Assembly: GCA_024276305.1 (NCBI GenBank)
Contig: JAJRXK010000019.1
Span: 43,294-107,293 of the forward strand
DNA length: 64,000 bases
Source of the DNA: Candidatus Krumholzibacteriota bacterium
GTDB taxonomy: Bacteria; Krumholzibacteriota; Krumholzibacteriia; JAJRXK01
Direction: 5' to 3'
In this document: piece after piece, positions 1 to 64,000 of the stretch
Position numbering within the stretch: the stretch's first letter is position 1
Layout of the letters: each line of letters starts with the position of its first letter
The notes under the pieces: model-generated
What the model was told of the DNA's origin: nothing
Database searches by the model: none
Seen by the model: only the letters and a program-made list of their open reading frames with translations
Program-made: the position numbers and the translations under genes

Positions 1-275
1 CGCGATGACGCCTTCCATGAAGGCTTCGACTGCAGCGGACATCTCCCATTCCTCCCTATCGGTGACCGGGAACCCCTCCCGGGGTCGATCCGTGAATCCA
101 GGATCGGATTCGTGGATCTCCAGCAAGAATGCGGGGGGATCCCCCGCGACCGTCGGTAGTTTAAGGAGGGACTGCCAGGAGTCCAACAATCGATTCTGTG
201 AGTATCGGGGGGTGGACCCACGCCGCCGCCTGTGGCAGGCTCCTCCCCCCGCTCAGCCCTTCGACAGGAGATCGA

Positions 276-1006
276 ATGAGTCGAACCCATCTTCGCCGGG
301 GCCGATGGCTCTGGATCGTGGTCTTGGTGGTCGGCTTCGGCGCTCGGACCGCAACGGCAGAGGCCGAGGAGACGAGCGCGGTGGTCCTGGAAGCGGGATT
401 CATCTGTACTCAAGGGGTGTTCACACCGAACTCACCGCACCCTGGGACGTCTTCGAGCACACGCGGTACCGGGATCCGAAGAACTACATCCGATGTTCCT
501 TGGTCACCGAGGATGGTGGTCCACTGATCACGGCCGAGGGCCTTCGCATGGGTGCAGACTACTCTTTTGCCGACTGTCCGGAGCTCGACATCGTGGTCAT
601 CCCGAGCAGTGAGGGGAGCAAGGACGCCGATCTGGGCAACGAGGTCTTCCTCTCATTCCTCCGAGCCCGGATCGACCGAGCGCAATGGGTGGTCACTCTC
701 TGCGACGGGGCCTTTCCCCTGGCTGCGACGGGGAGCTTGGACGGCCGGGTCGCCACGACCTTCCCCGGAGATCGGGACCTCCTGGCCGAGACCTTTTCCC
801 GGGTCGACGTCCGCCATGACCTGCGCTTCGTGGTGGACGGCAAGTTCATCACTTCGACCGGTGGTGCGCCGAGCTTCGAGCCGGCCTTCTATCTCGTCGA
901 CCGTCTCTTCGGCCGCGAACATGCCCTTCGGACCGCTCAGGGGCTGGTATTCCCCTGGTCGACGGCCGAGATTCCCCATCTGGTCGTCCCCCCCCGTTCT
1001 CGTTGA
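276..1006 (+). CDS. DJ-1/PfpI (class-I glutamine amidotransferase-like) family protein, apparently frame-disrupted near the 5' end. A signal-peptide-encoding start lies in the +1 frame; the intact in-frame alternative start is ATG 305.
   Basis: Frame of ORF 5..1006 carries DJ-1/PfpI motifs (IHLYSRGVHTELTAPWDVFEH...CDGAFPLAATGSLDGRVATTFPG). Frame of ORF 198..527 starts with ATG 276 behind an AGGAG RBS and encodes a textbook signal peptide (MSRTHLRRGRWLWIVVLVVGFGARTATAEA) but reads into nonsense. The two frames must be joined around nt 360-400 to give a secreted DJ-1 protein. Alternatively ATG 305 gives an intact cytoplasmic form with an R/G-rich N-terminus. Confidence 0.55.
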
Positions 1007-1078
1007 GGCTCCTTCGGAGGGCGATTCGGCTATACTCCCTTCACCCCCTTCCCAGTCCTCCCCCTATGGATTCCCATC

Positions 1079-2374
1079 GTGAACCAGACCCTCCGTAGCC
1101 TGGCTCTGGCCCTGGCCCTGGCGCTGCCGAATCTCCCGGTCTCTGCTGCGGCCCTCACTCGCTGGGTGCCGGGCGAATACTCCACCGTGGCCGCGGCGCT
1201 CTCCGTCTCCGTCGGGGGCGACAGCGTGGTCGTCGCGCCCGGAATCTATGCGCCGAGTACCAATGGAGAGACCTTCCCCCTGATCCTTCCCCCGGGGGTG
1301 GTCTTGGTGGGGGCGGGCCTCGACCAGAGTATTCTCGATGCCGAAGACAGTGGCGGGGTCCTGCGTTTCGAGAGCGGTTCCGCGGTGGTGCGGGGGTTCC
1401 GCATCACGGGAGGCAACGCCGACCGAGGGGGGGGCGCGCAGATTCTCGGGGGCAGTCCGGAGATCAGCCGCTGTCTGTTTCTCCGTAATCGCGCTCTGCG
1501 CCGCGGCTCCGGGATCAATGTCCAAGGAACGGCGGCCCCCTGGATCCATCACAACGTGGTTTGGGAATCCTTCGACGCCCAGCTCTCGCATCCGGGAGAT
1601 CCGCATGGGATCCAATTGGGGGAAAGTGCGACTGGGGTGGTCGAGCACAACTTGATCGGACGGGGAGACAGCAACGGACTGTTGGTGGGAGAGAGCGCAG
1701 CGGTGGTGATTCGGCACAACATCTTTTTCGAGAATGGGATCGATGGAGTGCGAGGTCGTGGAATCTGCAACCTCGGAGACCCCTCCACCGTGGTGTCCTA
1801 CAATCTCTTCTATGGCAACTCCATCGCGGCCATGGTGATTCGGGATCCCGCCGGAGGCTTCGCGGATCTGAGCGGAGCGGCCGCCAGCGATTTCGATGCC
1901 ACGGACTCGATCTATGCCAATTTCGATGGGGACCCCCGGCTGGTCTCACCTGGCCTGCTCCTCTTCCAGTTGCAGGGAGACAGCCCGGCCATCGATGCTG
2001 GAGATCCCACTCTGCCCGGCGACCCCGACGGCAGCATCGCCGATCTCGGTCCCTACTACTATCCACGCATGGTGAGTGCTTCCCCGGTTTCGCGGGCGGC
2101 TCTGAGTCTGGCCCCCAATGTCCCCAATCCATTCAATCCGCGGACGGAATTGCGATTCGAAGTGAGAGAGGCAGGGGAGATCACTCTCGACATCCTGGAC
2201 GCGCGGGGACGTCGGGTGCGGAGGGTCGTTCGGGCTCACTTCGAGGCCGGAGAGAATCGTCTGCAGTGGGATGGTCGGGACGGACGAGGACGGGCGGTGC
2301 CATCCGGGGCCTACGCGGTACGACTCTGGAGCCGAGCAGGAGTGGCAACCCGGTGGATCACATTGGTGCGTTGA
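1079..2374 (+). CDS. Secreted right-handed beta-helix (pectate-lyase-fold) repeat protein with a C-terminal FlgD-Ig/T9SS-type sorting domain.
   Basis: N-terminal signal peptide (LALALALALPNLPVSAAA). Repeated NxxG beta-helix turns (GFRITGGNADRGGGAQILGGSPEISRC, HNLIGRG, HNIFFENG). C-terminus NVPNPFNPRTELRFEV...ILDARGRRV...WDGRDGRGRAVPSGAY. GTG start with a weak RBS. Confidence 0.7.
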   Translation: MNQTLRSLALALALALPNLPVSAAALTRWVPGEYSTVAAALSVSVGGDSVVVAPGIYAPSTNGETFPLILPPGVVLVGAGLDQSILDAEDSGGVLRFESGSAVVRGFRITGGNADRGGGAQILGGSPEISRCLFLRNRALRRGSGINVQGTAAPWIHHNVVWESFDAQLSHPGDPHGIQLGESATGVVEHNLIGRGDSNGLLVGESAAVVIRHNIFFENGIDGVRGRGICNLGDPSTVVSYNLFYGNSIAAMVIRDPAGGFADLSGAAASDFDATDSIYANFDGDPRLVSPGLLLFQLQGDSPAIDAGDPTLPGDPDGSIADLGPYYYPRMVSASPVSRAALSLAPNVPNPFNPRTELRFEVREAGEITLDILDARGRRVRRVVRAHFEAGENRLQWDGRDGRGRAVPSGAYAVRLWSRAGVATRWITLVR

Positions 2375-2436
2375 CCGCCCCTCGAGTTGGGAGTTGACTC
2401 CTTCCTGCCGACGAGAGTGATCACCTCGAACCACGG

Positions 2437-3633
2437 ATGGGCGGACCCATGGGCCGGATGACTTCAGTCATGGTGCGAAAAGGATCGAAGAGGACGGTCG
2501 TCCTCATCGCTCTCGCCGTGGGCCTCTCGAGTTGTGTCAGTCGGCTCGCTTCGGGCCCGTGGCCCTCGAGCAGCGACCGCGAAGTCGTCGGTTTGGACCA
2601 TCCTTCGTGGGAGACTCATCTCGCGAGTCTTCTCCCCTTTGCCGACCATCGGGTGGTCTTCTTCGGAGACCAACGCGCGTTGGCGGACGGCGAGTGGCAG
2701 GCCATGATCGAGGCGATCGTCGAACGGGAGGGGCGAATGGAGGCGTTGAGCCCCTTGATCGGGATCATCGACTCGGGAGACATCGTCTTCGACGGGAATC
2801 ATCGCGATCAGTTTCACATGCTGGCGGAGATTCTGGCTCCCCTGCGCCCGTGGCCCTACTTGGTGGGAGTCGGAAACCACGAGGTCCATGCCAATCGAGG
2901 AGCGAAGGCCCGCAGAAATGTTGTCGATTTCCTGGGCCCCTCGATCGGTCCCGAGTTCAGGGTCGACCGACTCTACTATCGCAAGGACGCGCCGGGGCAT
3001 CACCTCATCTTTCTCGACACCAACGATCTCGTCTACGGAGCGGACGGATCCAGAAGTCGCCGGATGGACCTCGACGACCGCGGCAGAGCGCAGATGCAGT
3101 GGCTGGTCCGAGAACTCGGATCCATCGACGAGGAGGAGTGGACCACAGTCATCCTGCACCATCCCTTTCTGACCTCGAGCACCAAGCACGAGGGCCACGC
3201 GCAGAAGGTATGGAGTCTGCGCTTCGAGGGACTGACCCTCCCTCAGATCCTGGCCGAAGGTGGGGTGGATCTGGTGCTCGCTGGCCATACCCACACCTAC
3301 GAGAGGTTCCACCTCCAGACGCGCACCGGCGCAGGATTCGACCTCATCAATGTATCGGGTCGTCCCCGGGGAGAATTCCTGGGAATTGGCAAGGGCGGAC
3401 GCCGGGCTCGACGCATCGCGGGAGAAGAGATCGCGGACCTGAAGCGCCGAGGTTGGAAGGACCTCGAGGGGTGGCGGATCGAACAGCTCGACGCCATGGT
3501 CGACGCCGAGGCGGACCAATGGGTAGAATTGAGGATCGCATCCGCAGACTCGGTGGTGGGGGAGGTCTTCTTCCTCAGAGATGGCCGAAGCGCCGTCAGC
3601 GGCGGATCCTTCATCCTTGGTGGCGCGGACTAG
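2437..3633 (+). CDS. Calcineurin-like metallophosphoesterase lipoprotein (purple-acid-phosphatase-like).
   Basis: Lipobox VGLSSC after MVRKGSKRTVVLIALA. Metallophosphoesterase motifs GDxxF/GDIVFDGNH, VGNHEV, GHTHTYER. Start ambiguous (ATG 2437/2449/2470); TAG stop. Confidence 0.75.
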   Translation: MGGPMGRMTSVMVRKGSKRTVVLIALAVGLSSCVSRLASGPWPSSSDREVVGLDHPSWETHLASLLPFADHRVVFFGDQRALADGEWQAMIEAIVEREGRMEALSPLIGIIDSGDIVFDGNHRDQFHMLAEILAPLRPWPYLVGVGNHEVHANRGAKARRNVVDFLGPSIGPEFRVDRLYYRKDAPGHHLIFLDTNDLVYGADGSRSRRMDLDDRGRAQMQWLVRELGSIDEEEWTTVILHHPFLTSSTKHEGHAQKVWSLRFEGLTLPQILAEGGVDLVLAGHTHTYERFHLQTRTGAGFDLINVSGRPRGEFLGIGKGGRRARRIAGEEIADLKRRGWKDLEGWRIEQLDAMVDAEADQWVELRIASADSVVGEVFFLRDGRSAVSGGSFILGGAD

Positions 3634-3855
3634 TCACGACCGGGAAAGCAGGTCGCTCACCTCTCCCTGAAGCGGGAATCGTCCGGTCTCGGCCTTGTCG
3701 TAGACGATGTCGCCGTCCACTTCGACTTCGAAGATCCCGCCGGAGCCTTCGATCAATTCGACTTCGACGGAGTGGGACTCGAGGATTTCGGCCGCCACCC
3801 GGGAGGCCTCGGGAAGGTAGTTTCAGACTCCGCAGTAGCGAATGACGATACGCAT
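3634..3855 (-). CDS. selW: SelW/Rdx-family selenoprotein (73 aa) with in-frame UGA read as selenocysteine in a CxxU motif.
   Basis: Minus-strand translation MRIVIRYCGV-U(TGA at +3823..3825)-NYLPEASRVAAEILESHSVEVELIEGSGGIFEVEVDGDIVYDKAETGRFPLQGEVSDLLSRS matches the bacterial SelW-like pattern (YCxxUNY...GGxFEVxVDG...GRFP). RBS GAGGGAA lies 5 nt upstream of ATG. A GC-rich stem-loop candidate follows the UGA (CCGAGGCCUCCCGGGUGGCGGCC). The ORF track misses it because of the TGA. Confidence 0.75.
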
Positions 3856-3885
3856 GGTTCCCTCTGGATCGCGGGGGTGGAGGTC

Positions 3886-3915
3886 GAGAAAAAGGGATCA
3901 CCGACTGGCGACCCC
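3886..3915 (-). terminator. Intrinsic terminator after tRNA-fMet (minus strand).
   Basis: Minus-strand GGGGTC-N10-GATCCC stem followed by TTTTTCTC. Confidence 0.45.
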
Positions 3916-3925
3916 TTCTTCGATT

Positions 3926-4002
<77 letters not shown>

Positions 4003-4021
4003 TCAAGTTTGGACGAGCAAC

Positions 4022-4408
4022 CTAATTCCGTCGCGTCTCCTTGTCAAGCCGAGGTGCGTCCTCTGAGGCATCGAGTACGTGGATGACCGTTTCCCCTTTG
4101 CGCTTCATCAGATAGCGCTCCCGAGCGACCTTCTCGAGGAGGGGGCTGGCGGGTCGCTGGATCTCGGTGACCTGCTGCTGAAGCTCGAGGGTGCGGGCTT
4201 GCAACTGGGCTGATTCCTCACGCAGCGCCTGCACGGCGTGCTCCTCCGCGCGCACCCGCAACCAGCCCGTCTCGCCGAAGAACAGGACCCAGATGGCACC
4301 GGTGACTCCGATCGATCCCAGAATCCACCGCGAGAGGTGGTGGCGACGCCGCCGGCCACCCTCGACACGGTAGAAACGCCGATTGGTCTTCGGGGAACGG
4401 CGCGGCAA
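4022..4408 (-). CDS. ftsB: FtsB/DivIC-like septum formation initiator (single TM + coiled coil).
   Basis: TM segment WILGSIGVTGAIWVLFF followed by a coiled coil (LQARTLELQQQVTEIQ). Conserved position immediately downstream of eno. Probable TTG start 2 nt after the eno stop; the upstream part of ORF 4022..4447 overlaps eno. Confidence 0.65.
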   Translation of the reverse strand: MPRRSPKTNRRFYRVEGGRRRRHHLSRWILGSIGVTGAIWVLFFGETGWLRVRAEEHAVQALREESAQLQARTLELQQQVTEIQRPASPLLEKVARERYLMKRKGETVIHVLDASEDAPRLDKETRRN

Positions 4409-4410
4409 GC

Positions 4411-5976
<1,566 letters not shown>

Positions 5977-6119
5977 TCAGAATTCCGTGCAACCCCCCCG
6001 CCGCGCGGGGCGTAGGCCTGGCGTCACCGACGCCTCGCCTCGGGGTGGGCTCGGGCTCAACCGCCAGTGGGCCTCGCAGGGATGTCCCGACCAGGAGTGC
6101 GACGGTGCAGAGTGATTCC

Positions 6120-6686
6120 ATGGTGATCTCCCGGGCCCGCCGGGGAGAGCAAGCGGCATTTGCAGAGCTGCTCTCCCGCTACCGGGCCCCGGTCTTCAAC
6201 CTCTGTCTGAGGATGTTGAAGAACCGTGATGACGCCGAGGACATCGCTCAAGAGGTATTCATCAAGGTCTTCGGCATGCTCGAGCGCTATGACGAACGCT
6301 ACGCATTCCGGAGTTGGTTGTTCAAGATCGCGGCGAACCAGTGCATCGATTTCATCCGAAAGAACCGGGTGAAACTCCTGAGCCTGGATGAGCCGATGAA
6401 GTATCAGGGGGAGGAGATCGAGAGGGAGTTCCCGGACGAGCGCGAGACGCCCGACCAAGAGTTGGAGCGCGAGCAGCTCGGGGAAATCCTGATGGCGATC
6501 GCGAGTGAGCTGCCTCCGCACTATCGATCCATGATCGTGCTGCGGCACCAGGAGCAGCTCAGTTACGACGAGATCGCCGAGATTCTCGATCTGCCGCTGG
6601 GCACGGTCAAGGCACGCATCCACCGGGCGCGCGCAATGATGAAGGAGAAGCTGCGGCGGCGACGCCTGGCTCTCGGCCCTCAGTAG
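6120..6686 (+). CDS. ECF-type RNA polymerase sigma factor (sigma-70 regions 2 and 4), 188 aa.
   Basis: FAELLSRYRAPVFNLCLRMLKNRDDAEDIAQEVFIKVF...FRSWLFKIAANQCIDFIRK...LPPHYRSMIVLRHQEQLSYDEIAEILDLPLGTVKARIHRARAMM. Start at ATG 6120 inside a longer ORF. Confidence 0.88.
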   Translation: MVISRARRGEQAAFAELLSRYRAPVFNLCLRMLKNRDDAEDIAQEVFIKVFGMLERYDERYAFRSWLFKIAANQCIDFIRKNRVKLLSLDEPMKYQGEEIEREFPDERETPDQELEREQLGEILMAIASELPPHYRSMIVLRHQEQLSYDEIAEILDLPLGTVKARIHRARAMMKEKLRRRRLALGPQ

Positions 6687-6812
6687 CTTCGCCCCCAACG
6701 GTCACGACGAGTGGATAAGTACGTCGGGGGATGAACCGCTCGTTGTGGAGGAGGTGGGTGGCCCCAACTTCGGTTCGGGGCCACCGGCCTCCGACAACCC
6801 CGCCCCAGGGCG

Positions 6813-6848
6813 GATTCGTGGCGATTCGGGCTTCGGCGGCCACGAATC
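6813..6848 (+). promoter_or_regulatory. Perfect 10-bp inverted repeat (GATTCGTGGC-N16-GCCACGAATC) in the sigma / anti-sigma intergenic gap.
   Basis: Seen directly in the 209-bp gap between sigma-factor stop (6686) and anti-sigma start (6896). GATTCG occurs three times. Could be an attenuator, processing site or operator. Confidence 0.35.
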
Positions 6849-6895
6849 GCGGTGCCAGAACCGGGTCTCGACGGCCCAGGTCAGGAGATTCAGGC

Positions 6896-7597
6896 ATGGA
6901 CAACCGAGAGAGCCGTGAACGGGGATCGCCCGGTGAAATGCCGCCCGATGCGGAGGCCATCCGCCGGAGCTGGCAGGATTCTCTGCAGGACTATGTCGAC
7001 GGCACTCTGGACGAAAAGAAGGCTCTTCGCCTGCACCTCGATGCGCAGCGAATTGAGGCCCTGCAACGCGATCTCGACGAGATGCGGGAGCTCTTCTCCG
7101 CCCTCGATCGCACTCCGCGGGCGGAGCCGGGGGCCGACTTCGACCAGGCCGTTCTCGAAGGTCTTCCCTACGAATTCTATGCCTCGGCTCCGCGGCGTCC
7201 GCAGCGTGTTCTCATCTTTGCAGACGCGGACGCATCGGCGGTGACCCGGGGGCTGGGATACGGACAACGGCTGTCGATCATCCTCCTGCTCCTCGATCTC
7301 GGAGTTCTCGCTTTCGGTCGCACGATCGTGGCGCGACCCTTCGTCGCGGTCGCAGCGTGGTTGGGTGGGGGAGTCGAAGCTCTGGTCGATTCCACGGCCT
7401 CGTGGGGCTTCCTCCATTCGGTTGCTCTGGCGACGGCCTCGGGATACTCTGCGTTGCAAAGCTTCGTGAGCAGTACTGCCACGGGGCAGGCGTCGATCTG
7501 GATCCCGTTGACCCTGGTGTCGATCGTCGTGACGACCACTCTCCTGGCCCGGGTGCGGCTGCACCGTGAGCAAGCCGAGGTGGGGGCGAGTCGCTGA
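6896..7597 (+). CDS. Membrane-anchored anti-sigma factor (ChrR/RskA-like N-terminal anti-sigma domain, C-terminal TM region).
   Basis: Immediately downstream of the ECF sigma. N-terminus LQDYVDGTLDEKKALRLHLDAQRIEAL resembles the anti-sigma helix motif. Hydrophobic C-terminal half (LSIILLLLDLGVLAF..., IWIPLTLVSIVVTTTLLA). ATG 6896 with AGGAG RBS. Confidence 0.6.
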   Translation: MDNRESRERGSPGEMPPDAEAIRRSWQDSLQDYVDGTLDEKKALRLHLDAQRIEALQRDLDEMRELFSALDRTPRAEPGADFDQAVLEGLPYEFYASAPRRPQRVLIFADADASAVTRGLGYGQRLSIILLLLDLGVLAFGRTIVARPFVAVAAWLGGGVEALVDSTASWGFLHSVALATASGYSALQSFVSSTATGQASIWIPLTLVSIVVTTTLLARVRLHREQAEVGASR

Positions 7598-7664
7598 ATT
7601 CGCCCCGCCTTGCCAGGACTGAATTCGCGGAAGCGTGAGGGGAAAGCATTCGGGTGAGGGCATC

Positions 7665-9275
7665 ATGACGCGGCGGCGCACACTCCTGCGCAACTCGGTG
7701 TTGGGCACCTTCTGGGTGTTGGCACTGTTCTGTGGCCCCGGCATCCTCCAGGCCCAATCGCCTCCCCCGGAGACCCCCCCCACGCCTTCGACGGACGGGC
7801 CTTCGTCCCAGACCAGAAGCCTGTTGCAGGACCTCTACCGCCAGGTCTACGAACTCCAGCTGGAGCTCTCGCGCGTCGATTCCGAGGTGGACCGTCAGCG
7901 ATTGGAAATCGTTCGCTCCGACTTGCTGCGGCGGATCGAGAGTGTTCGCGATCGAGTGGCCAAAATGGAGCGGGATCAGGGCGAGGGAGACGGCGCTGCG
8001 GACTCTTCGGGCTTCGGCGCCATCGCGAGTGAGCTCGAGAAAATGGGGATCGACGCGGATTGGGAGTACCTCGGCAAGATCTTCCAGGACAATGCTCAGA
8101 CCCTTGGACGGAGTCTGACCGAGATCGGTCGGCAGCTCGAGAAGATGAGTGTCGATGTGGACGAAGAGCGGTCGAGGATTCGGATCGATACCGGTCAGGG
8201 AGGCAAGTTCTCCTTCACCGTACCCGAAGACGTCCAGAAGGAAATCCGTCGGGGCATTGCGCAGATGGGAGTGGAGTTGCAGCGAGTCCTCGCGGACAGC
8301 TCGGGCGGGAGTCTACCGGCCGAAGTGCGAGCACTTCTGAACGAGTTTCCCGAGGGGATGAGGCGATCGTGGCGTTTGGAGCGATCCGTCCCGCGGCATG
8401 TGGTCGCCCGCAACGTGTTCAAGTCTTTCGATGACTTCGAAGTCGCGGAGGACGAAATCATCGCTGGGGATCTCATCGTGATCGGTGGCGACGCCTATGT
8501 TGCTGGCGAGGTGCGAGGAAATATCTGGGTGCTCTTTGGCGATGTCCTCGTCGAGGGTCAGGGGGAGGTCGCCAAGGATGCGATCAGCGTTGGCGGTGAG
8601 GTGGTGGTCGAGGATGACGCCAGAGTGATGGGCAGCCGCTTCGACGCCGCGAGTTTCATTCCCGGGATCGGAATCGGATGGATCAGTCCCCATGAGTCTT
8701 CCCACTGGTTGTTGCACACGGTTCGGGTGGGAGTGCTGGCACTCTTGGCCCTGGTGGGTTTCGCTCTGGCCGGAGACCGTATTTCGACCATGGTCGATCA
8801 CAGCTCGAGGGCTCCGGGCCGGGATCTATTGGCCGGCGCGCTCTGGTTCCCGATGGCACTGGGCGCCTTCGTCGTCTCGTCCGTTGGATTGGCCATCTCG
8901 GTCATCGGCATCCCCGTGGTCATCGTATTGGCCGCCGCCTTCGGAACGGTGCTCCTCTTGGCCTATTTCAGCGCCTGTCTCTATCTCGGGCGCCGATTCT
9001 TCGAACTCTTCGCGGACCGGGATGGTCGACCGGACTGGGTCTATGCCCTTCTCGGACTGGGCTTGTTGGAGATGCCTGCGGTGTTGGTTCTCTCTCTCGC
9101 GGCGGCCACCGACGAGACCACCATGGTCGTGGGAGTGCAGGTGGTCGACTACCTGCTGAAGTTCTTGGCCTTGGCTCTGGGCTTCGGTTCTCTGGTCGCC
9201 ACTCGCCTCGGGGGACGGCCCCCGGAGCGGACTCCCGAGGGTTCCGGGGTGCTCCCGGCGCCGTCGGACCTCTGA
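7665..9275 (+). CDS. Hypothetical membrane protein: signal/TM, coiled coil, bactofilin-like (polymer-forming beta-helix) repeats, C-terminal polytopic TM domain.
   Basis: MTRRRTLLRNSVLGTFWVLALFCGPG. Coiled coil (LQDLYRQVYELQLELSRVDSEVDRQRLEI). IIAGDLIVIGGDAYVAGEVRGNIWVLFGDVLVEGQGEVAKDAISVGGEVVVEDDARVMG repeat block. At least 5 hydrophobic helices at the C-terminus. Part of the sigma/anti-sigma operon by position. Confidence 0.6.
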   Translation: MTRRRTLLRNSVLGTFWVLALFCGPGILQAQSPPPETPPTPSTDGPSSQTRSLLQDLYRQVYELQLELSRVDSEVDRQRLEIVRSDLLRRIESVRDRVAKMERDQGEGDGAADSSGFGAIASELEKMGIDADWEYLGKIFQDNAQTLGRSLTEIGRQLEKMSVDVDEERSRIRIDTGQGGKFSFTVPEDVQKEIRRGIAQMGVELQRVLADSSGGSLPAEVRALLNEFPEGMRRSWRLERSVPRHVVARNVFKSFDDFEVAEDEIIAGDLIVIGGDAYVAGEVRGNIWVLFGDVLVEGQGEVAKDAISVGGEVVVEDDARVMGSRFDAASFIPGIGIGWISPHESSHWLLHTVRVGVLALLALVGFALAGDRISTMVDHSSRAPGRDLLAGALWFPMALGAFVVSSVGLAISVIGIPVVIVLAAAFGTVLLLAYFSACLYLGRRFFELFADRDGRPDWVYALLGLGLLEMPAVLVLSLAAATDETTMVVGVQVVDYLLKFLALALGFGSLVATRLGGRPPERTPEGSGVLPAPSDL

Positions 9276-9418
9276 GGCGCTCTGGGCGCATCCTTTCCGA
9301 TTGCACCTCCTTCCTCTCCATCGTGTCCGATGATTCCCCCCCTTTCTGCGGGATCGGCGACCGCGGCCCCTGGCGAGCGGTGGATCTGCTAGGCTTTCGC
9401 GGTGGGGGAATAGCGAAC

Positions 9419-10498
9419 ATGATGACGATGACCAGTACTTACTCTTTTCGAAACAGTCCGCTGCGGCCTCCGGCCCCGGCTCCGGTCCTGACCTTCGTCA
9501 CCACCGGGCTGTGGGTGGTCTGCCTGCTCCTGTTCTCTTCTTCGGAGGGCCGAGCGGCGTTGCGTCCCGAAGTGATCGATGCCTCCTCCCTGACGAAGTC
9601 TGGGACGACGACCCCGGATGGACGGTGGCTGGACTTCGTCTCCCGGGACGGCTACCCCCTTCGGCTGCTCATCTCTCCCGATCCCAGTGACATTCTCAAC
9701 CCCGCGTTCGACGGACAGCTCCATCCGGTTCGGGCGGGGCAGGTGCGGGAGGCCTTGGCCGAGACCCGGGAGCTCGAGGGCGGTCCGACCGAAGTGGTGT
9801 TCTACTGCCTGCCCGGTTTGCCCGAGAAGGTGGGGCGGTCCTTCTCGGTGGGACGAGAGGTCTTTCTCAGCCCGACCTTCGGGCCGGCGGCTCTTCCCCA
9901 GATCGCGGCCACGGTGGTTCACGAGCTGGGGCATGTGGTGCAGCACGATCGCATCCCCTCCCTCGACTCGCGGGCGTGGCGGACCTATCGAGATCTGAGA
10001 GGTCTCGATCCCCAGACCTTCCGTGCGGATGCCGTCCACCGGAACCGGCCGAAGGAAATCTTCGCCGAGGATTTCCGGATGCTCTACGGCGGTGCTCTGG
10101 CCAACTACAGCGGAAGTCACGAGAATCACGACCTCGTCGATCCCGCTCGGGTGGAGGGATTGACCGAATACTTTCACGCTCTCCTCGTCGGTGGCTATTC
10201 CGAAGGACGGCCGGTGGCGGAAGTCAGCAACCATCCCAATCCCTTCAATCCCCAGACCACCATCGAGATTCGTCTGAGGCCGGAGCAAATCGCGGTCGCG
10301 CCGCGGGTGAAAGTGGACATCTACGATCTGCGCGGGCGGCGCGTGCGGAACTTCGATCCAATCCCGGCCGCTTCGGTCATCCTCTTGCCCTGGGACGGGA
10401 GTGACGATCGAGGGCAGAGTGTGGCCTCGGGTCGCTACACCTACCGTGTGCAGGTCGCCAACGAGTCGGTGTTCGGCTCCATGGTGTTGCTGCAGTGA
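9419..10498 (+). CDS. Putative zinc metalloprotease (HExxH) with N-terminal TM anchor and FlgD-Ig/T9SS-type C-terminal sorting domain.
   Basis: VVHELGHVVQHD motif. TM segment VLTFVTTGLWVVCLLLF. C-terminus NHPNPFNPQTTIEIRL...IYDLRGRRVRNF...WDGSDDRGQSVASGRYTYRVQ. ATGATG start with GGGGGAA RBS. Confidence 0.65.
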   Translation: MMTMTSTYSFRNSPLRPPAPAPVLTFVTTGLWVVCLLLFSSSEGRAALRPEVIDASSLTKSGTTTPDGRWLDFVSRDGYPLRLLISPDPSDILNPAFDGQLHPVRAGQVREALAETRELEGGPTEVVFYCLPGLPEKVGRSFSVGREVFLSPTFGPAALPQIAATVVHELGHVVQHDRIPSLDSRAWRTYRDLRGLDPQTFRADAVHRNRPKEIFAEDFRMLYGGALANYSGSHENHDLVDPARVEGLTEYFHALLVGGYSEGRPVAEVSNHPNPFNPQTTIEIRLRPEQIAVAPRVKVDIYDLRGRRVRNFDPIPAASVILLPWDGSDDRGQSVASGRYTYRVQVANESVFGSMVLLQ

Positions 10499-10513
10499 AA
10501 GGGCGATGGGTGT

Positions 10514-11593
10514 TCAGTCCTTGCGACGCTTCAGAGCGCGGCCCCGAGGGGCCCCGCTTCGTCGTTCTTGGCGATGCACGAGTTGGCCGCAGGCCCCCGA
10601 AACCTCCCGGCCCCGGCTGTCCCTCACGGTGGCCACGATTCCGTGCTGCCAGAGGTGATCGACCATGGCGTCGATCCGCGTTGGAGATGGTCTTTGGCCT
10701 GCGAAGCTCTCGATGGGATTGAGCGGGATCAGATTGACCTTGAAAGGACCGCTCCGCGCCAGCGACACCAGGATCTTCGCCTGTGCCAGGTCGTCATTCT
10801 CGCCGGCGATGATCGCGCATTCCAATGTGACCTTCCGACGGGAGCTCCGGCCGTAGTCCGCGGCGGCTTGGAGCAGCTCGGCCACCGGCACCTGCCCGGC
10901 GACGGGCATGAGCCTTCGGCGATCCTCGTCTCGGCCCGTGGTCAAGGAAATCGCGAGTCCCACCGGGCGCTGAAGATCCCCGAGCGCGGAGATGCCTTCC
11001 ATCAGTCCCGATGTGCTCACGGTGATGCGTCGCGCTCCGATTCCGATCCCCTCTTCGTGCATGAGGATCCGCAGAGCGGGGAGCAGGGCCTCGAGGTTGT
11101 CGAAGGGCTATCCCATTCCCATGAACACGAGGTTGGGCTTGGAACGACCTGGGTTCAGGCGGGAGAGGAGTCGCACTTGTTCGACGATCTCGGCGGTGGA
11201 GAGCTGGCGAATGATCCCCATCCGGCCCGTGGCGCAGAAAACGCACCCCATTCGGCATCCGACTTGTGAGGACAGGCAGTAGGTGAAGTTTGCGTCCTCG
11301 CGGGGAATCGCGACCGCTTCGATGCGCGCGCCGTCCGCCAACGCGATCAGGTGCTTCGTCGATCCTCCAGCCGTGGACTCCGACGCCACCACCTGGAGGG
11401 GAGCCAATCCCGGGTGGCGGGACCACCGCTCCCGCAGGGCCTGCGGGAGGACGGTCACTTCGTCGAGGGTGGCGACATTCTGAACGTAGAGGGCGCGAGC
11501 GAGTTGCCGTCCTCGATATGCCGGCTGGCCTTCGTCTAGGGCGAAGTCCTCGAGTTCCTCGGGGCTGAGGTCGGTGAGAGTCTGGGGCAACAC
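10514..11593 (-). pseudogene. rlmN: rlmN (radical-SAM 23S rRNA/tRNA m2A methyltransferase) interrupted by a single in-frame TAG at the conserved Glu of the MGMGEPL motif.
   Basis: N-terminal ORF ends ...CxxxCxFCATG...NLVFMGMG, then TAG (complement of 11105..11107), then PFDNLEALLPALRILMHEEGIGIGARRITVSTSG...KVNLIPLNP...ACGQL in the same frame. Expected sequence is MGMG-E-P[LF]. Both ORFs share one reading frame, so this is a point nonsense change, not a frameshift. Probable GTG start 11593. Confidence 0.8.
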
Positions 11594-11614
11594 GGCATTC
11601 CCACTTCTCGAGTC

Positions 11615-11630
11615 GGGTGTCTTGACAGGC
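11615..11630 (+). promoter_or_regulatory. 16-mer GGGTGTCTTGACAGGC containing a TTGACA -35-like hexamer; identical copy at 29491..29506.
   Basis: Exact 16-nt repeat, both copies intergenic and oriented toward + strand genes (arsR-ntrC here; the M23 peptidase at the other copy). Confidence 0.3.
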
Positions 11631-11707
11631 TTGTCCCGTTGAGAGAAGTTCGGCGGGAGTTCCGTCACCACTCCATCGCCACTCCACGGGGAGGAAGGGC
11701 TGCGCCG

Positions 11708-12100
11708 ATGACCTCTTCGGTTCAAGATCCCATGCATGGTAGCGTGGATCGATCCGGCCCGCTCTCCTCCGCGAGGGCGGCCCTGCTGGCGGCAGTAGCC
11801 GACCCGGTGCGCCAGAGGATCCTCTTCGAACTCACCGAAGCGACGACCGTGGGGGAGCTGTGCCGCCGGTTGGACATGGCGCAGCCCCGGGTCTCTCACC
11901 ACCTCGCCGTGCTGCGTCAGGCAGGTTTGGTGGTGGCCGAGGCCCAGGGACGTCAACGGCCTCATCGCTGGGCCGAAGCTCCGGCGGGTTCGGATCTGGA
12001 GCGGATTCAGGACTTGTTGAGAAGTTGGAGCGGGGGCGAAAGCAGAACTCGTCCCCCTTCATCTCCCCAGGCTGCCAATCTCGAAGATTTCCTTCTGTAG
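11708..12100 (+). CDS. ArsR/SmtB-family HTH transcriptional regulator.
   Basis: LLAAVADPVRQRILFELTEATTVGELCRRLDMAQPRVSHHLAVLRQAGLVVAE wHTH motif. ATG 11708 with GGAGGAAGG RBS; the ORF-track N-terminal extension is unlikely. Confidence 0.7.
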   Translation: MTSSVQDPMHGSVDRSGPLSSARAALLAAVADPVRQRILFELTEATTVGELCRRLDMAQPRVSHHLAVLRQAGLVVAEAQGRQRPHRWAEAPAGSDLERIQDLLRSWSGGESRTRPPSSPQAANLEDFLL

Positions 12101-12142
12101 GGCCGAGAGAGGGTCGATGGACCACCCAGGAGAGACGAAGGC

Positions 12143-13513
12143 ATGACCGAAGCCAAGGCGCGGATCCTGATCGCGGATGACGAGGTGGCCATACGCCAGA
12201 GCCTTGGCAGCATCCTGGGTTACGAGGGTTTCGAAGTCTGCGAAGCCGAGAACGGGCCCGCGGCCCTGGCGAAATTGGCCGCAGAAAGGATCGATCTCCT
12301 CCTTCTCGATGTGAAGATGCCCCAGATGGACGGTTTCGAGGTCATCGCTCGGCTTCGCGAGGAAGGTCTGGATCTGCCAGTGGTGGTGATCAGCGGTCAC
12401 GATGCAGTCAGCAACGCGGTGGAGGCCATCAAACGGGGAGCCTACGATTTCCTGGAGAAACCCTTCAAGAAGGAGGAGCTGCTCGTTCGGGTGAACAACG
12501 CCCTCGAACACGGCCGAGTGCGCCGGGCGAATCGGGAGCTCCTCGAGAGCACGCGGTCCGGAATGCAGCTCATCGGAGACAGTCCCGCGATGCACGAGGT
12601 GAAGTCTCTCATCGAAAAGGTCGCTCCGACCCCGGCCCGCGTTCTCATCACCGGGGAGAACGGAACGGGCAAGGAGCTGGTGGCCAAGGCCATCCACGCC
12701 GCCTCGACCCGGTCCAAGGCTCCCTTCGTGGAGGTGAATTGCGCCGCATTGCCCGAGGAACTCGTCGAGAGCGAGCTCTTCGGTCACGAGAAGGGCGCCT
12801 TCACCGGGGCGCAGCGTCGTCGCGAGGGAAAGTTCGAACGGGCCCACGGCGGGACGCTCTTCCTCGACGAGATCGGGGACATGAGCCCTTCGGCCCAGGC
12901 CAAGGTGCTTCGAGCTCTCGAGGACCAACGGATCGAACGCGTGGGGGGATCGGGACCCATCGACGTGGATGTCCGAATCCTCGCGGCCACCAATCGGGAT
13001 CTCCAGGACGACGACCTCGGTTTTCGTCAGGACCTCTTCTTTCGTCTCAACGTGATCTCGATCCACCTTCCGGCCCTTCGGGAGCGGCCCGAAGACATTC
13101 CCGCCCTCTTCGACCACTTTCTGGCCCGGGCGGCGGTGGAGATGAAGCAGAAGCCCAAGCCCTTGGATCCAGAAGTAGTCAATAAGCTGATCGCATACGA
13201 CTGGCCGGGCAATGTTCGGGAATTGCGGAATCTGGCCGAGCGTCTGGCGATCGTGGCTCCCGCAGAGGGGATCCGGGTGGCAGATCTTCCCGCTTCCATG
13301 GGAGGCCGGGAAACGGTGAGGGGAGGGGCGGAGTTCCTCGATGCGCCGACCTTTCAGGACTTCAAGGCGGCGAGCGAGGCCGTTTTCCTGCAGGCCAAAC
13401 TGGCGGAGAACGACTACAACATCAGCCGCACCGCGGAGCAGCTGGAAATGCAGCGCAGCAACCTCTACAAGAAGATTCAACGCTACGACCTGCGGACATC
13501 ACAGAAGGACTGA
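12143..13513 (+). CDS. Sigma-54-dependent response regulator (NtrC family: receiver + AAA+ sigma-54 activator + Fis-type HTH).
   Basis: Receiver ILIADDEVAIRQSL...DLLLLDVKMPQMDGFEV. AAA+ domain GENGTGKELVAKAIH, GAFTGA, ESELFGHEKGAFTGA. C-terminal HTH. No histidine kinase gene nearby. Confidence 0.9.
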   Translation: MTEAKARILIADDEVAIRQSLGSILGYEGFEVCEAENGPAALAKLAAERIDLLLLDVKMPQMDGFEVIARLREEGLDLPVVVISGHDAVSNAVEAIKRGAYDFLEKPFKKEELLVRVNNALEHGRVRRANRELLESTRSGMQLIGDSPAMHEVKSLIEKVAPTPARVLITGENGTGKELVAKAIHAASTRSKAPFVEVNCAALPEELVESELFGHEKGAFTGAQRRREGKFERAHGGTLFLDEIGDMSPSAQAKVLRALEDQRIERVGGSGPIDVDVRILAATNRDLQDDDLGFRQDLFFRLNVISIHLPALRERPEDIPALFDHFLARAAVEMKQKPKPLDPEVVNKLIAYDWPGNVRELRNLAERLAIVAPAEGIRVADLPASMGGRETVRGGAEFLDAPTFQDFKAASEAVFLQAKLAENDYNISRTAEQLEMQRSNLYKKIQRYDLRTSQKD

Positions 13514-13544
13514 GAGAGCGACGGTGGTGATCGCGTTCTGGCGA

Positions 13545-13574
13545 TTGACAGCAACCCCACGGCGTACGTATCGT
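13545..13574 (+). promoter_or_regulatory. Sigma-70-like promoter candidate (TTGACA-N18-TATCGT) upstream of the small secreted protein gene.
   Basis: Hexamers read directly from the sequence. Confidence 0.3.
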
Positions 13575-13725
13575 AGTAGGGTCATCTCGTGGGCTGGAGT
13601 GGGCTGCAGCGGGATCGACGACCCGCCCGTCGTGGATCTGCAAGGCGGCCCCCCGTGGTCCTGACCAGAAGCGCCCTCGAAGGAGGGTGGGATGACAAGA
13701 TCCGAAACCTAGGGAGTACGAACCC

Positions 13726-14085
13726 ATGAAGAGCCACGTATCTGCCGGATTGGCTCTGGCCCTCGTGGTGCTGGTTCTGTTGAGTGCGGTGCCTTCGTCA
13801 GCATTCGCTGGCGACGGCGAAGAGGACTTGACCCTGGGATTGGTGCGACCCACGACGGTTGCGCCCACCGCAACGCGCGGTCTCCCCACCGGAGGTACTG
13901 ACCCCGGAACGGGTACCGTGAACGGTGATCCCGAGGATTGGTTGGGCGGACAGAATCTGAAGCCGGATTCGAATCCTGGCAAGAATCTGACGGCGCCCGA
14001 TCCTCCCAGTAGTCTCTTTGTCCAGATCCAGCAATGGTGGCAGTCGATGCTTCGCCTTTCCGCGGAGACCATGGCTGGCCGCTGA
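13726..14085 (+). CDS. Small secreted protein (119 aa, signal peptide, G/P/T-rich), unknown function.
   Basis: MKSHVSAGLALALVVLVLLSAVPSSAFA signal peptide. GGGAG RBS. Sits between the two sigma-54 activator genes. Confidence 0.5.
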   Translation: MKSHVSAGLALALVVLVLLSAVPSSAFAGDGEEDLTLGLVRPTTVAPTATRGLPTGGTDPGTGTVNGDPEDWLGGQNLKPDSNPGKNLTAPDPPSSLFVQIQQWWQSMLRLSAETMAGR

Positions 14086-14204
14086 CCCGAACCGGCGCCT
14101 GAATCCGATGCACCTGGAGGGTGCAGCAGGCACCTCGAAATCTCGCGCAATGATGGAATCATCGCGAGGCACCTTTGAACCCCTTCTCGCCCAAGGGATG
14201 CCCG

Positions 14205-17200
14205 ATGCAGGACTTTCGTGACGGCCGCGAACCGAGTTCTTCGTTGCCGCACAACTTTCACTCAGGTCCCGCCCTCTCCTTCGAGCGGCTCGAGGAGGTG
14301 GGCGACCTTCACTTCCACGCGGCAGCCTACACTTCTGCCGTGGACTACTACCGTACTGCTCTCGATGCTTCACCCGCCGATGCCGATGCGCAGTCGACGC
14401 TTCTCAGGATTCGGTGCAAGCTGGCCGATTGTTTTCGGGTGCAGGGGCAGCTTCGGCGGGCCCTCGAGGAGTTCGAGACGGCGTCCACGGAGGCCGCGGG
14501 ACTGGGGACGATCGAGACCGCAGCGACCGACGTGCGAATCGCCCGGGTACTGCAGGCTCAAGGCCGCTATTCGGATGCCATCGATCTCGCGACTCGATCC
14601 TTCACCGTCCTTTCTCTGACCGACCGACACGGTGACGTTGCCATCGCGCAGATGGTTCTCGGTATTGCCCACGCTTGCCGTGGTCAGCTCGTCAAGGCGG
14701 AGGAATTCTTCCAAGACGCGCTGTCGACCTATCGCCGGATCGGGGATGAGGTCTCTCAGGCCCATGTGCTCAACAACCTCGCGCTGCTGGCCAAGAGGAA
14801 TTGCCGGTGGACGCGGGCCCTCCAGCTCTACGAGCGGGCCGAGAAGCTCTTCCACCGCCACGGCGCAAATGTCGAAATCTGTGCGCTCTATCTGAACAAA
14901 GCGGTGCTCCTGAGAAAGACCGGTCATCGAGTCGAATCGATGGCGTCGGCGCTCCAAGGCCTGCGATTGGCCCGGACCCGTGGAGACCAGGGAGGAATCC
15001 TGCGTTTCGATCTGATCCTGGGACAGCTCAAGATCGACGAATCTGCCTTTGCCGAGGCCCAGGATTACCTCCTCGAGGCCCGGGTCCTGGCGGAATCCGA
15101 GGACTCCCGTCGTGATCTCGCCTTGGCGGATGAGTTCCTCGGGGATTTGATGTTCGCCAAGGGAGAGTTGGACGACGCGATGTCCAACTACGATCGTGCG
15201 GCGGAGAGAGCGCTCGAGCTGAGTCCCACCAACGATATTCTGGCCGAAGTCTCGCGACGTCGCGCCGAACTCCACCTCCGGCGCGAAGAGCCGGAGCTCG
15301 CACTCGAGGAAGTGCACCGAGGTGTGGAGCTGGTCGACGCTTCGGGTGAGGAGTTCGAACGCGGCTTCTTGGAGCGGACGCGGGGGGGGGCCCTCACTCT
15401 CCTGGATCATGTCGAGGAGGGCTTGATCTCCTACCGCGAGAGCCTCGACACCTTCCGGCGGCTGCATCTGGATCTGGAGGTCTTCCGCACTCTGCTGTGC
15501 TTGTCCGAGGCGTTGGTTCGGCGCGGGGGAGAGAAGAACCTCGTCGTGGCCCGGGCTCGGTTGAACGAAGCCCTGGCCTTGGAGCTGCCCCCGGAGAGCG
15601 GAGTGCGTCCCGGACGGGCTCAGTTTGCATTGGCTCGCGTGGAGTTGTCCCTGGGGAACTTCGACGAGGCCTTGATCACTCTCTGCGATTTGGAACGCAG
15701 CGCTGGCGATGACGATGCACTGCACGATGCGGAGCTGTCCCTGCTCCGAGAGGAAATCGAACACGCGGTGTCGGCGGATGCCAGGGGTGGGGTGGAGTCC
15801 TTCCACTTCGTGCGTGATCTCTCGGATCGAGTGGCTCCGAACGGGCGACACGACGAGGCGACGATCTCGTCGACGCTGGTGACCGCAGCCGAGCAATTGG
15901 GGGCGCAGCGTGCGTTCGTGGCCCTTCGCGACGAGCGTGGCAGGGTACGGATTCTTGCGAACCACGAGATGGCGCTCGTGCACGCGCGCGCTCTCGCGCT
16001 GCGAGCGTGGGAGCAATTGTCGGGTCAGGAGCCGGGCCACGCTCGGGTGTGGTCGCAGGCCGCATCGGATCCGGCGTGGATCGGCGGGGTGGCCGAGAAC
16101 CGGCGTCCTCTCGATTCCGTCGTGGGGATACGACTCTTCGACGCCGCATCGGGAAGGGAAGGGCTCTTCTACTTCGATGCGGCGGTGAAGGACAGGATCC
16201 CCTTCAGTCCCGACTCCATCGCCATGGCGTCGGCTTGTGTGGCCATGTTGGGCGAAAGCATCCTTCACCGCGTCCCCTCCGACAGCCTGCTCGACGATGA
16301 AGCCAGTCCCTTCTCTCGCTTTCTCACCCAGAGTGATCGGGTTCGCGAGGTTCTGAGTCTCTGTGCGAAGGTGGCCCCGAGTCCCTACACCGTGTTGTTC
16401 ACCGGAGAGACCGGGACGGGCAAGGGCCTGTTGGCCCGGATCATCCATGATCTGAGTCCGCGCTGCGACCGCAGCTTCGTCACCGTCAATTGCGCGGCTA
16501 TTCCGGAGACTCTCCTCGAGAGCGAGCTCTTCGGACACGTTCGGGGGGCCTTTACCGGGGCCGACCGTGACAAGGATGGACTCATCGTCTCGGCGGAGGG
16601 CGGGACGCTCTTCCTGGACGAGATCGGGAAGATGCCTCTGCCCATGCAGGCGAAACTCCTACAGTTCCTCGACTCGCGCGAGGTGCGTCCGGTGGGGTCT
16701 TCGCAGATGCGATCCGTCGATGTCCGGGTCATTTGCGCCAGCAAGCGCAATCTCGAGACCATGATCACCACCGGCGAGTTCCTGGAGGACCTCTACTACC
16801 GCCTCTTGGATTTTCCGGTGTCCATTCCCCCTCTGCGCGACCGAGGAGACGACATCGTACTCCTGGCGCGGGAGTTCGTGGCGCGAAGTTGCGAGGACCT
16901 GGGGCGACCGGAGCCGGTGTTGACTCGGGGTTTCGTCTCGAGGCTGCGGGCCTACGATTGGCCGGGCAATGTGCGGCAGATGGAAAAGGTCATGCGGCGG
17001 GCGGTGGTGCTCGCTGCTTCGGAGGAGCGCCTGCGAGAGATGCATCTCCCCGCCGATCTGGGTCCGGCCGCCGTGGACGATTCCGACGGCGATCCCCCGG
17101 AGTTTCGCCCGCTCAAGGAGCAGGTCGCGGAACTCGAGCGGAGCGTGCTCCGGCGCAGTCTGGAATCGACGGGATGGAATCGTTCGGAGACCGCCCGACG

Positions 17201-17267
17201 GCTGAAGATTTCCTATCCGACCCTGCTGCAGAAGATCCGCAGTTATGGGTTGAAGGAAAACTGCTGA
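14205..17267 (+). CDS. Large TPR-repeat / GAF-like / AAA+ sigma-54-dependent transcriptional activator (bEBP without receiver domain).
   Basis: N-terminal TPR-like helical repeats (AAAYTSAVDYYRTALDASP..., LNNLALLAKRNCRWTRALQLYERAEKL...). Central GAF-like region. Sigma-54 interaction domain GETGTGKGLLARIIH...ESELFGHVRGAFTGA...GTLFLDEIG. C-terminal Fis HTH (RSETARRLKISYPTLLQKI). ATG 14205 preferred over TTG 14175. Confidence 0.8.
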   Translation: MQDFRDGREPSSSLPHNFHSGPALSFERLEEVGDLHFHAAAYTSAVDYYRTALDASPADADAQSTLLRIRCKLADCFRVQGQLRRALEEFETASTEAAGLGTIETAATDVRIARVLQAQGRYSDAIDLATRSFTVLSLTDRHGDVAIAQMVLGIAHACRGQLVKAEEFFQDALSTYRRIGDEVSQAHVLNNLALLAKRNCRWTRALQLYERAEKLFHRHGANVEICALYLNKAVLLRKTGHRVESMASALQGLRLARTRGDQGGILRFDLILGQLKIDESAFAEAQDYLLEARVLAESEDSRRDLALADEFLGDLMFAKGELDDAMSNYDRAAERALELSPTNDILAEVSRRRAELHLRREEPELALEEVHRGVELVDASGEEFERGFLERTRGGALTLLDHVEEGLISYRESLDTFRRLHLDLEVFRTLLCLSEALVRRGGEKNLVVARARLNEALALELPPESGVRPGRAQFALARVELSLGNFDEALITLCDLERSAGDDDALHDAELSLLREEIEHAVSADARGGVESFHFVRDLSDRVAPNGRHDEATISSTLVTAAEQLGAQRAFVALRDERGRVRILANHEMALVHARALALRAWEQLSGQEPGHARVWSQAASDPAWIGGVAENRRPLDSVVGIRLFDAASGREGLFYFDAAVKDRIPFSPDSIAMASACVAMLGESILHRVPSDSLLDDEASPFSRFLTQSDRVREVLSLCAKVAPSPYTVLFTGETGTGKGLLARIIHDLSPRCDRSFVTVNCAAIPETLLESELFGHVRGAFTGADRDKDGLIVSAEGGTLFLDEIGKMPLPMQAKLLQFLDSREVRPVGSSQMRSVDVRVICASKRNLETMITTGEFLEDLYYRLLDFPVSIPPLRDRGDDIVLLAREFVARSCEDLGRPEPVLTRGFVSRLRAYDWPGNVRQMEKVMRRAVVLAASEERLREMHLPADLGPAAVDDSDGDPPEFRPLKEQVAELERSVLRRSLESTGWNRSETARRLKISYPTLLQKIRSYGLKENC

Positions 17268-17829
17268 CCGGCCTTTCCTCTATCGTCTTTTTTGATAGAT
17301 GCCAAGTCATTGAAAAGCAATGACTTCAATGCAGCGTAGTCCCTCGCTCTCTAAACTTTCTTTCCAGTTGCCGGCGAGGGTTTCGGGCCATCTTCCCGCA
17401 GTGGTGTCTGGAGTCGTAAAGCGTTGTCGATCAACACATTAGCTTTTCGCAAAAGATGGCATGCCGGCATGGATGGTGCAGTGGCTCCTCTTGATCGGTC
17501 ACCAAAGCAGTCGTGTACCGGTCGTCCAGTGAGGCCTTCGGGTCCACACAGCGGGGGGTGGCGGGAGAGTTTCTCTCCGATCACCGGCCAGAATGAGGTG
17601 GAGGCCCTTCAATTCGCTCTTTCCGTTGCCGTACAGGAGGTGGGGTCCTCGTGGGGTGATGGTCAGAGGTTCGGGTCTTTGCCCTCGCTCGCACTCTCCG
17701 TGCATTTCGAAAGGATCTTGGTCCTTCAGTCGGCGAGCCGCAGAGGCATCCGCATCAGGGTTTGGCGAGATCCCTGATGCAAGCATGGAGCCCCTGGTTC
17801 GATCGAGGGACCGCGGTCTGGACGCAGGC

Positions 17830-17859
17830 GGGTCGCCCCTTCGGGGGCGGCCCGTTTTT
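17830..17859 (+). terminator. Strong intrinsic terminator (10-bp GC stem, UUCG loop, U-tract) about 560 nt downstream of the nearest + strand gene end.
   Basis: GGGTCGCCCC-TTCG-GGGGCGGCCC followed by GTTTTTGTG. Confidence 0.6.
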
Positions 17860-18110
17860 GTGAATGTGCTGGAATGACGGGGCTTTCGGGCGGCAAGAGG
17901 CCGAGTTCGCTGTCCTCGTCGGGCTACAATCTCTGTCGCCCGCCCGCTACGATCTGGCTCCGAGACGGCCCTCGTCTGCCTCCAGGCTCATTCCCACTGC
18001 GGATCCGGCCGCCGTCCGACAGGATTCAAGTCATGTAGATACAACAGCTTAGCATCTGTTACACCGAATTGGCGGGCCCGGGGACCCAGAGCAGGATTGA
18101 TTGTGGACCG

Positions 18111-18126
18111 TGGCACGAGGGGTGCG
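18111..18126 (+). promoter_or_regulatory. Candidate sigma-54 (-24/-12) promoter TGGCACgagggGTGCg.
   Basis: TGGCAC-N5-xTGC with canonical GG/GC spacing, 45 nt upstream of lipoprotein gene start 18171 and downstream of two sigma-54 activator genes. Confidence 0.5.
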
Positions 18127-18170
18127 AGAGCAGGGTTGTGCTCCCCCAGCACCCTGCGGAGGTGAATGCC

Positions 18171-19094
18171 ATGCTCTCCGATCGAAAACCTTCCTGCTCT
18201 CGCGGCGGATTCCGAAGTCTCAGGCTTTGGACTCTTTTGGGCGGCGCAGTCGCCCTCCTCTTCGCGGGATGCGGCGAAGATGTGGTGGATCGAACTCCTC
18301 CCGCGATCCCCTCGGGAGTCTACAGTATTACTGCCGACCAGCAGGTGATCCTGCGGTGGACTCCGAACCGCGAAGCCGATTTGGCCGGATATTCGGTCCT
18401 GTGGAACGACGACGGCGGAGCCGAATACTTCATCATCGCCACCTTCGACGCTCTCGACGAGAACCACTTCATGGTCGTCGATGTCCAGGATCCGTCGCTG
18501 GACTACGTGGAGTTCGCGGACCGAGGGGACGACGGAACGGGTTTGGCCAATGGTTCGGAGAATTGGTATGCGGTTCTGGCCTTCGACCACGAAGGAAACG
18601 AGTCCGACCTCAGCCTCGAGGAGATTCGGGACGTTCCCCGTCCGGAGGGCAAGGTGCAGCTGCGCGACCTGAACTTCTTGGCCGCGGAGTCGGGCTTCGA
18701 CTTCTCCGGAGAAGTGATTCGACCGGCGACCGATCCCGCCGCTGACTTCTGGTTCGAGACCGTGGGCAACGCCGGATTCCTGAACGCAAACGTCGCTCGA
18801 GTGCGGGTCCAGGACTATGGGAACGTGGGCTTCGACGTCCTGTCCGAGGCGCCGATCGGAGGTTGGTCCGTGGTCGGGCGAGTCGAGGCGATTGTCGGAC
18901 ACACTTATGCATTCGAGATCGCGGCCGGTTCCTCGGATGTACGATATGCCAAGGTGACGGTGTTCGACATGGACGTCGTCGGTCGGATCGTGGACCTGGA
19001 TTGGGCCTACCAGCCCGTGGTCAACGAATACCAGCTCAAGGGTCTCTCCACGAGGAGATCCGGCGCGGTGCGCGTTCGCAAGAGCGCGCCCTGA
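18171..19094 (+). CDS. Lipoprotein with fibronectin-III-like beta-sandwich domain, unknown function.
   Basis: Lipobox LLFAGCGED after MLSDRKPSCSRGGFRSLRLWTLLGGAVA. FN3-like block SGVYSITADQQVILRWTPNREADLAGYSVLW. GGAGGTG RBS before ATG 18171. Confidence 0.7.
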   Translation: MLSDRKPSCSRGGFRSLRLWTLLGGAVALLFAGCGEDVVDRTPPAIPSGVYSITADQQVILRWTPNREADLAGYSVLWNDDGGAEYFIIATFDALDENHFMVVDVQDPSLDYVEFADRGDDGTGLANGSENWYAVLAFDHEGNESDLSLEEIRDVPRPEGKVQLRDLNFLAAESGFDFSGEVIRPATDPAADFWFETVGNAGFLNANVARVRVQDYGNVGFDVLSEAPIGGWSVVGRVEAIVGHTYAFEIAAGSSDVRYAKVTVFDMDVVGRIVDLDWAYQPVVNEYQLKGLSTRRSGAVRVRKSAP

Positions 19095-19110
19095 TGCGAA
19101 GGAGACCACA

Positions 19111-20949
19111 ATGAAGACTTCGAGAGCCTTTGGTTGGTGGAGTTACCTGTTCATTGCCCTCTCGGTCCTGGGCGGGAGCGTGCTGTCGCTTTCATCGGCG
19201 CACGCTGCGGCTCCGACCTCACGGGCGGTCTACGCATTTCTTCAGGGGGGAGAGATCGACGCGGACTTGGTCGGAGATCCGGCCACGCCCAGCCGGGATC
19301 TGAGAGTGAATGTTTGGCACGGCCGTGAGGACAACGACACCTATCGGCGCGGCGAAGCGATGACCGTGCACTTCCGCACGAATGCAGATCTCTACGTGGT
19401 CGTCTACCGCATCGACAGCGATGGGCAGGTAGAAGTGCTGTGGCCGACCACTCGATACGATGACGGATTCGTCTACGCCGATCACACCTACACTCTTCCC
19501 CGTCCGGGTTCGCCGGTGCGGCTGCGTGCGAGTCAGTTGCGTGGTGTGGAATACATCGAGGCCATCGCCAGCGAATATCCTTTCGATCTCCGCAATCTGG
19601 CCATCGATTTTCGTTTCGATCCGGATGCGCGGACGAACTACGACTACGAGGTATCGGGCGATCCCTTCCTGGCGGTGAACGACATCAACTTCGCCATCAC
19701 TGGACTCGACGCAGATGTCGAGTACGTGGTGACCGATTGGGCTCACCTCTATGTGGAGTCCAAGGTGGAGTATGCGCGCTATACCTGCCGACAGTGCCAC
19801 GATCAGGATGACGACGAGTACCATCCCTATGTCGACAAGTGTTCGACGGTGAACATCTACAACGATTGGGGTTGGCAGACGAGTTGGTACGATCGATTCG
19901 GTTGGTATCCCCTCTACTACGAACCCCCTTACTACTATTGGGACATCTCTTTCGGACGTCCCTATTGGTATCCCTACTATCCGCTCGTCTACAGTTGGCC
20001 TGCCTACTCGGTCTACAGTCGACCTTATCCCGTCTACTGGTGGTACGACTCTCCTTACGACTATGTCGACTACCGGGTGCGCTACAAGAAGAACTGGCGC
20101 CACTACCGATCTCTCTACGATCTGGACAATCCGCGAGTCCGCAGGGCGGTGCGTGATTTCGATCAGGCGCGAGGCACGGACCGGAGCCCGGTGAGCATGC
20201 GCGATGGGCTTCGCTCTCGGTCGGCTCGGGGAAGGATCGACGAGGATCGGCTGGTTCGGAGTCGGATGCCCGCGCGCAAGCACCGTGGGGACGTGGGGCC
20301 TCTGGTCCAGAGTCGGCGGGGAGGGTCGGATTTGGGCGACCGCACGCGGAGCCGCGGGGGACGAGTCCGCACGGATCTGTCGCGGCGGTCCCAGACCCGT
20401 CGGCTCGAGAGCCTGCCTCGAGTGAGGGACGCGGATCGGAGTCGGGACCTTCGCAACCGTGGGGAACGTCGGTGGACCCGGCCGGTCATTCGCAATCGTG
20501 AGGAGCCGCACAAGGGCCGAAACCGGTCAGGATCCGCGGTCGATCGAGATCGCAGTCGCCGCCGGTCGGAGTCTGTGGTCGACCGAGATCGCAGTCGTCG
20601 CCGGTCAGGATCCGCGGTCGACAAGGATCGCCGGCGACAACGATCGCAGTCGGAGGCCCGGAAGGATCGGAGCGGGGGACGGGAACGCAGCCGTGAGGTG
20701 CGCCCGCCGAGTGGAGAACGTCGAGGGCGCAAGGGCGGTGGAGATGTGGCGCCGACTCGGAAGGAAGCTCCGCGATCCCGAGGGCAGAAGGTCGAGCCCA
20801 CGCGGCGTCAACGGGGATCCCGCGGTGGAGGCCGCGAGGTGGCTCCGTCCCGAGGAAGTCGGTCTCCCTCGAAATCTTCCGCTCCTCGGCGGTCTTCCAG
20901 GAAGAGCGGTGGTAATTCCAGACACGGATCCCGAGGCCGAAAGGGCTGA
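19111..20949 (+). CDS. Secreted DUF4384-like protein with aromatic (Y/W/P)-rich region and long Arg/Ser/Asp-rich (RS-like) tandem-repeat tail.
   Basis: Signal peptide FIALSVLGGSVLSLSSAHA. DUF4384-like core (VNVWHGREDNDTYRRGEAMTVHFRTNADLYVVVYRIDSDGQVEVLWP). YNDWGWQTSWYDRFGWYPLYYEPPYYYWD...PYPVYWWYDSPYDY region. C-terminal about 250 aa dominated by R, S, D, G (DRDRSRRRSESVVDRDRSRRRSGS...). Starts 16 nt after the lipoprotein gene, probably co-transcribed. Confidence 0.7.
   Translation: MKTSRAFGWWSYLFIALSVLGGSVLSLSSAHAAAPTSRAVYAFLQGGEIDADLVGDPATPSRDLRVNVWHGREDNDTYRRGEAMTVHFRTNADLYVVVYRIDSDGQVEVLWPTTRYDDGFVYADHTYTLPRPGSPVRLRASQLRGVEYIEAIASEYPFDLRNLAIDFRFDPDARTNYDYEVSGDPFLAVNDINFAITGLDADVEYVVTDWAHLYVESKVEYARYTCRQCHDQDDDEYHPYVDKCSTVNIYNDWGWQTSWYDRFGWYPLYYEPPYYYWDISFGRPYWYPYYPLVYSWPAYSVYSRPYPVYWWYDSPYDYVDYRVRYKKNWRHYRSLYDLDNPRVRRAVRDFDQARGTDRSPVSMRDGLRSRSARGRIDEDRLVRSRMPARKHRGDVGPLVQSRRGGSDLGDRTRSRGGRVRTDLSRRSQTRRLESLPRVRDADRSRDLRNRGERRWTRPVIRNREEPHKGRNRSGSAVDRDRSRRRSESVVDRDRSRRRSGSAVDKDRRRQRSQSEARKDRSGGRERSREVRPPSGERRGRKGGGDVAPTRKEAPRSRGQKVEPTRRQRGSRGGGREVAPSRGSRSPSKSSAPRRSSRKSGGNSRHGSRGRKG
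20523..20655 (+). repeat. 39-bp imperfect tandem repeat (about 3.4 copies) encoding 13-aa units [AV]VD[RK]DR[SR]RR[RQ]S.S.
   Basis: Units begin at 20539, 20578 and 20617 (gtcgatcgagatcgcagtcgcc... / gtcgaccgagatcgcagtcgtc... / gtcgacaaggatcgccggcgac...). Confidence 0.6.
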
Positions 20950-21168
20950 AACATGATTGGACGTGGCGTTCCTCGACAGCCGCTTTGAGTGGACGATTCG
21001 AGCGTCGGCTCTTCCCGAGATGGTTGGCAGCCGGAAGCGGGGGGAGGGCAGTGCTGGGTCGGAGGAAACGCCTGCGGGGAGAGGGAGTAGGAATTGGGTC
21101 GTCGATCAGGGGTGGCGATCTGTTCCGGACCTCCCTCTTCCCGAGTTTTTTGTCGGATGCGGCTGTCG

Positions 21169-21198
21169 TTGACCGTGGGTGGGGACGATTCCTATACT
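21169..21198 (+). promoter_or_regulatory. Sigma-70-like promoter candidate TTGACC-N18-TATACT.
   Basis: About 30 nt upstream of ATG 21227. Confidence 0.4.
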
Positions 21199-21226
21199 GC
21201 GCCGTCTTCATCCCCGTGAGGTAGCC

Positions 21227-24200
21227 ATGTCGATTCCAGCGCTGAGAGGTCCCGGGCTCGTCATCGCGATTGCAGCCCTGACTCTCGCCTCGGCCGGGGG
21301 TCGCAGCGCCGGGGCGGAACCGGTGGCCTTCCCCTCCCTCGATCGGATGAAGGAGGCGACCCGCCTCTTGGTAGAAGGAGGACCGGGATTGAGTCCGCGC
21401 AACATGAAGGACGTTCAACTCGATCGCCTTCTCCGCAAAGCGGCTCCATCCCAGCTCCGAGTATTGGTCGTCGGTTGCGATTTCAGTGACAGCTTGATGT
21501 GGGGGCGTGACCGCAGCGCCTTCGTGGGCTGGCCGGAGGGCCGGCGCATCGCGCAGCGGATTCCGGGCACCGACATTCCCATGTTCACAGCTCACGACTC
21601 CACCTACTTCGATCTGCAGATGAGTCGGGTGAACGAATACTTCCGGAGCGTGAGCTTCGACCGTTTTCGTCTGCAGTGGGATGTGTACGGGTCAATCGTC
21701 AATCTCCCGCGACCGATGGGATGGTACGGCGATCCGGACAGTAGTGATGTGCGGACCGTCGCGATGGCCCAGGAAGTCATCGATGCGGTGGATGCGGAAA
21801 TCGATTTCGGAGCTTACGACACCTTGGTGTTGATCCACGCGGGAGCAGGGAGCGAGACGGATATTCTCGGAGACAGTCCACAGCAGATCCCCAGCAACTA
21901 CCTCGATCGGCGCGACTTTTCCAGGGCATCGGAGGCGGGGCTCTTGGCTCAACCGCAGTTGCTCAGTGGCGAGGGCCCGGTCGAGCACGTCTTGATCCTA
22001 CCCGAAGCCGAAAGCCAGGATCCTTTCCCCGAGGCGGGACTGTCGGGGTTCTTCGACGTCCTGGGCGTCTATTGCTTCGAGTTCGGGCTGCGGCTCGGAA
22101 TGCTCAGTTTGACCGACTTCACCCCCGAAGGGCGTCCCGACAGTCAGGGGATCGGGAACTTCGGACTGATGGGGTTCGGACTCTTCACCGGCCTGTCGAT
22201 CGTTCCTTCCGCGCCGAGCGCGATCAATCGCTACCTCATGGGTTGGGTGGATGCGGTCGAGGTGAGAGCGGATGCCGACCTGCGTCTGAGGGCGATGGGA
22301 CCCACGGTGGCGGATGGAGATACACTTCTGATCAAAGTTCCGATCAACGATCGGGAGTACTGGCTTCTGGAGTACCGGCTCCAGGATCCCAACGGCGATC
22401 TCTTCTACACCTTCGCCGACTCCAACGGGGATCGAGTGCCGGACTATTGGGATGCCGACAGCAGCCTTGGCAACGGCCGTCCCACTTCATCCTACGATCC
22501 CGCCACCGACTGGTGGGAGAGCACGCTGAATTCGGAGTGGGACTATTTCATGAGCGAGAATCCGGCGCGCAGTGACGACCGCTGCATGCGAGCCGGTGGC
22601 AGCGGAGTCTACATTTATCACATCGACGAACGCGTCATCGAGAACTCGATTCTGTCTGGAGTGAACACCATCAACGCAGACCCGGATCACAAGGGAGTCG
22701 ATGTCGAGGAAGCCGATGGCATTCAAGACCTCGACTCGTCTCGGCCGAGCGAGTACCTCCTGGGCTGGGACGGAGATGCTTGGCGGGGCGAGGGCTCGAC
22801 CGACTTCGGACCGGACACTCTTCCCGCGACGGACACTGCTTCGGGTCTGCCCACCGGGATCCGCTTTTCTCGCTTCTCCACGGTGACGGTGGACACCCTG
22901 CCCCGAGATGATCAGGGCAATTGCACGGGATTCTCCTATCGACCGGCGATGACCTTTCGAGTCGAGTTTCTCGGGTCCAGTGGCGGGCAATCCCTGGCCC
23001 ACCGCCTCTCGTTTCGAGGAATCGCTCCGCTTTCGGCGGCACGAGTCGTGGATCTGGGATCGGGCCCTTCCGATCCCAGCCCGGATGGTCTGCTCGAGAT
23101 CGTCGCCCTGGCGGATTCGGGTCGGGTGCTGGCATTCGACCGGGCCCTGGGGGACTGGACTGACGGGGACGGAGATCCCACCACCATCGGAGTCCTGGCG
23201 GTGGTGAACGGTCCGTCCCGAGTCGCGCGTTGGATCGGTGACCCTGCGGTGGTGGACTTCGACGGCGATGGCGACCTCGAGGTGCTGGCGGCGGCAACGA
23301 CGGGAATCATCGCCCTCTCCTTCGACGGGTCGGAGTTGATCGATGGAGATCGGAATCCGGCAACCCGCGGGGTGATGTGGACCTCGGCGCAGTGGGCTCC
23401 GGTGAGCGCGCCGGCGATCCTCGACGATCCCGATCGCAGCTGCATGCAGGTGGTCAGCGATGGCAGCCGGATTGCGGCGCTACGACTGAAGTGGGTCTCG
23501 GGAGTGGTGGAGGCAACGCTCTCCTCTGCGGTGAGCGGCCGGTTGCGGGGGCAGCCCGCTCTGGTGGAGGAGCCCGAGCCCCGCATCGTGGTCCCCTGGT
23601 CGGATGAGGAAGGGCCCGGATTTCTCTTCTTTCCCACGGGGTCGACCGAGGGGATTTCGAGAATGCGGACCGATCGTGCCCCGGCGGACCTGCCGGTGGT
23701 GACCTGGAAAGAGGCGCCGGTCGGGCCGGTGGTCCTCTGGACGGATTCGTTGGGTACGAGTCATCGCACCGAGATTCCGCCGAAGAACGCCGGATCGCTC
23801 GGCTCCGTGGCAGACGTGGCCTGGGAAGACCGCCGAGGTGACGAGGTGCCCGGAGCGCCGAGCATCCTCGTGGGTGCTGCACCCCGAGCGGCAGCGACGG
23901 ATGTGGTATGGGCCCGAGCTGCGGGAGGGGAACTCCATGCCCTCGATGCATCTCTTCGACTTCGTTCGGGATTTCCCATGAGTCCCCTGAGGAGCACCCC
24001 GGTTGCGGTGACCGATTCCTTGGTGGCGCCGCCCGCCATGGTCGATCTGGACGGGGATGGTCGGATCGAATTGATCTGGCACGAGGGCGAGGGGGCCTTG
24101 CATGCGGTGGACCTCGAGGGACGGGAACTCGTGGGCTGGCCCATCGCGGGGCCCGCGGAACCCTTGGGAGGTCCGATTCTTGCCGATCTGGACGGAGATC

Positions 24201-24688
24201 TCCTTCTGGAAATGGTCCTGATGGGCCGTTTCGAGTCCCTCGAAGCGGTGGATTCGCCAGGGCGTGGTTTCGCTTCGCAGGCCCGGGGGGAAGTGAGGAT
24301 CTATGATCTAGGGACGAGGGCGGACAGCTACGCGCCCGTGCGCCTGGGCGCGGTGGGCCTTCGAAATCAGGGGATCGTCCGCGCGGGTCCCGTCCGTGCT
24401 CCGGCGGGGTCGGCAGCCTTGGACGAGGCGAGCGTGGCCTTGCAGCCCAATCCTGCCGTGGGCTCTACTCTGCGGGTACGAGTGGTCGCAGGACGATCGG
24501 GGCCGGTCCGCGCGATTCTCTACAACCTCGAGGGCCAGGAAGTGGCAGCGAGCGCGGCGGTGTTCACGGAGTCCGCGAGTGCTTTCGATGAGTCGATCGA
24601 TATTTCCGGGCTCCGCTCGGGGCTGTATGTTTGTCGAATCGTTTCGGGTTCCGAATCGATTCTCAGGTCCTTCGCGGTGGCTCGATGA
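21227..24688 (+). CDS. 1153-aa secreted protein with FG-GAP/VCBS-like Ca-binding repeats and FlgD-Ig/T9SS-type C-terminal sorting domain.
   Basis: Signal peptide MSIPALRGPGLVIAIAALTLASAGG. Repeats VDFDGDGDLEVL, VDLDGDGRIELIW, ADLDGDLLLEMVL. C-terminus ALQPNPAVGSTLRVRV...ILYNLEGQEVA...SGLYVCRIVSGSES. No HExxH seen. Confidence 0.75.
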   Translation: MSIPALRGPGLVIAIAALTLASAGGRSAGAEPVAFPSLDRMKEATRLLVEGGPGLSPRNMKDVQLDRLLRKAAPSQLRVLVVGCDFSDSLMWGRDRSAFVGWPEGRRIAQRIPGTDIPMFTAHDSTYFDLQMSRVNEYFRSVSFDRFRLQWDVYGSIVNLPRPMGWYGDPDSSDVRTVAMAQEVIDAVDAEIDFGAYDTLVLIHAGAGSETDILGDSPQQIPSNYLDRRDFSRASEAGLLAQPQLLSGEGPVEHVLILPEAESQDPFPEAGLSGFFDVLGVYCFEFGLRLGMLSLTDFTPEGRPDSQGIGNFGLMGFGLFTGLSIVPSAPSAINRYLMGWVDAVEVRADADLRLRAMGPTVADGDTLLIKVPINDREYWLLEYRLQDPNGDLFYTFADSNGDRVPDYWDADSSLGNGRPTSSYDPATDWWESTLNSEWDYFMSENPARSDDRCMRAGGSGVYIYHIDERVIENSILSGVNTINADPDHKGVDVEEADGIQDLDSSRPSEYLLGWDGDAWRGEGSTDFGPDTLPATDTASGLPTGIRFSRFSTVTVDTLPRDDQGNCTGFSYRPAMTFRVEFLGSSGGQSLAHRLSFRGIAPLSAARVVDLGSGPSDPSPDGLLEIVALADSGRVLAFDRALGDWTDGDGDPTTIGVLAVVNGPSRVARWIGDPAVVDFDGDGDLEVLAAATTGIIALSFDGSELIDGDRNPATRGVMWTSAQWAPVSAPAILDDPDRSCMQVVSDGSRIAALRLKWVSGVVEATLSSAVSGRLRGQPALVEEPEPRIVVPWSDEEGPGFLFFPTGSTEGISRMRTDRAPADLPVVTWKEAPVGPVVLWTDSLGTSHRTEIPPKNAGSLGSVADVAWEDRRGDEVPGAPSILVGAAPRAAATDVVWARAAGGELHALDASLRLRSGFPMSPLRSTPVAVTDSLVAPPAMVDLDGDGRIELIWHEGEGALHAVDLEGRELVGWPIAGPAEPLGGPILADLDGDLLLEMVLMGRFESLEAVDSPGRGFASQARGEVRIYDLGTRADSYAPVRLGAVGLRNQGIVRAGPVRAPAGSAALDEASVALQPNPAVGSTLRVRVVAGRSGPVRAILYNLEGQEVAASAAVFTESASAFDESIDISGLRSGLYVCRIVSGSESILRSFAVAR

Positions 24689-24728
24689 AACGAAGCCGCC
24701 GATGCAATGGCAATACGAGGAGAATCTC

Positions 24729-25668
24729 CATGATGCATCGCCCGCTCAATCTGGCCTTGGCAGGCCTCCTCGGCGTGGCTGTTCTCAGCTTCGCCCATCC
24801 TTCGACCGTGGACGCGGGCCAGCCTGGCGACGCGGGTCTGTTGTCGATGCGCTTGGGAATGGGGGGACGATCCGGAGGCATGGGAGAAACCGGAGTGGCG
24901 ACCACCCAGGATGCTACGGCGATGTACTGGAATCCGGCGAACATGGCCTATGCCAAGGGCACGCAGATCGCAGTGCAGCACATGGAGTACTTCGGACTCT
25001 TTCGCAAGGAAACCATGACCCTCGCTCACGAGACCGACTACGGCAGCTTCGGACTGCTCTTCAGCGGTTTCTACAGTGAGGACATCGATCGGACTGCACC
25101 GGATCCGGTGGGAGTGACCCAGGGGAGTTTTCGACCCTACGACGTGGTCGTGGGGGTCGGCTATGCGCGGGCCTTCGATCAGTTCTCTCTGGGGATCGTC
25201 ACCAAGTTCGTCTACGAGCGCATCGATGCCTATTCCGGGAGCGCGGGGGCGATCGACCTGGGAGTGACCCACCACGCGGCGATCGAAGGTCTCACCCTCG
25301 CGGCGGCAGTGCAGAACTTGGGGTCTTCGATGACTCTCAATCAGGAGAGCTTCGATCTGCCCCGCACCTTTCGCGCGGGTCTGGCCTACCGTCCCATGCC
25401 CCTCAGCTGGGCCGGTAGATTCCTGGGCACGGCCGAAATCGTCCTTCCCAATGATGGCAATAGTCGCCTCCATGCCGGGCTCGAGATCGAGCTCGATCCA
25501 TCCTTCCATCTGCGAGTGGGACACCGCTTCCAGTACGACACCTGGGGCCCGACCTTCGGAGCAGGTTTCCAGCGTGCGGGCCTACGAGTGGACTACGCCT
25601 ATATGGCCAACGACAACGATTTCGACACCACTCACCGATTCTCGCTCAGCTTGACCTCTCGCGACTAG
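24729..25668 (+). CDS. FadL/PorV-like outer-membrane beta-barrel protein.
   Basis: Signal peptide MMHRPLNLALAGLLGVAVLSFA. N-terminal GMGETGVATTQDATAMYWNPANMA motif as remembered from the FadL/PorV family. Alternating beta-strand pattern to the C-terminal RFSLSLTSRD. GAGGAG RBS. Confidence 0.55.
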
Positions 25669-26410
25669 GCGGGTCGAGGTCGAAGTGTTCGAGGACATCC
25701 AACACCTCGAGACGCCCCTCATGGAGGCGTCCCACGGTGTAGCTGCTCACCCAATCGCCCAGGTTCGTGAAGGTCCAATCCTCGAATTCGATTTGGCAGG
25801 GCGTGTGGACATGGCCGGTCACCAAGTGATCCACATCGGCGTGGGAATGGGATTCGCCATAGCGTTCGATGAGGCGGAGGATCTCCGGTCGACTGCTGCG
25901 GCCCGCGGCCCGCGACCGTCGTGAGATGAACAGGGCGAGACGGTGGAGGATCTCGGGGTGGATGGCCTTGGCGATGAAGACCAGAGTCGGATGTCGGACC
26001 GCCCTCCGGAAGAGCGAGTAGAATCGATCGGAGCTGAGAAGCCCGTCTCCGTGATTCAGGCGGAGGCGTAAGCCCTGGTGTTCGACGACGGCCCCGGCTT
26101 CGAGACTGGGGATCCCCAGCGATTCTCGGAGATAATCGGCACACCACACGTCGTGATTCCCACCCAAGAAGCGGATCTCGACTCCGCGGTCGAGGAGACG
26201 GCGCAGGGCGTAGAGGACCTCGAGGTGGGTCTTGGGCATGAAGGTGGGGTAGTCGAGCCAGAAATCGAAGATGTCTCCGAGCAGGTAGAGATGGGAGGCA
26301 TCATCGAGCTGGCCGACCCACGTACAGAATCGTTGCACCCGGAGGGAGTGGTCCTTCGGCTCTCCCGCACCGAAATGAGTGTCGCTGACGAAATAGACGC
26401 TCTTGGCCAT
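25646..26410 (-). CDS. LpxH-like (UDP-2,3-diacylglucosamine hydrolase family) calcineurin-type metallophosphoesterase.
   Basis: MAKSVYFVSDTHFG...LLGDIFDFW...GGNHD...GHVHTPCQ motifs. Converges on and overlaps the PorV-like gene by 23 nt. Confidence 0.75.
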   Translation of the reverse strand: MAKSVYFVSDTHFGAGEPKDHSLRVQRFCTWVGQLDDASHLYLLGDIFDFWLDYPTFMPKTHLEVLYALRRLLDRGVEIRFLGGNHDVWCADYLRESLGIPSLEAGAVVEHQGLRLRLNHGDGLLSSDRFYSLFRRAVRHPTLVFIAKAIHPEILHRLALFISRRSRAAGRSSRPEILRLIERYGESHSHADVDHLVTGHVHTPCQIEFEDWTFTNLGDWVSSYTVGRLHEGRLEVLDVLEHFDLDPPSRERSS

Positions 26411-26579
26411 GGATTCGGGAGTTCCTGGCTCCCTGGCGCGATGAATGCGTGGAGAGGGAAGGGCTTCGAATGGGCCGCGGCAGCCGAGCCGGAGCCCAGA
26501 AGAAGATGATCGAGACTCGCCAAAGGAGCAAGTGCAGGCCAGAGGGGAGGCTTCGGCAATCGGTCGGTGGAGGCCTGGA

Positions 26580-26608
26580 TTGACGGACGGGTGTCCGTGG
26601 ACTAATCT
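26580..26608 (+). promoter_or_regulatory. Promoter candidate TTGACG-N17-TAATCT with embedded palindrome ACGGAC-GGGT-GTCCGT, upstream of htrA.
   Basis: Inverted repeat 26583..26598 lies in the promoter spacer. Confidence 0.35.
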
Positions 26609-26814
26609 CAATCCAAGAGTTTCGAGGTCATCCCGCTCTGTGGACCGACCCATCTCAAGGGGCCCCACCCCTCCGGGCACGCAGAAGCGAAGAGCGATGC
26701 CGAAGCTCTCACTGGACGACGGCGCAGATTGCTCGCTCGTTTGCGGTTCGGATAGGTCACCGGTAGGGCGCCGATTGAGGCGTTGAGCCAACCGCAACAT
26801 GGAGGAGAGGCAGG

Positions 26815-28335
26815 ATGCTCTTGCGTCGTTTGCATACCCGGATTCTCATCCCAAGCGCCAGCGGAGACGCGTCGCGTGCGGCCCGTGTCGTGGGGCTGTG
26901 GATGGCGCTCGCGCTGGGGACGTGGTCTTCGGCGGCGGCCTCGCCGGCCACCGACGGAGATGGGGTGAATGTTGGAGTGGAGAGCCCCTTCGCGGTGGTC
27001 GCCGAGCATGTGATGCCGGCAGTGGTCTCGATCACGAGCAGCAAGTCCTTCACCCATCCCGATATCGAGGGAGACGATCCGGGGGACGATCTCTTCCGTT
27101 TCTTTCCCCGTCAGCGGCGTCTGCCCGGTCAGCGCTTCGAGATGCCCAGTTCGGGGAGCGGCTTTCTCGTCAGTGACGAGGGATACATCCTGACCAACAA
27201 CCACGTGGTGTCCGATGCGACGGAAGTGGAAGTTCTTCTGCCCGATGAGGTCCAGCCACGCAAGGCCGAGATCGTGGGCCTCGATCCCAGCACCGATCTG
27301 GCAGTGCTGAAGATCGACGTCTCCGACCGCAAGATCGCCTATCTTCGCTTCGGCGACTCGGATGAAGTTCGCGTGGGGGATTGGGCCATCGCCATCGGAA
27401 ACCCGTTGGGAGAGCTCGCCGGCAGCCTCACCGTCGGAGTGATCAGCGCGAAGGGGCGGAGTGACCTGAACATCCAAGGAGGCGCGCCGCGCTATCAGGA
27501 TTTTCTCCAGACCGATGCGGCCATCAATTTCGGCAATAGCGGAGGCCCGCTGGTCGATATCCACGGGCAAGTCATCGGAATCAATACCGCGATCAATGCG
27601 AGCGGCCAGAACATCGGATTCACCATTCCCATCAATCTTGCGGCCCACATCTTCGAAGAGATTCGTGACCATGGTCGAGTGGTCCGAGGTTATCTCGGGG
27701 TGCGCATGCGGACCTTGACTCCCGAGCTTGCAGCAGGTAGGGACCTCTCGATCGACGAAGGAGTTCTCATCGTCGAAGTCCGGCCGGATACCCCGGCCGA
27801 GAGAGGCGGGGTGAAGGTTGGGGATGTGATCGTGGAGTTCGACGGACAACCGATCCGCGAAGATCGGGATCTTCAGTTCCGGGTGGCCGACGCCAAGGTT
27901 GGATCGAGGCCGGTGCTGCAGGTGATTCGGGATGGAGAGCGGCTCGATCTGCCCGTCGAGCTGGTGGAATACCGTGAAGAAGATGTCCTTGCGGCCAGCG
28001 ACGCTCCGTTGGAGACGGGTGAGGTCTGGCTCGGAATCCGGGCGGCGGACGTGGCGGATGAGTCCAATCCGGAGGTCGGTCGTCTGCGAGATGCTTTCGA
28101 GGTCACAGAGGACCGAGGGGTCATCGTATTGGAAGTCGAAGCGGGGAGTGCGGCGGAGGCCGCCCGCCTGCAGGCGGGAGACGTGATCGTGGAGGTCGTG
28201 AACACTCCGATCGACTCGTTGGCGGACTTCGTGGCGGCATCGGAGCGCTATCGGGACCGAACCAAACCCATTGCTCTTCTCGTGAGGCGGGGAGAGATGA
28301 CGAGCTATCTCACGATTGATCCGGTCGACCAGTGA
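26815..28335 (+). CDS. htrA: HtrA/DegP-family periplasmic serine endoprotease with two PDZ domains.
   Basis: GSGFLVSDEGYILTNNHVV (His), DLAVLKID (Asp), GNSGGPLVD (Ser) catalytic triad motifs. Two PDZ-like segments. Signal peptide. Confidence 0.9.
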   Translation: MLLRRLHTRILIPSASGDASRAARVVGLWMALALGTWSSAAASPATDGDGVNVGVESPFAVVAEHVMPAVVSITSSKSFTHPDIEGDDPGDDLFRFFPRQRRLPGQRFEMPSSGSGFLVSDEGYILTNNHVVSDATEVEVLLPDEVQPRKAEIVGLDPSTDLAVLKIDVSDRKIAYLRFGDSDEVRVGDWAIAIGNPLGELAGSLTVGVISAKGRSDLNIQGGAPRYQDFLQTDAAINFGNSGGPLVDIHGQVIGINTAINASGQNIGFTIPINLAAHIFEEIRDHGRVVRGYLGVRMRTLTPELAAGRDLSIDEGVLIVEVRPDTPAERGGVKVGDVIVEFDGQPIREDRDLQFRVADAKVGSRPVLQVIRDGERLDLPVELVEYREEDVLAASDAPLETGEVWLGIRAADVADESNPEVGRLRDAFEVTEDRGVIVLEVEAGSAAEAARLQAGDVIVEVVNTPIDSLADFVAASERYRDRTKPIALLVRRGEMTSYLTIDPVDQ

Positions 28336-28493
28336 TGGTCCGGCCAGGGAGATCCGAATTCGCGGTCGGAGAGCCACTCGCCATGGCTCGCGGCCACAAC
28401 CAGGACCCGGACTGCTTCGAAGGGTGGTGGTAGAACAGCCCGTCTCTCGGTACACCGGTACCGGGCAACTTCCCCAGGTCAGGAACCTGAACC

Positions 28494-29360
28494 ATGAATC
28501 GCCGAAAGGTCAGTAATCAGGGTAGCTACGAACGAAGCCTGGAAAGCTACCTCAAGGACATTGGAAGATACGCACTCCTCTCCCGGGAGGAGGAATGTGT
28601 CCTCGCCAGGCGCATCCGCTCGGGGGACGAAGAGGCGTTGCACGAGTTGGTGCGCGCGAACCTTCGTTTCGTCGTGAGTGTGGCCAAGAAATACCTGGGT
28701 CAGGGCCTCTCCCTGGAGGACCTGATCAACGAGGGCAACATCGGTTTGCTCAAGGCCGGACGCCGTTTCGACGAGCGTCGCGGTTTCAAATTCATCAGTT
28801 ATGCGGTGTGGTGGGTGCGCCAATCCATCCTCCAAGCCCTGGCGGATCAGTCGAGGGTGGTGCGTCTGCCGCAGAACCGAACGGTGATCCTCCACAAGGT
28901 GCACCGATCCTTCGGACGTCTGCAGCAGCGCTTGGGGCGTCCGCCACGCGCCGAAGAGATCGCCGAGGATGCGGAGCTCCGGATCGAAGAGGTCCGCGAG
29001 GCGTTGTTGGTGGGGCAACCCGAGGCCTATCTCGACGAAAAAGTCTCGGCCGATGACGATCGGACCCTGGCCGATGCCATTGCCGATCCCTCGGAGAATG
29101 CGGCCGCCGATCGGTCTCTCCTCGAGAGAACTCGGCGGGAAGATCTCCGAGAGGCCTTGAGTGGTCTGCCCGAGAGGGAGGCCCGGATCCTCTGTCTCTA
29201 CTACGGGATCGGTCAGCCTCGGTCGCTGACCCTGGAGGAGATCGGGACCCAATTCGGGCTCACTCGGGAAAGGATTCGGCAGCTCAAGGAACGAGCGCTG
29301 GGTCGTCTGCGGCGGGAGGAGCACGCAGAAGTGCTCAAAGTCCACCACGAGAGCGCCTGA
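28494..29360 (+). CDS. Sigma-70-family RNA polymerase sigma factor (regions 1.2-4; RpoH/RpoS-like size, 288 aa).
   Basis: YLKDIGRYALLSREEE, NLRFVVSVAKKY...LEDLINEGNIGLLKAGRRFDERRGFKFISYAVWWVRQSI, region 4 SLTLEEIGTQFGLTRERIRQLKERAL. Confidence 0.85.
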   Translation: MNRRKVSNQGSYERSLESYLKDIGRYALLSREEECVLARRIRSGDEEALHELVRANLRFVVSVAKKYLGQGLSLEDLINEGNIGLLKAGRRFDERRGFKFISYAVWWVRQSILQALADQSRVVRLPQNRTVILHKVHRSFGRLQQRLGRPPRAEEIAEDAELRIEEVREALLVGQPEAYLDEKVSADDDRTLADAIADPSENAAADRSLLERTRREDLREALSGLPEREARILCLYYGIGQPRSLTLEEIGTQFGLTRERIRQLKERALGRLRREEHAEVLKVHHESA

Positions 29361-29601
29361 GGGCGTTGCAGTCCAGGACACTGTCGGCGGGGCCGCTTTC
29401 GGGAGAGGGCGGCCCCTCGGCGTCCAGGACGGCGATCCTGCGGCTTTGGGTGGGTCGATGGGGGGTGGAATGGCTCTTGCTGACTCCCCAGGGTGTCTTG
29501 ACAGGCCATGGGCCCTTTCTTAACCTCCCGCTCCAAAGCCCTGGGCCACCGCCCGGCTGCGCGAGGTCACCCGCGATGCGATTTGCGAGGACGAAGCTCC
29601 C

Positions 29602-30522
29602 TTGAAGCGCAATTCCTGGACATTTCTCTACGTCCCCGAGGGCGAAGGCGGAGTTCGCACCTTCCGCGTGAGCAAGGGGCTGGCCCGCGCCTTGGTGATG
29701 CTGGTCGGTCTGTGCATGGTCGGGGTCGGAGTACTTCTGGCGAACTACATTCGTCAGGAACACGTGCTCCACGACGTGCGCGAGCGTGAAGAGGAGATCG
29801 CCGCACTTCGGTCGAGGATCGCAGAGTTCGAGGAAATGGCGTCGGACTACGAAGCGGCGATGGACGAGGCTCGGCAGCTGCGCGAACGAGCCAATCTCAT
29901 TGCGGGCCTCGGCGATCTGGCTGGCGATGGCCTCTCCGCCATGGGCATGGGAGGGGAAGAGAATCCAGGAGTGCCGGAGGACCTCGGTCCCGCGGAGGAC
30001 CTCAACCGAAGCCGGCTCCGGGAACTCCACCTCCAGCTCGATCGTTTGCTTCGGGAAGCCCGCTACGAACGGGAGAACTACGCGCAGGTTCTGGAGACCT
30101 TGCGCGAAGACCAGCAACTTCGGGACAGTACGCCGAGCATTCGGCCGGTCCAGGGCGGATATCTCTCGAGCCGTTTCGGACGGCGCATCGATCCCTTCAC
30201 CGGTCGGCCTGCCTTCCACCGAGGCCTCGACTTCTCCGCTCGCATCGGGACTCCGGTGCATGCGCCGGCCGCAGGTCGGGTCACGCGTGCCTCTCGCAAG
30301 GGTTCGTTGGGGCAGCTCATCGAGATCGACCATGGCAATGGAGTCTTCACGCGCTACGGGCACCTCGATCAGTTCTTGGTCAAGAAGGGTGATTGGGTCC
30401 GGCGGGGTCAGGTCATCGGCCGGGTGGGGACGACGGGTCGGAGCACGGGCCCTCATCTGCACTACGAAGTCGTCCAGAACGGGAAATGGCAGAATCCCTG
30501 GCTGTACATCGTTCGCAACTGA
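29602..30522 (+). CDS. M23-family (LytM/EnvC-like) peptidase with N-terminal TM and coiled coil.
   Basis: GRRIDPFTGRPAFHRGLDFSARIGTPVHAPAAGRV...IDHGNGVFTRYGHL...GTTGRSTGPHLHYEV. TTG start at 29602; GTG 29668 is an alternative. Confidence 0.85.
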   Translation: MKRNSWTFLYVPEGEGGVRTFRVSKGLARALVMLVGLCMVGVGVLLANYIRQEHVLHDVREREEEIAALRSRIAEFEEMASDYEAAMDEARQLRERANLIAGLGDLAGDGLSAMGMGGEENPGVPEDLGPAEDLNRSRLRELHLQLDRLLREARYERENYAQVLETLREDQQLRDSTPSIRPVQGGYLSSRFGRRIDPFTGRPAFHRGLDFSARIGTPVHAPAAGRVTRASRKGSLGQLIEIDHGNGVFTRYGHLDQFLVKKGDWVRRGQVIGRVGTTGRSTGPHLHYEVVQNGKWQNPWLYIVRN

Positions 30523-30671
30523 TTCCTCCTCTGCGAGACTGTTCCCTTGGTGCAGGGCCGGGTCGGGCGTGACCTGCGCCCCGTTTCGGACTACTCTTTC
30601 GCGCGATGCCGCTGCGTTGGGGTGACGGCGTCCGGTCAGGCGCGGCAGTGGGACCGCAATCGAGTGAGATC

Positions 30672-31619
30672 ATGTTCGACAGAATCGGCGTCAAGATCGT
30701 CTGCGTGGTGGTGGCTCTGCTGCTCTGGGTTCAGGTCGCAAGCACCGTGAATGTCGAGCATCTGGTCCGCCTTCCGGTGGTGGTGGTCGGGGTCCCCGAT
30801 TCTCTCTCCGTTCGTGAGAGTGTGCTGCCGGATCGGGTGGGAGTCCGGCTGCGCGGAACGCGGCTCCAGCTCCTTCTCTCGGACCTCATCTCCCGGGACT
30901 TGGGTCAGATCCAGATCGACTTGACCGGCAAGGGACCGGGGCGTCATACCTACGAACTGAGCGTTCTCGATGCGGTCGTCAATGCGACGGCGTTGGAGAT
31001 CGTCCCCGCCACTACCCTGGTGCTGGACGTCCAGCCCAAGGTCCGCCGGAGTGTGCCGGTCCATCTCTCGCTCACCGGAGACTTTCCCGAGGACCGAACT
31101 CTGGCCGCTCCGCCGGAGATCACCCCCCCGCAGGTCGAAGTCACCGGTCCGGAGTCCCTGGTGGAGGGACTGGCGGAGATCCGAACCACGGACCTCGACT
31201 TGCGTCGCCACGGGGAATCCTTCGAGACCAAGTTGTCTCTGGTCAATCCGGATCCCGACCTCGTTCTTTCGCCGGTGGAAGTGGAAGTCTCGGTGGGGGT
31301 GGACCGGATCGTCGAACGGCAATTCCGTGAGGTGCCGGTGACGGTGCTGAGTGATCTGGATCCTGCACGAGTGCATCTGGAGCCCACCCACGCCCAGGTC
31401 GCGGTCAGGGGAGCGGCGGCGGTGGTCGATGCTCTTTCTCCCGAAGATGTGGAAGTGGTCCTGCACATCGATGCCGAAGCAGCGGGGGTGAGCGAAGTGG
31501 GCGCTCAGGTGATTCTGCCCGCGGGCATGTTCACCTCGAGCCTCGAGCCCGCGAACTTCCAAGTCGTGGTCGATCCGCTCCCCGAGGACGCCAATCGAGG
31601 CGCGGAGTCGAATGAGTGA
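30672..31619 (+). CDS. YbbR-like (CdaR-type) repeat protein.
   Basis: N-terminal TM (IVCVVVALLLWVQ) followed by repeated YbbR-like beta modules (VPVHLSLTGDFPEDRTL..., PVTVLSDLDPARVHLEP...). No cdaA/dacA adjacent. Confidence 0.6.
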   Translation: MFDRIGVKIVCVVVALLLWVQVASTVNVEHLVRLPVVVVGVPDSLSVRESVLPDRVGVRLRGTRLQLLLSDLISRDLGQIQIDLTGKGPGRHTYELSVLDAVVNATALEIVPATTLVLDVQPKVRRSVPVHLSLTGDFPEDRTLAAPPEITPPQVEVTGPESLVEGLAEIRTTDLDLRRHGESFETKLSLVNPDPDLVLSPVEVEVSVGVDRIVERQFREVPVTVLSDLDPARVHLEPTHAQVAVRGAAAVVDALSPEDVEVVLHIDAEAAGVSEVGAQVILPAGMFTSSLEPANFQVVVDPLPEDANRGAESNE

Positions 31620-32502
31620 CCGGTCACAGACCGCGGGTGGAAGTTCGTCGGCGTGGAGCCGGACGACCTGGGTGCTCTTCCTGCTGGTGATCGTGACCGC
31701 GGCCAGCACCTTGGTGAAGGTGAGGCATCCCGACCTTCCCGGAACCCTTCGACTGGGAGTGGTGCGGACGGGGACTCCCCAGCCGGTGGACCAAGTCCTG
31801 GCGCCTCTGGCCCGCTATCTGGGGCAGGAACTCCACCGGCACGTGGTCGTGGAGGCCATCGAGCCCGGAAAGCTGAAGGAGGCCCTGGTCGACTTCGATC
31901 TGGCCCTGGTTCCTCTGCACGGGGATCTGAAACGGAGTGACGTCTCTCTTCTGGCTTGGGCCAAACCTGCGGGACGCTCCGGATGGAGGTCCGCATTCGG
32001 AATCCTTCGATCGCGAGACACTCCCTGGCCTCCACCTCCGGGCAGCCGACTCATCTTCGGAGACGGACAGAGTTGGAGCGGTTCCCGGGGGTGCTATGCC
32101 GCTCTGAGAGCTTGGGGTTGGTCCGAAGAGGAGATCCGCGACGCGCCTCGAGGGAAAGACCCCTTCGACCACCAGTCGGTGATCGCGGCCCTGGTCTACG
32201 GGGCCTTCGACTATGCGGTGGTTCGGGAGTCCGCGGTGACCGCAGCTCGGCGCATCCGGCGTCTACCGGCGGAGGGTTTCGTGTACACCCGGGTGGGGCA
32301 GGCGCGGGGCGACTTCGCGCTGGTCGCGGGAGAGGGGCTCTCCCCCGCGGCGAGGAAGAAGGTGCGGGTGGCCGCCCTCAATCTCGATCACTATCGGCAG
32401 GATCCTGCGCGTCAAGGCGCGGGCGCCGCGTCCCACGCGTTGGGAGAGCTCGGACTGGCCGGCTTCGCGCCGGACGAGCTCTTGCCGGACCTCCGTCCCT
32501 GA
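31612..32502 (+). CDS. Hypothetical membrane-anchored protein, possibly PhnD/SsuA-like substrate-binding fold.
   Basis: N-terminal TM (WVLFLLVIVTAASTLV). Weak resemblance only. 8-nt overlap with the upstream gene. Confidence 0.4.
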   Translation: MSDRSQTAGGSSSAWSRTTWVLFLLVIVTAASTLVKVRHPDLPGTLRLGVVRTGTPQPVDQVLAPLARYLGQELHRHVVVEAIEPGKLKEALVDFDLALVPLHGDLKRSDVSLLAWAKPAGRSGWRSAFGILRSRDTPWPPPPGSRLIFGDGQSWSGSRGCYAALRAWGWSEEEIRDAPRGKDPFDHQSVIAALVYGAFDYAVVRESAVTAARRIRRLPAEGFVYTRVGQARGDFALVAGEGLSPAARKKVRVAALNLDHYRQDPARQGAGAASHALGELGLAGFAPDELLPDLRP

Positions 32503-32514
32503 AGCATCCGAGGC

Positions 32515-32934
32515 TTGGCATTGCACGACCCCCGCTCGAATCTTCGCTATTGGATGCCCCTGGTCCTCTGGATCCTCTCGATCCTCTTGGTCTCGTCGAT
32601 CCCGGGGTCGACCATGAGTCGCGTGGGTTTCGAAGTGCAGGACAAAGTGGCGCATTTTCTGGAGTACTCCATTCTTGGATTCCTGGTGGGGCGTTGGGAG
32701 CGAAACCAATACGGACACGGATGGATTCGGTCGGTGGTGACCTCGTTGTTGCTCGGGTCTTCGATCGCTCTTCTCGACGAAGCCTACCAGGGCTGGATTC
32801 CGGGCCGGACCCCTTCGGCGATGGACTGGCTCGCCGACCTGGCGGGCATCTCGCTGGGGCTGGCTTTCTCCCTCATTCGTTATCGTGACGGCCGGTCGCG
32901 GGAAGCGACGGCGACAAAGGACGAGGTCTCATGA
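32515..32934 (+). CDS. VanZ-family membrane protein.
   Basis: KVAHFLEYSILGFLVGR...LDEAYQGWIPGRTPSAMDWLADLAGISLG. Four TM helices. Confidence 0.7.
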   Translation: MALHDPRSNLRYWMPLVLWILSILLVSSIPGSTMSRVGFEVQDKVAHFLEYSILGFLVGRWERNQYGHGWIRSVVTSLLLGSSIALLDEAYQGWIPGRTPSAMDWLADLAGISLGLAFSLIRYRDGRSREATATKDEVS

Positions 32935-34739
32935 AGAAGCTCAGAAGAACCGTGCGATGCGGAGACCTCCGCGGAGACCATGCGGGCGAAGAAGTGGTCC
33001 TCAATGGGTGGGTGGCATCGCGAAGGGATCACGGAGGCCTGGTCTTCGTCGATCTCCGCGACCGTTACGGCCTGACTCAAGTGGTCTTCGAAGTCGAAGG
33101 CGAGATGAGGGACCGGGCGCATGGACTCAGAGCGGAGGCGGTGGTGGCCGTAAGGGGGACGGTACGCCGGCGACCGGAGGAAATGGTGAATCCGGAGATG
33201 GCCACGGGTGAGATCGAAGTCGTGGCCGCGGAACTCGAGATCCTGAATCCTTCGAAGACCCTGCCCTTCACTCTCGAGGAGGCAGACAACGCCACCGACG
33301 AATTGAAGTTCCGGCACCGCTATCTTCACTTGAGGATTCCCCGCCTGCAGCGAAACCTCCAGGCGCGGCACGAGGTGGCCAGGGCGGCCCGGGAGCACCT
33401 CGCGGGACAGGACTTCCTCGAGATCGAGACCCCGTTGATGATTCGGACCACACCGGAGGGGGCGCGGGACTACGTGGTTCCGAGTCGAGTGCATCCGGGG
33501 TGCTTCTATGCTTTGCCCCAGAGCCCCCAACTCTACAAGCAGACCCTGATGATGAGCGGCGTGGACCGCTACTACCAGCTCGCGCGTTGCCTCCGCGACG
33601 AAGACCTGCGGGCCGATCGACAGCCGGAACACACGCAGATCGATCTGGAGATGAGCTTCGTGGACGAAGAGGACATCTTCGACCTCGTCGAGGGAATGAT
33701 GTCGGAGGTGGTCCGCCGGGTGCGTCGTCTGGAGGTGGACACTCCCTTTCCTCGTCTGAGTTACGAGGATGCGATGGACACCTATGGCAGCGACAAACCC
33801 GATCGTCGCTTCGGCCTGGAATTGGAAGATCTCAGTGACCTCGCGGCCGAAGGCGAGTTCGGGGTCTTTCACTCGGTTCTTGCAGACGGAGGTCGGGTCA
33901 AGGCGGTGCTGGGCGAACAACTCGCGGAATTGAGCCGCAAGGACATCGGCGAATTCGAGGAGCTGGCCAAGCGCCACGGGGCCAAGGGTCTGGCGTGGCT
34001 CAAGTGGAAGGACGGGGCGATCAGCGGCTCGTTCCGGAAATTCTTTTCGGATGACCTCCTCGAGAAGTTCTTCGAGCGCTGCGGCGGCCGAGAGGGAGAT
34101 CTGCTCTTCGTGGTGGCCGATCGTCGCTCCACCGCCAACCGGGCCCTCGGCGCATTGCGCTTGGAGGTGGGACGTCGCCGTGGCTATACCCAGGGCGAGG
34201 AGCTCAATTTCTGTTGGGTCCACCGATTTCCCCTCTTCGAGGAAGTTTCGGAGGGAAAGTGGACGGCCATGCACCACATGTTCACCATGCCTCGAGACGA
34301 AGACCTCGAGATCCTGGAAGAGGATCCCGGACGGGTTCACGCGACCCTCTACGATCTGGTGTGCAATGGTGTGGAATTGGGCAGTGGCAGTGTGAGGATT
34401 CACCGGCGAGACCTGCAGGAAAGGGTGCTGAGGATCTGCGGGATCGGCGAGGAAGAGGCCGAAGCGAAGTTCGGATGGTTCCTTCGGGCCCTGGAGTACG
34501 GCGCACCCCCGCATGGGGGCATTGCCCTCGGTTTGGACCGCTTGGTGGCGGTTTTGGTCGGGGAGACCAGTATTCGCGAGGTCATCGCCTTCCCGAAGAC
34601 CACCGCCGCGACCAATCCTCTCGACGGGGCGCCCTCGCCGGTGGCCGAAGACCAGCTCGAGGAGCTCGGTCTGGCACTGCACTTGCCCGAGGAAGCCGAA
34701 GTGGAGAAGGAAGACGATTCCTCCTCTTCGGCCGGTTAG
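32931..34739 (+). CDS. aspS: Aspartyl-tRNA synthetase.
   Basis: Class II aaRS motifs (FLEIETPLM, FYALPQSPQLYKQTLMMSGVDRYYQLARCLRDEDLRADRQPEHTQIDLEMSF, GGIALGLDRLV). Anticodon-binding OB fold at the N-terminus. Confidence 0.95.
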   Translation: MKKLRRTVRCGDLRGDHAGEEVVLNGWVASRRDHGGLVFVDLRDRYGLTQVVFEVEGEMRDRAHGLRAEAVVAVRGTVRRRPEEMVNPEMATGEIEVVAAELEILNPSKTLPFTLEEADNATDELKFRHRYLHLRIPRLQRNLQARHEVARAAREHLAGQDFLEIETPLMIRTTPEGARDYVVPSRVHPGCFYALPQSPQLYKQTLMMSGVDRYYQLARCLRDEDLRADRQPEHTQIDLEMSFVDEEDIFDLVEGMMSEVVRRVRRLEVDTPFPRLSYEDAMDTYGSDKPDRRFGLELEDLSDLAAEGEFGVFHSVLADGGRVKAVLGEQLAELSRKDIGEFEELAKRHGAKGLAWLKWKDGAISGSFRKFFSDDLLEKFFERCGGREGDLLFVVADRRSTANRALGALRLEVGRRRGYTQGEELNFCWVHRFPLFEEVSEGKWTAMHHMFTMPRDEDLEILEEDPGRVHATLYDLVCNGVELGSGSVRIHRRDLQERVLRICGIGEEEAEAKFGWFLRALEYGAPPHGGIALGLDRLVAVLVGETSIREVIAFPKTTAATNPLDGAPSPVAEDQLEELGLALHLPEEAEVEKEDDSSSSAG

Positions 34740-34785
34740 GGGTGTACACGCGGGGCCGGGAGCCGATTTCCGGGTCGGATAGGGC

Positions 34786-34813
34786 TTGACTTGGCGTTCT
34801 GCCGGTGTACATT
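34786..34813 (+). promoter_or_regulatory. Promoter candidate TTGACT-N16-TACATT upstream of the lipoprotein pair.
   Basis: Read directly from the sequence. Confidence 0.3.
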
Positions 34814-34914
34814 GCGACCGCGCGACGGGGGATCCGTCGCGAAACTATCGTCATTGCCCAGAACTCGGGTCGAAACGGAGATCCCGGGCGGGCACAACAG
34901 GAGGCGAGTGCACC

Positions 34915-35199
34915 TTGAAGACCAGAGACCTGCGAAGCGTCTTGGTTCTGGCGGGCCTGTCGGTGACCCTGTTCGCGGCGGGTTGCAGCGAGAATCCTCC
35001 CTGCAACACGGATCCGTCACAGCTAGACAGCGCGCGGACGACCCTCAACGACGCGGAGAACAAGGTCGAAACGGCGAAGGCCGATCTGGCCGAGGCGCGC
35101 CAGAAGCAGACCGATCTCCAGAAGAAGATCGCAGCTCTCCCCGAACCGGATGATCTAGAAAGCCGGCTCGAAGAGCTCAAAAAGGGCAGCGGCCGCTAG
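34915..35199 (+). CDS. Small coiled-coil lipoprotein (about 94 aa).
   Basis: TTG start with AGGAGG RBS. Lipobox LFAAGC. Coiled coil LNDAENKVETAKADLAEARQKQTDLQKKIAAL. Confidence 0.5.
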   Translation: MKTRDLRSVLVLAGLSVTLFAAGCSENPPCNTDPSQLDSARTTLNDAENKVETAKADLAEARQKQTDLQKKIAALPEPDDLESRLEELKKGSGR

Positions 35200-35220
35200 G
35201 CCGGGGAGGAAAGAAGGACC

Positions 35221-35919
35221 ATGCGTTACGGAATGATGAGCCGTTTGGTGCTTCTGGCCGTTCCCGCCTCCCTGGTGGTGATGGCCGGTTGCAGTCCCAA
35301 GGTGACCCGCACTGCGAATATCAGTGAGGGCGACTACTACAGCGCGGAGGAGTTCAAGAACCTCTCCCGCGAACAGCGTGATGCCTATTGCGCAGATCTG
35401 GACGATCAGCTCGCGCAGCTGAATTCCTCGGCCGAACGCAATCAGCGCGAGGCCAAGGATCTGAGCGGCGAGTTTGCGAGCATCGATCGCAAGGTGCGAG
35501 ACCTCCAGGCCAAGTACGATGCGTCGAAGACCGAGGTCGACGGTCTCGAGAAGGAGATCGACTACTTCGAGAGCCTTCCTCGAACCCATGTGGTCGAGGA
35601 TGGGGAGTTCCTGCAGAAGATCTCCGGCTACGAGAAGATCTACGCCGATCCCTTGAAGTGGCCGCGAATCTATCGGGCCAACAAGGACAAGATCGAGGAC
35701 CCGAACCTGATCTACCCGGGATGGGAGCTGACCATTCCTCGCGATTGGCCGCATTCGTGGACCGTCAAGCAGGACGAGTATCTCAGCCGCATCGCCTCTT
35801 ATTGGGAGGTCTATGGGGATGGCACCGCGTGGACGAAGATCTACGAGGCCAACCGGGACCAGGTGTCCGATCCGGACATGATCTGGCCGGACTGGGAGCT
35901 CGCGATTCCTCGCGACTGA
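35221..35919 (+). CDS. Lipoprotein with coiled coil and two C-terminal LysM domains.
   Basis: Lipobox VVMAGCS. LysM-like repeats HVVEDGEFLQKISGYEKIYADPLKWPRIYRANKDKIEDPNLIYPGWELTIP and WTVKQDEYLSRIASYWEVYGDGTAWTKIYEANRDQVSDPDMIWPDWELAIP. Confidence 0.75.
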   Translation: MRYGMMSRLVLLAVPASLVVMAGCSPKVTRTANISEGDYYSAEEFKNLSREQRDAYCADLDDQLAQLNSSAERNQREAKDLSGEFASIDRKVRDLQAKYDASKTEVDGLEKEIDYFESLPRTHVVEDGEFLQKISGYEKIYADPLKWPRIYRANKDKIEDPNLIYPGWELTIPRDWPHSWTVKQDEYLSRIASYWEVYGDGTAWTKIYEANRDQVSDPDMIWPDWELAIPRD

Positions 35920-35946
35920 CGATGCACCGATCTTCGGTACGAAAAC

Positions 35947-35979
35947 GCCTCTGCCCGGCCGGGCGGGGGCGTTTCTTTC
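35947..35979 (+). terminator. Intrinsic terminator (10-bp stem, GGCC loop, U-tract).
   Basis: GCCTCTGCCC-GGCC-GGGCGGGGGC followed by GTTTCTTTCC; preceded by an A-tract. Confidence 0.6.
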
Positions 35980-36009
35980 CATCGGGGCTCTGGCCGACAG
36001 CGGGAACGA

Positions 36010-36963
36010 ATGAGTGACGTTCGCCACACCGTAGCACTCGATTCGATCGAGATCCTCGACTTCGTCGGGGCTCAGGACGCCAATCTGCGCATGCTCGAAG
36101 AGGGCTTCGAGGGCCGCCTCATCCTCCGTGGACAAGAGATTCGCATCGAGGGGGAGGCGGCCGAAGTCCAGCGGATGGTGGGAGTCGTAGAGGCGATGGT
36201 GAATTGGGTCCGCAGCGGTCGCCCCCTCGATCCCTCGGCCCTCGCGCGGATCCTCGAGGGAGCCGCCATCGCTCCGGTGGAAGCCCAGCGTCGACAGGTG
36301 CAGTTCAACTCGGGTCGGCGGGGCACGGTCGAGCCGCGGACGCCCGGCCAGGCCCTCTACCTCGATGCCATCGGTCATCACGAAGTGGTCTTCGGGGTGG
36401 GACCGGCGGGGACGGGCAAGACCTTCTTGGCCGTGGTGATGGCGGTGCGCGCGTTGCTGGCGGGGGAGATCGATCGGATCTTTCTGGTGCGGCCGGCGGT
36501 CGAAGCCGGAGAGCAGCTCGGTTTTCTGCCGGGAGACCTCCAAGACAAAGTCGATCCCTATCTGCGCCCTCTCTACGATGCGCTGACCGATTGCTTGGGT
36601 TCGACGAAAGTGGCACGATTCCTGGCCAACGGGACGATCGAAGTCGCACCGCTGGCCTATATGCGGGGACGGACTCTGAACCGAGCCTTCGTGATCCTCG
36701 ATGAGGGTCAGAACACGACCCTCACCCAGATGAAGATGTTCCTCACTCGGCTTGGACCGGGGACTCGGGCGGTGGTCACCGGGGACGTCACGCAGATCGA
36801 TTTGGGCGATCCGAGAGCGAGTGGTCTGGTGCTCGTGCGGCAGATCCTCCAGGGAGTGGATGGGATTGCCTTCGTCGACTTCGGCGAAGGTGATGTGGTG
36901 CGTCACCCTCTGGTCCGACGAATCGTGGCGGCCTTCGACGACGAAGGGAAGAGTCCGCGGTGA
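36010..36963 (+). CDS. phoH: PhoH-like ATPase (PhoH/YbeZ).
   Basis: Walker A GPAGTGKTFLAVVMAV, Walker B VILDEGQNTT. Confidence 0.9.
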   Translation: MSDVRHTVALDSIEILDFVGAQDANLRMLEEGFEGRLILRGQEIRIEGEAAEVQRMVGVVEAMVNWVRSGRPLDPSALARILEGAAIAPVEAQRRQVQFNSGRRGTVEPRTPGQALYLDAIGHHEVVFGVGPAGTGKTFLAVVMAVRALLAGEIDRIFLVRPAVEAGEQLGFLPGDLQDKVDPYLRPLYDALTDCLGSTKVARFLANGTIEVAPLAYMRGRTLNRAFVILDEGQNTTLTQMKMFLTRLGPGTRAVVTGDVTQIDLGDPRASGLVLVRQILQGVDGIAFVDFGEGDVVRHPLVRRIVAAFDDEGKSPR

Positions 36964-39224
36964 CTGGATTTTCGCGCTTTCGGGTCTCACGCCGTCTTCC
37001 CTCCCGGGGAGACTCCCTCCGACGTCCCCCTCAGGACTGGATGGCGCGGCTACGACTGATTCTGGTCTGGGGTGGGCCTCCGCTCTTGCTGGTGGTGCTC
37101 CATCTGCTTCTCTTCCCTCCGCTCCGGTCGGTGGAGCGCATCCGCTTCGAGGTTGGAGACATCACCGATCAGCAGGTGAGAGCTCCCTTCGGGTTCACGG
37201 CCCCCCGGCCGGTGGAGGAGGTGGAAGAGGCCCGGCGCGTCGCAGCTCAGCGGGTGGAGCCGATCTACCGCGTGGACCAAGCCGCCATTCGCCGGAGTCG
37301 AGAGTCGGTGCAGGAGTTCTTCGATCGGGCGGCCGCCATCGCCAGCGCCGATTCGCTGACGCGGGCCGAACAGCTCAATGCTCTGCGGGAAGCGGCCCCG
37401 GCCCTTCAGCTGACGGCATCGGCGACCTTGCTCGACAGCCTTCGAGTCGAAAAAGTGCGGCGAGAAGTGGTGAAGATCGTCGACGAGATGATCGAGGCGG
37501 GAGTCGCCGATGTCACTCCGCGAGGAACCTATCAATTCGTCAGCATCGTGGATGAGGACAACAACTATCGGCGCGTGCCGGTCGGAGGCCTGATTCTGTC
37601 CTACCGGCTCACCGAGAGCCTGCGCCAGCGATTGGCGAGCCGCTTGACTCGAGCCCAGGAACGGGACGCCGCGATGGCGGTTGCGCGCTACTTCCTGTTG
37701 CCCACCCTGGAGTACGACGATGTGGCGACCACCGAACGTCGGGAGGAGGCGGTGGCCGCGGTTCCGACCGAGCGCGACTGGGCCCGGAACGAACGGATTC
37801 TCGATGCGGGAGAGCGAGTGAGCCGCGACGACGTAGCGGTACTCGAGGCCCTCGAGCAGGAACGGGTCCAGCGAGCCCTGCGATCGGATCACGGCACCCG
37901 TCGGCGGATGCTGGCCGGTCGGGCGCTCCTTCTGGCTTCGATCCTGGCGGGGCTGGTGGCGTTGGTGCGTCAGGTCGACCCCACGGTGATCTGGCAGCCA
38001 CACCGTTATCTGCTTCTCTTCCTTCTCCTGGGGATCTTCGTGGTGCTCTCCGCTCTGGGGTTGAAGAATCCCGACTGGGGGGGAGTCGCCGCAGTGCCGG
38101 TCGCACTGCTGGCGATGCTGGCGGTGATCCTCTACGGCGAGGAGTTGGCCTATCGGGTGGCCGGGGCCGCGATTCTGCTCATGCTGGCGATGCCCGAACA
38201 CCTTTCGTCCATCGCTCTGGCCTGGTCGGCCATCGCCGTCGCGTCGATCCGGTCCCTGCGTCGGGTTCGCAATCGCAACCAGTTCTATCGGGCCCTGCTC
38301 TCGGTTTCCGCCGTGGCCGCGGTGATGGTCATCGGGGTCGAATTCGCAGAGGCCAGCCCTCTGGGAGTGGCCTTTCGGCAGGTCTTGGTGGCAGTGTTCA
38401 CGGTTGCGATCTGCACTGCGCTGACTCTCTTCCTCCTGCCCTTGTTCGAGGCCCTCTTCGGAGTGACCACCGAGCTCACCCTTCTCGAGTTGAGCGATCT
38501 CAACCACCCCTTGCTGCGAAGGATGGCGCTGGAGTCGCCGGGAACCTTCCACCACAGTCAGGTCGTAGGTCTGCTGGCAGAGGCCGGAGCTCGGGCCATT
38601 CGGGCGAACCCCCTCCTCACCCGGGTGGGGGCCAACTTCCACGACATCGGCAAGATGCTCAAGCCGCGCTACTTCGCCGAGAACCAGGGCGGGACCAATC
38701 CCCACGACGAACTCCTGCCTCGGATGAGCGCATTGGTGATCGCCAGTCATGTCAAGGAGGGCATCGAACTCGGACGGGAATGGGGGCTTCCCGAGAGCGT
38801 TCTGGCCTTCATTCCCGAACATCACGGCACGAGTGTGATGCAGTTCTTCTACCGCAAGGCCCTCGAGCGCGACGACGGAGACGCGGTGAAGGTCGACGAC
38901 TTCCGCTATCCCGGGCCTCGGCCCCGCTCGCGCGAGACCGCGGTGCTGATGCTGGCCGATGGAGCCGAAGCTTCGGTTCGGAGTCTCCGGCGTCCCACCG
39001 CGAGTCGAGTGAGAGAAATGGTGCGCAAGATCATCGACTCGAAGATGGCCGAAGGGGAACTCGATGAGAGTGGCCTCACTCTGAGAGATGTCGCCCAGGT
39101 CCGAGAGGCCTTCGTACCCGTTCTTGTCGGCATTCATCACCATCGCGTCTCCTACCCCGGACAGAAGGAACACGAAGAGCAAAAGGAAAAGGAGAGTCGT
39201 GAAGCTCGAGCTCGTTCTCGATGA
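36960..39224 (+). CDS. pgpH: 7TM-receptor-linked HD-domain phosphohydrolase (PgpH/YqfF family).
   Basis: Extracellular region, 7 TM helices, HD domain (HHSQVVGLLAE...NFHDIGKM...IASHVKEGIEL...ADGAEAS). Conserved position between phoH and ybeY. GTG start overlaps the phoH stop; ATG 37043 is an alternative. Confidence 0.8.
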   Translation: MTGFSRFRVSRRLPSRGDSLRRPPQDWMARLRLILVWGGPPLLLVVLHLLLFPPLRSVERIRFEVGDITDQQVRAPFGFTAPRPVEEVEEARRVAAQRVEPIYRVDQAAIRRSRESVQEFFDRAAAIASADSLTRAEQLNALREAAPALQLTASATLLDSLRVEKVRREVVKIVDEMIEAGVADVTPRGTYQFVSIVDEDNNYRRVPVGGLILSYRLTESLRQRLASRLTRAQERDAAMAVARYFLLPTLEYDDVATTERREEAVAAVPTERDWARNERILDAGERVSRDDVAVLEALEQERVQRALRSDHGTRRRMLAGRALLLASILAGLVALVRQVDPTVIWQPHRYLLLFLLLGIFVVLSALGLKNPDWGGVAAVPVALLAMLAVILYGEELAYRVAGAAILLMLAMPEHLSSIALAWSAIAVASIRSLRRVRNRNQFYRALLSVSAVAAVMVIGVEFAEASPLGVAFRQVLVAVFTVAICTALTLFLLPLFEALFGVTTELTLLELSDLNHPLLRRMALESPGTFHHSQVVGLLAEAGARAIRANPLLTRVGANFHDIGKMLKPRYFAENQGGTNPHDELLPRMSALVIASHVKEGIELGREWGLPESVLAFIPEHHGTSVMQFFYRKALERDDGDAVKVDDFRYPGPRPRSRETAVLMLADGAEASVRSLRRPTASRVREMVRKIIDSKMAEGELDESGLTLRDVAQVREAFVPVLVGIHHHRVSYPGQKEHEEQKEKESREARARSR

Positions 39225-39729
39225 AGGCGAATGGACCTGGACTCCCCGGGCCGTGACCCTCGATCATCTGGGTGAGTTGGTCGCCGCCCTGGGGCCTTCC
39301 GATGTCAGTGTTCAGGTCGTACTCACCGGAGACGATACCCTTCGGGAGCACAACCGAGAATATCGGGGGCAGGACCGACCGACCGATGTGCTCTCCTTCT
39401 CCTACTTCGAAGGGCATGGTCCGTCGAGGGGGACCTTGCTGAAGGGAGAGGCGGTCGGGAGAGATTTCTTGGACCTTCACTATTCCGAGGAGGAGGCTCT
39501 CGCCGGTCAGGTCCTCGTGAGCTTGGATACCCTCCGGGCCCGCGGACCCGTCCACGCCCAGAATCTCGACGACGAGCTTGCCTTCATGGTCGTCCATGGG
39601 TTGCTTCATGTTCTGGGCTTCGATCACGGCACCGACGAGGAGGCGGAGGAGATGCAGGCCGAAGAGAAGGCGATCCTGCAGATCTACCATCGTATCGGAG
39701 AGAAGGAAAGGGAGGGAGATCGGAGCTGA
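39199..39729 (+). CDS. ybeY: Endoribonuclease YbeY (rRNA maturation factor).
   Basis: H3xH5xH metal site HGLLHVLGFDHGTDEE. GTG 39199 with AAGGAGAG RBS. Confidence 0.85.
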   Translation: MKLELVLDEGEWTWTPRAVTLDHLGELVAALGPSDVSVQVVLTGDDTLREHNREYRGQDRPTDVLSFSYFEGHGPSRGTLLKGEAVGRDFLDLHYSEEEALAGQVLVSLDTLRARGPVHAQNLDDELAFMVVHGLLHVLGFDHGTDEEAEEMQAEEKAILQIYHRIGEKEREGDRS

Positions 39730-41036
39730 TGGAGAGTGCGTCGGTAGCAGAGGCGATGGGGGCCTCGGTGACCCTGGTCATCTGGCTGGCACTGAGCTTC
39801 TTGTGCGCGGGAGGGATCTCTTCACTCACCACCCTTCTGCGCATGCGAGCAGGGGGGTTGTTGAGTCAGGAGAGCCGCATCCCCTTCGAACGACTGTTGG
39901 AGGCGCCGCGCCCCGCTCTGCTCACCCTCACGGTGATGAACCTCATCGGAGTGGCGCTCTCTGCGGCGGCCTGGAGGGATTTCGGCGAAACGGTCCTGCC
40001 CCCCCGGGCTATCTGGCAGCTCGTCTTGTGGTGGACGGTCTATCTCTTGGTGATCGTCGTGGGTTCGGTCTCCTTCAAGGCTCTCGCCCTTTCGAGGACC
40101 CTGGCCTATCACCGAGCCTTCGGTGGGATTCATCTGGTCATCTTCCTCGTGCTGCGGCCTTTCACCTTTGCCGTGGAATGGCTCATGGACCGGATGGTTC
40201 CTTCGATCTGGAGTCTGGACCTCTCTCCGCCTCTGAGTGGGCAGGAGATCCGGGGGCTGCTGGCGGACGAAGAGGCCTCCGCCCACATGGAACCCGATGA
40301 AGTCGATTGGGCGAGGTCCATCTTCGAACTCGGCGATACCGAAATCAGCGAGATCATGGTGCCGCGCATCGATATGGTGGCTCTCGACGTGACCACGACT
40401 TTCGAGGAAGCCCTGCCCTTCGCGGCGGCTTCGCGCTTCACCCGTTTGCCCGTCTACGAGGATGGGCCGGACAAGATCCTCGGGATTCTCCATACCAAGG
40501 ATCTGCTGTCGGCTTCGGTACGGGGAGAGACGCCCACGATCCGGGAACTCATTCGTCCGGCGCATTTTCTTCCCGAGAGCAAACGCATCGACGATGCCCT
40601 AGCGGAGTTTCGGGAGGGACGGATCCATCTGGCAGTCGTGGTGGACGAGTACGGAGGGACGGCGGGCATCGTCACGCTGGAGGATATTCTCGAAGAGATC
40701 GTGGGCGAGATTCGGGACGAATTCGACCAAGAGGGTGAGCTTCTGCGGTGGGTGGACGACCACCACGTGGTCGTGGATCCACGCATCGATCTCGACGACT
40801 TCAACGAGGCTTTGGGCCTGCAGCTCCCCACCGACGACCATGACACCCTCGCCGGGCTTCTCTACCAGATGTCCGGGAAGGTTCCCTCGCGGGGCGATGT
40901 GATCGAGCGGCCGGGTCTGCGCTTCACCGTGGACCGGATCGAGGGACAGCGGATTCGCCAGGTGTCCCTCGAATCGAGCGAAGCGCTGGTGGCTCCAGTC
41001 CGCGGCTCTTTCGCGGCCGGGGAGAATGGGCGATGA
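39729..41036 (+). CDS. corC: CNNM/CorC-family transporter (DUF21 TM domain + CBS pair + CorC_HlyC domain).
   Basis: N-terminal 4-TM DUF21, CBS pair, C-terminal RFTVDRIEGQRIRQV. ATG overlaps the ybeY stop (TGATGG). Confidence 0.85.
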   Translation: MESASVAEAMGASVTLVIWLALSFLCAGGISSLTTLLRMRAGGLLSQESRIPFERLLEAPRPALLTLTVMNLIGVALSAAAWRDFGETVLPPRAIWQLVLWWTVYLLVIVVGSVSFKALALSRTLAYHRAFGGIHLVIFLVLRPFTFAVEWLMDRMVPSIWSLDLSPPLSGQEIRGLLADEEASAHMEPDEVDWARSIFELGDTEISEIMVPRIDMVALDVTTTFEEALPFAAASRFTRLPVYEDGPDKILGILHTKDLLSASVRGETPTIRELIRPAHFLPESKRIDDALAEFREGRIHLAVVVDEYGGTAGIVTLEDILEEIVGEIRDEFDQEGELLRWVDDHHVVVDPRIDLDDFNEALGLQLPTDDHDTLAGLLYQMSGKVPSRGDVIERPGLRFTVDRIEGQRIRQVSLESSEALVAPVRGSFAAGENGR

Positions 41037-41680
41037 GCACCCTTCGACGGGCCTTTCTGACCGGATTGCTGGTGTTGGCGCCACTGGGGCTGACCCTCTG
41101 GGTCTTCGTCTGGTTGTTTCGGAGCATCGATGATTGGATGCGGCCGCTTCTGTCCCGGGCCCCCTATCTGAGCGCCACCCTGCCCGAGGAGGGGTTCACC
41201 GGAATCGGAGTGGTCACCGCGATCCTGCTGGTCATTCTGGTCGGCGTATTCGCGAACAACCTGCTGGGAAAGGCATTCTTCGGGGGACTGGACCGGATCA
41301 TCAATCGAATCCCCTGGATCAAGGGAGTCTACGGCGCGGCCAAGGAGATCAGTGGAGTGGTCTTCGTGGAAGAGGGGAGCGCCTTCCGCCAGGTGATCAT
41401 CTTCGAGTACCCGCGGCGCGGTCTCTACTCCATCGGCTTCGTCACTTTCGAGTCCGAGGAGGAAGAAGACGAGAGCGATCTCTATCATGTCTTTCTGCCC
41501 ACGACCCCCAATCCCACCAGTGGTTACTTCTTGATGGTGCCGCGTGGGGATGCGAAGGTCTTGCCGATCACGGTCGAACACGGGCTGAAGCTCATCGTCT
41601 CGGCCGGCTCAGTGGTGGCGGAGGAGGACCTGGAAGCTCTGCATCGGGCCGCACACGACCTCGGCGGCCACCGCTCCTGA
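41033..41680 (+). CDS. DUF502-family membrane protein.
   Basis: Two N-terminal TM helices, then a GVYGAAKEISGVVF...FEYPRRGLYSIGFVT conserved core. Confidence 0.65.
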   Translation: MSTLRRAFLTGLLVLAPLGLTLWVFVWLFRSIDDWMRPLLSRAPYLSATLPEEGFTGIGVVTAILLVILVGVFANNLLGKAFFGGLDRIINRIPWIKGVYGAAKEISGVVFVEEGSAFRQVIIFEYPRRGLYSIGFVTFESEEEEDESDLYHVFLPTTPNPTSGYFLMVPRGDAKVLPITVEHGLKLIVSAGSVVAEEDLEALHRAAHDLGGHRS

Positions 41681-41721
41681 TCGTCTCGCAACGAAGATCC
41701 CCGTCCCACGGGAGGTGAGAG

Positions 41722-43083
41722 GTGGAGCAGCAACTCGAGCAGCTGTACGCGCGGGCCCGGACCCACCTCGATGCAGGTGAAGTGGCCGCGGTGGCAGAAC
41801 TCCTCGCCGAAGAGCACCCCTCCCTCATTGCCGATCTCTTCCGGAGTCTGGAAGCGGAGGAGCGGGTCGCCTTGGTTCGGGCCCTCGACGCGCCCTTGGC
41901 CGCATCGGTGCTCTGCGAGATCGACGATCGAGGCAACGAAGAAGTGCTCTCGGTCCTCGAGGATGGCGAAGTCGTCGAACTTCTCGACCACCTGCCATCC
42001 GATGACGCGGCCGACTTGGTCGCGCACATCGATCCCGAAGCGCGGCCTCGGATCCTGGATCTTCTCGACCGAGTCGATCACCAGGACGCGGTGGAGCTCA
42101 AGGAGCTCTTGCGCTATCCGGAGGACAGCGCGGGTGGCCTCATGGCCAAGGAGTATCTGTCGGTCCGCGAGGACCAGTCGATCTCCGCCGTCTTGCCCGC
42201 TCTGCGGCAGCTCGAGGACGAAGAGCTCTCTTCCATGCAGGTCTGCTTCGTGGTCGATCGCGACCACCGATTGGTGGGACAGATTCCCCTACTGCGACTG
42301 TTGTTGAGCGACCGGGGTCGCAAGGCTCACGAGGTGATGGAGGCCGACCCGCTGGTGGCCCATGTCGACGACGATCAGGAGGAGGTGGCCAACCTCTTTC
42401 TCTCCCAGGACTTGCTCTCCTTGCCGATCGTCGATCATTCCGGACGCTTGGTGGGACGGATCACCGTCGACGACGCGATGGACGTCCTCTCCGAAGAGGC
42501 CACCGAGGATCTGGCCAGAATGGCAGGGTCGAGCGCGGTCGAGTTGGGAGAAACCTCCACCTGGCGGATCTCACGGGCTCGTCTGCCGTGGCTGGTCCTG
42601 GGGCTCTGCGGCGAGCTGATCGCGGCCTTCGTGCTCTCGCACTTCGAGCGCAACCTCCAGGATCGGGTGATCCTGGCCTTTTTCATTCCTCTCATCGTAG
42701 CCACCGGAGGGAACACCGGGATCCAGACCAGCGCCATCATGATTCGCCGCTTGGTGATGCGGGAATTCGACACCTTTCGGGCCGGACGGGCGTTGGCGCG
42801 AGAGTTCTCGGTGAGCCTGGTGAACGGGGCTCTGCTGGGAGCGACGATGGTGGTGGTTCTCTACGTCTGGCAGGGGCAGATCGACGTCGGAATCGTCATC
42901 GGTCTGACCCTGATGACGGTGGTGTTTCTGGCCACTCTGACCGGGAGTGCGGTTCCCCTCCTCCTCGACCGCATGGGGATCGATCCCACCGTGGCCACCG
43001 GTCCCTTCATCACGACGACCAACGATGTCATCGGGCTTCTGGTCTATCTCGGCATCGCCCACTGGCTCCTGACGCCGAGTTGA
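41722..43083 (+). CDS. mgtE: Magnesium transporter MgtE (N-domain, CBS pair, 5-TM channel).
   Basis: MgtE_N (LLAEEHPSLIADLFRSLEAEERVALVRAL), CBS pair, PLIVATGGNTGIQTSAI... channel domain. GTG start behind GGGAGGTGAG. Confidence 0.9.
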   Translation: MEQQLEQLYARARTHLDAGEVAAVAELLAEEHPSLIADLFRSLEAEERVALVRALDAPLAASVLCEIDDRGNEEVLSVLEDGEVVELLDHLPSDDAADLVAHIDPEARPRILDLLDRVDHQDAVELKELLRYPEDSAGGLMAKEYLSVREDQSISAVLPALRQLEDEELSSMQVCFVVDRDHRLVGQIPLLRLLLSDRGRKAHEVMEADPLVAHVDDDQEEVANLFLSQDLLSLPIVDHSGRLVGRITVDDAMDVLSEEATEDLARMAGSSAVELGETSTWRISRARLPWLVLGLCGELIAAFVLSHFERNLQDRVILAFFIPLIVATGGNTGIQTSAIMIRRLVMREFDTFRAGRALAREFSVSLVNGALLGATMVVVLYVWQGQIDVGIVIGLTLMTVVFLATLTGSAVPLLLDRMGIDPTVATGPFITTTNDVIGLLVYLGIAHWLLTPS

Positions 43084-43086
43084 CCC

Positions 43087-43884
43087 ATGAGCACCGGTCC
43101 CGTACGCGATGAAGTCCTGGTTCTGCGTTGCATCGCATTGGGCGAGAGCTCCAAGATCGTCAGCGCCCTCTCCGGGGAGTGGGGCAAGGTCAGATTGGTG
43201 GCCAAGGGAGCGCGATCGCTCCGGTCGAAGATGGCGAGCCTGCTCGAGGTGGGGAACGAGATCGAGGTCGTATTCTATCCCCGCGAGGGCCGGGAACTCT
43301 GGACCCTCTCGGATGCTGCACTGCGCCGGGCCGCCTTGACGGGCGCCAACAGCCTCGATAAGCTGTCCCACCTCTTCGCAGCTCTGGAGCTTGGAGACCG
43401 GCTCCTTCCCGATTTCGAAGGGGCTGCGGAGTACGAACCCATTTTCCGCCGCTTCCTGGATTTGTGGCATGCGGGCGAGGACGCCGAGATGGCCTCGCTC
43501 TTTTTTGCGCTCGAACTCCGGATGCTCGACGGCAGCGGATGGGGGGTCGATCCCGGTTCCTGCGCTCAATGCGGCAAGGCTCTGTGCGAGATCGGGGCTC
43601 GGTGGTCGGCGGCCGAGGGACGTCTGGAGTGCTCGCAATGCGCGCAGCTCGGAGGTCGTCGGATCGCCCCGGAGGTGATCGCAGCTCTGATGGCGGTCGA
43701 TGCGGTCGATTTCTCGGAGAGGGTTTCCGGGGCACGAGGAGTGGAGCTGACGGCGGACCAGCGGCGCGGGGTGGGGCGACTGTTGCACGAACACATGGGC
43801 TACCATTTGCCGCACTACCGTTTGCCGAAGTCTCTCTACTGGCTGCAGGCATCCACGGGCGACGGCGTGGCGGAGGCGCGATGA
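43087..43884 (+). CDS. recO: DNA repair protein RecO.
   Basis: OB-fold N-terminus ([35 protein letters not shown]). C4 zinc finger [29 protein letters not shown]. Confidence 0.85.
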
Positions 43885-44771
43885 ATTACCAAGAGATGAT
43901 CCACCAGCTCCAGGGTTTCTGGATGCGTCATGGTTGCGTGATCTCGCAGCCCTACAACTCCGAAGTCGGAGCGGGGACCTTCAATCCCAACACCTTTCTG
44001 CGATGCTTGGGGCCCGAACCGTGGAAGGTGGCCTATGTGGAGCCCAGCAAGCGGCCCAAGGACGGGCGCTACGGAGAGAATCCCAATCGGGTCCACCAAT
44101 TCCTACAGTATCAGGTGTTGCTCAAGCCCGCGCCCGAGGATGTGCAGGACCTCTATCTCGCGAGTCTGCGCGAGATCGGATTCGACCCGGCGGACCACGA
44201 CATTCGTTTCGTGGAGGATGATTGGGAGTCCCCGACCCTGGGTGCGGCCGGCCTGGGCTGGGAAGTGTGGCTCGATGGCATGGAGGTGACCCAGTTCACC
44301 TATTTTCAGCAGGCGGGGGGAATCGAACTCGAGGTGGTGAGCTGCGAGATCACCTACGGACTCCTGAGGCTGGCCATGTTTCGCCAGGATTGCGACCACG
44401 TGATGGATCTGGACTGGGGGGGAGGTCTGCGCTGGGGCGAGATTAACGGTCAGAGCGAGCGCGAGTTCAGCGAGTTCAATTTCAAAGCGGCCCAGCCCGA
44501 GCTCTACTTTCGGTGGTTCGAGGAGCGGGAAAAGGAGGCCGAGGCTCTGTTGCGGGCGGGGTTGGTCTTCCCCGGCTATGACGCAGTGTGCAAGTGCAGT
44601 CATTACTTCAATGTTCTCGAGGCGCGGGGAGCGATCAGCGTCACCGAACGAACGGGATACATTGGCCGCGTACGCCGCTTGGCCCGGATGGCGGCCAAAG
44701 CCTACGTGACGAAGCGCGAAGAGATGGGATGGCCGATGCTGGCGGAGGGGGATGGTCGTGAAGAAGGTTGA
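43881..44771 (+). CDS. glyQ: Glycyl-tRNA synthetase alpha subunit.
   Basis: [79 protein letters not shown]... is diagnostic. ATG overlaps the recO stop (ATGA). Confidence 0.95.
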
Positions 44772-46956
44772 TCTGCTGGTCGAGATCGGCAGCGAAGAGA
44801 TCCCGGCCAGTTATGTGGGCCCCGCGGTGGCCGCGCTCCGGGATCGAGTGGTCGAGTGGATGGAATCCTCCAACCTTTCTCATGACCCCGAGCGGGTGGA
44901 GACCTTCGCGACTCCTCGGCGTTTGGCGGTGCGGGTGGGGGGACTCGGTTCGGAGCAGGCCACGCGAGAGGAAACTCGTTTGGGCCCGGCGGTGAAGGCC
45001 GCCTTCGATCCCTCGGGCAATCCCACTGCGGCGGCTCTGGGTTTCGCCCGCGGAGCGGGCGTCGCGGTGGGAGACCTGCAACGGGTGGAGACCGATCGCG
45101 GCGAGCGTATCGCAGCCCTGGTCCGGACGGGGGGCAAGAGCGCTCGCGACCTGCTGCTGGCCGATGGACTCCTCGAGAAGTGGACCCGTCTGCCGTTTCC
45201 CAAGACCATGCGGTGGATTCCCGGCGACGATTTTCGCTATGCTCGGCCGATCCGATGGGTCGTGCTTCTCTTGGGAGAGGAGGCCGTCCCGGCTCGGCTG
45301 CGGCACTTGACCGCGGGCGCTCTCAGCCGCGGACATCGGACCCTGGCCCCGGGAGAGGTCGAGATCCGCCGACCTTCGGATTACGAGAGGAAGCTGGCCG
45401 AGCACCACGTGGTGGTCCGTGTCGAGGAGCGGCAGTCTCGGATCGAGTCCGGGGCCCACCGTCTGGCAGAGAGTCTGGGGGGACGCCTTCACGAGGACCC
45501 TGCGCTGGTCGAGGAGGTCACTCACCTCACCGAGCATCCCCAGCCTCTCTCCGGCAGCTTCGATCCCGAGCTGGTGAAGACCCTCCCCGCCGAAGTCATC
45601 ATCACCGCGATGCGTTCCCATCAGCGCTACTTCAGCGTCGAGGACGCTGCGGGCGGATTGCTGCCGGTCTTCATCACCTTTCGAGATGGGGGCGACACCG
45701 GTCTCGAGAGGGTTGCTCAGGGCAACGAGAGGGTCCTGCGCGCGCGCCTCGACGATGCCCTCTTCTACTGGAATGAAGACTGTAGCCGCAGCAGCGACGA
45801 GAAGCTGGAGGACCTCGAGCGGGTGGTGTGGCTGGAGGGTCTCGGGAGCGTGGCCGACAAGTGTCGGCGGATCGCGAAACTGGCGGAGGCACTTCGAGAG
45901 GAATGGGGTCTGGAGGGCGTGGATCCGACCCAGCTCCACCGGGCGGCCCTTCTCTCCAAGAGCGACCTCGCCACGGAGATGATCCGTGACGGCAAGGAGT
46001 TCACCAAGCTACAGGGGATCATGGGCCGCTACTATGCCCTCGAAGCGGGGGAGTTGGAGGAAGTGGCGGACGCCATCGCCGAGCATCTCTATCCGAAGCA
46101 TGCCCGGGATCGCCTTCCGCTGGGAGAGCTGGCGATGCTGGTGGGACTGGCCGACCGATTCGACAGCATCGCGGGTTCGTTGTTGGCCGGTTTCGCCCCC
46201 ACCGGAAGTCAGGACCCCTATGCGCTCCGCAGACAGAGCCTGGCCATCCTGAGAATGCTGATCGAGAGAGAGAGGCATCTCGACCTCGAGGTGTGGCTCG
46301 ACCGCAGTCTGGAGGGATTCGAGGCGGAGGAGGACGCCCGGGAAGTGGCTCGGACTCAGGGACTGGACCTCTTCGGGGGACGGATCGAGTCGATGTTGGA
46401 GGACCTTCCGGTCGAGATCGTGCGCGGGATCCTCGCAGTCCGCCGCGCCGATCCTCTGGCGATCGTTGGAGCGGCCCGAAGCCTGAGCGAATTGGCGGGG
46501 TCGGATTCTTTCCAGAGTCTTCTCGCCGGGGCCAAACGCTGCCGGAATCTGCTCCTGAAGGAGAAGCGCCTCGAGGAAGAGGCATGTGAGGCCCCTCGTC
46601 GGCCCGCCCGGTTGAGGAAACTTGCGGCCGAGACCTTCCAACGGTGGTTCGACCACGTCCAGAACGGAGCTGCTCTGAGCTTCGAGGCTGCCTCCTTCCA
46701 GGATCCGGCCGAGGAGAAGCTCTACTCGGCCGTGGTGGCGGCGGTGCCCGAGCTCCACGAGGCCTTCGAAAGCGACGATGCGACCGCGGCCTATCGGGTG
46801 CTCTCCTCCCTCGGCCCGACCATCGACGAGTATTTCGAGACGGTATTGGTGAACGCGCCCGATCCGGGCCTTCGGAACAATCGCCTGGGTTTTCTCCAGG
46901 ACCTTCACTATTTGTTCGTGTTCTGGGCCGACCTCGCGTCGATCCCCTCGGCCTGA
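44752..46956 (+). CDS. glyS: Glycyl-tRNA synthetase beta subunit.
   Basis: Directly follows glyQ with overlap. [16 protein letters not shown]-terminus typical of GlyS. Confidence 0.9.
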
Positions 46957-46969
46957 CCGCCGGCCTCGG

Positions 46970-46999
46970 TTGACACGGAGAGTCCGCATCGGCTAGCAT
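46970..46999 (+). promoter_or_regulatory. Promoter candidate TTGACA-N18-TAGCAT, followed by a low-GC untranslated leader of about 270 nt.
   Basis: Read from the sequence. Leader 47005..47273 has no convincing ORF. Confidence 0.4.
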
Positions 47000-47273
47000 G
47001 GCGACTGCGACTCATGGTAAGTAGCACATGGGATTCTGTGTTTGCGGAACACGACTTCCCTCTTTCCGGTGAATCCAAATTCTCGACGCCGAAACGATGG
47101 GCCTTGCGAGGCTCGGAGTTTCTAACCGGCCTGGGGACACGGGGTGCTTGCACTCCCGGACAACCAGGACAACCCGTGCCAACTGCCACCCCGTATGTCG
47201 ATCTCACCTTCGCCGGTGTTTCGGCATAAGTCTTTCACATCTTCGCCATCTACAAACGATGGGGGGACAAAGC

Positions 47274-50200
47274 ATGAAGAGATTCGTATCTCTGACGTTG
47301 TGCTTCGCTCTGGTCGCCTTTGCCGGTTCCGCACTGGCAAGGTCCGGCGCGAGCAGCACGATCGACCGGGATCTGAGCGACCTCGAATTCGCGATTCCGG
47401 ATGAGAACACAGTTCTGACGAGCTCGACCAGCGATGCTGCGTTGCGCTTCAAGGAAGCCGCTGGTCCGGATACGTTTGCCCTCTATGGGTACACGAATGA
47501 TCCGGTCAACGGTAAGTTCAATGACATCAACGGTGTCATCCCTCAATGGCAGGGCTGGATGGGCGTCGACATGACCGACGCGCTTCCGTTCTGGCAGGTC
47601 TCCACGTTCAATGCCGCGAATCTGAACAACCACGGCGCGGGGAACCTCGCGGCATGGTCCGGCCAGACCGCTGCTCAGCAGCCCGGTTGGGTCGCTGCTC
47701 CGGGTTATGGCAATGGCTGGAACGACATCCTGATCTTCGAAACCCCGGCGTTGTCCAACACCGTCGCGGGCCAGACGGTCGGGCTGGATTTCTTCTTCAA
47801 CCATGACTCCGAGCCCGGCTACGACTTCCTCAATGTCGAGTACGACTCGGCGGGGACGTGGGTCAACATCTACTCGGTTGACGGCGACAGCAAGGACACC
47901 ACCGGTGTCTTCGCGGCTCCGGGTGTGCAGTTCTCCGCCGTCGGCGGGTCGGTTGTCTACGGTGGCGGCGACTACGGCGGACCGAACAACGATCAGATCC
48001 GTCTGCGGATCCGTTTCCAGTCCGATGGTGCATGGTCCAATCAGGACGGTCTGTGGCCGACCAGCGGCGGTGCCGTCCAAGTCGATGACATCACTGTCAG
48101 CTGGAATGACGGCGTTGGTCCTCAGACGGCCTTCGAGGACTTCGAAAGCGGTGCCTTCACCGTTGCCACGGGTGCCTGGCACCCGCAGAAGTCGGTCTTC
48201 GCGGGCGACTTCGCGCAGATCCTCCCTCGCCTGAACGACATCGATCCCTGTCAGGAGGACATCACTCCTCTGCTGATGTTCATCGATCAGAATCAGGTCG
48301 TCGGGAATGCGTCCAGTGCCGCGTTGATTCCTGGTTATCCCACCCAGACCGGTGGTGCCACGTCGATCAACCCGTCCAACAGCTATGGGCCGGGTGGCTA
48401 CGTCGTGAACTTCAACGGTGGTCTGAGCCAGGGCCAGGTTCGTCTTTGGAACATGGCCTGGAGCCCGGAAATCACCTGGGATCTCCCGACCACGGCTGAT
48501 GACGGCGTGGACTTCGCGGGTGCGCGGATGCGTTTCGACGTGTGGCGTGACCTTCAGTTCATCGACGGAATGTTCTACTTCTGGCAGGTGCGTTCGAGCG
48601 TGGACGGCGTTGCTTGGAAGGATTGGGCGGACTTCAACACCGTGTACTACGGTGGCGGCGTCACGACCTGGTTGAACTCCGACAATGACATCACCCCGCT
48701 CCTCGAGCCCGGGCTGCAGAAGCTTCAGGTCTCGGTGGGTGTCTACGATCTGGCCGGAATCTTCCCGGGCACGATCGGTGATGATGCCTCTCCTTCGCCG
48801 GCCTTCGACAACATTGCGGTCATCAAGTACCGCATTTCGGGTCCGACGATCTCTCAGCGCGTTTTCTATCGGGTTCAGGACGGCTTCCCGGTTTCGGGTA
48901 GCATCGACGTGAGCACGCAGGCTGCGCGCGATGGTCTGGACATTCCGTTCAGCATGGCCAACGATGTCGCGACGGGATCCACGAATCCGGTCAACGACGC
49001 CGGTGACTCGACCTTCGCGGACATCCAAGCCGTGATTCCCGGGTCAGCCCTGACGGACATGCGGATGTTCTGGGTCCTCGACAAGAATCCTCTCTTCGAG
49101 GATGCCATCCGTACCGTTCCTGCGCGTGCGAAGGACGTGAACGTCGTTGCCGGCGCCACTCAGTGGACCGGTGAAGTGCTTCACGACACCACCACCACCA
49201 GCAATGGTAACGTCATCAAGGATCGTTATTTCTTCGATCTGCCGGATACCAACTTCATGTATCCCGGTGACGTGCTGCGGATCTACTACCAGGCCACGGA
49301 CGATGGTGGGCGAGTCACGACTCTGCCCAGCTCGACCACCGGATTCTTGACGGGCAATGGCTACAGCAGTGTCTTCACGGTTCGCGGTCTTCCGTCGATC
49401 TCCGATGTGGCTGGAACCCAGCCGCCGAAGCTGGTGCTGAATGACTTCGGTCATCGCGGCAGTGAGAACGATTTCCTCTCGGCTCTGGGCCAGTTGGGCT
49501 TCGTGGAGGGCGTCGACTACGACACCTACACCACGACCGCGCCTAGCTCCGGTCTGTCCAATGGAATCGGTTCGGCGGGTGTGCATGGTGCGAATGCGAA
49601 TCAGCTGGCCGGGTACGACACCATCGTGTACCTGATCGGCAACCTGAGCACCTTCATCCTCAGTGATGGTTCCAATAATGGTGGAAACGACAAGGCCAAC
49701 GACCTCGCCGTGCTCACTTCGTGGCATGGCCTGGCCGGTCCTCGTAACATGGTTCACTTCGGTGACAACGTTGTCAGCGGTCTGATCGCGGACAGCGCAG
49801 CGGGTGCGACCTATGTTGCGACGATTCTGAACACCAACCTCACCGACAACGATGTCCGGGACGAGATTGGCAATCAGACCGCGCCGCTGGTGAAGCCTCT
49901 GGACCCGGCCTTCGCGACCGAGTTCGTGGCCTATGGTGGCTGTCTCTCCATCAACCAGTTCGACAGCATCACTCCCGCTGCCGGCTCCATTGCCGGTCAT
50001 GGATTCTGGGATCCGGGGACGGCCAGTGTCTACGCTGGTCCCGCGGCTTCGGTGATCTATGATCGCCTCGAGCCCCCGACGACGGGTGATCGCAAGGTGG
50101 ACATGGTCTTCCCGTACAGCTTGGGCTTCGTCTACGATCCCCGTGCGAAGGCTGCTGGGAGCACGACCTCTGCCACCGAGCTGCTCCGCGAGATCTTCGA

Positions 50201-50528
50201 CTACTTCGCAGTTTCCAGTGGCGTTCCTGGTGGCGAGACCGCCGCGCCGAGTGCGAAGTTGATCTCGATGGATGTGTATCCGAACCCGTTCAACCCGCAG
50301 ACCACCGTCAAATTCGCCAACCTGCCGGCCAAGGCCAGCGGTTCGGTGAAGGTGTTCAACCTGCGCGGTGAGCTCGTGGCGACGCTGCACAGCGGCGAGT
50401 TCTCGAAGTCCTCGTTCGTCTGGAACGGTACCGACAACAACGGTTCCTCCGTGGCGAGCGGCGTCTACATGATCGAGGGTCAGGCCGACGGCTTCCGTCA
50501 GGTGGTCAAGGTCGCTCTCGTGAAGTAG
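47274..50528 (+). CDS. 1084-aa secreted protein with FlgD-Ig/T9SS-type C-terminal sorting domain, function unknown.
   Basis: Signal peptide MKRFVSLTLCFALVAFAGSALA. C-terminus VYPNPFNPQTTVKFANL...VKVFNLRGELVA...WNGTDNNGSSVASGVYMI. Confidence 0.75.
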   Translation: MKRFVSLTLCFALVAFAGSALARSGASSTIDRDLSDLEFAIPDENTVLTSSTSDAALRFKEAAGPDTFALYGYTNDPVNGKFNDINGVIPQWQGWMGVDMTDALPFWQVSTFNAANLNNHGAGNLAAWSGQTAAQQPGWVAAPGYGNGWNDILIFETPALSNTVAGQTVGLDFFFNHDSEPGYDFLNVEYDSAGTWVNIYSVDGDSKDTTGVFAAPGVQFSAVGGSVVYGGGDYGGPNNDQIRLRIRFQSDGAWSNQDGLWPTSGGAVQVDDITVSWNDGVGPQTAFEDFESGAFTVATGAWHPQKSVFAGDFAQILPRLNDIDPCQEDITPLLMFIDQNQVVGNASSAALIPGYPTQTGGATSINPSNSYGPGGYVVNFNGGLSQGQVRLWNMAWSPEITWDLPTTADDGVDFAGARMRFDVWRDLQFIDGMFYFWQVRSSVDGVAWKDWADFNTVYYGGGVTTWLNSDNDITPLLEPGLQKLQVSVGVYDLAGIFPGTIGDDASPSPAFDNIAVIKYRISGPTISQRVFYRVQDGFPVSGSIDVSTQAARDGLDIPFSMANDVATGSTNPVNDAGDSTFADIQAVIPGSALTDMRMFWVLDKNPLFEDAIRTVPARAKDVNVVAGATQWTGEVLHDTTTTSNGNVIKDRYFFDLPDTNFMYPGDVLRIYYQATDDGGRVTTLPSSTTGFLTGNGYSSVFTVRGLPSISDVAGTQPPKLVLNDFGHRGSENDFLSALGQLGFVEGVDYDTYTTTAPSSGLSNGIGSAGVHGANANQLAGYDTIVYLIGNLSTFILSDGSNNGGNDKANDLAVLTSWHGLAGPRNMVHFGDNVVSGLIADSAAGATYVATILNTNLTDNDVRDEIGNQTAPLVKPLDPAFATEFVAYGGCLSINQFDSITPAAGSIAGHGFWDPGTASVYAGPAASVIYDRLEPPTTGDRKVDMVFPYSLGFVYDPRAKAAGSTTSATELLREIFDYFAVSSGVPGGETAAPSAKLISMDVYPNPFNPQTTVKFANLPAKASGSVKVFNLRGELVATLHSGEFSKSSFVWNGTDNNGSSVASGVYMIEGQADGFRQVVKVALVK

Positions 50529-50671
50529 AACTTCGTGCAATCTTGAATCTTCGGATTCGAGAGGGTCGGCGGGACTTAGGTCCCGCCGATTCCTTTTGGC
50601 CGCGGGCGGAGGGATGGCATAAGTCCTTGTTCAAGTTGCGCTTTCCGGTCTGATTGGGGCGGGGGCAGGTG

Positions 50672-50701
50672 TTGACACTCCCCGTGGGCCACCCCTATAT
50701 T
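50672..50701 (+). promoter_or_regulatory. Promoter candidate TTGACA-N18-TATATT.
   Basis: Best sigma-70-like promoter in the window; about 100 nt upstream of the lipoprotein gene start. Confidence 0.45.
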
Positions 50702-50816
50702 TCGGTACCTCGCTCGGGATGATGTGGGGCCGGCCGACCGACCCCAGCGGGTTCGTGGGTCCGTTTTCTCGGATCATTTTGTCCTTTTCACCGACCTCAT
50801 GAAGGGGTCTCTTTTC

Positions 50817-52961
50817 ATGACACGTCGCAATGAATCCGTTTTGGCGTCCACCGCTCTGGCATTGCTGTTGGCGATGACGCTCCTCTACGGTTGCCGGGCC
50901 TTCGATCCCGAGCCGGTGATTCTGAATCGTCCCCCCGATACTTGGATCGTGGGCGCGCCGGCAGAGACCACCGGCGGGCGCTTTCAACGACATCTCTATT
51001 GGTTCGGAAGCGATGTAGACGGTCAGGTCGTTCAATACATTTATGCGATTACCGATTCGACGGTGCAGAAGCCGAACGACCCCGATGGATTGGACGAAGA
51101 GAACGAGCGATTCAATCCGGCTCTGGACGTGACCACTCTCATCGACAATGCCGAGCGCAAAGTGGGGTGGACCACGAAGTCCGATTCCGTCTTCACCTTC
51201 GTTGTGGATCGCGGATCGGTGACCGCCAAGGATGTCACCTTCCACATCGTGGCCGTGGATGATCGGGGAGCGATCGATCGCACTCCGGCCCGGCTGCATT
51301 TTTTCGACAACAGTCTCGGAAATCCGGAGATTCGCTTCGAGCTCTATATCGACGAGGGCCCCGGAGGCACGGCGCCGCCGGAGTGGAAGCTCCACTGGGT
51401 TGGCAGTCGCGACCAGGTCGACCTCGCGGCATCTCCTGAGTCCTCCTCTCGGCCTTTCATCGGCTTCGGTCGGCGCTTTCGTTTGACCTGGGATGCCAGC
51501 TCTCCCAATGGCCCCATCGTGGGCTATCGATTCAAGGCGACCCAGGATGATGGTGGTTTCACTCCTCCGGCGGTGGAGGGGCGCAAACAGTGGGATCTGG
51601 GTCTCACCGAAATGGTCTATCAGAATGACCGTCCCCCTTCCACGTTGCCCGCGGCCTGTGATTCCGTGACCGCGGTGGGCTGCTCGCCGGACGAGGTGCG
51701 CTTCAGTTCGGGGAACTACGTCTTGAGTGTGGAGGCCTTGGATGCGGCGCTCGTGGAATCGGCGCCCGGCGCGGGGGAGATCAGCTTCGAGGTCAACTAT
51801 CCGCCGGAGACGATGCTCTTCCGAGGGCAGGATGATGTGGGCGAGGTCTGGCCGCGCTTCGAGCTGCGCGATGCCAATTGGAACCTCCTCAGCGAGAGCA
51901 GTTTCTCCGATGGCGATACCGTTCCCGCGGGAGCCTATGTGAAGTTCCGCTCATCGGGCTTCGATCGAGTTCCGGCCTTCGCGGGGGCTCAGTTCGATTC
52001 GTTTTGCTGCGACGAGGTGCTCGATCCCTCGGCGAGTGAAGTTCGTTACCAGGCGAGGCTCGATCTCGTGGCGTTCGACGGAAGACGGAATCTGCGGTTC
52101 AGCAATGTTTTCTCCACGCCGGATGTCTCGGACAGCATCGGCTTCGTGACCGGACCCTTCGAATACAGTCTCAAGTCCCGCACCGTCGACGAGCACCGAC
52201 GTCCCGACCCGAGCTCCGACGAGCTGCATTTCGTAGCCGGTTATCCCCCTCTGGTCACCAGTATCGGTCCCGCGACGGGGGACACCATCGTGTTTCGAGC
52301 TCCGGTGACCGCGGATCGGTGGCCGGAGAACGAGTATCCCTACACGGTTTCGTCTTCGGTCAGCAAGTGGTGGGACGGGCGGCAGTACTTGGACACGGAT
52401 TGCGGGGCTGCCTGCAGTCGGGTGTTGGGGAATATCTACACCATTCGCCCGCGCTTCGAAGGGCAGGGAGATCCTCGGGAGGCAGCCACTGCCGTTCGGG
52501 CCTGGACCTATTCGGCCCATTCGGAGAACGATCCGGAGAATGTCATCGGAGATGGCCCTGGGGAGAGCCCGGATTTGAGCTTCTACAACGACTCGCCGCT
52601 GCCGAATGTGTGGGATTTCACCGAGGCGGAGGGCTTCCAGATCTTTGTGCCCTTCCAGATCTGGTTCCAGCCGGACCAATTCGATCCGGCCGGACTGGCC
52701 ACCGAGGCCACGAAGCAAGGGGCGGAGTTGCGCCGTTCTCTCGGCGAGATAACATTGCGGGTGCGTGCGCGAACCACGAGCTTGGGCGACGACTATGACC
52801 TCTACCAGAACACCCGGCCCGAAGAGGGTGCCAATGCTCAGACGATCGATATCGCCCGCTTCGGGCGCCGGAGCGCGATCGCGGAGGTGAAGTACCATGT
52901 CCTACTAGGCATCGACGACGCCTTCACCGGATCCATTCAACGCTACTGGCCGGACTTCTGA
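50817..52961 (+). CDS. 714-aa lipoprotein with repeated WxGxDxDG-IxxYxY beta-sandwich motifs; paralog of the next gene.
   Basis: Lipobox LLYGC. Motifs HLYWFGSDVDGQVVQYIYAI, FRLTWDASSPNGPIVGYRFKAT, HIVAVDDRGAIDRTPA. Confidence 0.7.
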   Translation: MTRRNESVLASTALALLLAMTLLYGCRAFDPEPVILNRPPDTWIVGAPAETTGGRFQRHLYWFGSDVDGQVVQYIYAITDSTVQKPNDPDGLDEENERFNPALDVTTLIDNAERKVGWTTKSDSVFTFVVDRGSVTAKDVTFHIVAVDDRGAIDRTPARLHFFDNSLGNPEIRFELYIDEGPGGTAPPEWKLHWVGSRDQVDLAASPESSSRPFIGFGRRFRLTWDASSPNGPIVGYRFKATQDDGGFTPPAVEGRKQWDLGLTEMVYQNDRPPSTLPAACDSVTAVGCSPDEVRFSSGNYVLSVEALDAALVESAPGAGEISFEVNYPPETMLFRGQDDVGEVWPRFELRDANWNLLSESSFSDGDTVPAGAYVKFRSSGFDRVPAFAGAQFDSFCCDEVLDPSASEVRYQARLDLVAFDGRRNLRFSNVFSTPDVSDSIGFVTGPFEYSLKSRTVDEHRRPDPSSDELHFVAGYPPLVTSIGPATGDTIVFRAPVTADRWPENEYPYTVSSSVSKWWDGRQYLDTDCGAACSRVLGNIYTIRPRFEGQGDPREAATAVRAWTYSAHSENDPENVIGDGPGESPDLSFYNDSPLPNVWDFTEAEGFQIFVPFQIWFQPDQFDPAGLATEATKQGAELRRSLGEITLRVRARTTSLGDDYDLYQNTRPEEGANAQTIDIARFGRRSAIAEVKYHVLLGIDDAFTGSIQRYWPDF

Positions 52962-53055
52962 GTCGGGGATCACCATGGGAAACGATCGGCAGTCGAGCAC
53001 ATTACTCCCCCTAGCATCGCCAGGTGACGTCGTTGGACGGAACAAGAGGTGGATC

Positions 53056-55404
53056 ATGAAAATTCTGAAGCCGATGCTCTGGGTGATGATCCTGGGAGCG
53101 GGCCTGGCGGGTTGCGGCGACGAGCCCATTCAGGGGGACTTCGTGAGCAATCAGCCACCGGAGACGGATGTGACCTCCACTCCGCCGGTGTTCGGGCAGA
53201 CGAGCTTCACGGTCTCCTTCTCTTGGAAGGGTCGAGATCCCGACAGCGAGATTGCCGGATTCGAATGGCGGATCAGCAACAATGGCGCGGATGGGATCGT
53301 CGACCAAGCGGACACCTTGGAATCCATTCTGCCCTGGAGTTTCACGACCGCCGCAGAGTCCACCTTCGTGGTTTCGGCCGAGAACGATTCTTTCTCCATG
53401 GACACTTCCGACCCGCGCCAGGGTCCTGATGACTATCGCTTTTGGCAGACCCATACCTTCTTCATCCGTGCCGTCGACAATGAGGGCATGAAGGATCCGA
53501 CTCCGGCGATGGTGAGTTTCACCGCGACCACCCTCTCTCCGACCATCTCGATCGACGTGCCCGTCGCTTCGGCCTTCAACAGTTGCGTTTCCGCAGCGCG
53601 GGTGCTCACCTTCGGTTGGACGGCGGTCGACCCCGATGTCGCAAGCAATGAACCTGCGGAGGTGCGCTATCTCCTCAAGCGAGTGGGGGGAGCGGCGGAC
53701 GATTGTCTGACCCAGGTTGGTTACGAAGCTACGAGTCCGATTCGCAATGACGATCCTGGGTGGAGCGATTGGGTCGCCTACGACGCTGCCGATGACAGTG
53801 GCAAGACGGTCACCTTGCCCAAGCAGAGGGTGGGGGACTCCTTCCTCTTCGCGGTGCAGGCGAGGGACCTCGCGGGGGCGGTGACTCCGACCTTCACCTG
53901 GGACAAGAATGTCCGGCACGTCCGGATCGGAGTCGACAAATTCCCCTTGTTGCTGGTCACCGAGAGGTTCCTGGGGGGCGATTCCTTCGTTTCGGTCAAC
54001 AAGATCAAGGCCTTCGACATCGTCCAGGGGCAAGAGCTTCGTTTCGAATGGTCGGCCGACGCCTCGACCTACGCAGGGGTCATCGACGCCTTTCGCTACG
54101 GTTGGGATGTTGCGGACCCGGAAGACGAGAACGATCCGGGGTGGGCGGTGGCCTGGGGATTGGGGGCCAATTGGAAGCAGGCCCAACCCCGGAGCTTCCT
54201 GCAGGGATCGCACAACTTCATCGTTCAGTGTCGCGACAATTCGGGGACGATCAGTCGGGCTCTGTACCAGCTCCAAGTGATTCAGATCGCGACCCGGGCG
54301 GAACAGCGATCGGTTCTGCTCATCGACGACTGGAAGGACATCGGAGCCGTGAGCGAAGCCCTCGACGACCAGTGGGATCGTCGGTGGAAAGAGCACCTGC
54401 TCAAGGTCGCGGGATTCCAGGATTCGGACATCATCGATGCGCAGACCACTCGAGCCCGGGTCAAGTTCGCGACCCTGAATGAGTACAAGTCTGTGGTGTG
54501 GTTCACCAACTCCGGGGAAGAGTCCTTCTTCCACACCACCTTTGCTCCGCTGAACACTCGAACCCCTCAGTTCAATTGGCTGGAGGTCTACCAGGGACAG
54601 GTGGGCAATCTCCTGCTGGTCGGGCCAGGCGCCGTGTTCAACAGCATCGAGCGCGGGCCACCCTCCTGGCAGTTCCCGGTGGTCTTCAATGTCTCGAATG
54701 GCGGCGAACTCGGTTTCGGGGAAGAGACGAGGCCTGACGGTACGAAGTTCAATCGGGGAACCATTCGCTATCCCTATACTGCCTGGTGCCTGGAGGCGGT
54801 GGACATCGTCCGACCTTCGTTCACCAAGATCTTCGGCGAAGCGCCGGGGCGAGCGGTGCGTCGGAAGGCCTGCTCGGGAATCTATCGGGCTCGCTTGGAT
54901 GATGTTTTCCTGGCTCAGAACGGGGACGCGGTCGGGAGTGGGGTGACGGATCTGCAACCAAGTGGGGATCGGAAGGCCGAGAACACGAATCTGCAGCTTC
55001 CCTTCGAGGAGTTCTACAACGTCAATCTCACCTCTCGGTCCTTGAACATCAGTCTGCGTTCTTGTCAGACCGCCATGTTCCGGGCGGAAGCGCGAGTGGA
55101 TGCGCAGGATCCCGAGCCCACGGAGACGACTCCGGGAGTCTTCGTGGTGCCCGTCCTCTCGGGTTGTGGCCTGAACGATGGGGCGAAGTTCAACCGCGCG
55201 ACCGCCGGTCCGACGGACAATGCGTCGGGGGTCACGGGAGCTCCGATTGGCGTGGTCAGCACCGTCTATTCGGCGGAGAAACTCCTCCCCGGTTCCGAGG
55301 ACTTTCTCTGGGGATTCAACCCCATGGGTTTCGATGACGATCAGGTGCGCGCCGCAATCCGGTGGATCATCCGCTCGAAGTGGGAGATCAGCGTTCAGCG
55401 ATGA
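53056..55404 (+). CDS. 782-aa lipoprotein, paralog of the preceding gene (same motif architecture).
   Basis: Lipobox LAGCGDE. Motifs FTVSFSWKGRDPDSEIAGFEWRI, VLTFGWTAVDPDVASNEPAEVRYLL, FFIRAVDNEGMKDPTPA. AGAGGTGG RBS. Confidence 0.7.
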   Translation: MKILKPMLWVMILGAGLAGCGDEPIQGDFVSNQPPETDVTSTPPVFGQTSFTVSFSWKGRDPDSEIAGFEWRISNNGADGIVDQADTLESILPWSFTTAAESTFVVSAENDSFSMDTSDPRQGPDDYRFWQTHTFFIRAVDNEGMKDPTPAMVSFTATTLSPTISIDVPVASAFNSCVSAARVLTFGWTAVDPDVASNEPAEVRYLLKRVGGAADDCLTQVGYEATSPIRNDDPGWSDWVAYDAADDSGKTVTLPKQRVGDSFLFAVQARDLAGAVTPTFTWDKNVRHVRIGVDKFPLLLVTERFLGGDSFVSVNKIKAFDIVQGQELRFEWSADASTYAGVIDAFRYGWDVADPEDENDPGWAVAWGLGANWKQAQPRSFLQGSHNFIVQCRDNSGTISRALYQLQVIQIATRAEQRSVLLIDDWKDIGAVSEALDDQWDRRWKEHLLKVAGFQDSDIIDAQTTRARVKFATLNEYKSVVWFTNSGEESFFHTTFAPLNTRTPQFNWLEVYQGQVGNLLLVGPGAVFNSIERGPPSWQFPVVFNVSNGGELGFGEETRPDGTKFNRGTIRYPYTAWCLEAVDIVRPSFTKIFGEAPGRAVRRKACSGIYRARLDDVFLAQNGDAVGSGVTDLQPSGDRKAENTNLQLPFEEFYNVNLTSRSLNISLRSCQTAMFRAEARVDAQDPEPTETTPGVFVVPVLSGCGLNDGAKFNRATAGPTDNASGVTGAPIGVVSTVYSAEKLLPGSEDFLWGFNPMGFDDDQVRAAIRWIIRSKWEISVQR

Positions 55405-55439
55405 ACGGGTTCCTTGACGCCGCGAGGCGAGGAGTGTCG

Positions 55440-57851
55440 ATGAGGGCGATGATTTGTGCAAAGGTCAGGCTCGAAGTGATGTCACTGGTCTTGGTCCTTC
55501 TGAGCGCGAACGCGGGAGTGGTTCGAGCGCAATTCGAGGCGTGCGGCGATACTCTGGCGTTGGTTTCGCCACGGGGATTGGAAATCAACTTCGTCGAATC
55601 GCCGGTGAGAGGGAATCAGCTCTGGTGGCCGGCTCTGAGTGCGGAGGATGCCTCCTGCTTCCGCACGGAGGTTCCGGCGGGACTCCAGGCCGAGGTGGAG
55701 CCGGTGGTATCGGGCAGCTACGCGGAGTTCAACGATCGTCAGATCCGATTGACCGCATCCACCGGGGGGCAAATCGGGAGCAAGACTCAGCTGTCGGTGA
55801 AGTTGGCCCTGGAGAGCAGCCCGCCGAATCCCGCGGTTCCTTCGCTGGCCGCGACCATGAACTTGAGTGGGGCCGGCGGCATTTTCTTGGCGGATATCGG
55901 GGCCAATTCCGTCATCCAACGCAATGATGGCGTTCCCGAGCATCTGGTCTCGGTCGATGTCACCGCGATGACCGCAGTCTCCGTCGTCGGGGGAGGGATT
56001 CGAGTCTACGCCGCGGTCACCGGAGTGCCGGTGTTGCGCAGCGATGATGGCGGACAGACTTGGTTCGAACCTCTTCTGGGTGGCGAAAGCCCGATTGCCA
56101 ATCAGAGCGTCGACATCGCGGTCTCGCCTTCGAATCCGGATCTGGTGTTCCTGGCCACTCCACGCGACGGCCTGCTGCGCAGCGATGACGGGGGGCAGAC
56201 CTGGGCCGCGGCAGATGCGGCGATTCGCGATCTATCCTTGACCGACCGAGCGCTCCTCGTCGCGTACCTCTCTGTCGACGTGGGCGGGCAGTTGCGGGAC
56301 CGGCTCTACCTTTCCCTGCGCGGGAAGGGGCTCTTTTTCAGTGATGACGACGCGACGACCTGGCAGAGAGTGGACAACCTGCTGGTCCCGGCGATTGTGG
56401 GAGGAGCGGTGAACTGCGCGGCTCCGGCGACGCAGCCTCCCGATGTCGAGTCGATCGTGGTGAGTCCGACGGATTCCCGAACACTCTATGTGGGGCTCCG
56501 AAACTGGGGGGTGTACCGGGGAACGTCGGCGCATGACGCTTGGGTTCCCGCCTTCGACGGGATGGTGGCCTGTCAGACCGGGATTCAGCAGGGTGCTGCC
56601 GCCAGCGTGAACAGCCTGGTCGTGACTCCGGATCAAGTGGGGGGGCAGGATGTCCTCTTTGCGGGCACCGAATTCCGCGGCATCTTCGTCTCCACCGACG
56701 GGGCTGCGAATTGGAGCGACATCAGTCAGACCGCGGCCTATCCCATCGACGCGGACAGCCTGTTCGTTCCGGTCACGGCTCTGGCCTCGGATCCGACCGG
56801 AACCCAGGCCGTCGTGGCCGCCTTCGATGGAGCGGGCCTTCAACGTTGGTCGCAGGTGTTGGGGGATTGGGTGCCTTTCGACGGGGCCGGCGGCCTGACC
56901 AATCCTCGCATCGCGGATCTGCTACTGCTGCCGGGAACGGGGACGATGTTGGTGGCTTCGGTAGGCGGCGGAGTCTACGAGCCCGGAGACGAGATCGCTC
57001 TTTCGAAAGTTCTGGCTTCGACGGGTGTGGACGTTGGCCTCTCCCTGCGTTTCGACCGGAGAGGAGTGCTCAATCAGGGAGACTCCTTCGACATTCTGGC
57101 TCAGACATTTCAAGCCTATGCAGTGTGGCGGGCGCTCTCCACCAATCTCGTGACCGGAGAGCCGAATTGGCAAATGATCGGCCTCTACGATCTGACCAAT
57201 CCGGAGTTCTGCTCCTTCGACCCTTGTGATTCTCCCAGTCAGACGATTCTTCCCGGGTGTTTCGCAGACAAGAGAGCGAATTGCTTCAAAGTGCAGTCCA
57301 ACAATGGGGAGCTCCAGTGGGGCTTCTTCGATGCCGACGTGTTCAACGGCTTCACCTATCACTACGCGGTCTCCACCCTCGACTACGGATTCGCCGGAAA
57401 CACGGCGCCTCGGGTCTTCGACGGCGATTTCCTGTTCAGCCCGAGGCACCCCTCCGAGTCGAATCACCAAGCGGCCTTGTTCCTTTCGGTGCGTCCGGAA
57501 AACTGGGCCTATCGGGTGTTCGAAACCAACGTAGCGGTGCGGACCGGGCTCGGAGATGTCTTTGCCGTCCCCAATCCTCTGCAGCGTCGGGGTTCGTGGG
57601 ACCTTGCACCGGGTCAGGCGACGGTCCGTTTTCGCAACGTGAGTGAGTCGTCGAAGATCCAGATCTACACTCTGGCCGGCGATCTGGTGCGGGAATTGGA
57701 GAATGTCGTGACTGGAGGCGAGGAGCGCGGAAACATCGAATGGGATACGCGCAACGGAGAAGGGAACGAGGTCGCGAGTGGCGTGTACATCTACCGGGTC
57801 ACAGATGCGACCGGTGCGGAATTCGTGAGTAAGGTTACGATCATTCGTTGA
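55440..57851 (+). CDS. 803-aa secreted BNR/Asp-box repeat (beta-propeller) protein with FlgD-Ig/T9SS-type C-terminal sorting domain.
   Basis: Signal peptide. Four Asp-boxes (SDDGGQTWFEP, SDDGGQTWAAA, SDDDATTWQRV, STDGAANWSDI). C-terminus VFAVPNPLQRRGSWDL...KIQIYTLAGDLV...VASGVYIYRV. GAGGAG RBS. Confidence 0.75.
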   Translation: MRAMICAKVRLEVMSLVLVLLSANAGVVRAQFEACGDTLALVSPRGLEINFVESPVRGNQLWWPALSAEDASCFRTEVPAGLQAEVEPVVSGSYAEFNDRQIRLTASTGGQIGSKTQLSVKLALESSPPNPAVPSLAATMNLSGAGGIFLADIGANSVIQRNDGVPEHLVSVDVTAMTAVSVVGGGIRVYAAVTGVPVLRSDDGGQTWFEPLLGGESPIANQSVDIAVSPSNPDLVFLATPRDGLLRSDDGGQTWAAADAAIRDLSLTDRALLVAYLSVDVGGQLRDRLYLSLRGKGLFFSDDDATTWQRVDNLLVPAIVGGAVNCAAPATQPPDVESIVVSPTDSRTLYVGLRNWGVYRGTSAHDAWVPAFDGMVACQTGIQQGAAASVNSLVVTPDQVGGQDVLFAGTEFRGIFVSTDGAANWSDISQTAAYPIDADSLFVPVTALASDPTGTQAVVAAFDGAGLQRWSQVLGDWVPFDGAGGLTNPRIADLLLLPGTGTMLVASVGGGVYEPGDEIALSKVLASTGVDVGLSLRFDRRGVLNQGDSFDILAQTFQAYAVWRALSTNLVTGEPNWQMIGLYDLTNPEFCSFDPCDSPSQTILPGCFADKRANCFKVQSNNGELQWGFFDADVFNGFTYHYAVSTLDYGFAGNTAPRVFDGDFLFSPRHPSESNHQAALFLSVRPENWAYRVFETNVAVRTGLGDVFAVPNPLQRRGSWDLAPGQATVRFRNVSESSKIQIYTLAGDLVRELENVVTGGEERGNIEWDTRNGEGNEVASGVYIYRVTDATGAEFVSKVTIIR

Positions 57852-57853
57852 GG

Positions 57854-57888
57854 CGCGGGGTGCCATCGGATCTCGGGCACCCCTCGCG
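57854..57888 (+). other. Stable hairpin (about 11-bp GC-rich stem) directly after the BNR gene stop; no U-tract.
   Basis: CGCGGGGTGCC-N11-GGCACCCCTCGCG. Possible terminator or RNA stability element. Confidence 0.3.
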
Positions 57889-57975
57889 AACATCATCAGA
57901 AGCGAGCGCCGGCAGATGTGTCGGCGCGTTCGCGTGTGAAGAGGCCAGCCGGCCGCAATGTGAAGAAGGTGGACC

Positions 57976-60645
57976 GTGAGCCAGCAAGTGTACTTCTTTG
58001 GGGAAGGGCGTGCCGACGGCAACGCCGAGATGCGGAATCTTCTTGGTGGCAAGGGTGCCAATTTGGCCGAGATGACAAACCTCGGTCTTCCCGTGCCCCC
58101 GGGATTCACCATCGGCACCGATGTCTGCACGTCCTACTACGATCAGGGCGGCGATCATCTGCCCGAAGGCCTCGAGGAGGCGTGCCGCACCGCGGTGGCG
58201 CGGGTGGAGAAGATTCTGGGGCATCGTTTCGGCGACAGGGAGCACCCCCTGCTCTTTTCCGTGCGTTCCGGCGCAAGAGTGAGTATGCCGGGGATGATGG
58301 ACACGGTTCTCAATCTGGGACTCAACGACGAGACCGTCGAGGGCATGGCCTCGGCCACCGGCAACCCACGATTCGCCTATGACAGTTATCGACGCTTCAT
58401 CCAGATGTTCGGCAATGTGGTGCTCGATGTCGACGGTGCGCGCTTCGAGCATGCCCTCGACGCCATGAAGGCCGCGCGAGGAACCACCCAGGACACCGAT
58501 CTCGAGGCGGATGATCTGCGGGAATTGATCGGCCAGTACAAGGCCATCGTGCGCGAAGAGGCCGGACGCGACTTTCCCCAGGATCCGTGGCAGCAGCTCT
58601 GGGATGCAGTGATGGCGGTGTTCCGGAGTTGGAACAACGACCGCGCGATACACTACCGGGCGATGCACGGCTATGCCGACGAGTGGGGCACTGCGGTCAA
58701 CGTGCAGTCGATGGTCTTCGGGAACATGGGAGACGATTGCGCGACGGGCGTGGCGTTCACCAGGGATCCTTCCACGGGGGAGAACCTCTTCTACGGCGAG
58801 TACCTCATCAACGCTCAGGGCGAGGACGTGGTGGCCGGAGTGCGAACTCCTCGCCCGGTGCGGGCCCAGGCCGGAGTGGATGACTCCTTGGAACAGGTGA
58901 TGCCGGAGGTCTACGCGGAGTTGATGCAGGTCGTCGAGAAGCTCGAGGACCACTATCGAGACATGCTCGATCTGGAATTCACCATCCAGAACAACAAGCT
59001 CTGGATGCTTCAAGTCCGAACTGGCAAGAGAACCGGCGTGGCGGCGGTGCGAATCGCGGTGGAGATGGTCGAGGAGGATGCCATCGACACCCGGACCGCA
59101 GTCTCCCGAGTGGAGCCCGAGCAGCTCGATCAGCTTCTGCACCCGATGATCGATCCCAAGGCGAAGGTCCAAGTGGTGGCCGAAGGCTTGCCCGCGTCAC
59201 CGGGAGCAGTGAGTGGCGCCATTGCCTTCACGGCGGAAGAAGCGGTCCAGGCCCGGGCCGAAGGGCGAGATGTGCTTCTGGTTCGGCGTGAGACCAGCCC
59301 CGAGGACATCGCGGGGATGGAAGCCGCGGTGGGGATTCTGACCCAGCGTGGGGGCATGACCTCTCATGCCGCGGTGGTGGCCCGGGGGATGGGAAAGTGT
59401 TGTGTGGCAGGGTGCGGTCAATTGCAGATCGATGAAGCGGGTGGAAGTCTGAAGATCGGCGACCGGATCTACACTCGGAACGATCACCTGACGCTGAACG
59501 GTTCGACCGGCCAGGTCATCGAGGGCGAGGTTCCCACTCTGCCTCCGAGCCTCGACGACAATTTTCGCAAGCTGATGGAGTGGGCCAACGAGTTCCGATC
59601 TCTCAACGTTCGGACCAATGCCGACACCCCCGCGGACAGCGAGCTGGCCCGGAGTTTTGGCGCCGAGGGGATCGGTCTCTGCCGGACCGAGCACATGTTC
59701 TTCGGGGAGGAGCGGATTGCGGCGGTTCGAGAGATGATCGTCTCTCGCACCGAGGATCAGAGGGAGAAGGCTCTGGCCAAGCTCCTTCCCTTCCAGATGG
59801 AGGATTTCGAAGGGATTTTCACCGCAATGACCGGGTTGCCGGTGACGGTGCGACTCCTCGATCCGCCCCTGCACGAATTCCTTCCCCATGATGCGGCAGA
59901 GATCGACCGGCTGGCGATGGAGCTCGGAGTCGAGAAGTCCGAGATGCATGCCATCGTCGAGAGCCTGGCCGAGTTCAACCCGATGCTGGGGCATCGCGGT
60001 TGCCGCCTGGGGGTCACCTATCCCGAGATCTACTCGATGCAGGCCGAGGCCATCATTCGTGCCGCTTGCAGGGTGAAGAAGGCGGGGCACGACCCCCGGC
60101 CCGAGATCATGATCCCGTTGGTCGGCATCGACAACGAGCTCGATCGGATGCGGGCGGTGGTGCAGGCGAAGGCCGAGCAAATCCTGGCCGAGGAGGGAGT
60201 CAAGGTCGACTATCTCGTCGGAACCATGATCGAGATTCCTCGGGCCTGTGTGACCGCGGACGAGATCGCCAAGAAGGCCGATTTCTTCAGCTTCGGAACG
60301 AATGACCTCACACAGATGGGCTTCGGCTTCAGCCGAGACGATGCCGGGAGTTTCCTTCCCAGCTACGTCAGTGGGGGGATTTTGCCGAGCGATCCCTTCC
60401 AGAGTCTGGATCAGAATGGCATCGGGAAGTTGATCGAGATGGCCATCGAGCTCGGAAGGGCCGAGAATGCCCATCTGCACCTGGGAGTGTGCGGGGAACA
60501 CGGAGGAGATCCGGATTCGGTACATTTCTTCCACCGGGCCGGATTGGACTATGTGAGCTGCTCGCCATATCGCGTGCCGATCGCCATTCTGGCTGCCGCG
60601 CAAGCGGCACTGGCGGACTCTGCGAGTGCAGTGGCCACCGCCTGA
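57976..60645 (+). CDS. ppdK: Pyruvate, phosphate dikinase.
   Basis: Full-length PPDK (GGKGANLAEMTNLGLPVPPGFTI, phospho-His region GGMTSHAAVVARGMGKCCVAG, PEP-utilising C-terminus). GTG start behind GAAGAAGGTGG. Confidence 0.95.
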   Translation: MSQQVYFFGEGRADGNAEMRNLLGGKGANLAEMTNLGLPVPPGFTIGTDVCTSYYDQGGDHLPEGLEEACRTAVARVEKILGHRFGDREHPLLFSVRSGARVSMPGMMDTVLNLGLNDETVEGMASATGNPRFAYDSYRRFIQMFGNVVLDVDGARFEHALDAMKAARGTTQDTDLEADDLRELIGQYKAIVREEAGRDFPQDPWQQLWDAVMAVFRSWNNDRAIHYRAMHGYADEWGTAVNVQSMVFGNMGDDCATGVAFTRDPSTGENLFYGEYLINAQGEDVVAGVRTPRPVRAQAGVDDSLEQVMPEVYAELMQVVEKLEDHYRDMLDLEFTIQNNKLWMLQVRTGKRTGVAAVRIAVEMVEEDAIDTRTAVSRVEPEQLDQLLHPMIDPKAKVQVVAEGLPASPGAVSGAIAFTAEEAVQARAEGRDVLLVRRETSPEDIAGMEAAVGILTQRGGMTSHAAVVARGMGKCCVAGCGQLQIDEAGGSLKIGDRIYTRNDHLTLNGSTGQVIEGEVPTLPPSLDDNFRKLMEWANEFRSLNVRTNADTPADSELARSFGAEGIGLCRTEHMFFGEERIAAVREMIVSRTEDQREKALAKLLPFQMEDFEGIFTAMTGLPVTVRLLDPPLHEFLPHDAAEIDRLAMELGVEKSEMHAIVESLAEFNPMLGHRGCRLGVTYPEIYSMQAEAIIRAACRVKKAGHDPRPEIMIPLVGIDNELDRMRAVVQAKAEQILAEEGVKVDYLVGTMIEIPRACVTADEIAKKADFFSFGTNDLTQMGFGFSRDDAGSFLPSYVSGGILPSDPFQSLDQNGIGKLIEMAIELGRAENAHLHLGVCGEHGGDPDSVHFFHRAGLDYVSCSPYRVPIAILAAAQAALADSASAVATA

Positions 60646-60669
60646 GGATTCCCGCTGGGAGGTAGACCC

Positions 60670-61185
60670 GTGGATCTGCGTGGACGCATCGAACTCTTCG
60701 GAGTGGCCAATATCTTTCAGCTCCTGCATCAGGCAGAGGCGACGGGAAAGTTGGTGCTCGAGGCGCAGGGGGAGAGCGCTCGGGTCTACTTCCACCAGGG
60801 AATGCTCATCTATGCGCGGACCGACGCGGAGGTCGAACGCATCGGGGAACTGTTGGTTCGGATCGGGGCCCTCGAACCCACCCAGCTCGAGGGCGCCCGG
60901 ATCAAGGCAGATCGTCTGGGACAGCGCATTGGAGCCGTACTCGTCGAATCGGGAAGTGTGCAACACTCCGATCTGGTGACTGCGATTCGCGAGCAGATCA
61001 AGTCAGTGGTCTACCGTCTGGTTCGTATCCAGAACGGGTTCTTCACCTTCCACGCTCAGGTGTATCCCGAGAACGAGGACATCCTTCTCGACGTCGGTCT
61101 GGACATGCTCCTCCTCGAGGGTTTTCGTCAGCTCGACGAATTGGAGTACCGGGAGAGTTCGGGGCCTGTCTCCACCGACTCCTAG
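60670..61185 (+). CDS. DUF4388 (PATAN-like) domain protein.
   Basis: GRIELFGVANIFQLLHQAEATGKLVLEAQGESARVYFHQGMLIYA matches the DUF4388 N-terminal signature as remembered. GTG start behind GGGAGGTAG. Confidence 0.6.
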   Translation: MDLRGRIELFGVANIFQLLHQAEATGKLVLEAQGESARVYFHQGMLIYARTDAEVERIGELLVRIGALEPTQLEGARIKADRLGQRIGAVLVESGSVQHSDLVTAIREQIKSVVYRLVRIQNGFFTFHAQVYPENEDILLDVGLDMLLLEGFRQLDELEYRESSGPVSTDS

Positions 61186-61201
61186 AGATTCCCCTTCCTA
61201 T

Positions 61202-61217
61202 TGGATCAGGGCTTGCA
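61202..61217 (+). promoter_or_regulatory. Candidate sigma-54 (-24/-12) promoter TGGATCagggcTTGCA.
   Basis: GG and TTGCA elements at consensus spacing, 90 nt upstream of the STAS gene. Confidence 0.45.
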
Positions 61218-61308
61218 AAGGGCACCGCGGGCAGGTCCGCGGAGCCGGAGCCTCCCCCTGAGGAGCCGTCGTGGCCCTTGGAGTGGCGTGCTTAGGAAGG
61301 AATTTCCC

Positions 61309-61668
61309 ATGGATGGAATTTCGATCCAGGCCCAGAGCCCGGGTGATGCTCCTCATCGCTGCGTTCTGAAGGTTCATGGATACGTCGACACTTCCACTGC
61401 GAACGAGCTCCAATCGGCGCTGGAAGATCATCTGCAACAGGGCCACCACGACCTCTTGGTGGATCTTGCGGACGTGGACTACGTCAGCTCCGCGGGATGG
61501 GGGATCTTCATCAACATCGTGCGCAGCGCACGAGAGGCGGGCGGGGATCTCTGTCTGATCGGCATGCAGCCCGAAGTACAGGAAGTCTTCGAATTATTGG
61601 AGTTCCGGAGCATTCTGGACTCTTACCCGACCATCGAGGACGCGCTCGAGCTGTCGAGTCTGCACTGA
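61309..61668 (+). CDS. STAS-domain anti-sigma-factor antagonist (SpoIIAA-like).
   Basis: LVDLADVDYVSSAGWGIFINIV...GDLCLIGMQPEVQEVFELLEFRSIL. AGGAAGG RBS. Confidence 0.8.
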   Translation: MDGISIQAQSPGDAPHRCVLKVHGYVDTSTANELQSALEDHLQQGHHDLLVDLADVDYVSSAGWGIFINIVRSAREAGGDLCLIGMQPEVQEVFELLEFRSILDSYPTIEDALELSSLH

Positions 61669-61745
61669 GACCGGGTTGGCGGGCGGAACGCTGGCGTGGG
61701 GAAGCGCGTAGGGGTATTCTGGCCCTCCCCGCACCGCGGAGTCTC

Positions 61746-63974
61746 ATGTCCACTCAGTTCTGGCACTTGTCTCCTGGAGGCCTTGGCCTGCGACCCCTCG
61801 ATCCGGGCGCGGTCGTCCTCTGGATTGCGGTCGCCCTCTGCGCGGTCTGGGTCGCCCGGCGCACCTACCAGGCCACCGTGCCGAGCTTGGCGCCGCGGCG
61901 CCGACGACTCCTCGTCCTGCTCCGGGCGGGGTCCTTGGTGCTCCTCCTCTTTCTGCTCCTCGAGCCCAGACTCGTGTCCCATCGCGAGACGGTCGTGGAT
62001 CCCACCCTCCTCCTACTGGTGGACGACAGCGCGAGCATGGCGATCGTCGACGAAGAGGAGGGCTCTCGCCTGGAGGCGGCGCGTCTGCGTTCGGCTCGGG
62101 TGGAAAATGCATTGCGCACCCGCTTCCCTTCGGTCCGGATCCGGCGAGCGGCCGGATCGAGGCGGGTGCGGGTTGCGGGCCCGTGGGACTTCGACGCGGC
62201 CCGGGGGGAGGGGACCGATCTTCGGAGTCTCTTGGTGTCGGCCCAACAACGCCACCTCGACGACAATCTGCGGGGCATCGTCCTCTTCAGCGACGGTCGG
62301 AATACGGGTCGTGCCGGTGGAGGACGGGGAGTGGACCTGCCGATCTTCGCCGTCGCCCTCGGTGACAGCGCGGGAAGCAGCGACCTGCGCCTCGACCGCC
62401 TACGCCATCCGGCAGTGGTACGTCGGGGGGATCGCCTCGAGATCCGAGGGGAAGTCGTGGTGCAGTCGGCGCAGCCGGGTTCGACGCGGGTCGAGATCCG
62501 GCGGGAAGGGGAGCTTCTCGATGCCCAAGATCTGTCCTGGGTCCCGGGCACCGGACGCCAACCGTTCCATTTCGTAGTCGAAGCCGACAGCTTGGGATGG
62601 CAGCGCCTCGAGGTGGTGGTGGAGCCGGTGGCGGGGGAGATCCTGACCCAGAACAACCGTCTCCAAGTTGCCTACGAAGTCCAGAAGGACCGCCTGCGAG
62701 TCCTCTTCTACGCCCTCCAGCCTTCCTGGGACACGCATTTTCTGCGGCGAGTGGCGCAGCGTGATCCGCGCTTCGACTTCCTGGTGGCCTACCGCGGAGC
62801 CGATGGAATGAGGGTTGCGGCGGCCGGAAGCACTCTGGTCTGGCCTCTCGGAACGCAGGAAGTCGAAGACGTGGATCTCTTCGTGGCCGCATCCCTTTCG
62901 GATTATGCGCGGCTTTCGCAGGAGGTCCCGCTCTCGCAATTGGTGGAAGCCGGGAGCGGACTCTGGGTCCTGGGTGCGAATGCGGTCGGGCCCGGACTCC
63001 CACGCCTTTCCGAAGGCCAGTCGGCCCTTCTGCCTCTGCGCCCCCGAGGAAGGTGGAGATGGACCACCGGGGAGTACCGGGCCGAAGTCGCGGTCGAGGG
63101 GAGGAGCAGCCCGCTTCTGGAGTGGCCGCCTTCGGTGGGAGAGGTGGATGCGCGTTTGGCCAAGCTCCCGCCGATGGACCGGGCTCTGGGTCCCCTGGAT
63201 CCGGCCCCCGACGCAGAGGTGGTCCTGCAGATGCGCAGCGGCCCCTGGACTCAGCCCCTTCTGGCATTGAGGACCGAAGGACAGGGAAGAATCGCCATGT
63301 GGTCGGCGGCTCCGCTGTGGCCATGGTCCTTCTGGCGTCTGGGCCAGGGAGACAACGAAGAACTCTTTGCGGTGTTGATGCAGAATCTCATGGCCCAGCT
63401 CGCCGAGGGATCGTCCCGCGATCGGCTCCGCCTCCAACTCCCGGCGCGAGTGATTGCGGTGGGGAGTGATGCGCTGGTGCGGGCCACGGTCCTCGATGCC
63501 CAATTCCGTCCGGACTCGGAGAGGGAGCTCTGGCTCGAATGGATCCGTGCGGATGCGACCGACACCACTGCGGTACAACGCCTGCCCATGCGCCTCGATC
63601 CCGATGCGCCGGGGGGGCGCGTCCAGGCTCTGCCGACCCTCTCTCCGGGCGACTATCGGCTCCGGGTGGTGGCCGAGACGGAGCAGGGACCGCAGGTGGG
63701 AGCCTGGTCCCCTCTCACGGTCGATGCCTACTCGGTCGAGTATCGTGATCCCCGTCCCGATGTGGCGGGTTTGCGCGCTCTGACCGAGAGCAGTGGCGGG
63801 CGATTGCTGAAGCGTCCGGAGGATCTCCGGTGGGTCGAGGAATTGGATCTCTCCCCTCGACGAGATGTGAAACTGAGCCGCCTCGACCTCTGGTCGAGCT
63901 GGTGGGCCTTGGTGCCCTTCCTCCTCCTGGTGGGAGGAGAGTGGACTCTGCGCCGGCGGTGGGGGCTTCTCTGA
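61746..63974 (+). CDS. BatA-like N-terminal double-TM / VWA-like domain protein (742 aa).
   Basis: Two N-terminal TM helices, LLLLVDDSASM (DxSxS MIDAS-like), long beta-rich C-terminal region, final TM. Confidence 0.65.
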   Translation: MSTQFWHLSPGGLGLRPLDPGAVVLWIAVALCAVWVARRTYQATVPSLAPRRRRLLVLLRAGSLVLLLFLLLEPRLVSHRETVVDPTLLLLVDDSASMAIVDEEEGSRLEAARLRSARVENALRTRFPSVRIRRAAGSRRVRVAGPWDFDAARGEGTDLRSLLVSAQQRHLDDNLRGIVLFSDGRNTGRAGGGRGVDLPIFAVALGDSAGSSDLRLDRLRHPAVVRRGDRLEIRGEVVVQSAQPGSTRVEIRREGELLDAQDLSWVPGTGRQPFHFVVEADSLGWQRLEVVVEPVAGEILTQNNRLQVAYEVQKDRLRVLFYALQPSWDTHFLRRVAQRDPRFDFLVAYRGADGMRVAAAGSTLVWPLGTQEVEDVDLFVAASLSDYARLSQEVPLSQLVEAGSGLWVLGANAVGPGLPRLSEGQSALLPLRPRGRWRWTTGEYRAEVAVEGRSSPLLEWPPSVGEVDARLAKLPPMDRALGPLDPAPDAEVVLQMRSGPWTQPLLALRTEGQGRIAMWSAAPLWPWSFWRLGQGDNEELFAVLMQNLMAQLAEGSSRDRLRLQLPARVIAVGSDALVRATVLDAQFRPDSERELWLEWIRADATDTTAVQRLPMRLDPDAPGGRVQALPTLSPGDYRLRVVAETEQGPQVGAWSPLTVDAYSVEYRDPRPDVAGLRALTESSGGRLLKRPEDLRWVEELDLSPRRDVKLSRLDLWSSWWALVPFLLLVGGEWTLRRRWGLL

Positions 63975-64000
63975 TTCAGGAGCCCCGGCCTTCTCCCCGG

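Follow-up and report, generated by a model that had tools for sequence, protein, structure and literature searches.

A Predicted SelW-like Selenoprotein Gene with a Conserved In-Frame TGA and a SECIS-like Hairpin in a Krumholzibacteriota Contig

The stretch of Krumholzibacteriota DNA analysed here (64 kb in total, hereafter the window) very probably contains, on its minus strand, a functional gene for a 73-residue SelW-like protein of the Rdx family, in which an in-frame UGA is genuinely decoded as selenocysteine (Sec). We estimate the probability of this reading at about 93%. At the sequence level, it is carried by three lines of evidence, namely the family membership of the protein, the conservation of the UGA, and a covarying hairpin located at a fixed spacing from it. 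The dependence of this decoding on SelB would follow from what is established for Sec decoding in bacteria. The gene is an ordinary, mis-annotated CxxU member of the well-known bacterial SelW-like family. As such, it brings nothing new to the field: descriptions of the family, the CxxU motif, and the SECIS type date back to 2005.

Gene Structure and Family Assignment

The features of the locus are listed in Table 1. Translation of the minus strand from 3855 to 3634 gives MRIVIRYCGV*NYLPEASRVAAEILESHSVEVELIEGSGGIFEVEVDGDIVYDKAETGRFPLQGEVSDLLSRS*, which in the read-through form becomes MRIVIRYCGV-U-NYLPEASRVAAEILESHSVEVELIEGSGGIFEVEVDGDIVYDKAETGRFPLQGEVSDLLSRS. The internal TGA is codon 11, located three codons past Cys8, in the motif I-R-Y-C8-G-V-U11-N-Y. 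The frame is otherwise intact; the ATG is present, and there is neither a frameshift nor a second premature stop. The original prediction of a 73-codon minus-strand ORF, intact only if the TGA is read through, was therefore correct in its coordinates and its motif, and the Rdx patterns quoted in it are both found in the translation as GSGGIFEVEVDG and ETGRFP.

Table 1. Positions of the selW-like gene, its decoding signals, and its upstream neighbours in the window.
Feature	Position	Strand	Description	Basis
selW-like (Rdx family) CDS	3634..3855	minus	73 codons including one Sec codon	translation, HMM scores
Terminal TGA	3636..3634	minus	stop of the selW-like gene	translation
In-frame TGA	3823..3825	minus	predicted Sec, U11 of C8-G-V-U11	translation, family alignment
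TGC codon	3832..3834	minus	Cys8, resolving cysteine of CxxU	translation, family alignment
GTG codon	3796..3798	minus	start of the 54-aa product according to ORF callers	ORF list, catalogue, A2 columns 37-39
GAGG	3861..3864	minus	putative Shine-Dalgarno-like element, 5 nt before the ATG at 3855	read from sequence
SECIS-like hairpin	3790..3808	minus		family alignment A2, RNAalifold, entropy, local energy
Terminator-like hairpin	3888..3921	minus	in the tRNA-fMet/selW gap; 15 pairs, tetraloop, 3' U-run	
Initiator tRNA-Met (CAT)	3926..4002	minus	upstream neighbour	ARAGORN; Rfam tRNA, 66.7 bits
ftsB/DivIC	4022..4447	minus	upstream of selW	

Standard ORF calling splits the gene, as had been expected. 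At this locus, the mechanical ORF list has a single entry, an ORF of 54 aa with a GTG start (3634..3798), and the same truncated product (P0001) is the sole form of the window gene in the 5.8-billion-protein catalogue. The false GTG start falls in the loop and 3' stem of the SECIS-like hairpin.

For HMM scoring, U was replaced by C in the window protein, which scores 68.2 bits with Pfam Rdx (PF10262; cut-off 22.6, E = 7e-19), with residues 2-70 aligned to positions 1-72 of the 74-position profile, and 50.8 bits with TIGR02174 CXXU_selWTH (cut-off 34.2). The NCBIfam equivalog model NF041051 (SelTWH_Campy), 'SelT/SelW/SelH family (seleno)protein', gives 93.3 bits versus a cut-off of 88. The assignment to SelW/Rdx, for which an HMM check had been proposed, thus stands above the curated cut-offs of all three models; the term "unannotatable", which had been applied to the gene, is too strong in view of the NF041051 score. 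In agreement with the family, the CxxU redox motif is located near the N-terminus, right after the first beta-strand.

The contribution of the region around the TGA can be seen when X is placed at the Sec position as a variant. The full frame then scores 61.1 bits with Pfam Rdx. The truncated ORF alone reaches 42.6 bits, with its match limited to profile positions 20-72. It lacks 19 N-terminal residues, ten of which precede the TGA, and these add 18.5 bits, which indicates that this stretch, including the ten codons before the TGA, is family-specific coding sequence.

A PDB sequence search matched the solved CxxC Rdx proteins 2fa8 (Atu0228, E = 6.7e-12), 3dex (SAV_2001), 2ojl, 2oka, 2p0g, and 2obk, as well as human MIEN1 (2ljk); these proteins and mammalian SelW (2npb) have the same domain. 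The CxxC of 2fa8 and 3dex aligns onto the CxxU of the window, and the motif region can be compared residue for residue ('RIAIRYCTQCNWL' in the solved CxxC type versus 'RIVIRYCGVUNYL' in the window). The solved bacterial CxxC proteins are about 105 aa in length and carry Cys, whereas the window protein has 73 aa and Sec. From its homology to the solved members (PMC3527542), the window protein would be expected to adopt a thioredoxin-like fold.

Conservation of the TGA among Relatives

A genome scan revealed five relatives in MAGs assigned to Verrucomicrobiales (two), Planctomycetales, Deltaproteobacteria, and Fimbriimonadaceae. In metagenomes, 484 relatives were confirmed, and the best 80 of them were kept. 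The set compared here therefore consists of 86 sequences, i.e., the window and 85 relatives (five genome-derived and the best 80 of the 484 metagenome sequences), and the relatives belong to at least four other bacterial lineages.

Within this set of the window, the five genome relatives, and the best 80 of 484 metagenome relatives, a TGA occupies the U codon in 86 of 86 sequences, so that its conservation at the redox position holds for every relative examined. The C position is a Cys codon (TGC or TGT) in 85 of the 86, the exception being L001, which has TGA, and in nearly all of the 86 a start codon is found ten codons before the TGA. Compared with L006, the closest relative, the ten codons before the UGA of the window are conserved, and the differences are synonymous or conservative. 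Homologs have Sec or Cys at the UGA position (Cys in the solved structures and in a few catalogue entries), with coding conservation on both sides of it.

This pattern bears on the alternative in which an ordinary CxxC Rdx protein had its Cys codon (TGC/TGT) turned into TGA, either by faulty sequencing or assembly or by a recent nonsense mutation. CxxC forms do exist, both among solved structures (2fa8, 3dex) and, in a few cases, in the catalogue (P0056 and P0094, for instance). Against this, the TGA is kept in all 86 sequences, which originate from many assemblies (including the best 80 of 484 from metagenomes), and RNA-level constraint acts on the hairpin downstream of it. Because of this complete retention, a sequencing error or a pseudogene is effectively excluded, and we regard such an explanation as very improbable.

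SECIS-like Hairpin Downstream of the TGA

The conserved core of the hairpin (3807..3791) consists of six pairs and a loop of 5 nt and starts 15 nt after the UGA. It was studied in a gapless alignment of 74 distinct sequences, the window included (A2), where the consensus of the helix and loop is GCCGCC-AGUCU-GGCGGC. Paired cells make up 90.8% of the helix in this alignment, and the level falls to 24-62% when the partner is slid by 1-3 columns; none of 500 column shuffles reached the observed pairing values. Double (compensatory) changes were found in four of the six pairs of A2 (23 cells), with C-G replaced by U-A or G-C, G-C by U-A or A-U, and C-G by A-U. An independent prediction by RNAalifold gave the same helix.

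Synonymous variation is suppressed in the hairpin. The entropy of third codon positions is 0.21-0.90 bits within the hairpin versus 1.33-1.91 bits in the flanking regions. All 74 sequences of A2 have G as the second base of the loop (position 3800 in the window), and the base after it is U in 68 of them. Since this G is invariant while the codon containing it encodes Ser, Arg, or Gly, the constraint acts on the RNA and not on the protein.

In bacteria, the SECIS comes right after the UGA, and its small apical loop contains a G (PMC1088965, PMC2398784, PMC1794560). The stem-loop described here likewise follows the UGA directly and has a small G-containing loop, and the element at 3808..3790 fits a bacterial selenocysteine insertion sequence. 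The search for a SECIS downstream of the UGA, which had been proposed as a check, thus led to a conserved hairpin with covariation in most of its pairs and an invariant loop G.

The element of the window itself reads GGCC-U-CC[CGGGU]GG-C-GGCC and has an extra closing G-C pair (3808:3790); its local energy is -8.4 kcal/mol. It includes one U.C mismatch at columns 31:41, where 30 of the 74 sequences have no pair. The 17-nt core of the window is the fourth weakest of 74 and is weaker than the family median. The CGGGU loop is shared by the window and only one other of the 74 sequences, and the loop codon CGG occurs in three of the 74. Folding of the single sequence of 69 nt after the window UGA gave z = 0.09, no better than shuffles; in sequence with a GC content of 63%, such a fold is uninformative, and comparative analysis was used instead. 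Rfam, searched at gathering thresholds and at E <= 10, gave no match to a SECIS family and reported tRNA only.

UxxU Variants and Representation in Protein Catalogues

Three sequences have TGA at both redox positions, in the arrangement TGA-GGN-ATG-TGA, which corresponds to Y-U-G-M-U-N-Y: L001 (3019-3030), L086 (289-300), and L087 (79-90). They originate from three independent assemblies, namely a Verrucomicrobiales MAG, an ENA metagenome contig, and a TARA Oceans scaffold, and in each of them the hairpin is kept 15 nt after the second TGA. Two of the three are recorded as WxxW in the protein catalogue (P0014, P0098). The searchable literature yielded no description of UxxU in SelW-like proteins; UxxU is mentioned there only for a Prx-like family. 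The window gene is an ordinary CxxU form and does not belong to this variant.

Possibly, the short SelW-like proteins of about 70-75 aa represent a clade that is effectively obligately Sec-dependent, with one family-specific SECIS at a fixed distance of 15 nt and a recurrent UxxU sub-variant. We put this forward tentatively and at somewhat less than even odds; as regards obligate Sec use, it is based on the TGA being present in 86 of 86 sequences (with the best 80 of 484 from metagenomes) of distant bacterial lineages.

The state of the family in protein catalogues was surveyed using the best 150 representatives of 50%-identity clusters related to the truncated ORF (P0004-P0153) in a library of 1.8 billion proteins. 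Of these 150 closest representatives, 134 (median length 57 aa) are devoid of the redox motif, and eight have Trp at the Sec position. True CxxC forms, such as P0056 and P0094, number about five of the 150. The entries with W are most likely due to gene calling with a table in which TGA encodes Trp. Several long tandem-repeat proteins among them (P0004, P0006, P0008, P0137) look like spurious multi-stretch matches. With the motif absent from 134 and replaced by a Trp form in eight of the best 150 representatives, the SelW-like family is evidently recorded largely in broken form.

Genetic Code and Selenocysteine Machinery

The W entries raise the question of a genome-wide reassignment of TGA to Trp or Gly (genetic codes 4 and 25), as CxxW and WxxW forms make up the eight of 150 catalogue representatives with W at the Sec position. 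The window itself argues against this. TGA ends 33 of the 40 ORFs called in it, including those of enolase and selW, and where a TGA joins two ORFs of the same frame (four cases), the two are simply neighbouring genes, e.g., MgtE/RecO. The genome has a GC content of 63%, which likewise speaks against reassignment, and the W entries have the more likely origin in gene callers given above. As TGA serves as a stop for 33 of the 40 window ORFs, an altered genetic code is excluded, and of all the alternatives we consider it the least probable.

The machinery for Sec is absent from the window, in accordance with the original prediction. ARAGORN and Rfam detected no tRNA-Sec in the 64 kb, Pfam scans of the 40 window ORFs found no SelA, SelB, or SelD domains, and regular expressions for SelA, SelD, and GTPase motifs had zero matches in the window. 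The ORFs bounded upstream by TGA were also scanned for other conserved genes with an in-frame TGA in the window, and only selW was found. The selA, selB, selD, and tRNA-Sec genes are presumably located elsewhere in the genome.

The absence of the sel genes and tRNA-Sec from the 64 kb would also be compatible with a UGA that simply terminates translation, for example after a loss of the Sec machinery in the lineage; the locus would then be a decaying relic, or only the 54-aa fragment starting with GTG would be produced. The hairpin, with its below-median stability and uncommon loop, can be read in the same way, and a GAGG lies 8 nt upstream of the GTG at 3798. Such a relic would hardly be expected to retain an intact frame with its ATG, a Shine-Dalgarno-like GAGG, and no frameshift or second premature stop. 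Moreover, the ten codons before the UGA are conserved with L006 through synonymous and conservative differences, the mismatch of the hairpin is offset by the additional G-C pair 3808:3790, and the 54-aa fragment would be devoid of strand 1 and of the entire redox motif (Rdx profile positions 1-19). Termination at the UGA is thus improbable, and Sec decoding is the preferred explanation.

If the UGA is decoded as Sec, the following course of translation can be proposed. Translation would begin at the ATG at 3855, and the ribosome would reach the UGA at codon 11. The hairpin 3808..3790 would act as a SECIS and recruit SelB-GTP-Sec-tRNA(Sec), leading to the insertion of Sec instead of termination. 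After 62 further codons, the second UGA (3636..3634), which has no SECIS after it, would terminate translation. In the product, a thioredoxin-like domain of minimal size, Cys8-x-x-Sec11 would be exposed past the first strand. Cys8 and Sec11 would most likely cycle between the selenol/thiol and selenenylsulfide states, as in a thiol-dependent oxidoreductase. This specific redox role, suggested by the family, is much less certain than Sec decoding.

Genomic Context

The order eno-ftsB-tRNAfMet-selW on one strand had been described correctly, according to ARAGORN and the domain matches of the ORFs; enolase, located upstream on the same strand, was recognized by its C-terminal domain (E = 5e-130). 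In the Rfam alignment, C1:A72 of the tRNA-Met(CAT) is a mismatch and its anticodon stem is of the GGG/CCC type; we take both to be the marks of an initiator tRNA.

The gap between the tRNA and selW contains the terminator-like hairpin given in Table 1, and the fold of 3925..3856 has an energy of -29.7 kcal/mol (z = -2.99). An analogous hairpin with a T-run is found at 135-165 in L006. The consensus terminator scan reported no sites, the hairpin at 3921..3888 included. The AGUC loop of this hairpin resembles the SECIS loop; the likeness was judged to be coincidental, as the loop of L006 differs there. Upstream of the tRNA, a promoter-like TTGACA-17 nt-TAGGTT can be noted on the minus strand (window 4047-4019); it lies about 16 nt before the tRNA and overlaps the ftsB stop (4024..4022). 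Identical hexamers with identical spacing precede the tRNA-Met in L006 (6-34). The consensus promoter scan missed this element because its -10 hexamer matches at only three of six positions.

L006, the closest relative (66% identical), has the same layout of promoter-like element, tRNA, hairpin, and selW. A nearby tRNA-Met was found in none of the 59 other loci scanned, so the adjacency of tRNA and selW is common to the window and L006 only. Since only L006 shares it, this adjacency reflects synteny within the lineage, and a single operon is unlikely. Given the terminator-like hairpin and the separate promoter-like element of the tRNA, the eno, ftsB, tRNA-fMet, and selW genes need not form one operon. 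No family-wide conserved neighbour gene was detected in 75 non-redundant loci, where shadow ORFs of selW and sub-lineage synteny were seen. Because the synteny is confined to sub-lineages, the neighbours give no clue to the function or substrate.

On the other side, a convergent metallophosphoesterase gene of the plus strand abuts selW. Its stop TAG (3631..3633) and the selW stop TGA (3636..3634) are separated by zero bases, and the consensus scan found no terminator-like site between the two genes.

Some other features of the window can be mentioned. An rlmN-like radical-SAM gene (RlmN_N and Radical_SAM domains; 10514-12058, minus strand) has an in-frame TAG at 11108-11110. It reads 'NLVFMGMG*PFDNLEALL', and the frame runs on for 197 codons past the TAG. 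RlmN presumably has Glu at the interrupted position (GMGEP), and the TAG is probably a GAG-to-TAG error or the sign of a pseudogene. Large predicted secreted proteins that end in FlgD_ig or Por_Secre_tail domains (type IX secretion sorting) are encoded at 1079-2374, 21173-25668, and 47073-57851, and the gene for one of them has a PorV/UPF0164-like neighbour. The region 12101-17267 encodes two sigma-54 activators. Such genes hint at an uncultured bacterium resembling the FCB group, with a GC content of 63%.

Comparison with Known Systems

In E. coli fdhF, the textbook case of a bacterial SECIS, the hairpin has the apical part GCA-GGUC-UGC, its stem is 11 nt from the UGA, and a bulged U is obligatory. 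The hairpin found here is similar in that it lies within the coding sequence at a fixed short distance from the UGA and, in the family consensus GCC-AGUCU-GGC, has G-U in the apical loop. The differences are the spacing between UGA and stem, which is 15 nt here versus 11 nt, the lack of an obligatory bulged U here, and the presence of GGG in the window loop in place of GU.

A closer counterpart is provided by the bacterial SelW-like selenoproteins described by Zhang, Gladyshev, and colleagues (PMC1088965, PMC1794560, PMC2398784). With their CxxU motif, they outnumber every other prokaryotic selenoprotein family in the Sargasso Sea and Global Ocean Sampling (GOS) data (PMC1088965, PMC2398784, PMC1794560). 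The GOS data contain 427 Sec forms of SelW-like proteins versus 56 Cys forms (PMC2398784), and few Cys homologs occur in Sec-using organisms (PMC1794560). In eukaryotic SelW, the SECIS is located in the 3' UTR (PMC1088965).

The window gene resembles these bacterial proteins in its length (about 70-75 aa), its N-terminal CxxU with a UGA-encoded Sec, the small number of Cys-form homologs, and the SECIS hairpin with a small G-containing loop within the coding sequence, just past the UGA. Nothing of substance differs. In detail, the window loop is CGGGU while the loop usual in the family is NGUNU, a U.C mismatch interrupts the window stem, and the adjacency to tRNA-fMet is specific to the lineage of the window.

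Implications for the Family and the Organism

The immediate consequence of this analysis is a corrected annotation, as the public catalogue entry represents a 54-aa fragment that begins within the SECIS hairpin. Beyond the single gene, a very common selenoprotein family is mostly mis-recorded in databases. If the reading of the UxxU sequences is true, UxxU would be a potential diselenide motif encoded by two UGAs nine nucleotides apart and served by one bacterial SECIS. For the organism, the presence of the selW-like gene would imply the use of selenocysteine.

Follow-up and report, generated by a model that had tools for sequence, protein, structure and literature searches.

The locus considered here raises the question of what is controlled by two sigma-54 activator genes lying next to each other in an uncultured bacterium, Candidatus Krumholzibacteriota, when one of the two proteins appears to sense its signal without a receiver domain. 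It was analysed within a window of 64,000 nucleotides, the whole stretch of DNA under study. The genes listed in a preliminary description are all present, on the plus strand: an ArsR-type regulator, a receiver-AAA+-HTH activator, a 119-aa exported protein and a TPR-GAF-AAA+-HTH activator. The gap between the activator genes, first given as 660 bp, measures 661-691 bp. With the exception of the ArsR gene, the block is syntenic in about 47 Krumholzibacteriota loci; four orthologues, 46-54% identical, share the synteny, as do 43 genome loci whose labels are nearly all Krumholzibacteriota. Judged from these sequences, the conservation of both activator genes across this uncultured phylum is real. 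The term "island", initially applied to the region, is the wrong word, because the GC content is flat and the block sits within a conserved housekeeping synteny (enolase, ECF sigma, rlmN).

The ArsR/SmtB-family winged-helix regulator (11708..12100; Pfam HTH_5, 1.3e-12; NCBIfam NF033788, 67.7 bits for a cutoff of 55) ends 42 bp upstream of the start of the receiver activator gene, with which it was first proposed to share an operon. By tblastn this partner is detected in only about 8 of the 47 related loci, and it is an accessory part of the locus. The receiver activator itself (12143..13513) lies 5' of the TPR activator in 47/47 loci, with 51-73% identity. It is an orphan NtrC-type response regulator (Pfam Response_reg, 2e-33; Sigma54_activat, 2e-69; HTH_8) and reaches no NCBIfam equivalog cutoff. 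An acidic pocket (DD), a phospho-acceptor aspartate within LLLLDVKMP, the GAFTGA motif and the recognition helix MQRSNLYKKI can be read off its sequence, and the HTH is unchanged across loci. No histidine kinase was found among the approximately 40 open reading frames scanned over the 64 kb, nor in the four syntenic loci, in agreement with its first description as a classical regulator lacking a kinase nearby.

The second activator (14205..17267 from its ATG; 1020 aa, the form of database protein P0001, with an alternative TTG start at 14175) has about 50 full-length homologues and falls below all NCBIfam equivalog cutoffs. Pfam recognizes TPR_12, TPR_MalT, Sigma54_activat, AAA_lid_14 and HTH_8 and finds no receiver domain. 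In its place, as had been proposed, the N-terminus carries about 12 TPR pairs (~14280-15704), followed by a long linker helix and a GAF domain (~15855-16268), ahead of the AAA+ domain with its lid (~16326-17072) and the HTH_8 (~17124-17246). The GAF of the window copy is below the Pfam threshold (E=0.002). It was assigned because 18 of the 26 TPR-GAF activator family members match Pfam GAF_2 (best 4.5e-8), because the family profile matches solved GAF domains in the PDB (PtsP 3trc, 1.8e-4; DevS; Nlh2), and because a confident AlphaFold model (pLDDT 89) contains an alpha/beta domain at residues 551-688. Foldseek likens the AAA+ domain to those of ZraR, LuxO, FlrC and NtrC1. The protein is predicted to be cytoplasmic, with no membrane segment. 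Its architecture was said to be rare; this holds for the particular N-terminal module, which forms 40 clusters at E<=1e-30 among 1.84 billion representatives, but not for the general combination of TPR and/or GAF with a sigma-54 AAA+ domain, which is common in environmental phyla. In both activators the GAFTGA and Walker motifs are intact and a Fis-type HTH is present, and both are bona fide sigma-54 activators.

Between them lies the small exported protein (13726..14085), known from its translation and from alignment with four orthologues, with a signal-peptide-like N-terminus, an acidic middle and a C-terminal amphipathic or hydrophobic helix. The acidic region holds a conserved GDP[DE] motif (GDPEDWLGGQN in the window copy). 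No Pfam or NCBIfam family matches the protein, and its possible lack of conservation in relatives had been raised as a doubt; a scan of 43 related loci shows both position and motif kept in the inter-activator gap of about 37, which removes that doubt. A small exported lipoprotein is likewise encoded among regulatory genes in the glrK-qseG-glrR operon.

The approximately 900 bp located 3' of the large activator, supposedly empty, contain two sigma-54 promoters that are kept in 33 loci. Promoter A (-24/-12; CGGCATGGATGGTGCA, 17465..17480, plus strand) recurs across loci at the same spacing, 20-30 nt 5' of a conserved RNA described below; a strict pattern recovers it in 31/35 copies and inspection in 33/35, and the window copy begins with CGG instead of TGG. 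Promoter B (TGGCACGAGGGGTGCG, 18111..18126, plus strand), already proposed as a candidate, is found as TGGCAYG-N4-NTGC[GC] in 33/33 loci, 150-430 nt downstream of the RNA, with a Shine-Dalgarno sequence and an ATG within the next 35-75 nt. As far as conservation can tell, it is real. The other candidate first put forward, at 61202 (TGGATCAGGGCTTGCA), finds no support: it has 3 mismatches to the consensus and does not conform to the family-specific pattern. Consensus sigma-54 matches occur in the window at chance level (10 found, 6.3 expected). Promoters A and B account for 61 of the 67 family-type sites within about 8 kb on either side of the RNA in the 33 loci and are the only two that recur there. 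Both would be sigma-54-dependent in vivo. Promoter A and the RNA lie just beyond the interval covered by the preliminary description and were missed there.

The RNA, of about 370 nt, is predicted to extend on the plus strand from ~17491, a 5' end deduced from promoter A, to ~17860. It comprises a central domain (17549-17713) with an ACCGGC hairpin (~17583-17588) and an invariant GGUGGGG loop (17639-17645), then a hairpin with an invariant GGCGAGA loop (17753-17779), and a terminator (17830-17860). Searches with nhmmer gave 35 copies plus 22 from metagenomes; a covariance model finds 57 matches, exactly one per locus (77 bits and E=9e-15 for the window copy), always on the plus strand and directly 3' of the large activator. 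Total length ranges from about 300 to 390 nt, and the central domain measures 163-174 nt in all copies. In a sequence-only alignment, 84% of the predicted pairs form, and at 54 of the 67 pairs both partners have changed in a compensatory way. Covariation scores 0.466, compared with 0.24 for shuffled alignments (0/500 reach 0.466) and 0.10-0.20 when partners are slid; part of this excess is circular, the pairs having been counted on the very alignment that yielded the structure. A covariance-model alignment of 54 distinct sequences agrees with the sequence-only one, and the window copy has a minimum free energy of -178.9 kcal/mol (z=-3.25). The strand is fixed by the G-U pairs, which are abundant in the helices on one strand only. 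Most copies are closed by a terminator hairpin with a U-run; in some group-1 copies the U-tract after this hairpin is poor. Five loci give no match to the covariance model, even when it is run unfiltered: L046 and a divergent subgroup (L028, L035, L036, L045). In L028, L035 and L045 homology rests solely on promoter and motif order, judged by eye; L036 is cut short and shows neither promoter nor RNA motif; L046 has both promoters without RNA motifs between them.

No family in Rfam 15 matches this RNA. One may wonder whether the conserved stretch is instead a missed small protein gene, or a DNA-level regulatory sequence (extended enhancer, architectural sites) serving promoter B, given that 226-aa open reading frames are called in this gap in two relatives and that sigma-54 enhancers can sit far from their promoters. 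These two frames are on opposite strands, however, and the translation in one of them (L003) resembles a chance high-GC frame. Around the invariant motifs every reading frame is interrupted in some copies; the most persistent one is open in 24/33. Compensatory helix changes and one-strand G-U pairs are unlike what is seen in DNA-binding sites or coding sequence, and the stretch is bounded by a promoter and a terminator. Such an explanation is highly improbable, and the comparative evidence indicates a previously undescribed, highly structured noncoding RNA.

Promoter B faces a group of envelope genes on the plus strand. The first encodes a 307-aa lipoprotein (18171..19094; lipobox LFAGC), called from the sequence and a three-frame translation, with a Shine-Dalgarno sequence, GGAGGTG, beginning at 18158; it matches no Pfam or NCBIfam family and resembles a 312-aa protein of locus L003. 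The TTG at 18069, taken as its start by the ORF tool, was rejected as lying upstream of promoter B. The lipoprotein gene is followed by that of a 612-aa DUF4384-domain protein (19111..20949; Pfam, 3e-17), kept downstream in nearly all loci, and by that of an 1169-aa type IX secretion cargo (21179..24688; Pfam FG-GAP_3, Por_Secre_tail), which combines an M6-like metalloprotease region, possibly inactive, with FG-GAP repeats and, at its C-terminus, a T9SS sorting domain. For the cargo, NCBIfam returns a T9SS-dependent M6-like inactivated metalloprotease (3e-58, below cutoff) and Por_Secre_tail (25.4 bits, cutoff 23). The fourth gene, at the same place in syntenic loci, encodes a PorV/PorQ-family outer-membrane protein (24631..25668; NCBIfam PorV_fam, 156.8 bits, cutoff 90; Pfam UPF0164, PorV); its start is probably downstream of 24631, because the open reading frame overlaps the end of the preceding gene.

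The RNA lies on the same strand as this operon, directly 5' of it, with a terminator at its end, and the two are found together in nearly all loci. It could then be a cis-acting leader, a riboswitch or a protein-dependent attenuator: transcripts from promoter A would terminate unless the 3' domain were remodelled, and remodelling by a ligand or a protein would open a second, conditional route into the operon beside promoter B. In group 2, the 5' strand of the terminator (AAAGAGCCC) pairs over a long range, enclosing the GGCGAGA hairpin, an arrangement that an expression platform could use. We consider this rather unlikely, in view of the separate sigma-54 promoter, conserved throughout and equipped with an enhancer of its own, that stands between RNA and operon, of the post-terminator spacer of 150-430 nt, poorly conserved except for that enhancer, and of the size of the RNA, which at 300-390 nt far exceeds that of a typical leader. 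The RNA is most likely a trans-acting regulatory output of the TPR-GAF sensor, by analogy with CbrB-CrcZ, PxrR-Pxr, LuxO-Qrr and GlrR-GlmY. No target or partner of the RNA came to light; the promoter-B leaders, inspected by eye, show no conserved complementarity to it.

Each promoter is preceded by a candidate enhancer. UAS-A (17279..17299), a palindrome TCTATC-N9-GATAGA with a second, weaker copy at 17349-17367, is the sole TATC..GATA palindrome of its kind in the window. The family motif is TATCAA-N6-TTGATA in group 1 and TGTAAA-N6-TTTAYA in group 2; over 469 kb of loci, 46 of the 48 matches are no more than 180 bp upstream of promoter A, i.e. 7.7 per kb in those 180 bp versus 0.004 per kb elsewhere. 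UAS-B (17912..17939, GTCCTCGTCGGGCTA-N8-GTCGC) is weak and degenerate in the window and clear in most related loci, as GTCCC-N5/6-GGGAC followed by a third GTCC half-site, 10-60 nt past the RNA terminator and 150-280 nt before promoter B (5.8 per kb versus 1.07 per kb). The recognition helix of the TPR activator reads SYPTLLQKI in group 1 and SYPNLLKKI in group 2, and intermediate lineages obey a rule at one UAS-A half-site position, Q going with C/G and K with A/T, a co-variation seen in no more than three or four lineages and confounded by their phylogeny. Since the TPR helix changes with UAS-A, while the receiver activator helix and the UAS-B motif are both invariant, we infer that the TPR-GAF activator acts through UAS-A on the RNA and the response regulator through UAS-B on the operon.

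The two activators might, on the other hand, belong to one pathway, possibly acting on the same promoters as HrpR/HrpS-like mixed oligomers, with the small exported protein serving the TPR-GAF activator as signal or sensor partner, as first suggested. Cases are known in which neighbouring paralogous activators assemble together, TPR arrays mediate contacts between proteins, and the three genes adjoin one another and are conserved together throughout the phylum. This seems unlikely: the two palindromes differ, as do the two recognition helices, which favours separate DNA targets, and the small protein is predicted to be extracytoplasmic and the activator cytoplasmic.

The closest analogues in layout are cbrB-crcZ and pxrR-pxr. 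In all Pseudomonas genomes analysed, crcZ is downstream of cbrB and requires CbrB and RpoN (PMC5113210); as here, the same strand carries, right after the activator gene, an enhancer, a -24/-12 promoter, a long noncoding RNA of similar size (CrcZ, ~400 nt) and a terminator, in a layout conserved clade-wide (PMC5113210). There is, however, no sequence or Rfam similarity between the two RNAs. CrcZ carries repeated A-rich motifs that titrate Hfq/Crc, whereas the Krumholzibacteriota RNA has one such motif (AACAAGAA), in group 2 only, and conserves G-rich hairpin loops within a densely paired fold of several helices. CbrB belongs to the response regulators and has its kinase next to it, in contrast to the TPR-GAF sensor proposed here. 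In Myxococcus, pxr is directly downstream of the NtrC-like pxrR (Nla19), and a sigma-54 promoter and an enhancer region are predicted for it (PMC5684412), and glmY of enterobacteria is sigma-54 dependent (PMC3162934). PxrR-Pxr, LuxO-Qrr (Vibrio) and GlrR-GlmY share the principle of an NtrC-family activator driving an adjoining sigma-54-dependent regulatory RNA (PMC5684412, PMC3162934). All three systems have a cognate kinase, unlike this locus, in which none is linked, and Pxr, Qrr and GlmY are simple stem-loops of ~100-200 nt that act by base-pairing or protein titration; the Krumholzibacteriota RNA, at two to three times their size, has long-range helices and keeps its central domain at a constant length.

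On the protein side, the large activator shares the GAF-AAA+-HTH_8 order and the intact GAFTGA loop with NifA, NorR, FhlA and Aquifex Nlh2, and its GAF region has profile similarity to that of Nlh2; it differs from all four in that some 500 residues, made up of TPR repeats and a long helix, precede the GAF. The RNA recalls OLE, GOLLD, HEARO, ROOL and raiA in its several hundred nucleotides, multi-helix junctions, strong covariation and invariant nucleotides in loops or junctions. Unlike these, it has no Rfam match, is smaller than most of them, and is confined to one candidate phylum, where it is tied to a dedicated sigma-54 activator and promoter; no such tie is known for any of the five.

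Taken together, the locus represents, with a probability of about 0.7, a chromosomal sigma-54 control module conserved in Candidatus Krumholzibacteriota, with two inputs and two outputs. One input would be the orphan response regulator, which presumably receives its phosphate from a kinase encoded elsewhere. The other would be the TPR-GAF region, which, by analogy with NifA, NorR and FhlA, may keep the AAA+ ring inactive until a ligand at the GAF and/or a protein partner at the TPR array releases it. Binding of the TPR-GAF activator to UAS-A would then yield, from promoter A, the stand-alone structured RNA ending at its intrinsic terminator, and binding of the response regulator to UAS-B would direct promoter B to express the envelope operon, with its lipoprotein, DUF4384 protein, M6-like T9SS cargo and PorV/PorQ protein.

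The analysis points to a new RNA family, predicted from sequence and encoded within a module of two activators and two promoters that appears conserved across the candidate phylum. All the open reading frames listed in the preliminary description of the region (an ArsR-type protein, a receiver activator, a 119-aa protein and a large activator) were found again by translation and Pfam searches; that observation is confirmed, and the interpretation given to it was partly right. The first frame (11708-12100, + strand) is assigned to the ArsR/SmtB family by its predicted winged-helix domain (Pfam HTH_5, 1.3e-12; NF033788, 67.7 bits against a cutoff of 55). The receiver activator (12143-13513, + strand) and the TPR-GAF activator (14175/14205-17267, + strand; 1020-1030 aa, the 1020-aa ATG form being identical to a database protein, P0001) both carry, according to Pfam, a Sigma54_activat domain (PF00158; 2e-69 and 5e-65) and a C-terminal Fis-type HTH_8 domain. 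GAFTGA and Walker motifs (GETGTGKG/GENGTGKE) can be read straight from both sequences, and both proteins are classed on these features as putative bacterial enhancer-binding proteins, i.e. sigma-54 activators. A Response_reg domain covers residues 8-117 of the receiver activator (2e-33), in which direct reading locates the DD pocket, the Asp in LLLLDVKMP, the Ser in VISGH and the Lys in EKPF, as expected of an NtrC-type response regulator with a phospho-acceptor aspartate. No HisKA or HATPase_c domain was detected in the ~40 ORFs of the window or in the precomputed Pfam annotation of four syntenic loci, and the receiver activator is therefore an orphan, as first proposed. It would be switched on through phosphorylation by an unlinked kinase.

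The large activator had been described as bearing TPR repeats and a GAF-like domain in place of a receiver. Indeed, the Pfam search of 14175/14205-17267 returned TPR repeats, the Sigma54_activat domain, an AAA lid and HTH_8; a receiver was not among the matches, and GAF was not called at the Pfam threshold in the window copy (E=0.002). An AlphaFold model computed with 45 homologues as input (pLDDT 89) places about 12 pairs of TPR helices in residues 26-500, followed by a long helix and, at 551-688, by an alpha/beta domain ahead of AAA+ and the HTH. A profile of residues 543-700 built from 26 relatives matches GAF domains of the PDB (1.8e-4 to 0.07), among them PtsP (3trc, 1.8e-4), DevS and the activator Nlh2, and Pfam GAF_2, GAF and GAF_3 are found in 18, 14 and 11, respectively, of 26 family members (best GAF_2 match, 4.5e-8). 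The best Foldseek matches of the activator are ZraR, LuxO, FlrC and NtrC1; searched whole, the model retrieved sigma-54 AAA+ structures only, which is uninformative on the GAF region. The model, the PDB profile and the relatives' Pfam matches therefore support a TPR-GAF-AAA+-HTH architecture, with a predicted GAF fold directly N-terminal to AAA+ as in activators of the NifA/NorR/FhlA type. In NifA, NorR and FhlA, ligand binding to the GAF domain relieves the repression that this domain exerts on the AAA+ ring. By analogy, the GAF domain of the TPR-GAF activator may be a ligand-gated brake on its AAA+ ring, and the TPR array would contribute a protein-binding surface.

About 50 full-length homologues of this protein were found (34-55% identity), some already annotated in their sources as 'GAF, ATPase and Fis domain / TPR repeat protein'. 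Exhaustive phmmer with the 700-aa sensor region as query, run on 1.84 billion cluster representatives, gave 40 proteins at E<=1e-30; among the 150 matches listed, roughly 60 were colinear relatives of ~1000 aa and the remainder generic TPR proteins. The same region, scanned in one genome per species, yielded 43 loci, of which almost every one carries the label Candidatus Krumholzibacteriota or Krumholzibacteriia. Longer kinase-TPR-GAF-sigma-54 proteins of other phyla have the C-terminal third alone in common with the activator. From these counts and labels, the family appears small and clade-restricted and its general design not unusual, so that the rarity originally claimed holds for the former and not for the latter.

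The neighbourhood is conserved as well. Four orthologous contigs share the order enolase (- strand), ECF sigma factor, two genes without assigned role, rlmN (- strand) and, where present, arsR, followed by the receiver activator, the small ORF, the TPR-GAF activator and a gap of ~900 bp, beyond which lie a ~320-aa gene, a DUF4384 gene, a gene for a ~1140-aa FG-GAP protein and one for a PorV-like protein. The receiver activator stands ~600 bp upstream of the TPR activator in 47 of 47 loci (51-73% identity), and DUF4384 and the large protein are found downstream in nearly all of them. The ArsR gene, present in only ~8 of the 47, is a neighbour of the receiver activator in the window and not a general partner. 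The small ORF (13726-14085, + strand; 119 aa with a signal-peptide-like N-terminus) matches no family; it does recur in ~37 of the 43 related loci scanned. Its orthologues retain the signal peptide and an acidic central part that bears a GDP[DE] motif, and their C-terminus forms an amphipathic or hydrophobic helix. Upstream of it lies a sigma-70-like TTGACA-18-TATCGT sequence (13545-13574), the one site of its type in 11000-19500, which is not above chance (0.7 expected). The word 'island' used for the region was not borne out: GC content is flat across the window, and nothing marks the region as foreign. The ECF sigma gene and two proteins of ~220-290 and ~530-555 aa, between enolase and rlmN (window ~5727-9275), are syntenic with the activator block in the first four relatives, L001-L004 (~400-4800), and may form an ECF sigma/anti-sigma module of the same envelope-related neighbourhood. 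The window rlmN (10514-11593, - strand; 55% identical to that of L003 over one tblastn segment) has an in-frame TAG (~11108-11110) at the expected conserved Glu of the radical-SAM motif GMGEP (MGMG*PFDN); the gene may be recoded or a pseudogene, or the assembly may be wrong here.

When the window and the four first relatives were searched for -24/-12 elements by a weighted scan, two sites recurred at matching positions in every one of the five sequences. Promoter A (CGGCATGGATGGTGCA, 17465-17480, + strand) lies ~200 bp past the stop codon of the TPR-GAF activator, and promoter B (TGGCACGAGGGGTGCG, 18111-18126, + strand) ~50 bp ahead of the next gene. A strict -24/-12 pattern for promoter A precedes 31 of the 35 RNA copies described below by 20-30 nt; inspection adds two more (33/35), the last two being imperfect. 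Promoter B, with the pattern TGGCAYG-N4-NTGC[GC], was seen in 33 of 33 loci, 150-430 nt past the RNA, with a Shine-Dalgarno sequence and a start codon 35-75 nt further on. Within ~8 kb on each side of the RNA in 33 loci, promoters A and B account for 61 of the 67 sites of the family type, and across the 64-kb window the family pattern finds these two and one intragenic site, at 63571, only. With GG and GC exactly 10 nt apart in a context resembling TGGCAC-N5-TTGCW, and conserved ahead of a transcription unit, both are predicted sigma-54 promoters. The generic sigma-54 consensus occurs in the window at chance level (10 found, 6.3 expected), and promoter calls made on a single sequence were therefore discarded. 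Thus, of the two candidates put forward earlier, the one at 18111 is promoter B, and the one at 61202, outside the family-pattern matches, is without support.

Between promoters A and B lie strongly conserved blocks that end in a GC-rich hairpin followed by a U-run (17830-17860). ORFs of 226 aa called in the gap of two relatives differ in strand between these loci, and that of L003, which was translated, resembles a chance high-GC ORF; no reading frame is open across all copies, for which reason a protein-coding gene was rejected. Starting from an alignment of five sequences, iterated nhmmer located the element in 35 sources, invariably on the + strand and directly after the activator. Full-length copies measure 296-395 nt, and the central domain 163-174 nt in 33 of 33. 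In the fold given by RNAalifold on a MAFFT alignment, a long-range helix encloses a hairpin that bears ACCGGC; two nested stems end in a hairpin with a 7-nt loop, GGUGGGG, that is invariant together with its closing pairs; and, in the 3' domain, AAAGAGCCC pairs with GGGCUCUUU right before the U-run, around a hairpin whose loop, GGCGAGA, is likewise invariant. Of the cells in the sequence-only RNA alignment, 84% are paired, and double changes are seen at 54 of 67 pairs; covariation scores 0.466, compared with 0.24 in shuffles (0 of 500 as high) and 0.10-0.20 with slid partners. A first covariance model, R1, with an automatic RNAalifold structure of only 15 pairs, was dropped for R2, built on a 48-pair structure of the central domain. 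R2 gives one match per locus in at least 57 loci (50-149 bits; 77 bits for the window copy), and the statistics of its alignment of 54 distinct sequences are as in the sequence-only alignment. Frequent G-U pairs fix the strand of the RNA. The minimum free energy of the window copy is -178.9 kcal/mol (z=-3.25). A metagenome pattern scan added at least 22 further true copies, which adjoin activator and DUF4384 genes where the flanks could be checked; by nhmmer, Rfam and direct reading, 98 of the 120 matches listed were chance GC-rich matches.

Searched against Rfam 15, the window (group 1) copy and one group 2 copy gave nothing at E<=1 beyond noise over the terminator, and every Rfam 15 family, RNase P, tmRNA, SRP and 6S RNA included, was accordingly rejected. 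A sponge of the CsrB or CrcZ type was rejected too: repeated protein-binding motifs (A-rich CA, GGA loops) are absent from the RNA alignments, in which AACAAGAA occurs singly, in group 2 only. Nor were the invariant loops seen, by eye, to have any conserved complementarity to the leader of promoter B. The order activator gene, enhancer, sigma-54 promoter, long RNA and terminator is that of cbrB-crcZ (PMC5113210) and pxrR-pxr (PMC5684412), and GlmY is another sigma-54-dependent RNA (PMC3162934). The locus is thus a variation on a known layout, an activator-adjacent regulatory RNA with predicted sigma-54 dependence. The RNA is, however, two to three times larger than Qrr, Pxr and GlmY and, in contrast to CrcZ, Pxr and GlmY, combines the lack of repeated protein-binding motifs with a tightly constrained multi-helix core and invariant G-rich loops, recalling large structured RNAs without assigned function. 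We give roughly one chance in five to the possibility that it represents a new class of large, complex-folded bacterial RNA, characterised by a multi-helix core that does not vary in length and by invariant G-rich loops, whose job would go beyond antisense pairing (e.g. a ribonucleoprotein scaffold, a ligand- or protein-sensing RNA or a catalyst) and whose synthesis would be gated by the dedicated TPR-GAF activator.

The first gene of the unit served by promoter B begins at the ATG at 18171, and not at the TTG at 18069 of the ORF listing, and its product is a lipoprotein (lipobox LFAGC). Then come the DUF4384 protein, an 1169-aa protein that resembles T9SS-dependent, M6-like inactive metalloproteases and has a T9SS sorting domain, and a protein of the PorV/PorQ family. 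Por_Secre_tail (25.4 bits, cutoff 23) and PorV_fam (156.8 bits, cutoff 90), together with Pfam matches, indicate that the operon encodes a predicted type IX secretion component (PorV/PorQ) and its cargo. A structured domain followed by a terminator and then by an operon could act as a cis-acting attenuator or riboswitch leader; this role is less likely for the RNA because promoter B, independent and fully conserved, stands between it and the operon. Several group 2 loci (L013, L014, L015, L017, L022, L024 and L029) carry GGCGAAC(G/A)TG at about +10 to +25 of the operon 5' UTR, a motif absent from the window. Across the window, FlgD_ig or Por_Secre_tail-type C-termini, i.e. T9SS-type sorting signals, occur in four proteins (1079-2374, 9323-10498, 21179-24688 and 47097-50528), making the region rich in predicted secreted or surface proteins, and an HtrA/DegQ protease gene (26815-28335) comes after the PorV/PorQ gene. 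The lipoprotein/T9SS operon fits the theme of Francke et al., who tied sigma-54 to the control of the cell exterior (PMC3162934).

Each promoter is preceded by a palindrome that is a candidate enhancer for a Fis-type HTH activator. UAS-A, a dyad of 19-20 bp located upstream of promoter A, takes the form TATCAA-N6-TTGATA in group 1 (17279-17299 in the window) and TGTAAA-N6-TTTAYA in group 2; 46 of the 48 matches to its pattern in the 469 kb searched fall within 180 bp upstream of promoter A. UAS-B, GTCCC-N5/6-GGGAC with a third half-site in most loci, lies just past the RNA terminator, 150-280 nt before promoter B; the window copy is degenerate. The recognition helix of the receiver activator, MQRSNLYKKI, is invariant in all loci, and so is UAS-B. 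That of the TPR-GAF activator, SYPTLLQKI in group 1 and SYPNLLKKI in group 2, tracks the change in UAS-A. Two further cases fit a Q/K rule at one half-site position: L035/L036, with SYPTILKKI and TGTAAA, and L046, with SYPSLLQKI and TATAAA..TTGATA. From this we infer that the TPR-GAF activator probably acts through UAS-A on the RNA and the receiver activator through UAS-B on the operon, a correlation drawn from few lineages. Another palindrome, between UAS-A and promoter A and ~30-70 bp upstream of the latter, occurs in L011, L008, L047, L026, L043 and others (window ~17413-17442). Its arms vary by species yet stay complementary (e.g. ACTCATTG..CAATGAGT, ACTTGTTG..CAACAAGT, ACCCGTT..AGCGGTT). 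It may serve as a site for DNA bending or for a protein or, where transcripts read through, form an RNA hairpin. An IHF-like sequence, GATCAACACATTAG, is present at 17429-17442 of the window.

The subgroup of L028, L035, L036 and L045, as well as L046, was matched neither by nhmmer nor by R2, even with filters off. In L028, L035 and L045, promoter A (by eye in L035), GTGGGGTC, GGCGAGA and promoter B follow one another in unchanged order. These loci (region ~9290-9800 in L028 and L045) look like a third, divergent RNA subtype that keeps the GGUGGGG and GGCGAGA hairpins and both promoters and differs in its central domain; downstream of it, tblastn did not detect DUF4384. In L036, an incomplete locus, neither promoter nor motif was detected, and promoter A and the RNA start are legible by eye. 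In L046, 627 nt separate the two promoters, and none of the RNA motifs occurs in this interval. L168, on a 1.1-Mb contig, has a different TPR-type sigma-54 activator (1029 aa; close relatives labelled Eisenbacteria) followed by a gene-free gap of ~975 bp (9090-10065) that faces a convergent gene. The gap contains a sigma-54-like site, TGGCACGCTTAATGCG, at 9458, ~470 nt before a strong hairpin (9933-9968) that is directly followed by short tandem repeats (9950-10035; several copies of ctctgcgggggcctcgc). R2 with filters off finds no match in the gaps of L168 and of L169, another comparison locus. L168 may hold another activator-plus-RNA pair, and the coexistence of an unrelated activator with a similar gap hints that 'sensor activator plus private RNA' is perhaps a wider, unrecognised design in uncultured phyla.

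Sigma-54 systems are usually portrayed as activators of protein-coding operons. Their RNA outputs are few (Qrr, GlmY, CrcZ, Pxr) and are central to quorum sensing, cell-envelope synthesis, carbon use and development. To our knowledge, Krumholzibacteriota have no cultured member; a loosely framed query of the full-text literature found no regulatory RNA described in them, and no papers were found there that join them with sigma-54. The locus adds a phylum-wide sigma-54/RNA example, in which the RNA is unusually large and well structured and its likely activator is a non-receiver sensor, the TPR-GAF protein. The family is suited to submission to Rfam with a seed alignment of 57 sequences, the two enhancer motifs and the activator-to-promoter assignment are testable in a heterologous host, and the locus is usable as a marker for Krumholzibacteriota genomes. 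Lying beside a second sigma-54 unit that encodes predicted T9SS cargo and PorV/PorQ, the RNA may connect envelope remodelling to RNA-based control in these bacteria.

Follow-up and report, generated by a model that had tools for sequence, protein, structure and literature searches.

Among the sigma-54 operons that depend on an enhancer and have their activator gene alongside are those of the NtrC/glnA, PspF/psp and GlrR/glmY types; in GlrR/glmY and LuxO/qrr, a small RNA gene lies beside that of the activator. DUF4384 proteins are described in the literature as uncharacterised, with the domain often fused to protease domains. In the window, i.e. the entire 64,000-nt stretch of DNA analysed, a promoter of the sigma-54 type precedes two closely spaced genes, the second of which codes for a DUF4384 protein:

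18111-18125, + strand: P1, sigma-54-type promoter TGGCAC-N5-GTGC (TGGCACGAGGGGTGC), with GG at -24 and GC at -12
18171-19094, + strand: gene A (lipoA), whose product is a lipoprotein of 307 aa (signal peptide and lipobox Cys34, FN3-like domain at the N-terminus, then another, all-beta domain)
19111-20949, + strand: gene B (dufB), coding for a 612-aa exported DUF4384 protein with a predicted signal peptide at residues 1-32 (AHA/A)

The core of this reading, namely a sigma-54-type promoter, an FN3-like lipoprotein and a secreted DUF4384 protein rich in aromatic residues and Arg/Ser, is supported by the data presented below. We assign a probability of roughly 60% to the fuller interpretation, in which lipoA-dufB is a bicistronic enhancer-dependent sigma-54 operon specifying an envelope module with a polyanion-tethering cationic tail. 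The two-gene unit is conserved in ~70-80 uncultured Krumholzibacteriota-like species, and the whole arrangement counts among the conserved core regulatory loci of these bacteria rather than being a strain-specific oddity.

P1 has the exact -24/-12 spacing and the 45-nt distance to the lipoprotein gene (motif end at 18125, ATG at 18171) given in the original prediction, and its position and strand are conserved in orthologs. If the match were fortuitous, the genes would be transcribed from a sigma-70-type promoter or via upstream read-through, and two observations lean that way: the -12 element is GTGC, not the canonical TTGC, and the only other match to TGGCAC-N5-KTGC in the 64-kb window (two in all, versus 0.15 expected), at 34672, lies within the 3′ end of an aspartyl-tRNA synthetase gene and is probably due to chance. 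However, 65 of 73 loci keep the motif TGGYAY-N5-[TGC]TGC 5′ of their lipoA ortholog (~2 expected; background 0.055 per kb per strand), indicating that the P1 match is not fortuitous. Its distance to the lipoA start codon is nearly fixed at ~60 nt (mostly 57-75 nt across orthologous loci), with 42 of the 57 motif matches 5′ of the start codon falling 46-96 nt before it, and the strand bias is extreme, the sigma-54 motif being counted over all loci 121 times on the + strand versus 5 on the - strand. Furthermore, the stretch from 17200 to 18171 yielded no sigma-70-like site, and a terminator at 17829-17862 sets the lipoA-dufB unit apart from upstream transcription. Against these data, a fortuitous P1 is extremely improbable. 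The transcript is predicted from the promoter sequence to start at ~18136-18137, ~12 nt past the -12 GC.

Sigma-54 activators had been proposed to adjoin the operon, and indeed two are encoded just upstream, their genes being syntenic in ~70 loci, each from a different species:

12143-13513, + strand: NtrC-type response-regulator sigma-54 activator, 456 aa (Pfam), GAFTGA at residue 218; second candidate regulator
14175-17267, + strand: protein with TPR, AAA+ sigma-54 activator and HTH_8 regions, 1030 aa (Pfam), GAFTGA at residue 791; candidate regulator
17909-17950, + strand: candidate upstream activator site for P1, TGTCCTCGTCGGGCTACA...TGTCGCCCGCCCGCTACG, ~160-200 nt 5′ of P1

Both activators combine Sigma54_activat and HTH_8 domains with the GAFTGA loop, and one of the two may bind the candidate site. 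The scan of proteins encoded in the window turned up no rpoN. The consensus of this site in relatives, CGTCCCC-TTTT-GGGGA..TGTCCC-N-CACA, is inverted-repeat-like, and GTCYYY-N2-6-GRRN is present 146-261 nt 5′ of P1 in 45 of 55 loci, versus 6 of 56 loci 5′ of P2 (background 0.6 per kb). The latter is a putative second sigma-54 promoter, located upstream, which apparently drives a conserved structured small RNA; the upstream motifs of P1 and P2 differ.

On the 3′ side, the unit is followed by a non-coding element and another promoter:

20960-21152, + strand: conserved non-coding 3′ element with an intrinsic terminator (hairpin 21076-21142, dG -40.5 kcal/mol; T-run 21146-21152)
21169-21198, + strand: sigma-70-type promoter TTGACC-18-TATACT, for the downstream M6-like/PorV-like gene pair

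The 3′ element (z-score -2.5), in which the blocks GGTTGGCAGCC and GTCGATCAGGGGTG are invariant and neither a conserved ORF nor an Rfam match was found, probably marks the end of the lipoA-dufB unit. TTGACN-N16-19-TAYAHT is found between dufB and the next gene, C, in 62 of 71 loci (background 0.03 per kb); the downstream pair thus has its own sigma-70-type promoter and forms a separate transcription unit. The NCBIfam models that identify this pair are 'T9SS-dependent M6-like inactivated metalloprotease' and 'PorV2'. Gene C matches the first (E 3e-58) at 197.6 bits versus an equivalog cut-off of 600, and its product carries a sorting domain for type IX secretion and lacks HExxH; the gene after C codes for a PorV/PorQ-family protein (156.8 bits versus a cut-off of 90).

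The lipoA ATG is preceded at 8 nt by GGAGGTG. The lipobox of its product (...ALLFAG-C34) contains a cysteine that is invariant in 33 aligned sequences, and 102 homologs were found. The FN3-like domain spans approximately residues 45-140, and the second all-beta domain residues 150-285. No Pfam or NCBIfam model, including Pfam fn3 (PF00041), matches the lipoA product, while PF00041 is annotated on one distant homolog (P0132). The FN3-like character assigned to this lipoprotein was borne out by its AlphaFold2 model (pLDDT 87.5, pTM 0.76), for which Foldseek returned FN3 domains, with a superposition on fibronectin EDB (5n48) at TM 0.72-0.76, rmsd 2.5-3.3 Å and probability 1.0; the modelled structure therefore supports a fibronectin type III fold for the N-terminal domain.

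The dufB gene starts 16 nt after the lipoA stop, as previously noted, behind GAAGGAGA; the gap has a median of 29 nt among 77 loci. Its product contains a single hydrophobic segment, which is N-terminal, and a domain that had been called DUF4384-like from the sequence, and which is confirmed by the Pfam HMM:

19339-19578, + strand: DUF4384 (PF14326) core, Pfam E 3.2e-17, inside a beta-sandwich head (residues ~60-220)

The match covers profile positions 1-80 of 81 at residues 77-156 and scores 62.8 bits, well above the gathering cut-off of 27, and PF14326 is also part of the precomputed annotation of all 57 DufB homologs. The head is acidic (net charge -18) and confidently modelled by AlphaFold2 (pLDDT 80-96 over residues 60-220), with generic Ig-like fold matches only; no confident structure was obtained for residues 220-330. 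The four-part architecture, consisting of the head, a Cys/His motif, an aromatic segment and a cationic tail, is kept in the 57 database homologs and in 80 species loci, where the reading frame of the tail is of the same kind, and the frame is therefore right. Neither a type IX secretion sorting domain (Por_Secre_tail) nor any other outer-membrane translocation signal was found in DufB with Pfam and NCBIfam, so that by default the protein would be periplasmic.

Behind the head is an invariant motif:

19786-19800, + strand: CxQCH motif, C226-R-Q-C229-H230, in the context R-Y-x-C-x-Q-C-H...P239-Y240...C244

All 26 aligned homologs contain CxQCH, and it occurs exactly once per protein in 80 of 80 species loci, in all of which the third Cys is invariant as well. 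A c-type cytochrome is recognised by CXXCH in an exported protein, and DufB combines CRQCH at residues 226-230 with a Sec signal peptide. It is possible, if somewhat doubtful, that DufB is a c-type haem protein in which haem is attached covalently at this motif, with maturation in the periplasm. Besides the invariance of the single motif and the signal peptide, several orthologs have three Cys in all, an odd number that would leave one Cys free, or available as a ligand, beside the two in thioether bonds, and the context R-Y-x-C-x-Q-C-H is similar to that of the second haem site in NapB, a dihaem cytochrome (RYFC[LT]QCH). The distal ligand would be provided by the third invariant Cys or by a conserved Tyr or His, such as the nearly invariant H125, with the Tyr/Trp-rich segment wrapping the haem; DufB would then act in redox or ligand sensing or in electron transfer, and not purely as a structural tether. 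The NapB site, although the best local match in a PDB profile search, is not significant (E 0.7-1.2) and extends over only ~20 residues; no cytochrome family model in Pfam or NCBIfam matches DufB; and there is no invariant Met or second His within the 212-347 module. The Pro/Tyr/Trp-rich stretch after the motif is, moreover, unlike known monohaem folds, and DufB is the only CXXCH protein encoded in the 64-kb window.

Instead of binding haem, the Cys/His motif may form a structural knuckle for zinc or another metal, or a redox-active CxxC disulfide, which would stabilise the junction between the DufB head and the aromatic segment; we regard this as a tentative option. C226, C229, H230 and C244, i.e. 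three invariant Cys and a His, could make a Cys3His site, and the H230-P239 loop is of variable length (8-25 residues), like those of metal knuckles. The match to zf-CHY (E 0.029, 15 bits) points in the same direction, but is not significant, being far under the 31-bit cut-off. Cys-rich zinc sites are, however, rare in the oxidising periplasm, neighbouring Cys and His on one metal would be sterically unusual, and the invariant Q228 with a His right after the second Cys is a classical haem signature. The haem option concerns the middle module of DufB and would be compatible with the operon model.

The aromatic segment follows immediately:

19843-20100, + strand: conserved Tyr/Trp/Pro-rich segment, residues 245-330, with 53% Y+W+P over residues 250-329

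This corresponds to the Y/W/P-rich stretch of about 80 residues in the original prediction. W255, W259, P267, Y276, D278, Y290 and Y294 are invariant in the homolog alignment, and AlphaFold2 confidence over the segment is low. The module formed by CxQCH...C, the Tyr/Trp/Pro segment and the polycationic tail was found in this DufB family only, which has 53 representatives among 1.84 billion proteins. A bolder interpretation, to which we give little credence, would make DufB a new class of exported haem/metal proteins, with a single, covalently bound c-type haem, ligated by His/Cys or His/Tyr, at the base of the Tyr/Trp-rich segment. The acidic head, aromatic block and Arg tail would then pair by cation-pi and charge interactions into a self-assembling or coacervating envelope matrix, redox-active or adhesive, which would be induced through a sigma-54 circuit with a dedicated small RNA among its components.

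The remainder of DufB is a long basic tail:

20101-20946, + strand: polycationic tail, residues 331-612, with 90 Arg+Lys versus 36 Asp+Glu, net +54, pI ~12
20467-20496, + strand: short linear motif RRWTRPVIRN, residues 453-462, within the tail
20523-20622, + strand: 39-bp tandem repeat, 2.6 copies, 84% matches (Tandem Repeats Finder), encoding SGSAVDRDRSRRR / SESVVDRDRSRRR / SGSAVDKDRRRQR

The tail was expected to be Arg/Ser/Asp-rich, and its composition is 28% Arg, 14% Ser, 11% Gly and 8% Asp, with Gly, Asp, Pro and Val interspersed; this composition is maintained in all homologs, and the tail is predicted to be disordered (pLDDT <50). Its likeness to eukaryotic SR proteins holds in composition only: RS/SR dipeptides are enriched (35 versus 22 +/- 3.8 in shuffles), but RS arrays are absent (longest alternation 4 residues), as is any RRM match, and we rejected an identity as a eukaryotic-type SR protein. 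The short motif takes the form R-[RSKN]-W-T-R-P in the 16 aligned sequences of the closer clade, and is replaced by PR.KG[ST]R[IV]W in the distant clade.

The 39-bp tandem repeats proposed for the tail were recovered, and other lineages carry different repeats at the same tail position. Between relatives at least 90% identical, the copy number differs by +/-12 aa (one unit), an in-frame polymorphism seen in relatives only. The data do not support on/off phase variation, since the repeat unit has 39 bp and is in frame and imperfect; the short near-perfect, frame- or promoter-altering repeats of a phase-variable (contingency) locus are absent (39 bp, 2.6 copies, 84%). Polyanion binding (eDNA, polyphosphate, polysaccharide) or phase-variable length change had also been suggested for the tail, which in this scenario would do its binding at the surface or outside the cell. 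The charge, pI and disorder of the tail would suit such a role, as would the gain or loss of one 12-aa unit among close relatives and the presence of lineage-specific repeats at the same position. However, an extracellular location is unsupported, because DufB has no sorting domain or outer-membrane translocation signal, and the repeat provides no on/off switch and is a poor slippage substrate; we consider this scenario unlikely.

From composition and gene neighbourhood we infer that DufB functions in the envelope, and our best guess for lipoA-dufB is an inducible envelope module with a cationic tail that would tether polyanions. In this model, one of the two neighbouring sigma-54 activators presumably acts on P1 from the site ~160-200 nt upstream, and transcription from P1 (18111-18125) would end at the strong terminator within the conserved 3′ RNA element, at ~21152. 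DufB would be exported by Sec as a chain of an acidic Ig-like head (net -18), a Cys/His knuckle, the Tyr/Trp/Pro segment and a tail of ~280 residues (net +54), in which one conserved short motif is accompanied by fast-evolving in-frame repeats. The knuckle, RYxCxQCH...PY...C, would bind a metal or covalently attached haem. The head and the aromatic part may dock onto an envelope partner, either the co-expressed LipoA or the adjacent surface module, or both, the latter presumably being an inactivated M6-like protease anchored by the PorV/PorQ-like protein. The tail would be a long tether, or a condenser, that acts electrostatically on polyanionic polymers of the envelope (for example peptidoglycan, anionic lipids or LPS, exopolysaccharide or DNA), with its reach tuned by repeat number. 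Physical association of LipoA, DufB and the M6-like and PorV-like proteins is a conjecture, because the lipoA family is also found without a DUF4384 partner, in Ignavibacteriales, and the downstream pair has its own promoter.

Comparison with described sigma-54 operons shows that the locus shares with them the GG-N10-GC promoter, an AAA+/GAFTGA activator next door and, 150-250 nt 5′ of the promoter, a conserved putative site for an activator; at P2, as in GlrR/glmY or LuxO/qrr, a small RNA gene lies beside its likely activator. It differs in having two activators and two promoters with unlike upstream motifs; in addition, one activator has a long N-terminal TPR region and no receiver domain, and the cargo consists of uncharacterised envelope proteins. 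The two downstream genes match PorV/PorQ-anchored type IX surface proteins, such as PorQ-PorZ and PorV-PorU of Porphyromonas; these neighbours, however, lie outside the sigma-54 unit, the M6-like score is far under the equivalog cut-off, and none of these models matches LipoA or DufB, both of which lack the type IX secretion sorting domain. DufB shares R-Y-x-C-x-Q-C-H within an exported protein with the second haem site of NapB, whereas it has no significant sequence or fold similarity to monohaem or dihaem c-type cytochromes beyond ~20 residues, and its motif is surrounded by Tyr/Trp/Pro-rich sequence instead of a cytochrome fold. Its tail is rich in Arg and Ser, with enriched RS/SR dipeptides, and in this resembles eukaryotic SR proteins and other Arg-rich disordered tails; from the SR proteins DufB is set apart by the lack of RS arrays and RRM and by being exported, not nuclear. 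Finally, DufB exceeds the gathering threshold of DUF4384 (62.8 versus 27 bits), its domain is modelled as a beta-sandwich, and it shares a protease link with other DUF4384 proteins, although in those described in the literature the link is a fusion to protease domains, while in dufB it is a protease-like neighbour gene. No caspase, kinase or Csx30 module is fused to the DUF4384 domain of DufB, which is followed instead by the CxQCH...C knuckle, the Tyr/Trp/Pro segment and the polycationic tail.

The gene pair lipoA and dufB is best explained, with a probability that we put at about 0.6 for anatomy and functional mechanism taken together, as a sigma-54-type transcription unit for a lipoprotein (LipoA) and an exported DUF4384 protein (DufB) with a long basic tail. 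The anatomy of the unit and of its two proteins we consider highly probable, and the functional mechanism is tentative. The features concerned are as follows.

Features of the lipoA-dufB locus (window positions)
12143-13513: NtrC-type response regulator, a sigma-54 activator
14175-17267: sigma-54 activator of the TPR + AAA+ type
17465-17479, + strand: P2, second sigma-54-type promoter, cGGCAT-GGATG-GTGC
17465-17862, + strand: candidate small RNA gene
17909-17950: window version of the palindrome upstream of P1
18111-18125, + strand: P1, sigma-54-type promoter before lipoA
18171-19094, + strand: lipoA
19111-20949, + strand: dufB
20960-21152, + strand: 3′ element of dufB
21169-21198: sigma-70-type promoter TTGACC-18-TATACT, directly after the dufB terminator
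21179/21227-24688, + strand: gene C, NCBIfam M6-like inactivated metalloprotease
21169-25668, + strand: sigma-70-type promoter with genes C and D (PorV/PorQ-like), promoter present in 62/71 loci

At 63% G+C the window abounds in long shadow ORFs, and those on the opposite strand or in alternative frames (e.g. 17988-19109 and 19219-20511, both minus) were rejected as such because homology, Pfam and synteny all back the + strand genes. A search of 5.8 billion proteins yielded 57 relatives of DufB, 413-685 aa long and down to 33% identity, all with a PF14326 annotation. Each has a signal peptide, a C-terminus that is basic and rich in Arg, Ser and Gly, and, at residues 207-263, a Y/W/P-rich window (44-56% Y+W+P). 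Codon-position base composition fails to mark the frame in the dufB tail, since CGN codons push up G+C at the first two positions. The concern that homologs might read the tail in another frame is answered by the 57 relatives and by the tail alignment, in which conserved islands exist in the annotated frame only. In a scan of one genome per species, 96 species were found to encode a DufB relative, and 80 of the loci were fetched; most are named as Krumholzibacteriota/Krumholzibacteriia, and some are labelled Gemmatimonadales, Latescibacterota or Fibrobacteraceae, the last of these labels being probably wrong.

The original prediction had placed a -24/-12 motif 45 nt ahead of a lipoprotein gene, itself followed after 16 nt by a second gene. 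Indeed, TGGCACGAGGGGTGC occupies 18111-18125 on the + strand, the ATG of lipoA (307 codons) lies at 18171 with GGAGGTG before it, and the 612-codon dufB follows behind GAAGGAGA. TGGCAC-N5-KTGC occurs only twice in the 64 kb, where shuffles would predict 0.15 occurrences; the second occurrence, TGGCACTGCACTTGC at 34672-34686 (+), falls within the 3′-terminal part of the gene for an aspartyl-tRNA synthetase (32931-34739) and probably arose by chance. Across species, 65 of 73 loci have TGGYAY-N5-[TGC]TGC in the 400 nt ahead of lipoA, and its background density of 0.055 per kb (2.3 Mb, both strands) would provide about 0.025 matches per locus. It mostly lies 57-75 nt ahead of the start codon, the window value being 60 nt, and over all loci 121 matches are on the gene strand versus 5 on the opposite strand. 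Conservation, spacing and strand bias thus uphold the sigma-54-type promoter, and by sequence comparison the motif is a phylogenetic footprint of a -24/-12 element. Each of the two upstream regulators combines a Sigma54_activat AAA+ domain and a GAFTGA loop with an HTH_8 domain. An imperfect palindrome (consensus CGTCCCC-TTTT-GGGGA, then TGTCCC..CACA) is present in 45 of 55 loci some 146-261 nt upstream of P1; judging by its placement, it is a candidate enhancer site at which an activator might bind.

To delimit the unit, we located the orthologs of six window genes in the fetched loci by tblastn. Their order is kept in essentially every locus of sufficient length: response-regulator sigma-54 activator, TPR sigma-54 activator, a gap of ~870 nt, lipoA, dufB, a large FG-GAP protein with a type IX secretion sorting domain, and a PorV-like protein. 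The median gap between lipoA and dufB is 29 nt (77 loci). The dufB stop codon is followed by ~190 nt of conserved non-coding DNA, closed by a very stable hairpin at 21076-21142 (-40.5 kcal/mol) with a T-run at 21146-21152; a similar combination follows dufB in 29 of 69 loci, generally 190-260 nt past the stop, as opposed to 9 of 67 control stretches inside a coding region. The sigma-70-type pattern TTGACN-N16-19-TAYAHT occurs between dufB and gene C in 62 of 71 loci, which account for 62 of just 74 matches in all fetched DNA. The terminator and the separate promoter therefore confine the sigma-54 unit to lipoA and dufB, as predicted for the pair, and genes C and D form a transcription unit of their own, with gene C probably starting at ATG 21227 (MSIPALRG...) and not at the called 21179. 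The ~190-nt 3′ element of dufB contains the invariant blocks GGTTGGCAGCC and GTCGATCAGGGGTG inside and before the terminator hairpin, has a z-score of -2.5 with clear covariation in the terminator stem only, and showed no Rfam match and no conserved ORF.

A second sigma-54-type motif is situated 199-320 nt past the stop codon of the TPR activator in 55 loci. In P2 and its counterparts it is followed by ~370 nt conserved at the DNA level and ending in a terminator (17829-17862 in the window), for which RNAalifold (42 sequences) predicted two hairpins whose loops, GGUGGGG and GGCGAGA, are invariant; of the 21 pairs predicted, 15 show compensatory changes, and the fold of the window copy is more stable than those of its shuffles (z-score -3.7). 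This element has no Rfam, tRNA or tmRNA match (ARAGORN found nothing in the intergenic region), and an Rfam search of 17000-21400 at E <= 1 returned one weak sbrA match, on a terminator. Small ORFs in both conserved non-coding stretches were rejected as coding, their peptides and frames not being conserved. From its conserved sequence and predicted structure, the stretch looks like a candidate gene for a sigma-54-dependent small RNA beside its activator. Upstream of P2 (17268-17464) there are AT-rich palindromes, such as AAGTCATTG-AAAAG-CAATGACTT at ~17303-17330 in the window and the TGTAAA..TTTACA and TAACTTGTTG..CAACAAGTTA types in relatives, while the palindrome of P1 is GC-rich. As the upstream motifs of P1 and P2 differ, each activator may serve one promoter.

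The N-terminus of LipoA is a signal peptide with the lipobox LLFAG-C34, and neither Pfam nor NCBIfam has a match for the protein. Its AlphaFold2 model, built from 33 sequences (pLDDT 87.5, pTM 0.76), consists of two all-beta domains, and Foldseek matches the model to fibronectin type III domains (5n48: TM 0.72-0.76, rmsd 2.5-3.3 Å, probability 1.0), so that the description of LipoA as FN3-like holds at the level of the predicted fold. Some of its 102 homologs occur in Ignavibacteriales, Bacteroidota and Zixibacteria; one Ignavibacteriales contig contains a lipoA homolog without a DUF4384 neighbour, and the pairing is therefore not universal.

The DUF4384 assignment of DufB was borne out by PF14326 at residues 77-156 (E 3.2e-17, 62.8 bits versus a cut-off of 27). 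The head (residues ~60-220) is confidently modelled as a beta-sandwich (AlphaFold2 pLDDT 80-96), for which Foldseek found only generic Ig-like or nanobody matches in the PDB (E > 0.01); PDB sequence searches with profiles of the whole family and of the module described below gave only low-complexity or non-significant matches, and no solved relative. Behind the head comes a Cys/His motif, R223-Y224-x-C226-x-Q228-C229-H230 ... P239-Y240 ... C244, invariant in 26 of 26 aligned homologs. Its core, CxQCH, appears exactly once in each of 80 species loci, and several orthologs have only three Cys in the entire protein. The predicted Y/W/P-rich stretch is also present (53% Tyr+Trp+Pro at residues 250-329); residues 245-330 have no confident AlphaFold2 fold and are conserved in sequence beyond mere composition, with W255, W259, P267, Y276, D278, Y290 and Y294 invariant. 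A profile of this module, the Cys/His motif plus aromatic segment, retrieved 53 of 1.84 billion representative proteins, and its strong matches all had the DufB architecture, so that the module is specific to the DufB family.

In exported proteins CXXCH is the signature of covalent haem attachment, and the best local PDB matches of the module profile were to NapB, a dihaem cytochrome, at its second haem site, RYFC[LT]QCH, a likeness which at E 0.7-1.2 over ~20 residues is suggestive, not significant. Cytochrome models in Pfam and NCBIfam do not match DufB, and the papers surveyed on Krumholzibacteria offer no information on the cytochromes of the group; that CxQCH is a haem site appears possible, yet doubtful. 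Similarly tentative is a zinc or disulfide knuckle, for which the zf-CHY match of the motif is equally weak (E 0.029, 15 bits versus a cut-off of 31). The motif may also be something else.

The DufB tail (residues 331-612) is rich in Arg, Ser and Asp, as originally noted (28% Arg, 14% Ser, 11% Gly, 8% Asp), and is predicted to be disordered (pLDDT < 50). Its 90 basic versus 36 acidic residues give it a net charge of +54 and a pI of about 12, compared with -18 and 4.6 for residues 35-330. The proposed likeness to eukaryotic SR proteins extends to composition, RS/SR dipeptides being enriched (35 versus 22 +/- 3.8 in shuffles), but not beyond it, the longest alternating run comprising 4 residues. 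Short motifs mark the tail in the closer clade (RRWTRPVIRN, residues 453-462) and the distant one (PR.KG[ST]R[IV]W), the C-terminus is usually GGRG or RR(R), and in between each lineage has tandem repeats of its own, 13 aa in the window and 12-15 aa elsewhere. Tandem Repeats Finder recovered the predicted 39-bp unit in 2.6 copies at 20523-20622, a short and imperfect array. In one cluster of relatives (P0007, ~48% identical to DufB; members from different samples at least 90% identical) the proteins are 578, 590 or 602 aa long, each step being exactly one 12-aa tail unit, RPERNVERNRPS; one pair is otherwise 100% identical. The family thus does vary in length through repeat number. Of the suggested phase-variable length, this variation among relatives stands; being in frame, it cannot switch the gene off.

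The signal peptide is the sole hydrophobic stretch of DufB, so the entire mature protein must reside on one side of the membrane, and a membrane-anchored form with a cytoplasmic tail is ruled out. DufB has no type IX secretion sorting domain, which makes the periplasm its default location. In the mechanism that we propose, a neighbouring sigma-54 activator would activate P1, DufB would be located in the periplasm and dock to LipoA and/or to the M6-like/PorV-like module, and its tail would tether polyanionic polymers of the envelope electrostatically. Such a scheme is speculative, and current understanding is not yet changed by the locus. If true, it would represent a ready-made, phylum-wide sigma-54 regulatory circuit in never-cultured bacteria, comprising an envelope operon, the adjoining type IX secretion surface module, a pair of enhancer-binding proteins and a structured small RNA dedicated to the circuit, and would supply the first defined context for the DUF4384 domain. 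DufB, a rare case among bacteria of an exported protein whose disordered tail is polycationic, very long and of a length that changes with repeat number, should be useful for the study of disordered regions in the cell envelope, and its invariant CxQCH offers a cheap test case for haem or metal binding.

For the product of gene C, the NCBIfam model "T9SS-dependent M6-like inactivated metalloprotease" gives E 3e-58 and 197.6 bits, far short of its equivalog cut-off of 600; an M6 domain model matches as well. The protein includes FG-GAP repeats and a sorting domain for type IX secretion. The HEFGH of active M6 enzymes is replaced by FEFGL, and no HExxH motif occurs anywhere in the sequence. Gene D, for an outer-membrane protein, matches the PorV/PorQ family above cut-off (156.8 bits versus 90) and corresponds to NCBIfam "PorV2". 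At 9323-10498 (+) and 47097-50528 (+) there are additional genes whose products have FlgD-Ig or type IX secretion sorting-type domains at the C-terminus, and many surface proteins of the source organism appear, from their sequences, to be exported by type IX secretion. Large ORFs without a Pfam match are located at 7635-9275, 50724-52961 and 52975-55404.

In the literature searched, no function is given for DUF4384, and Krumholzibacteriota are nowhere linked with type IX secretion. No earlier description appears to exist of the C-terminal module of DufB, of the circuit across the phylum or of either RNA element; the family itself is already labelled "DUF4384 domain-containing protein" in databases, and sigma-54 operons are of a known kind. 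PorV and PorQ of Porphyromonas serve as cell-surface anchors for PorU and PorZ, which have sorting domains, and by analogy the products of genes C and D may constitute a surface-anchored pair. DUF4384 also occurs on some Ser/Thr kinases, and its fusions to protease domains are loosely matched by the arrangement described here, in which a stand-alone DufB is encoded beside the dead protease of gene C.
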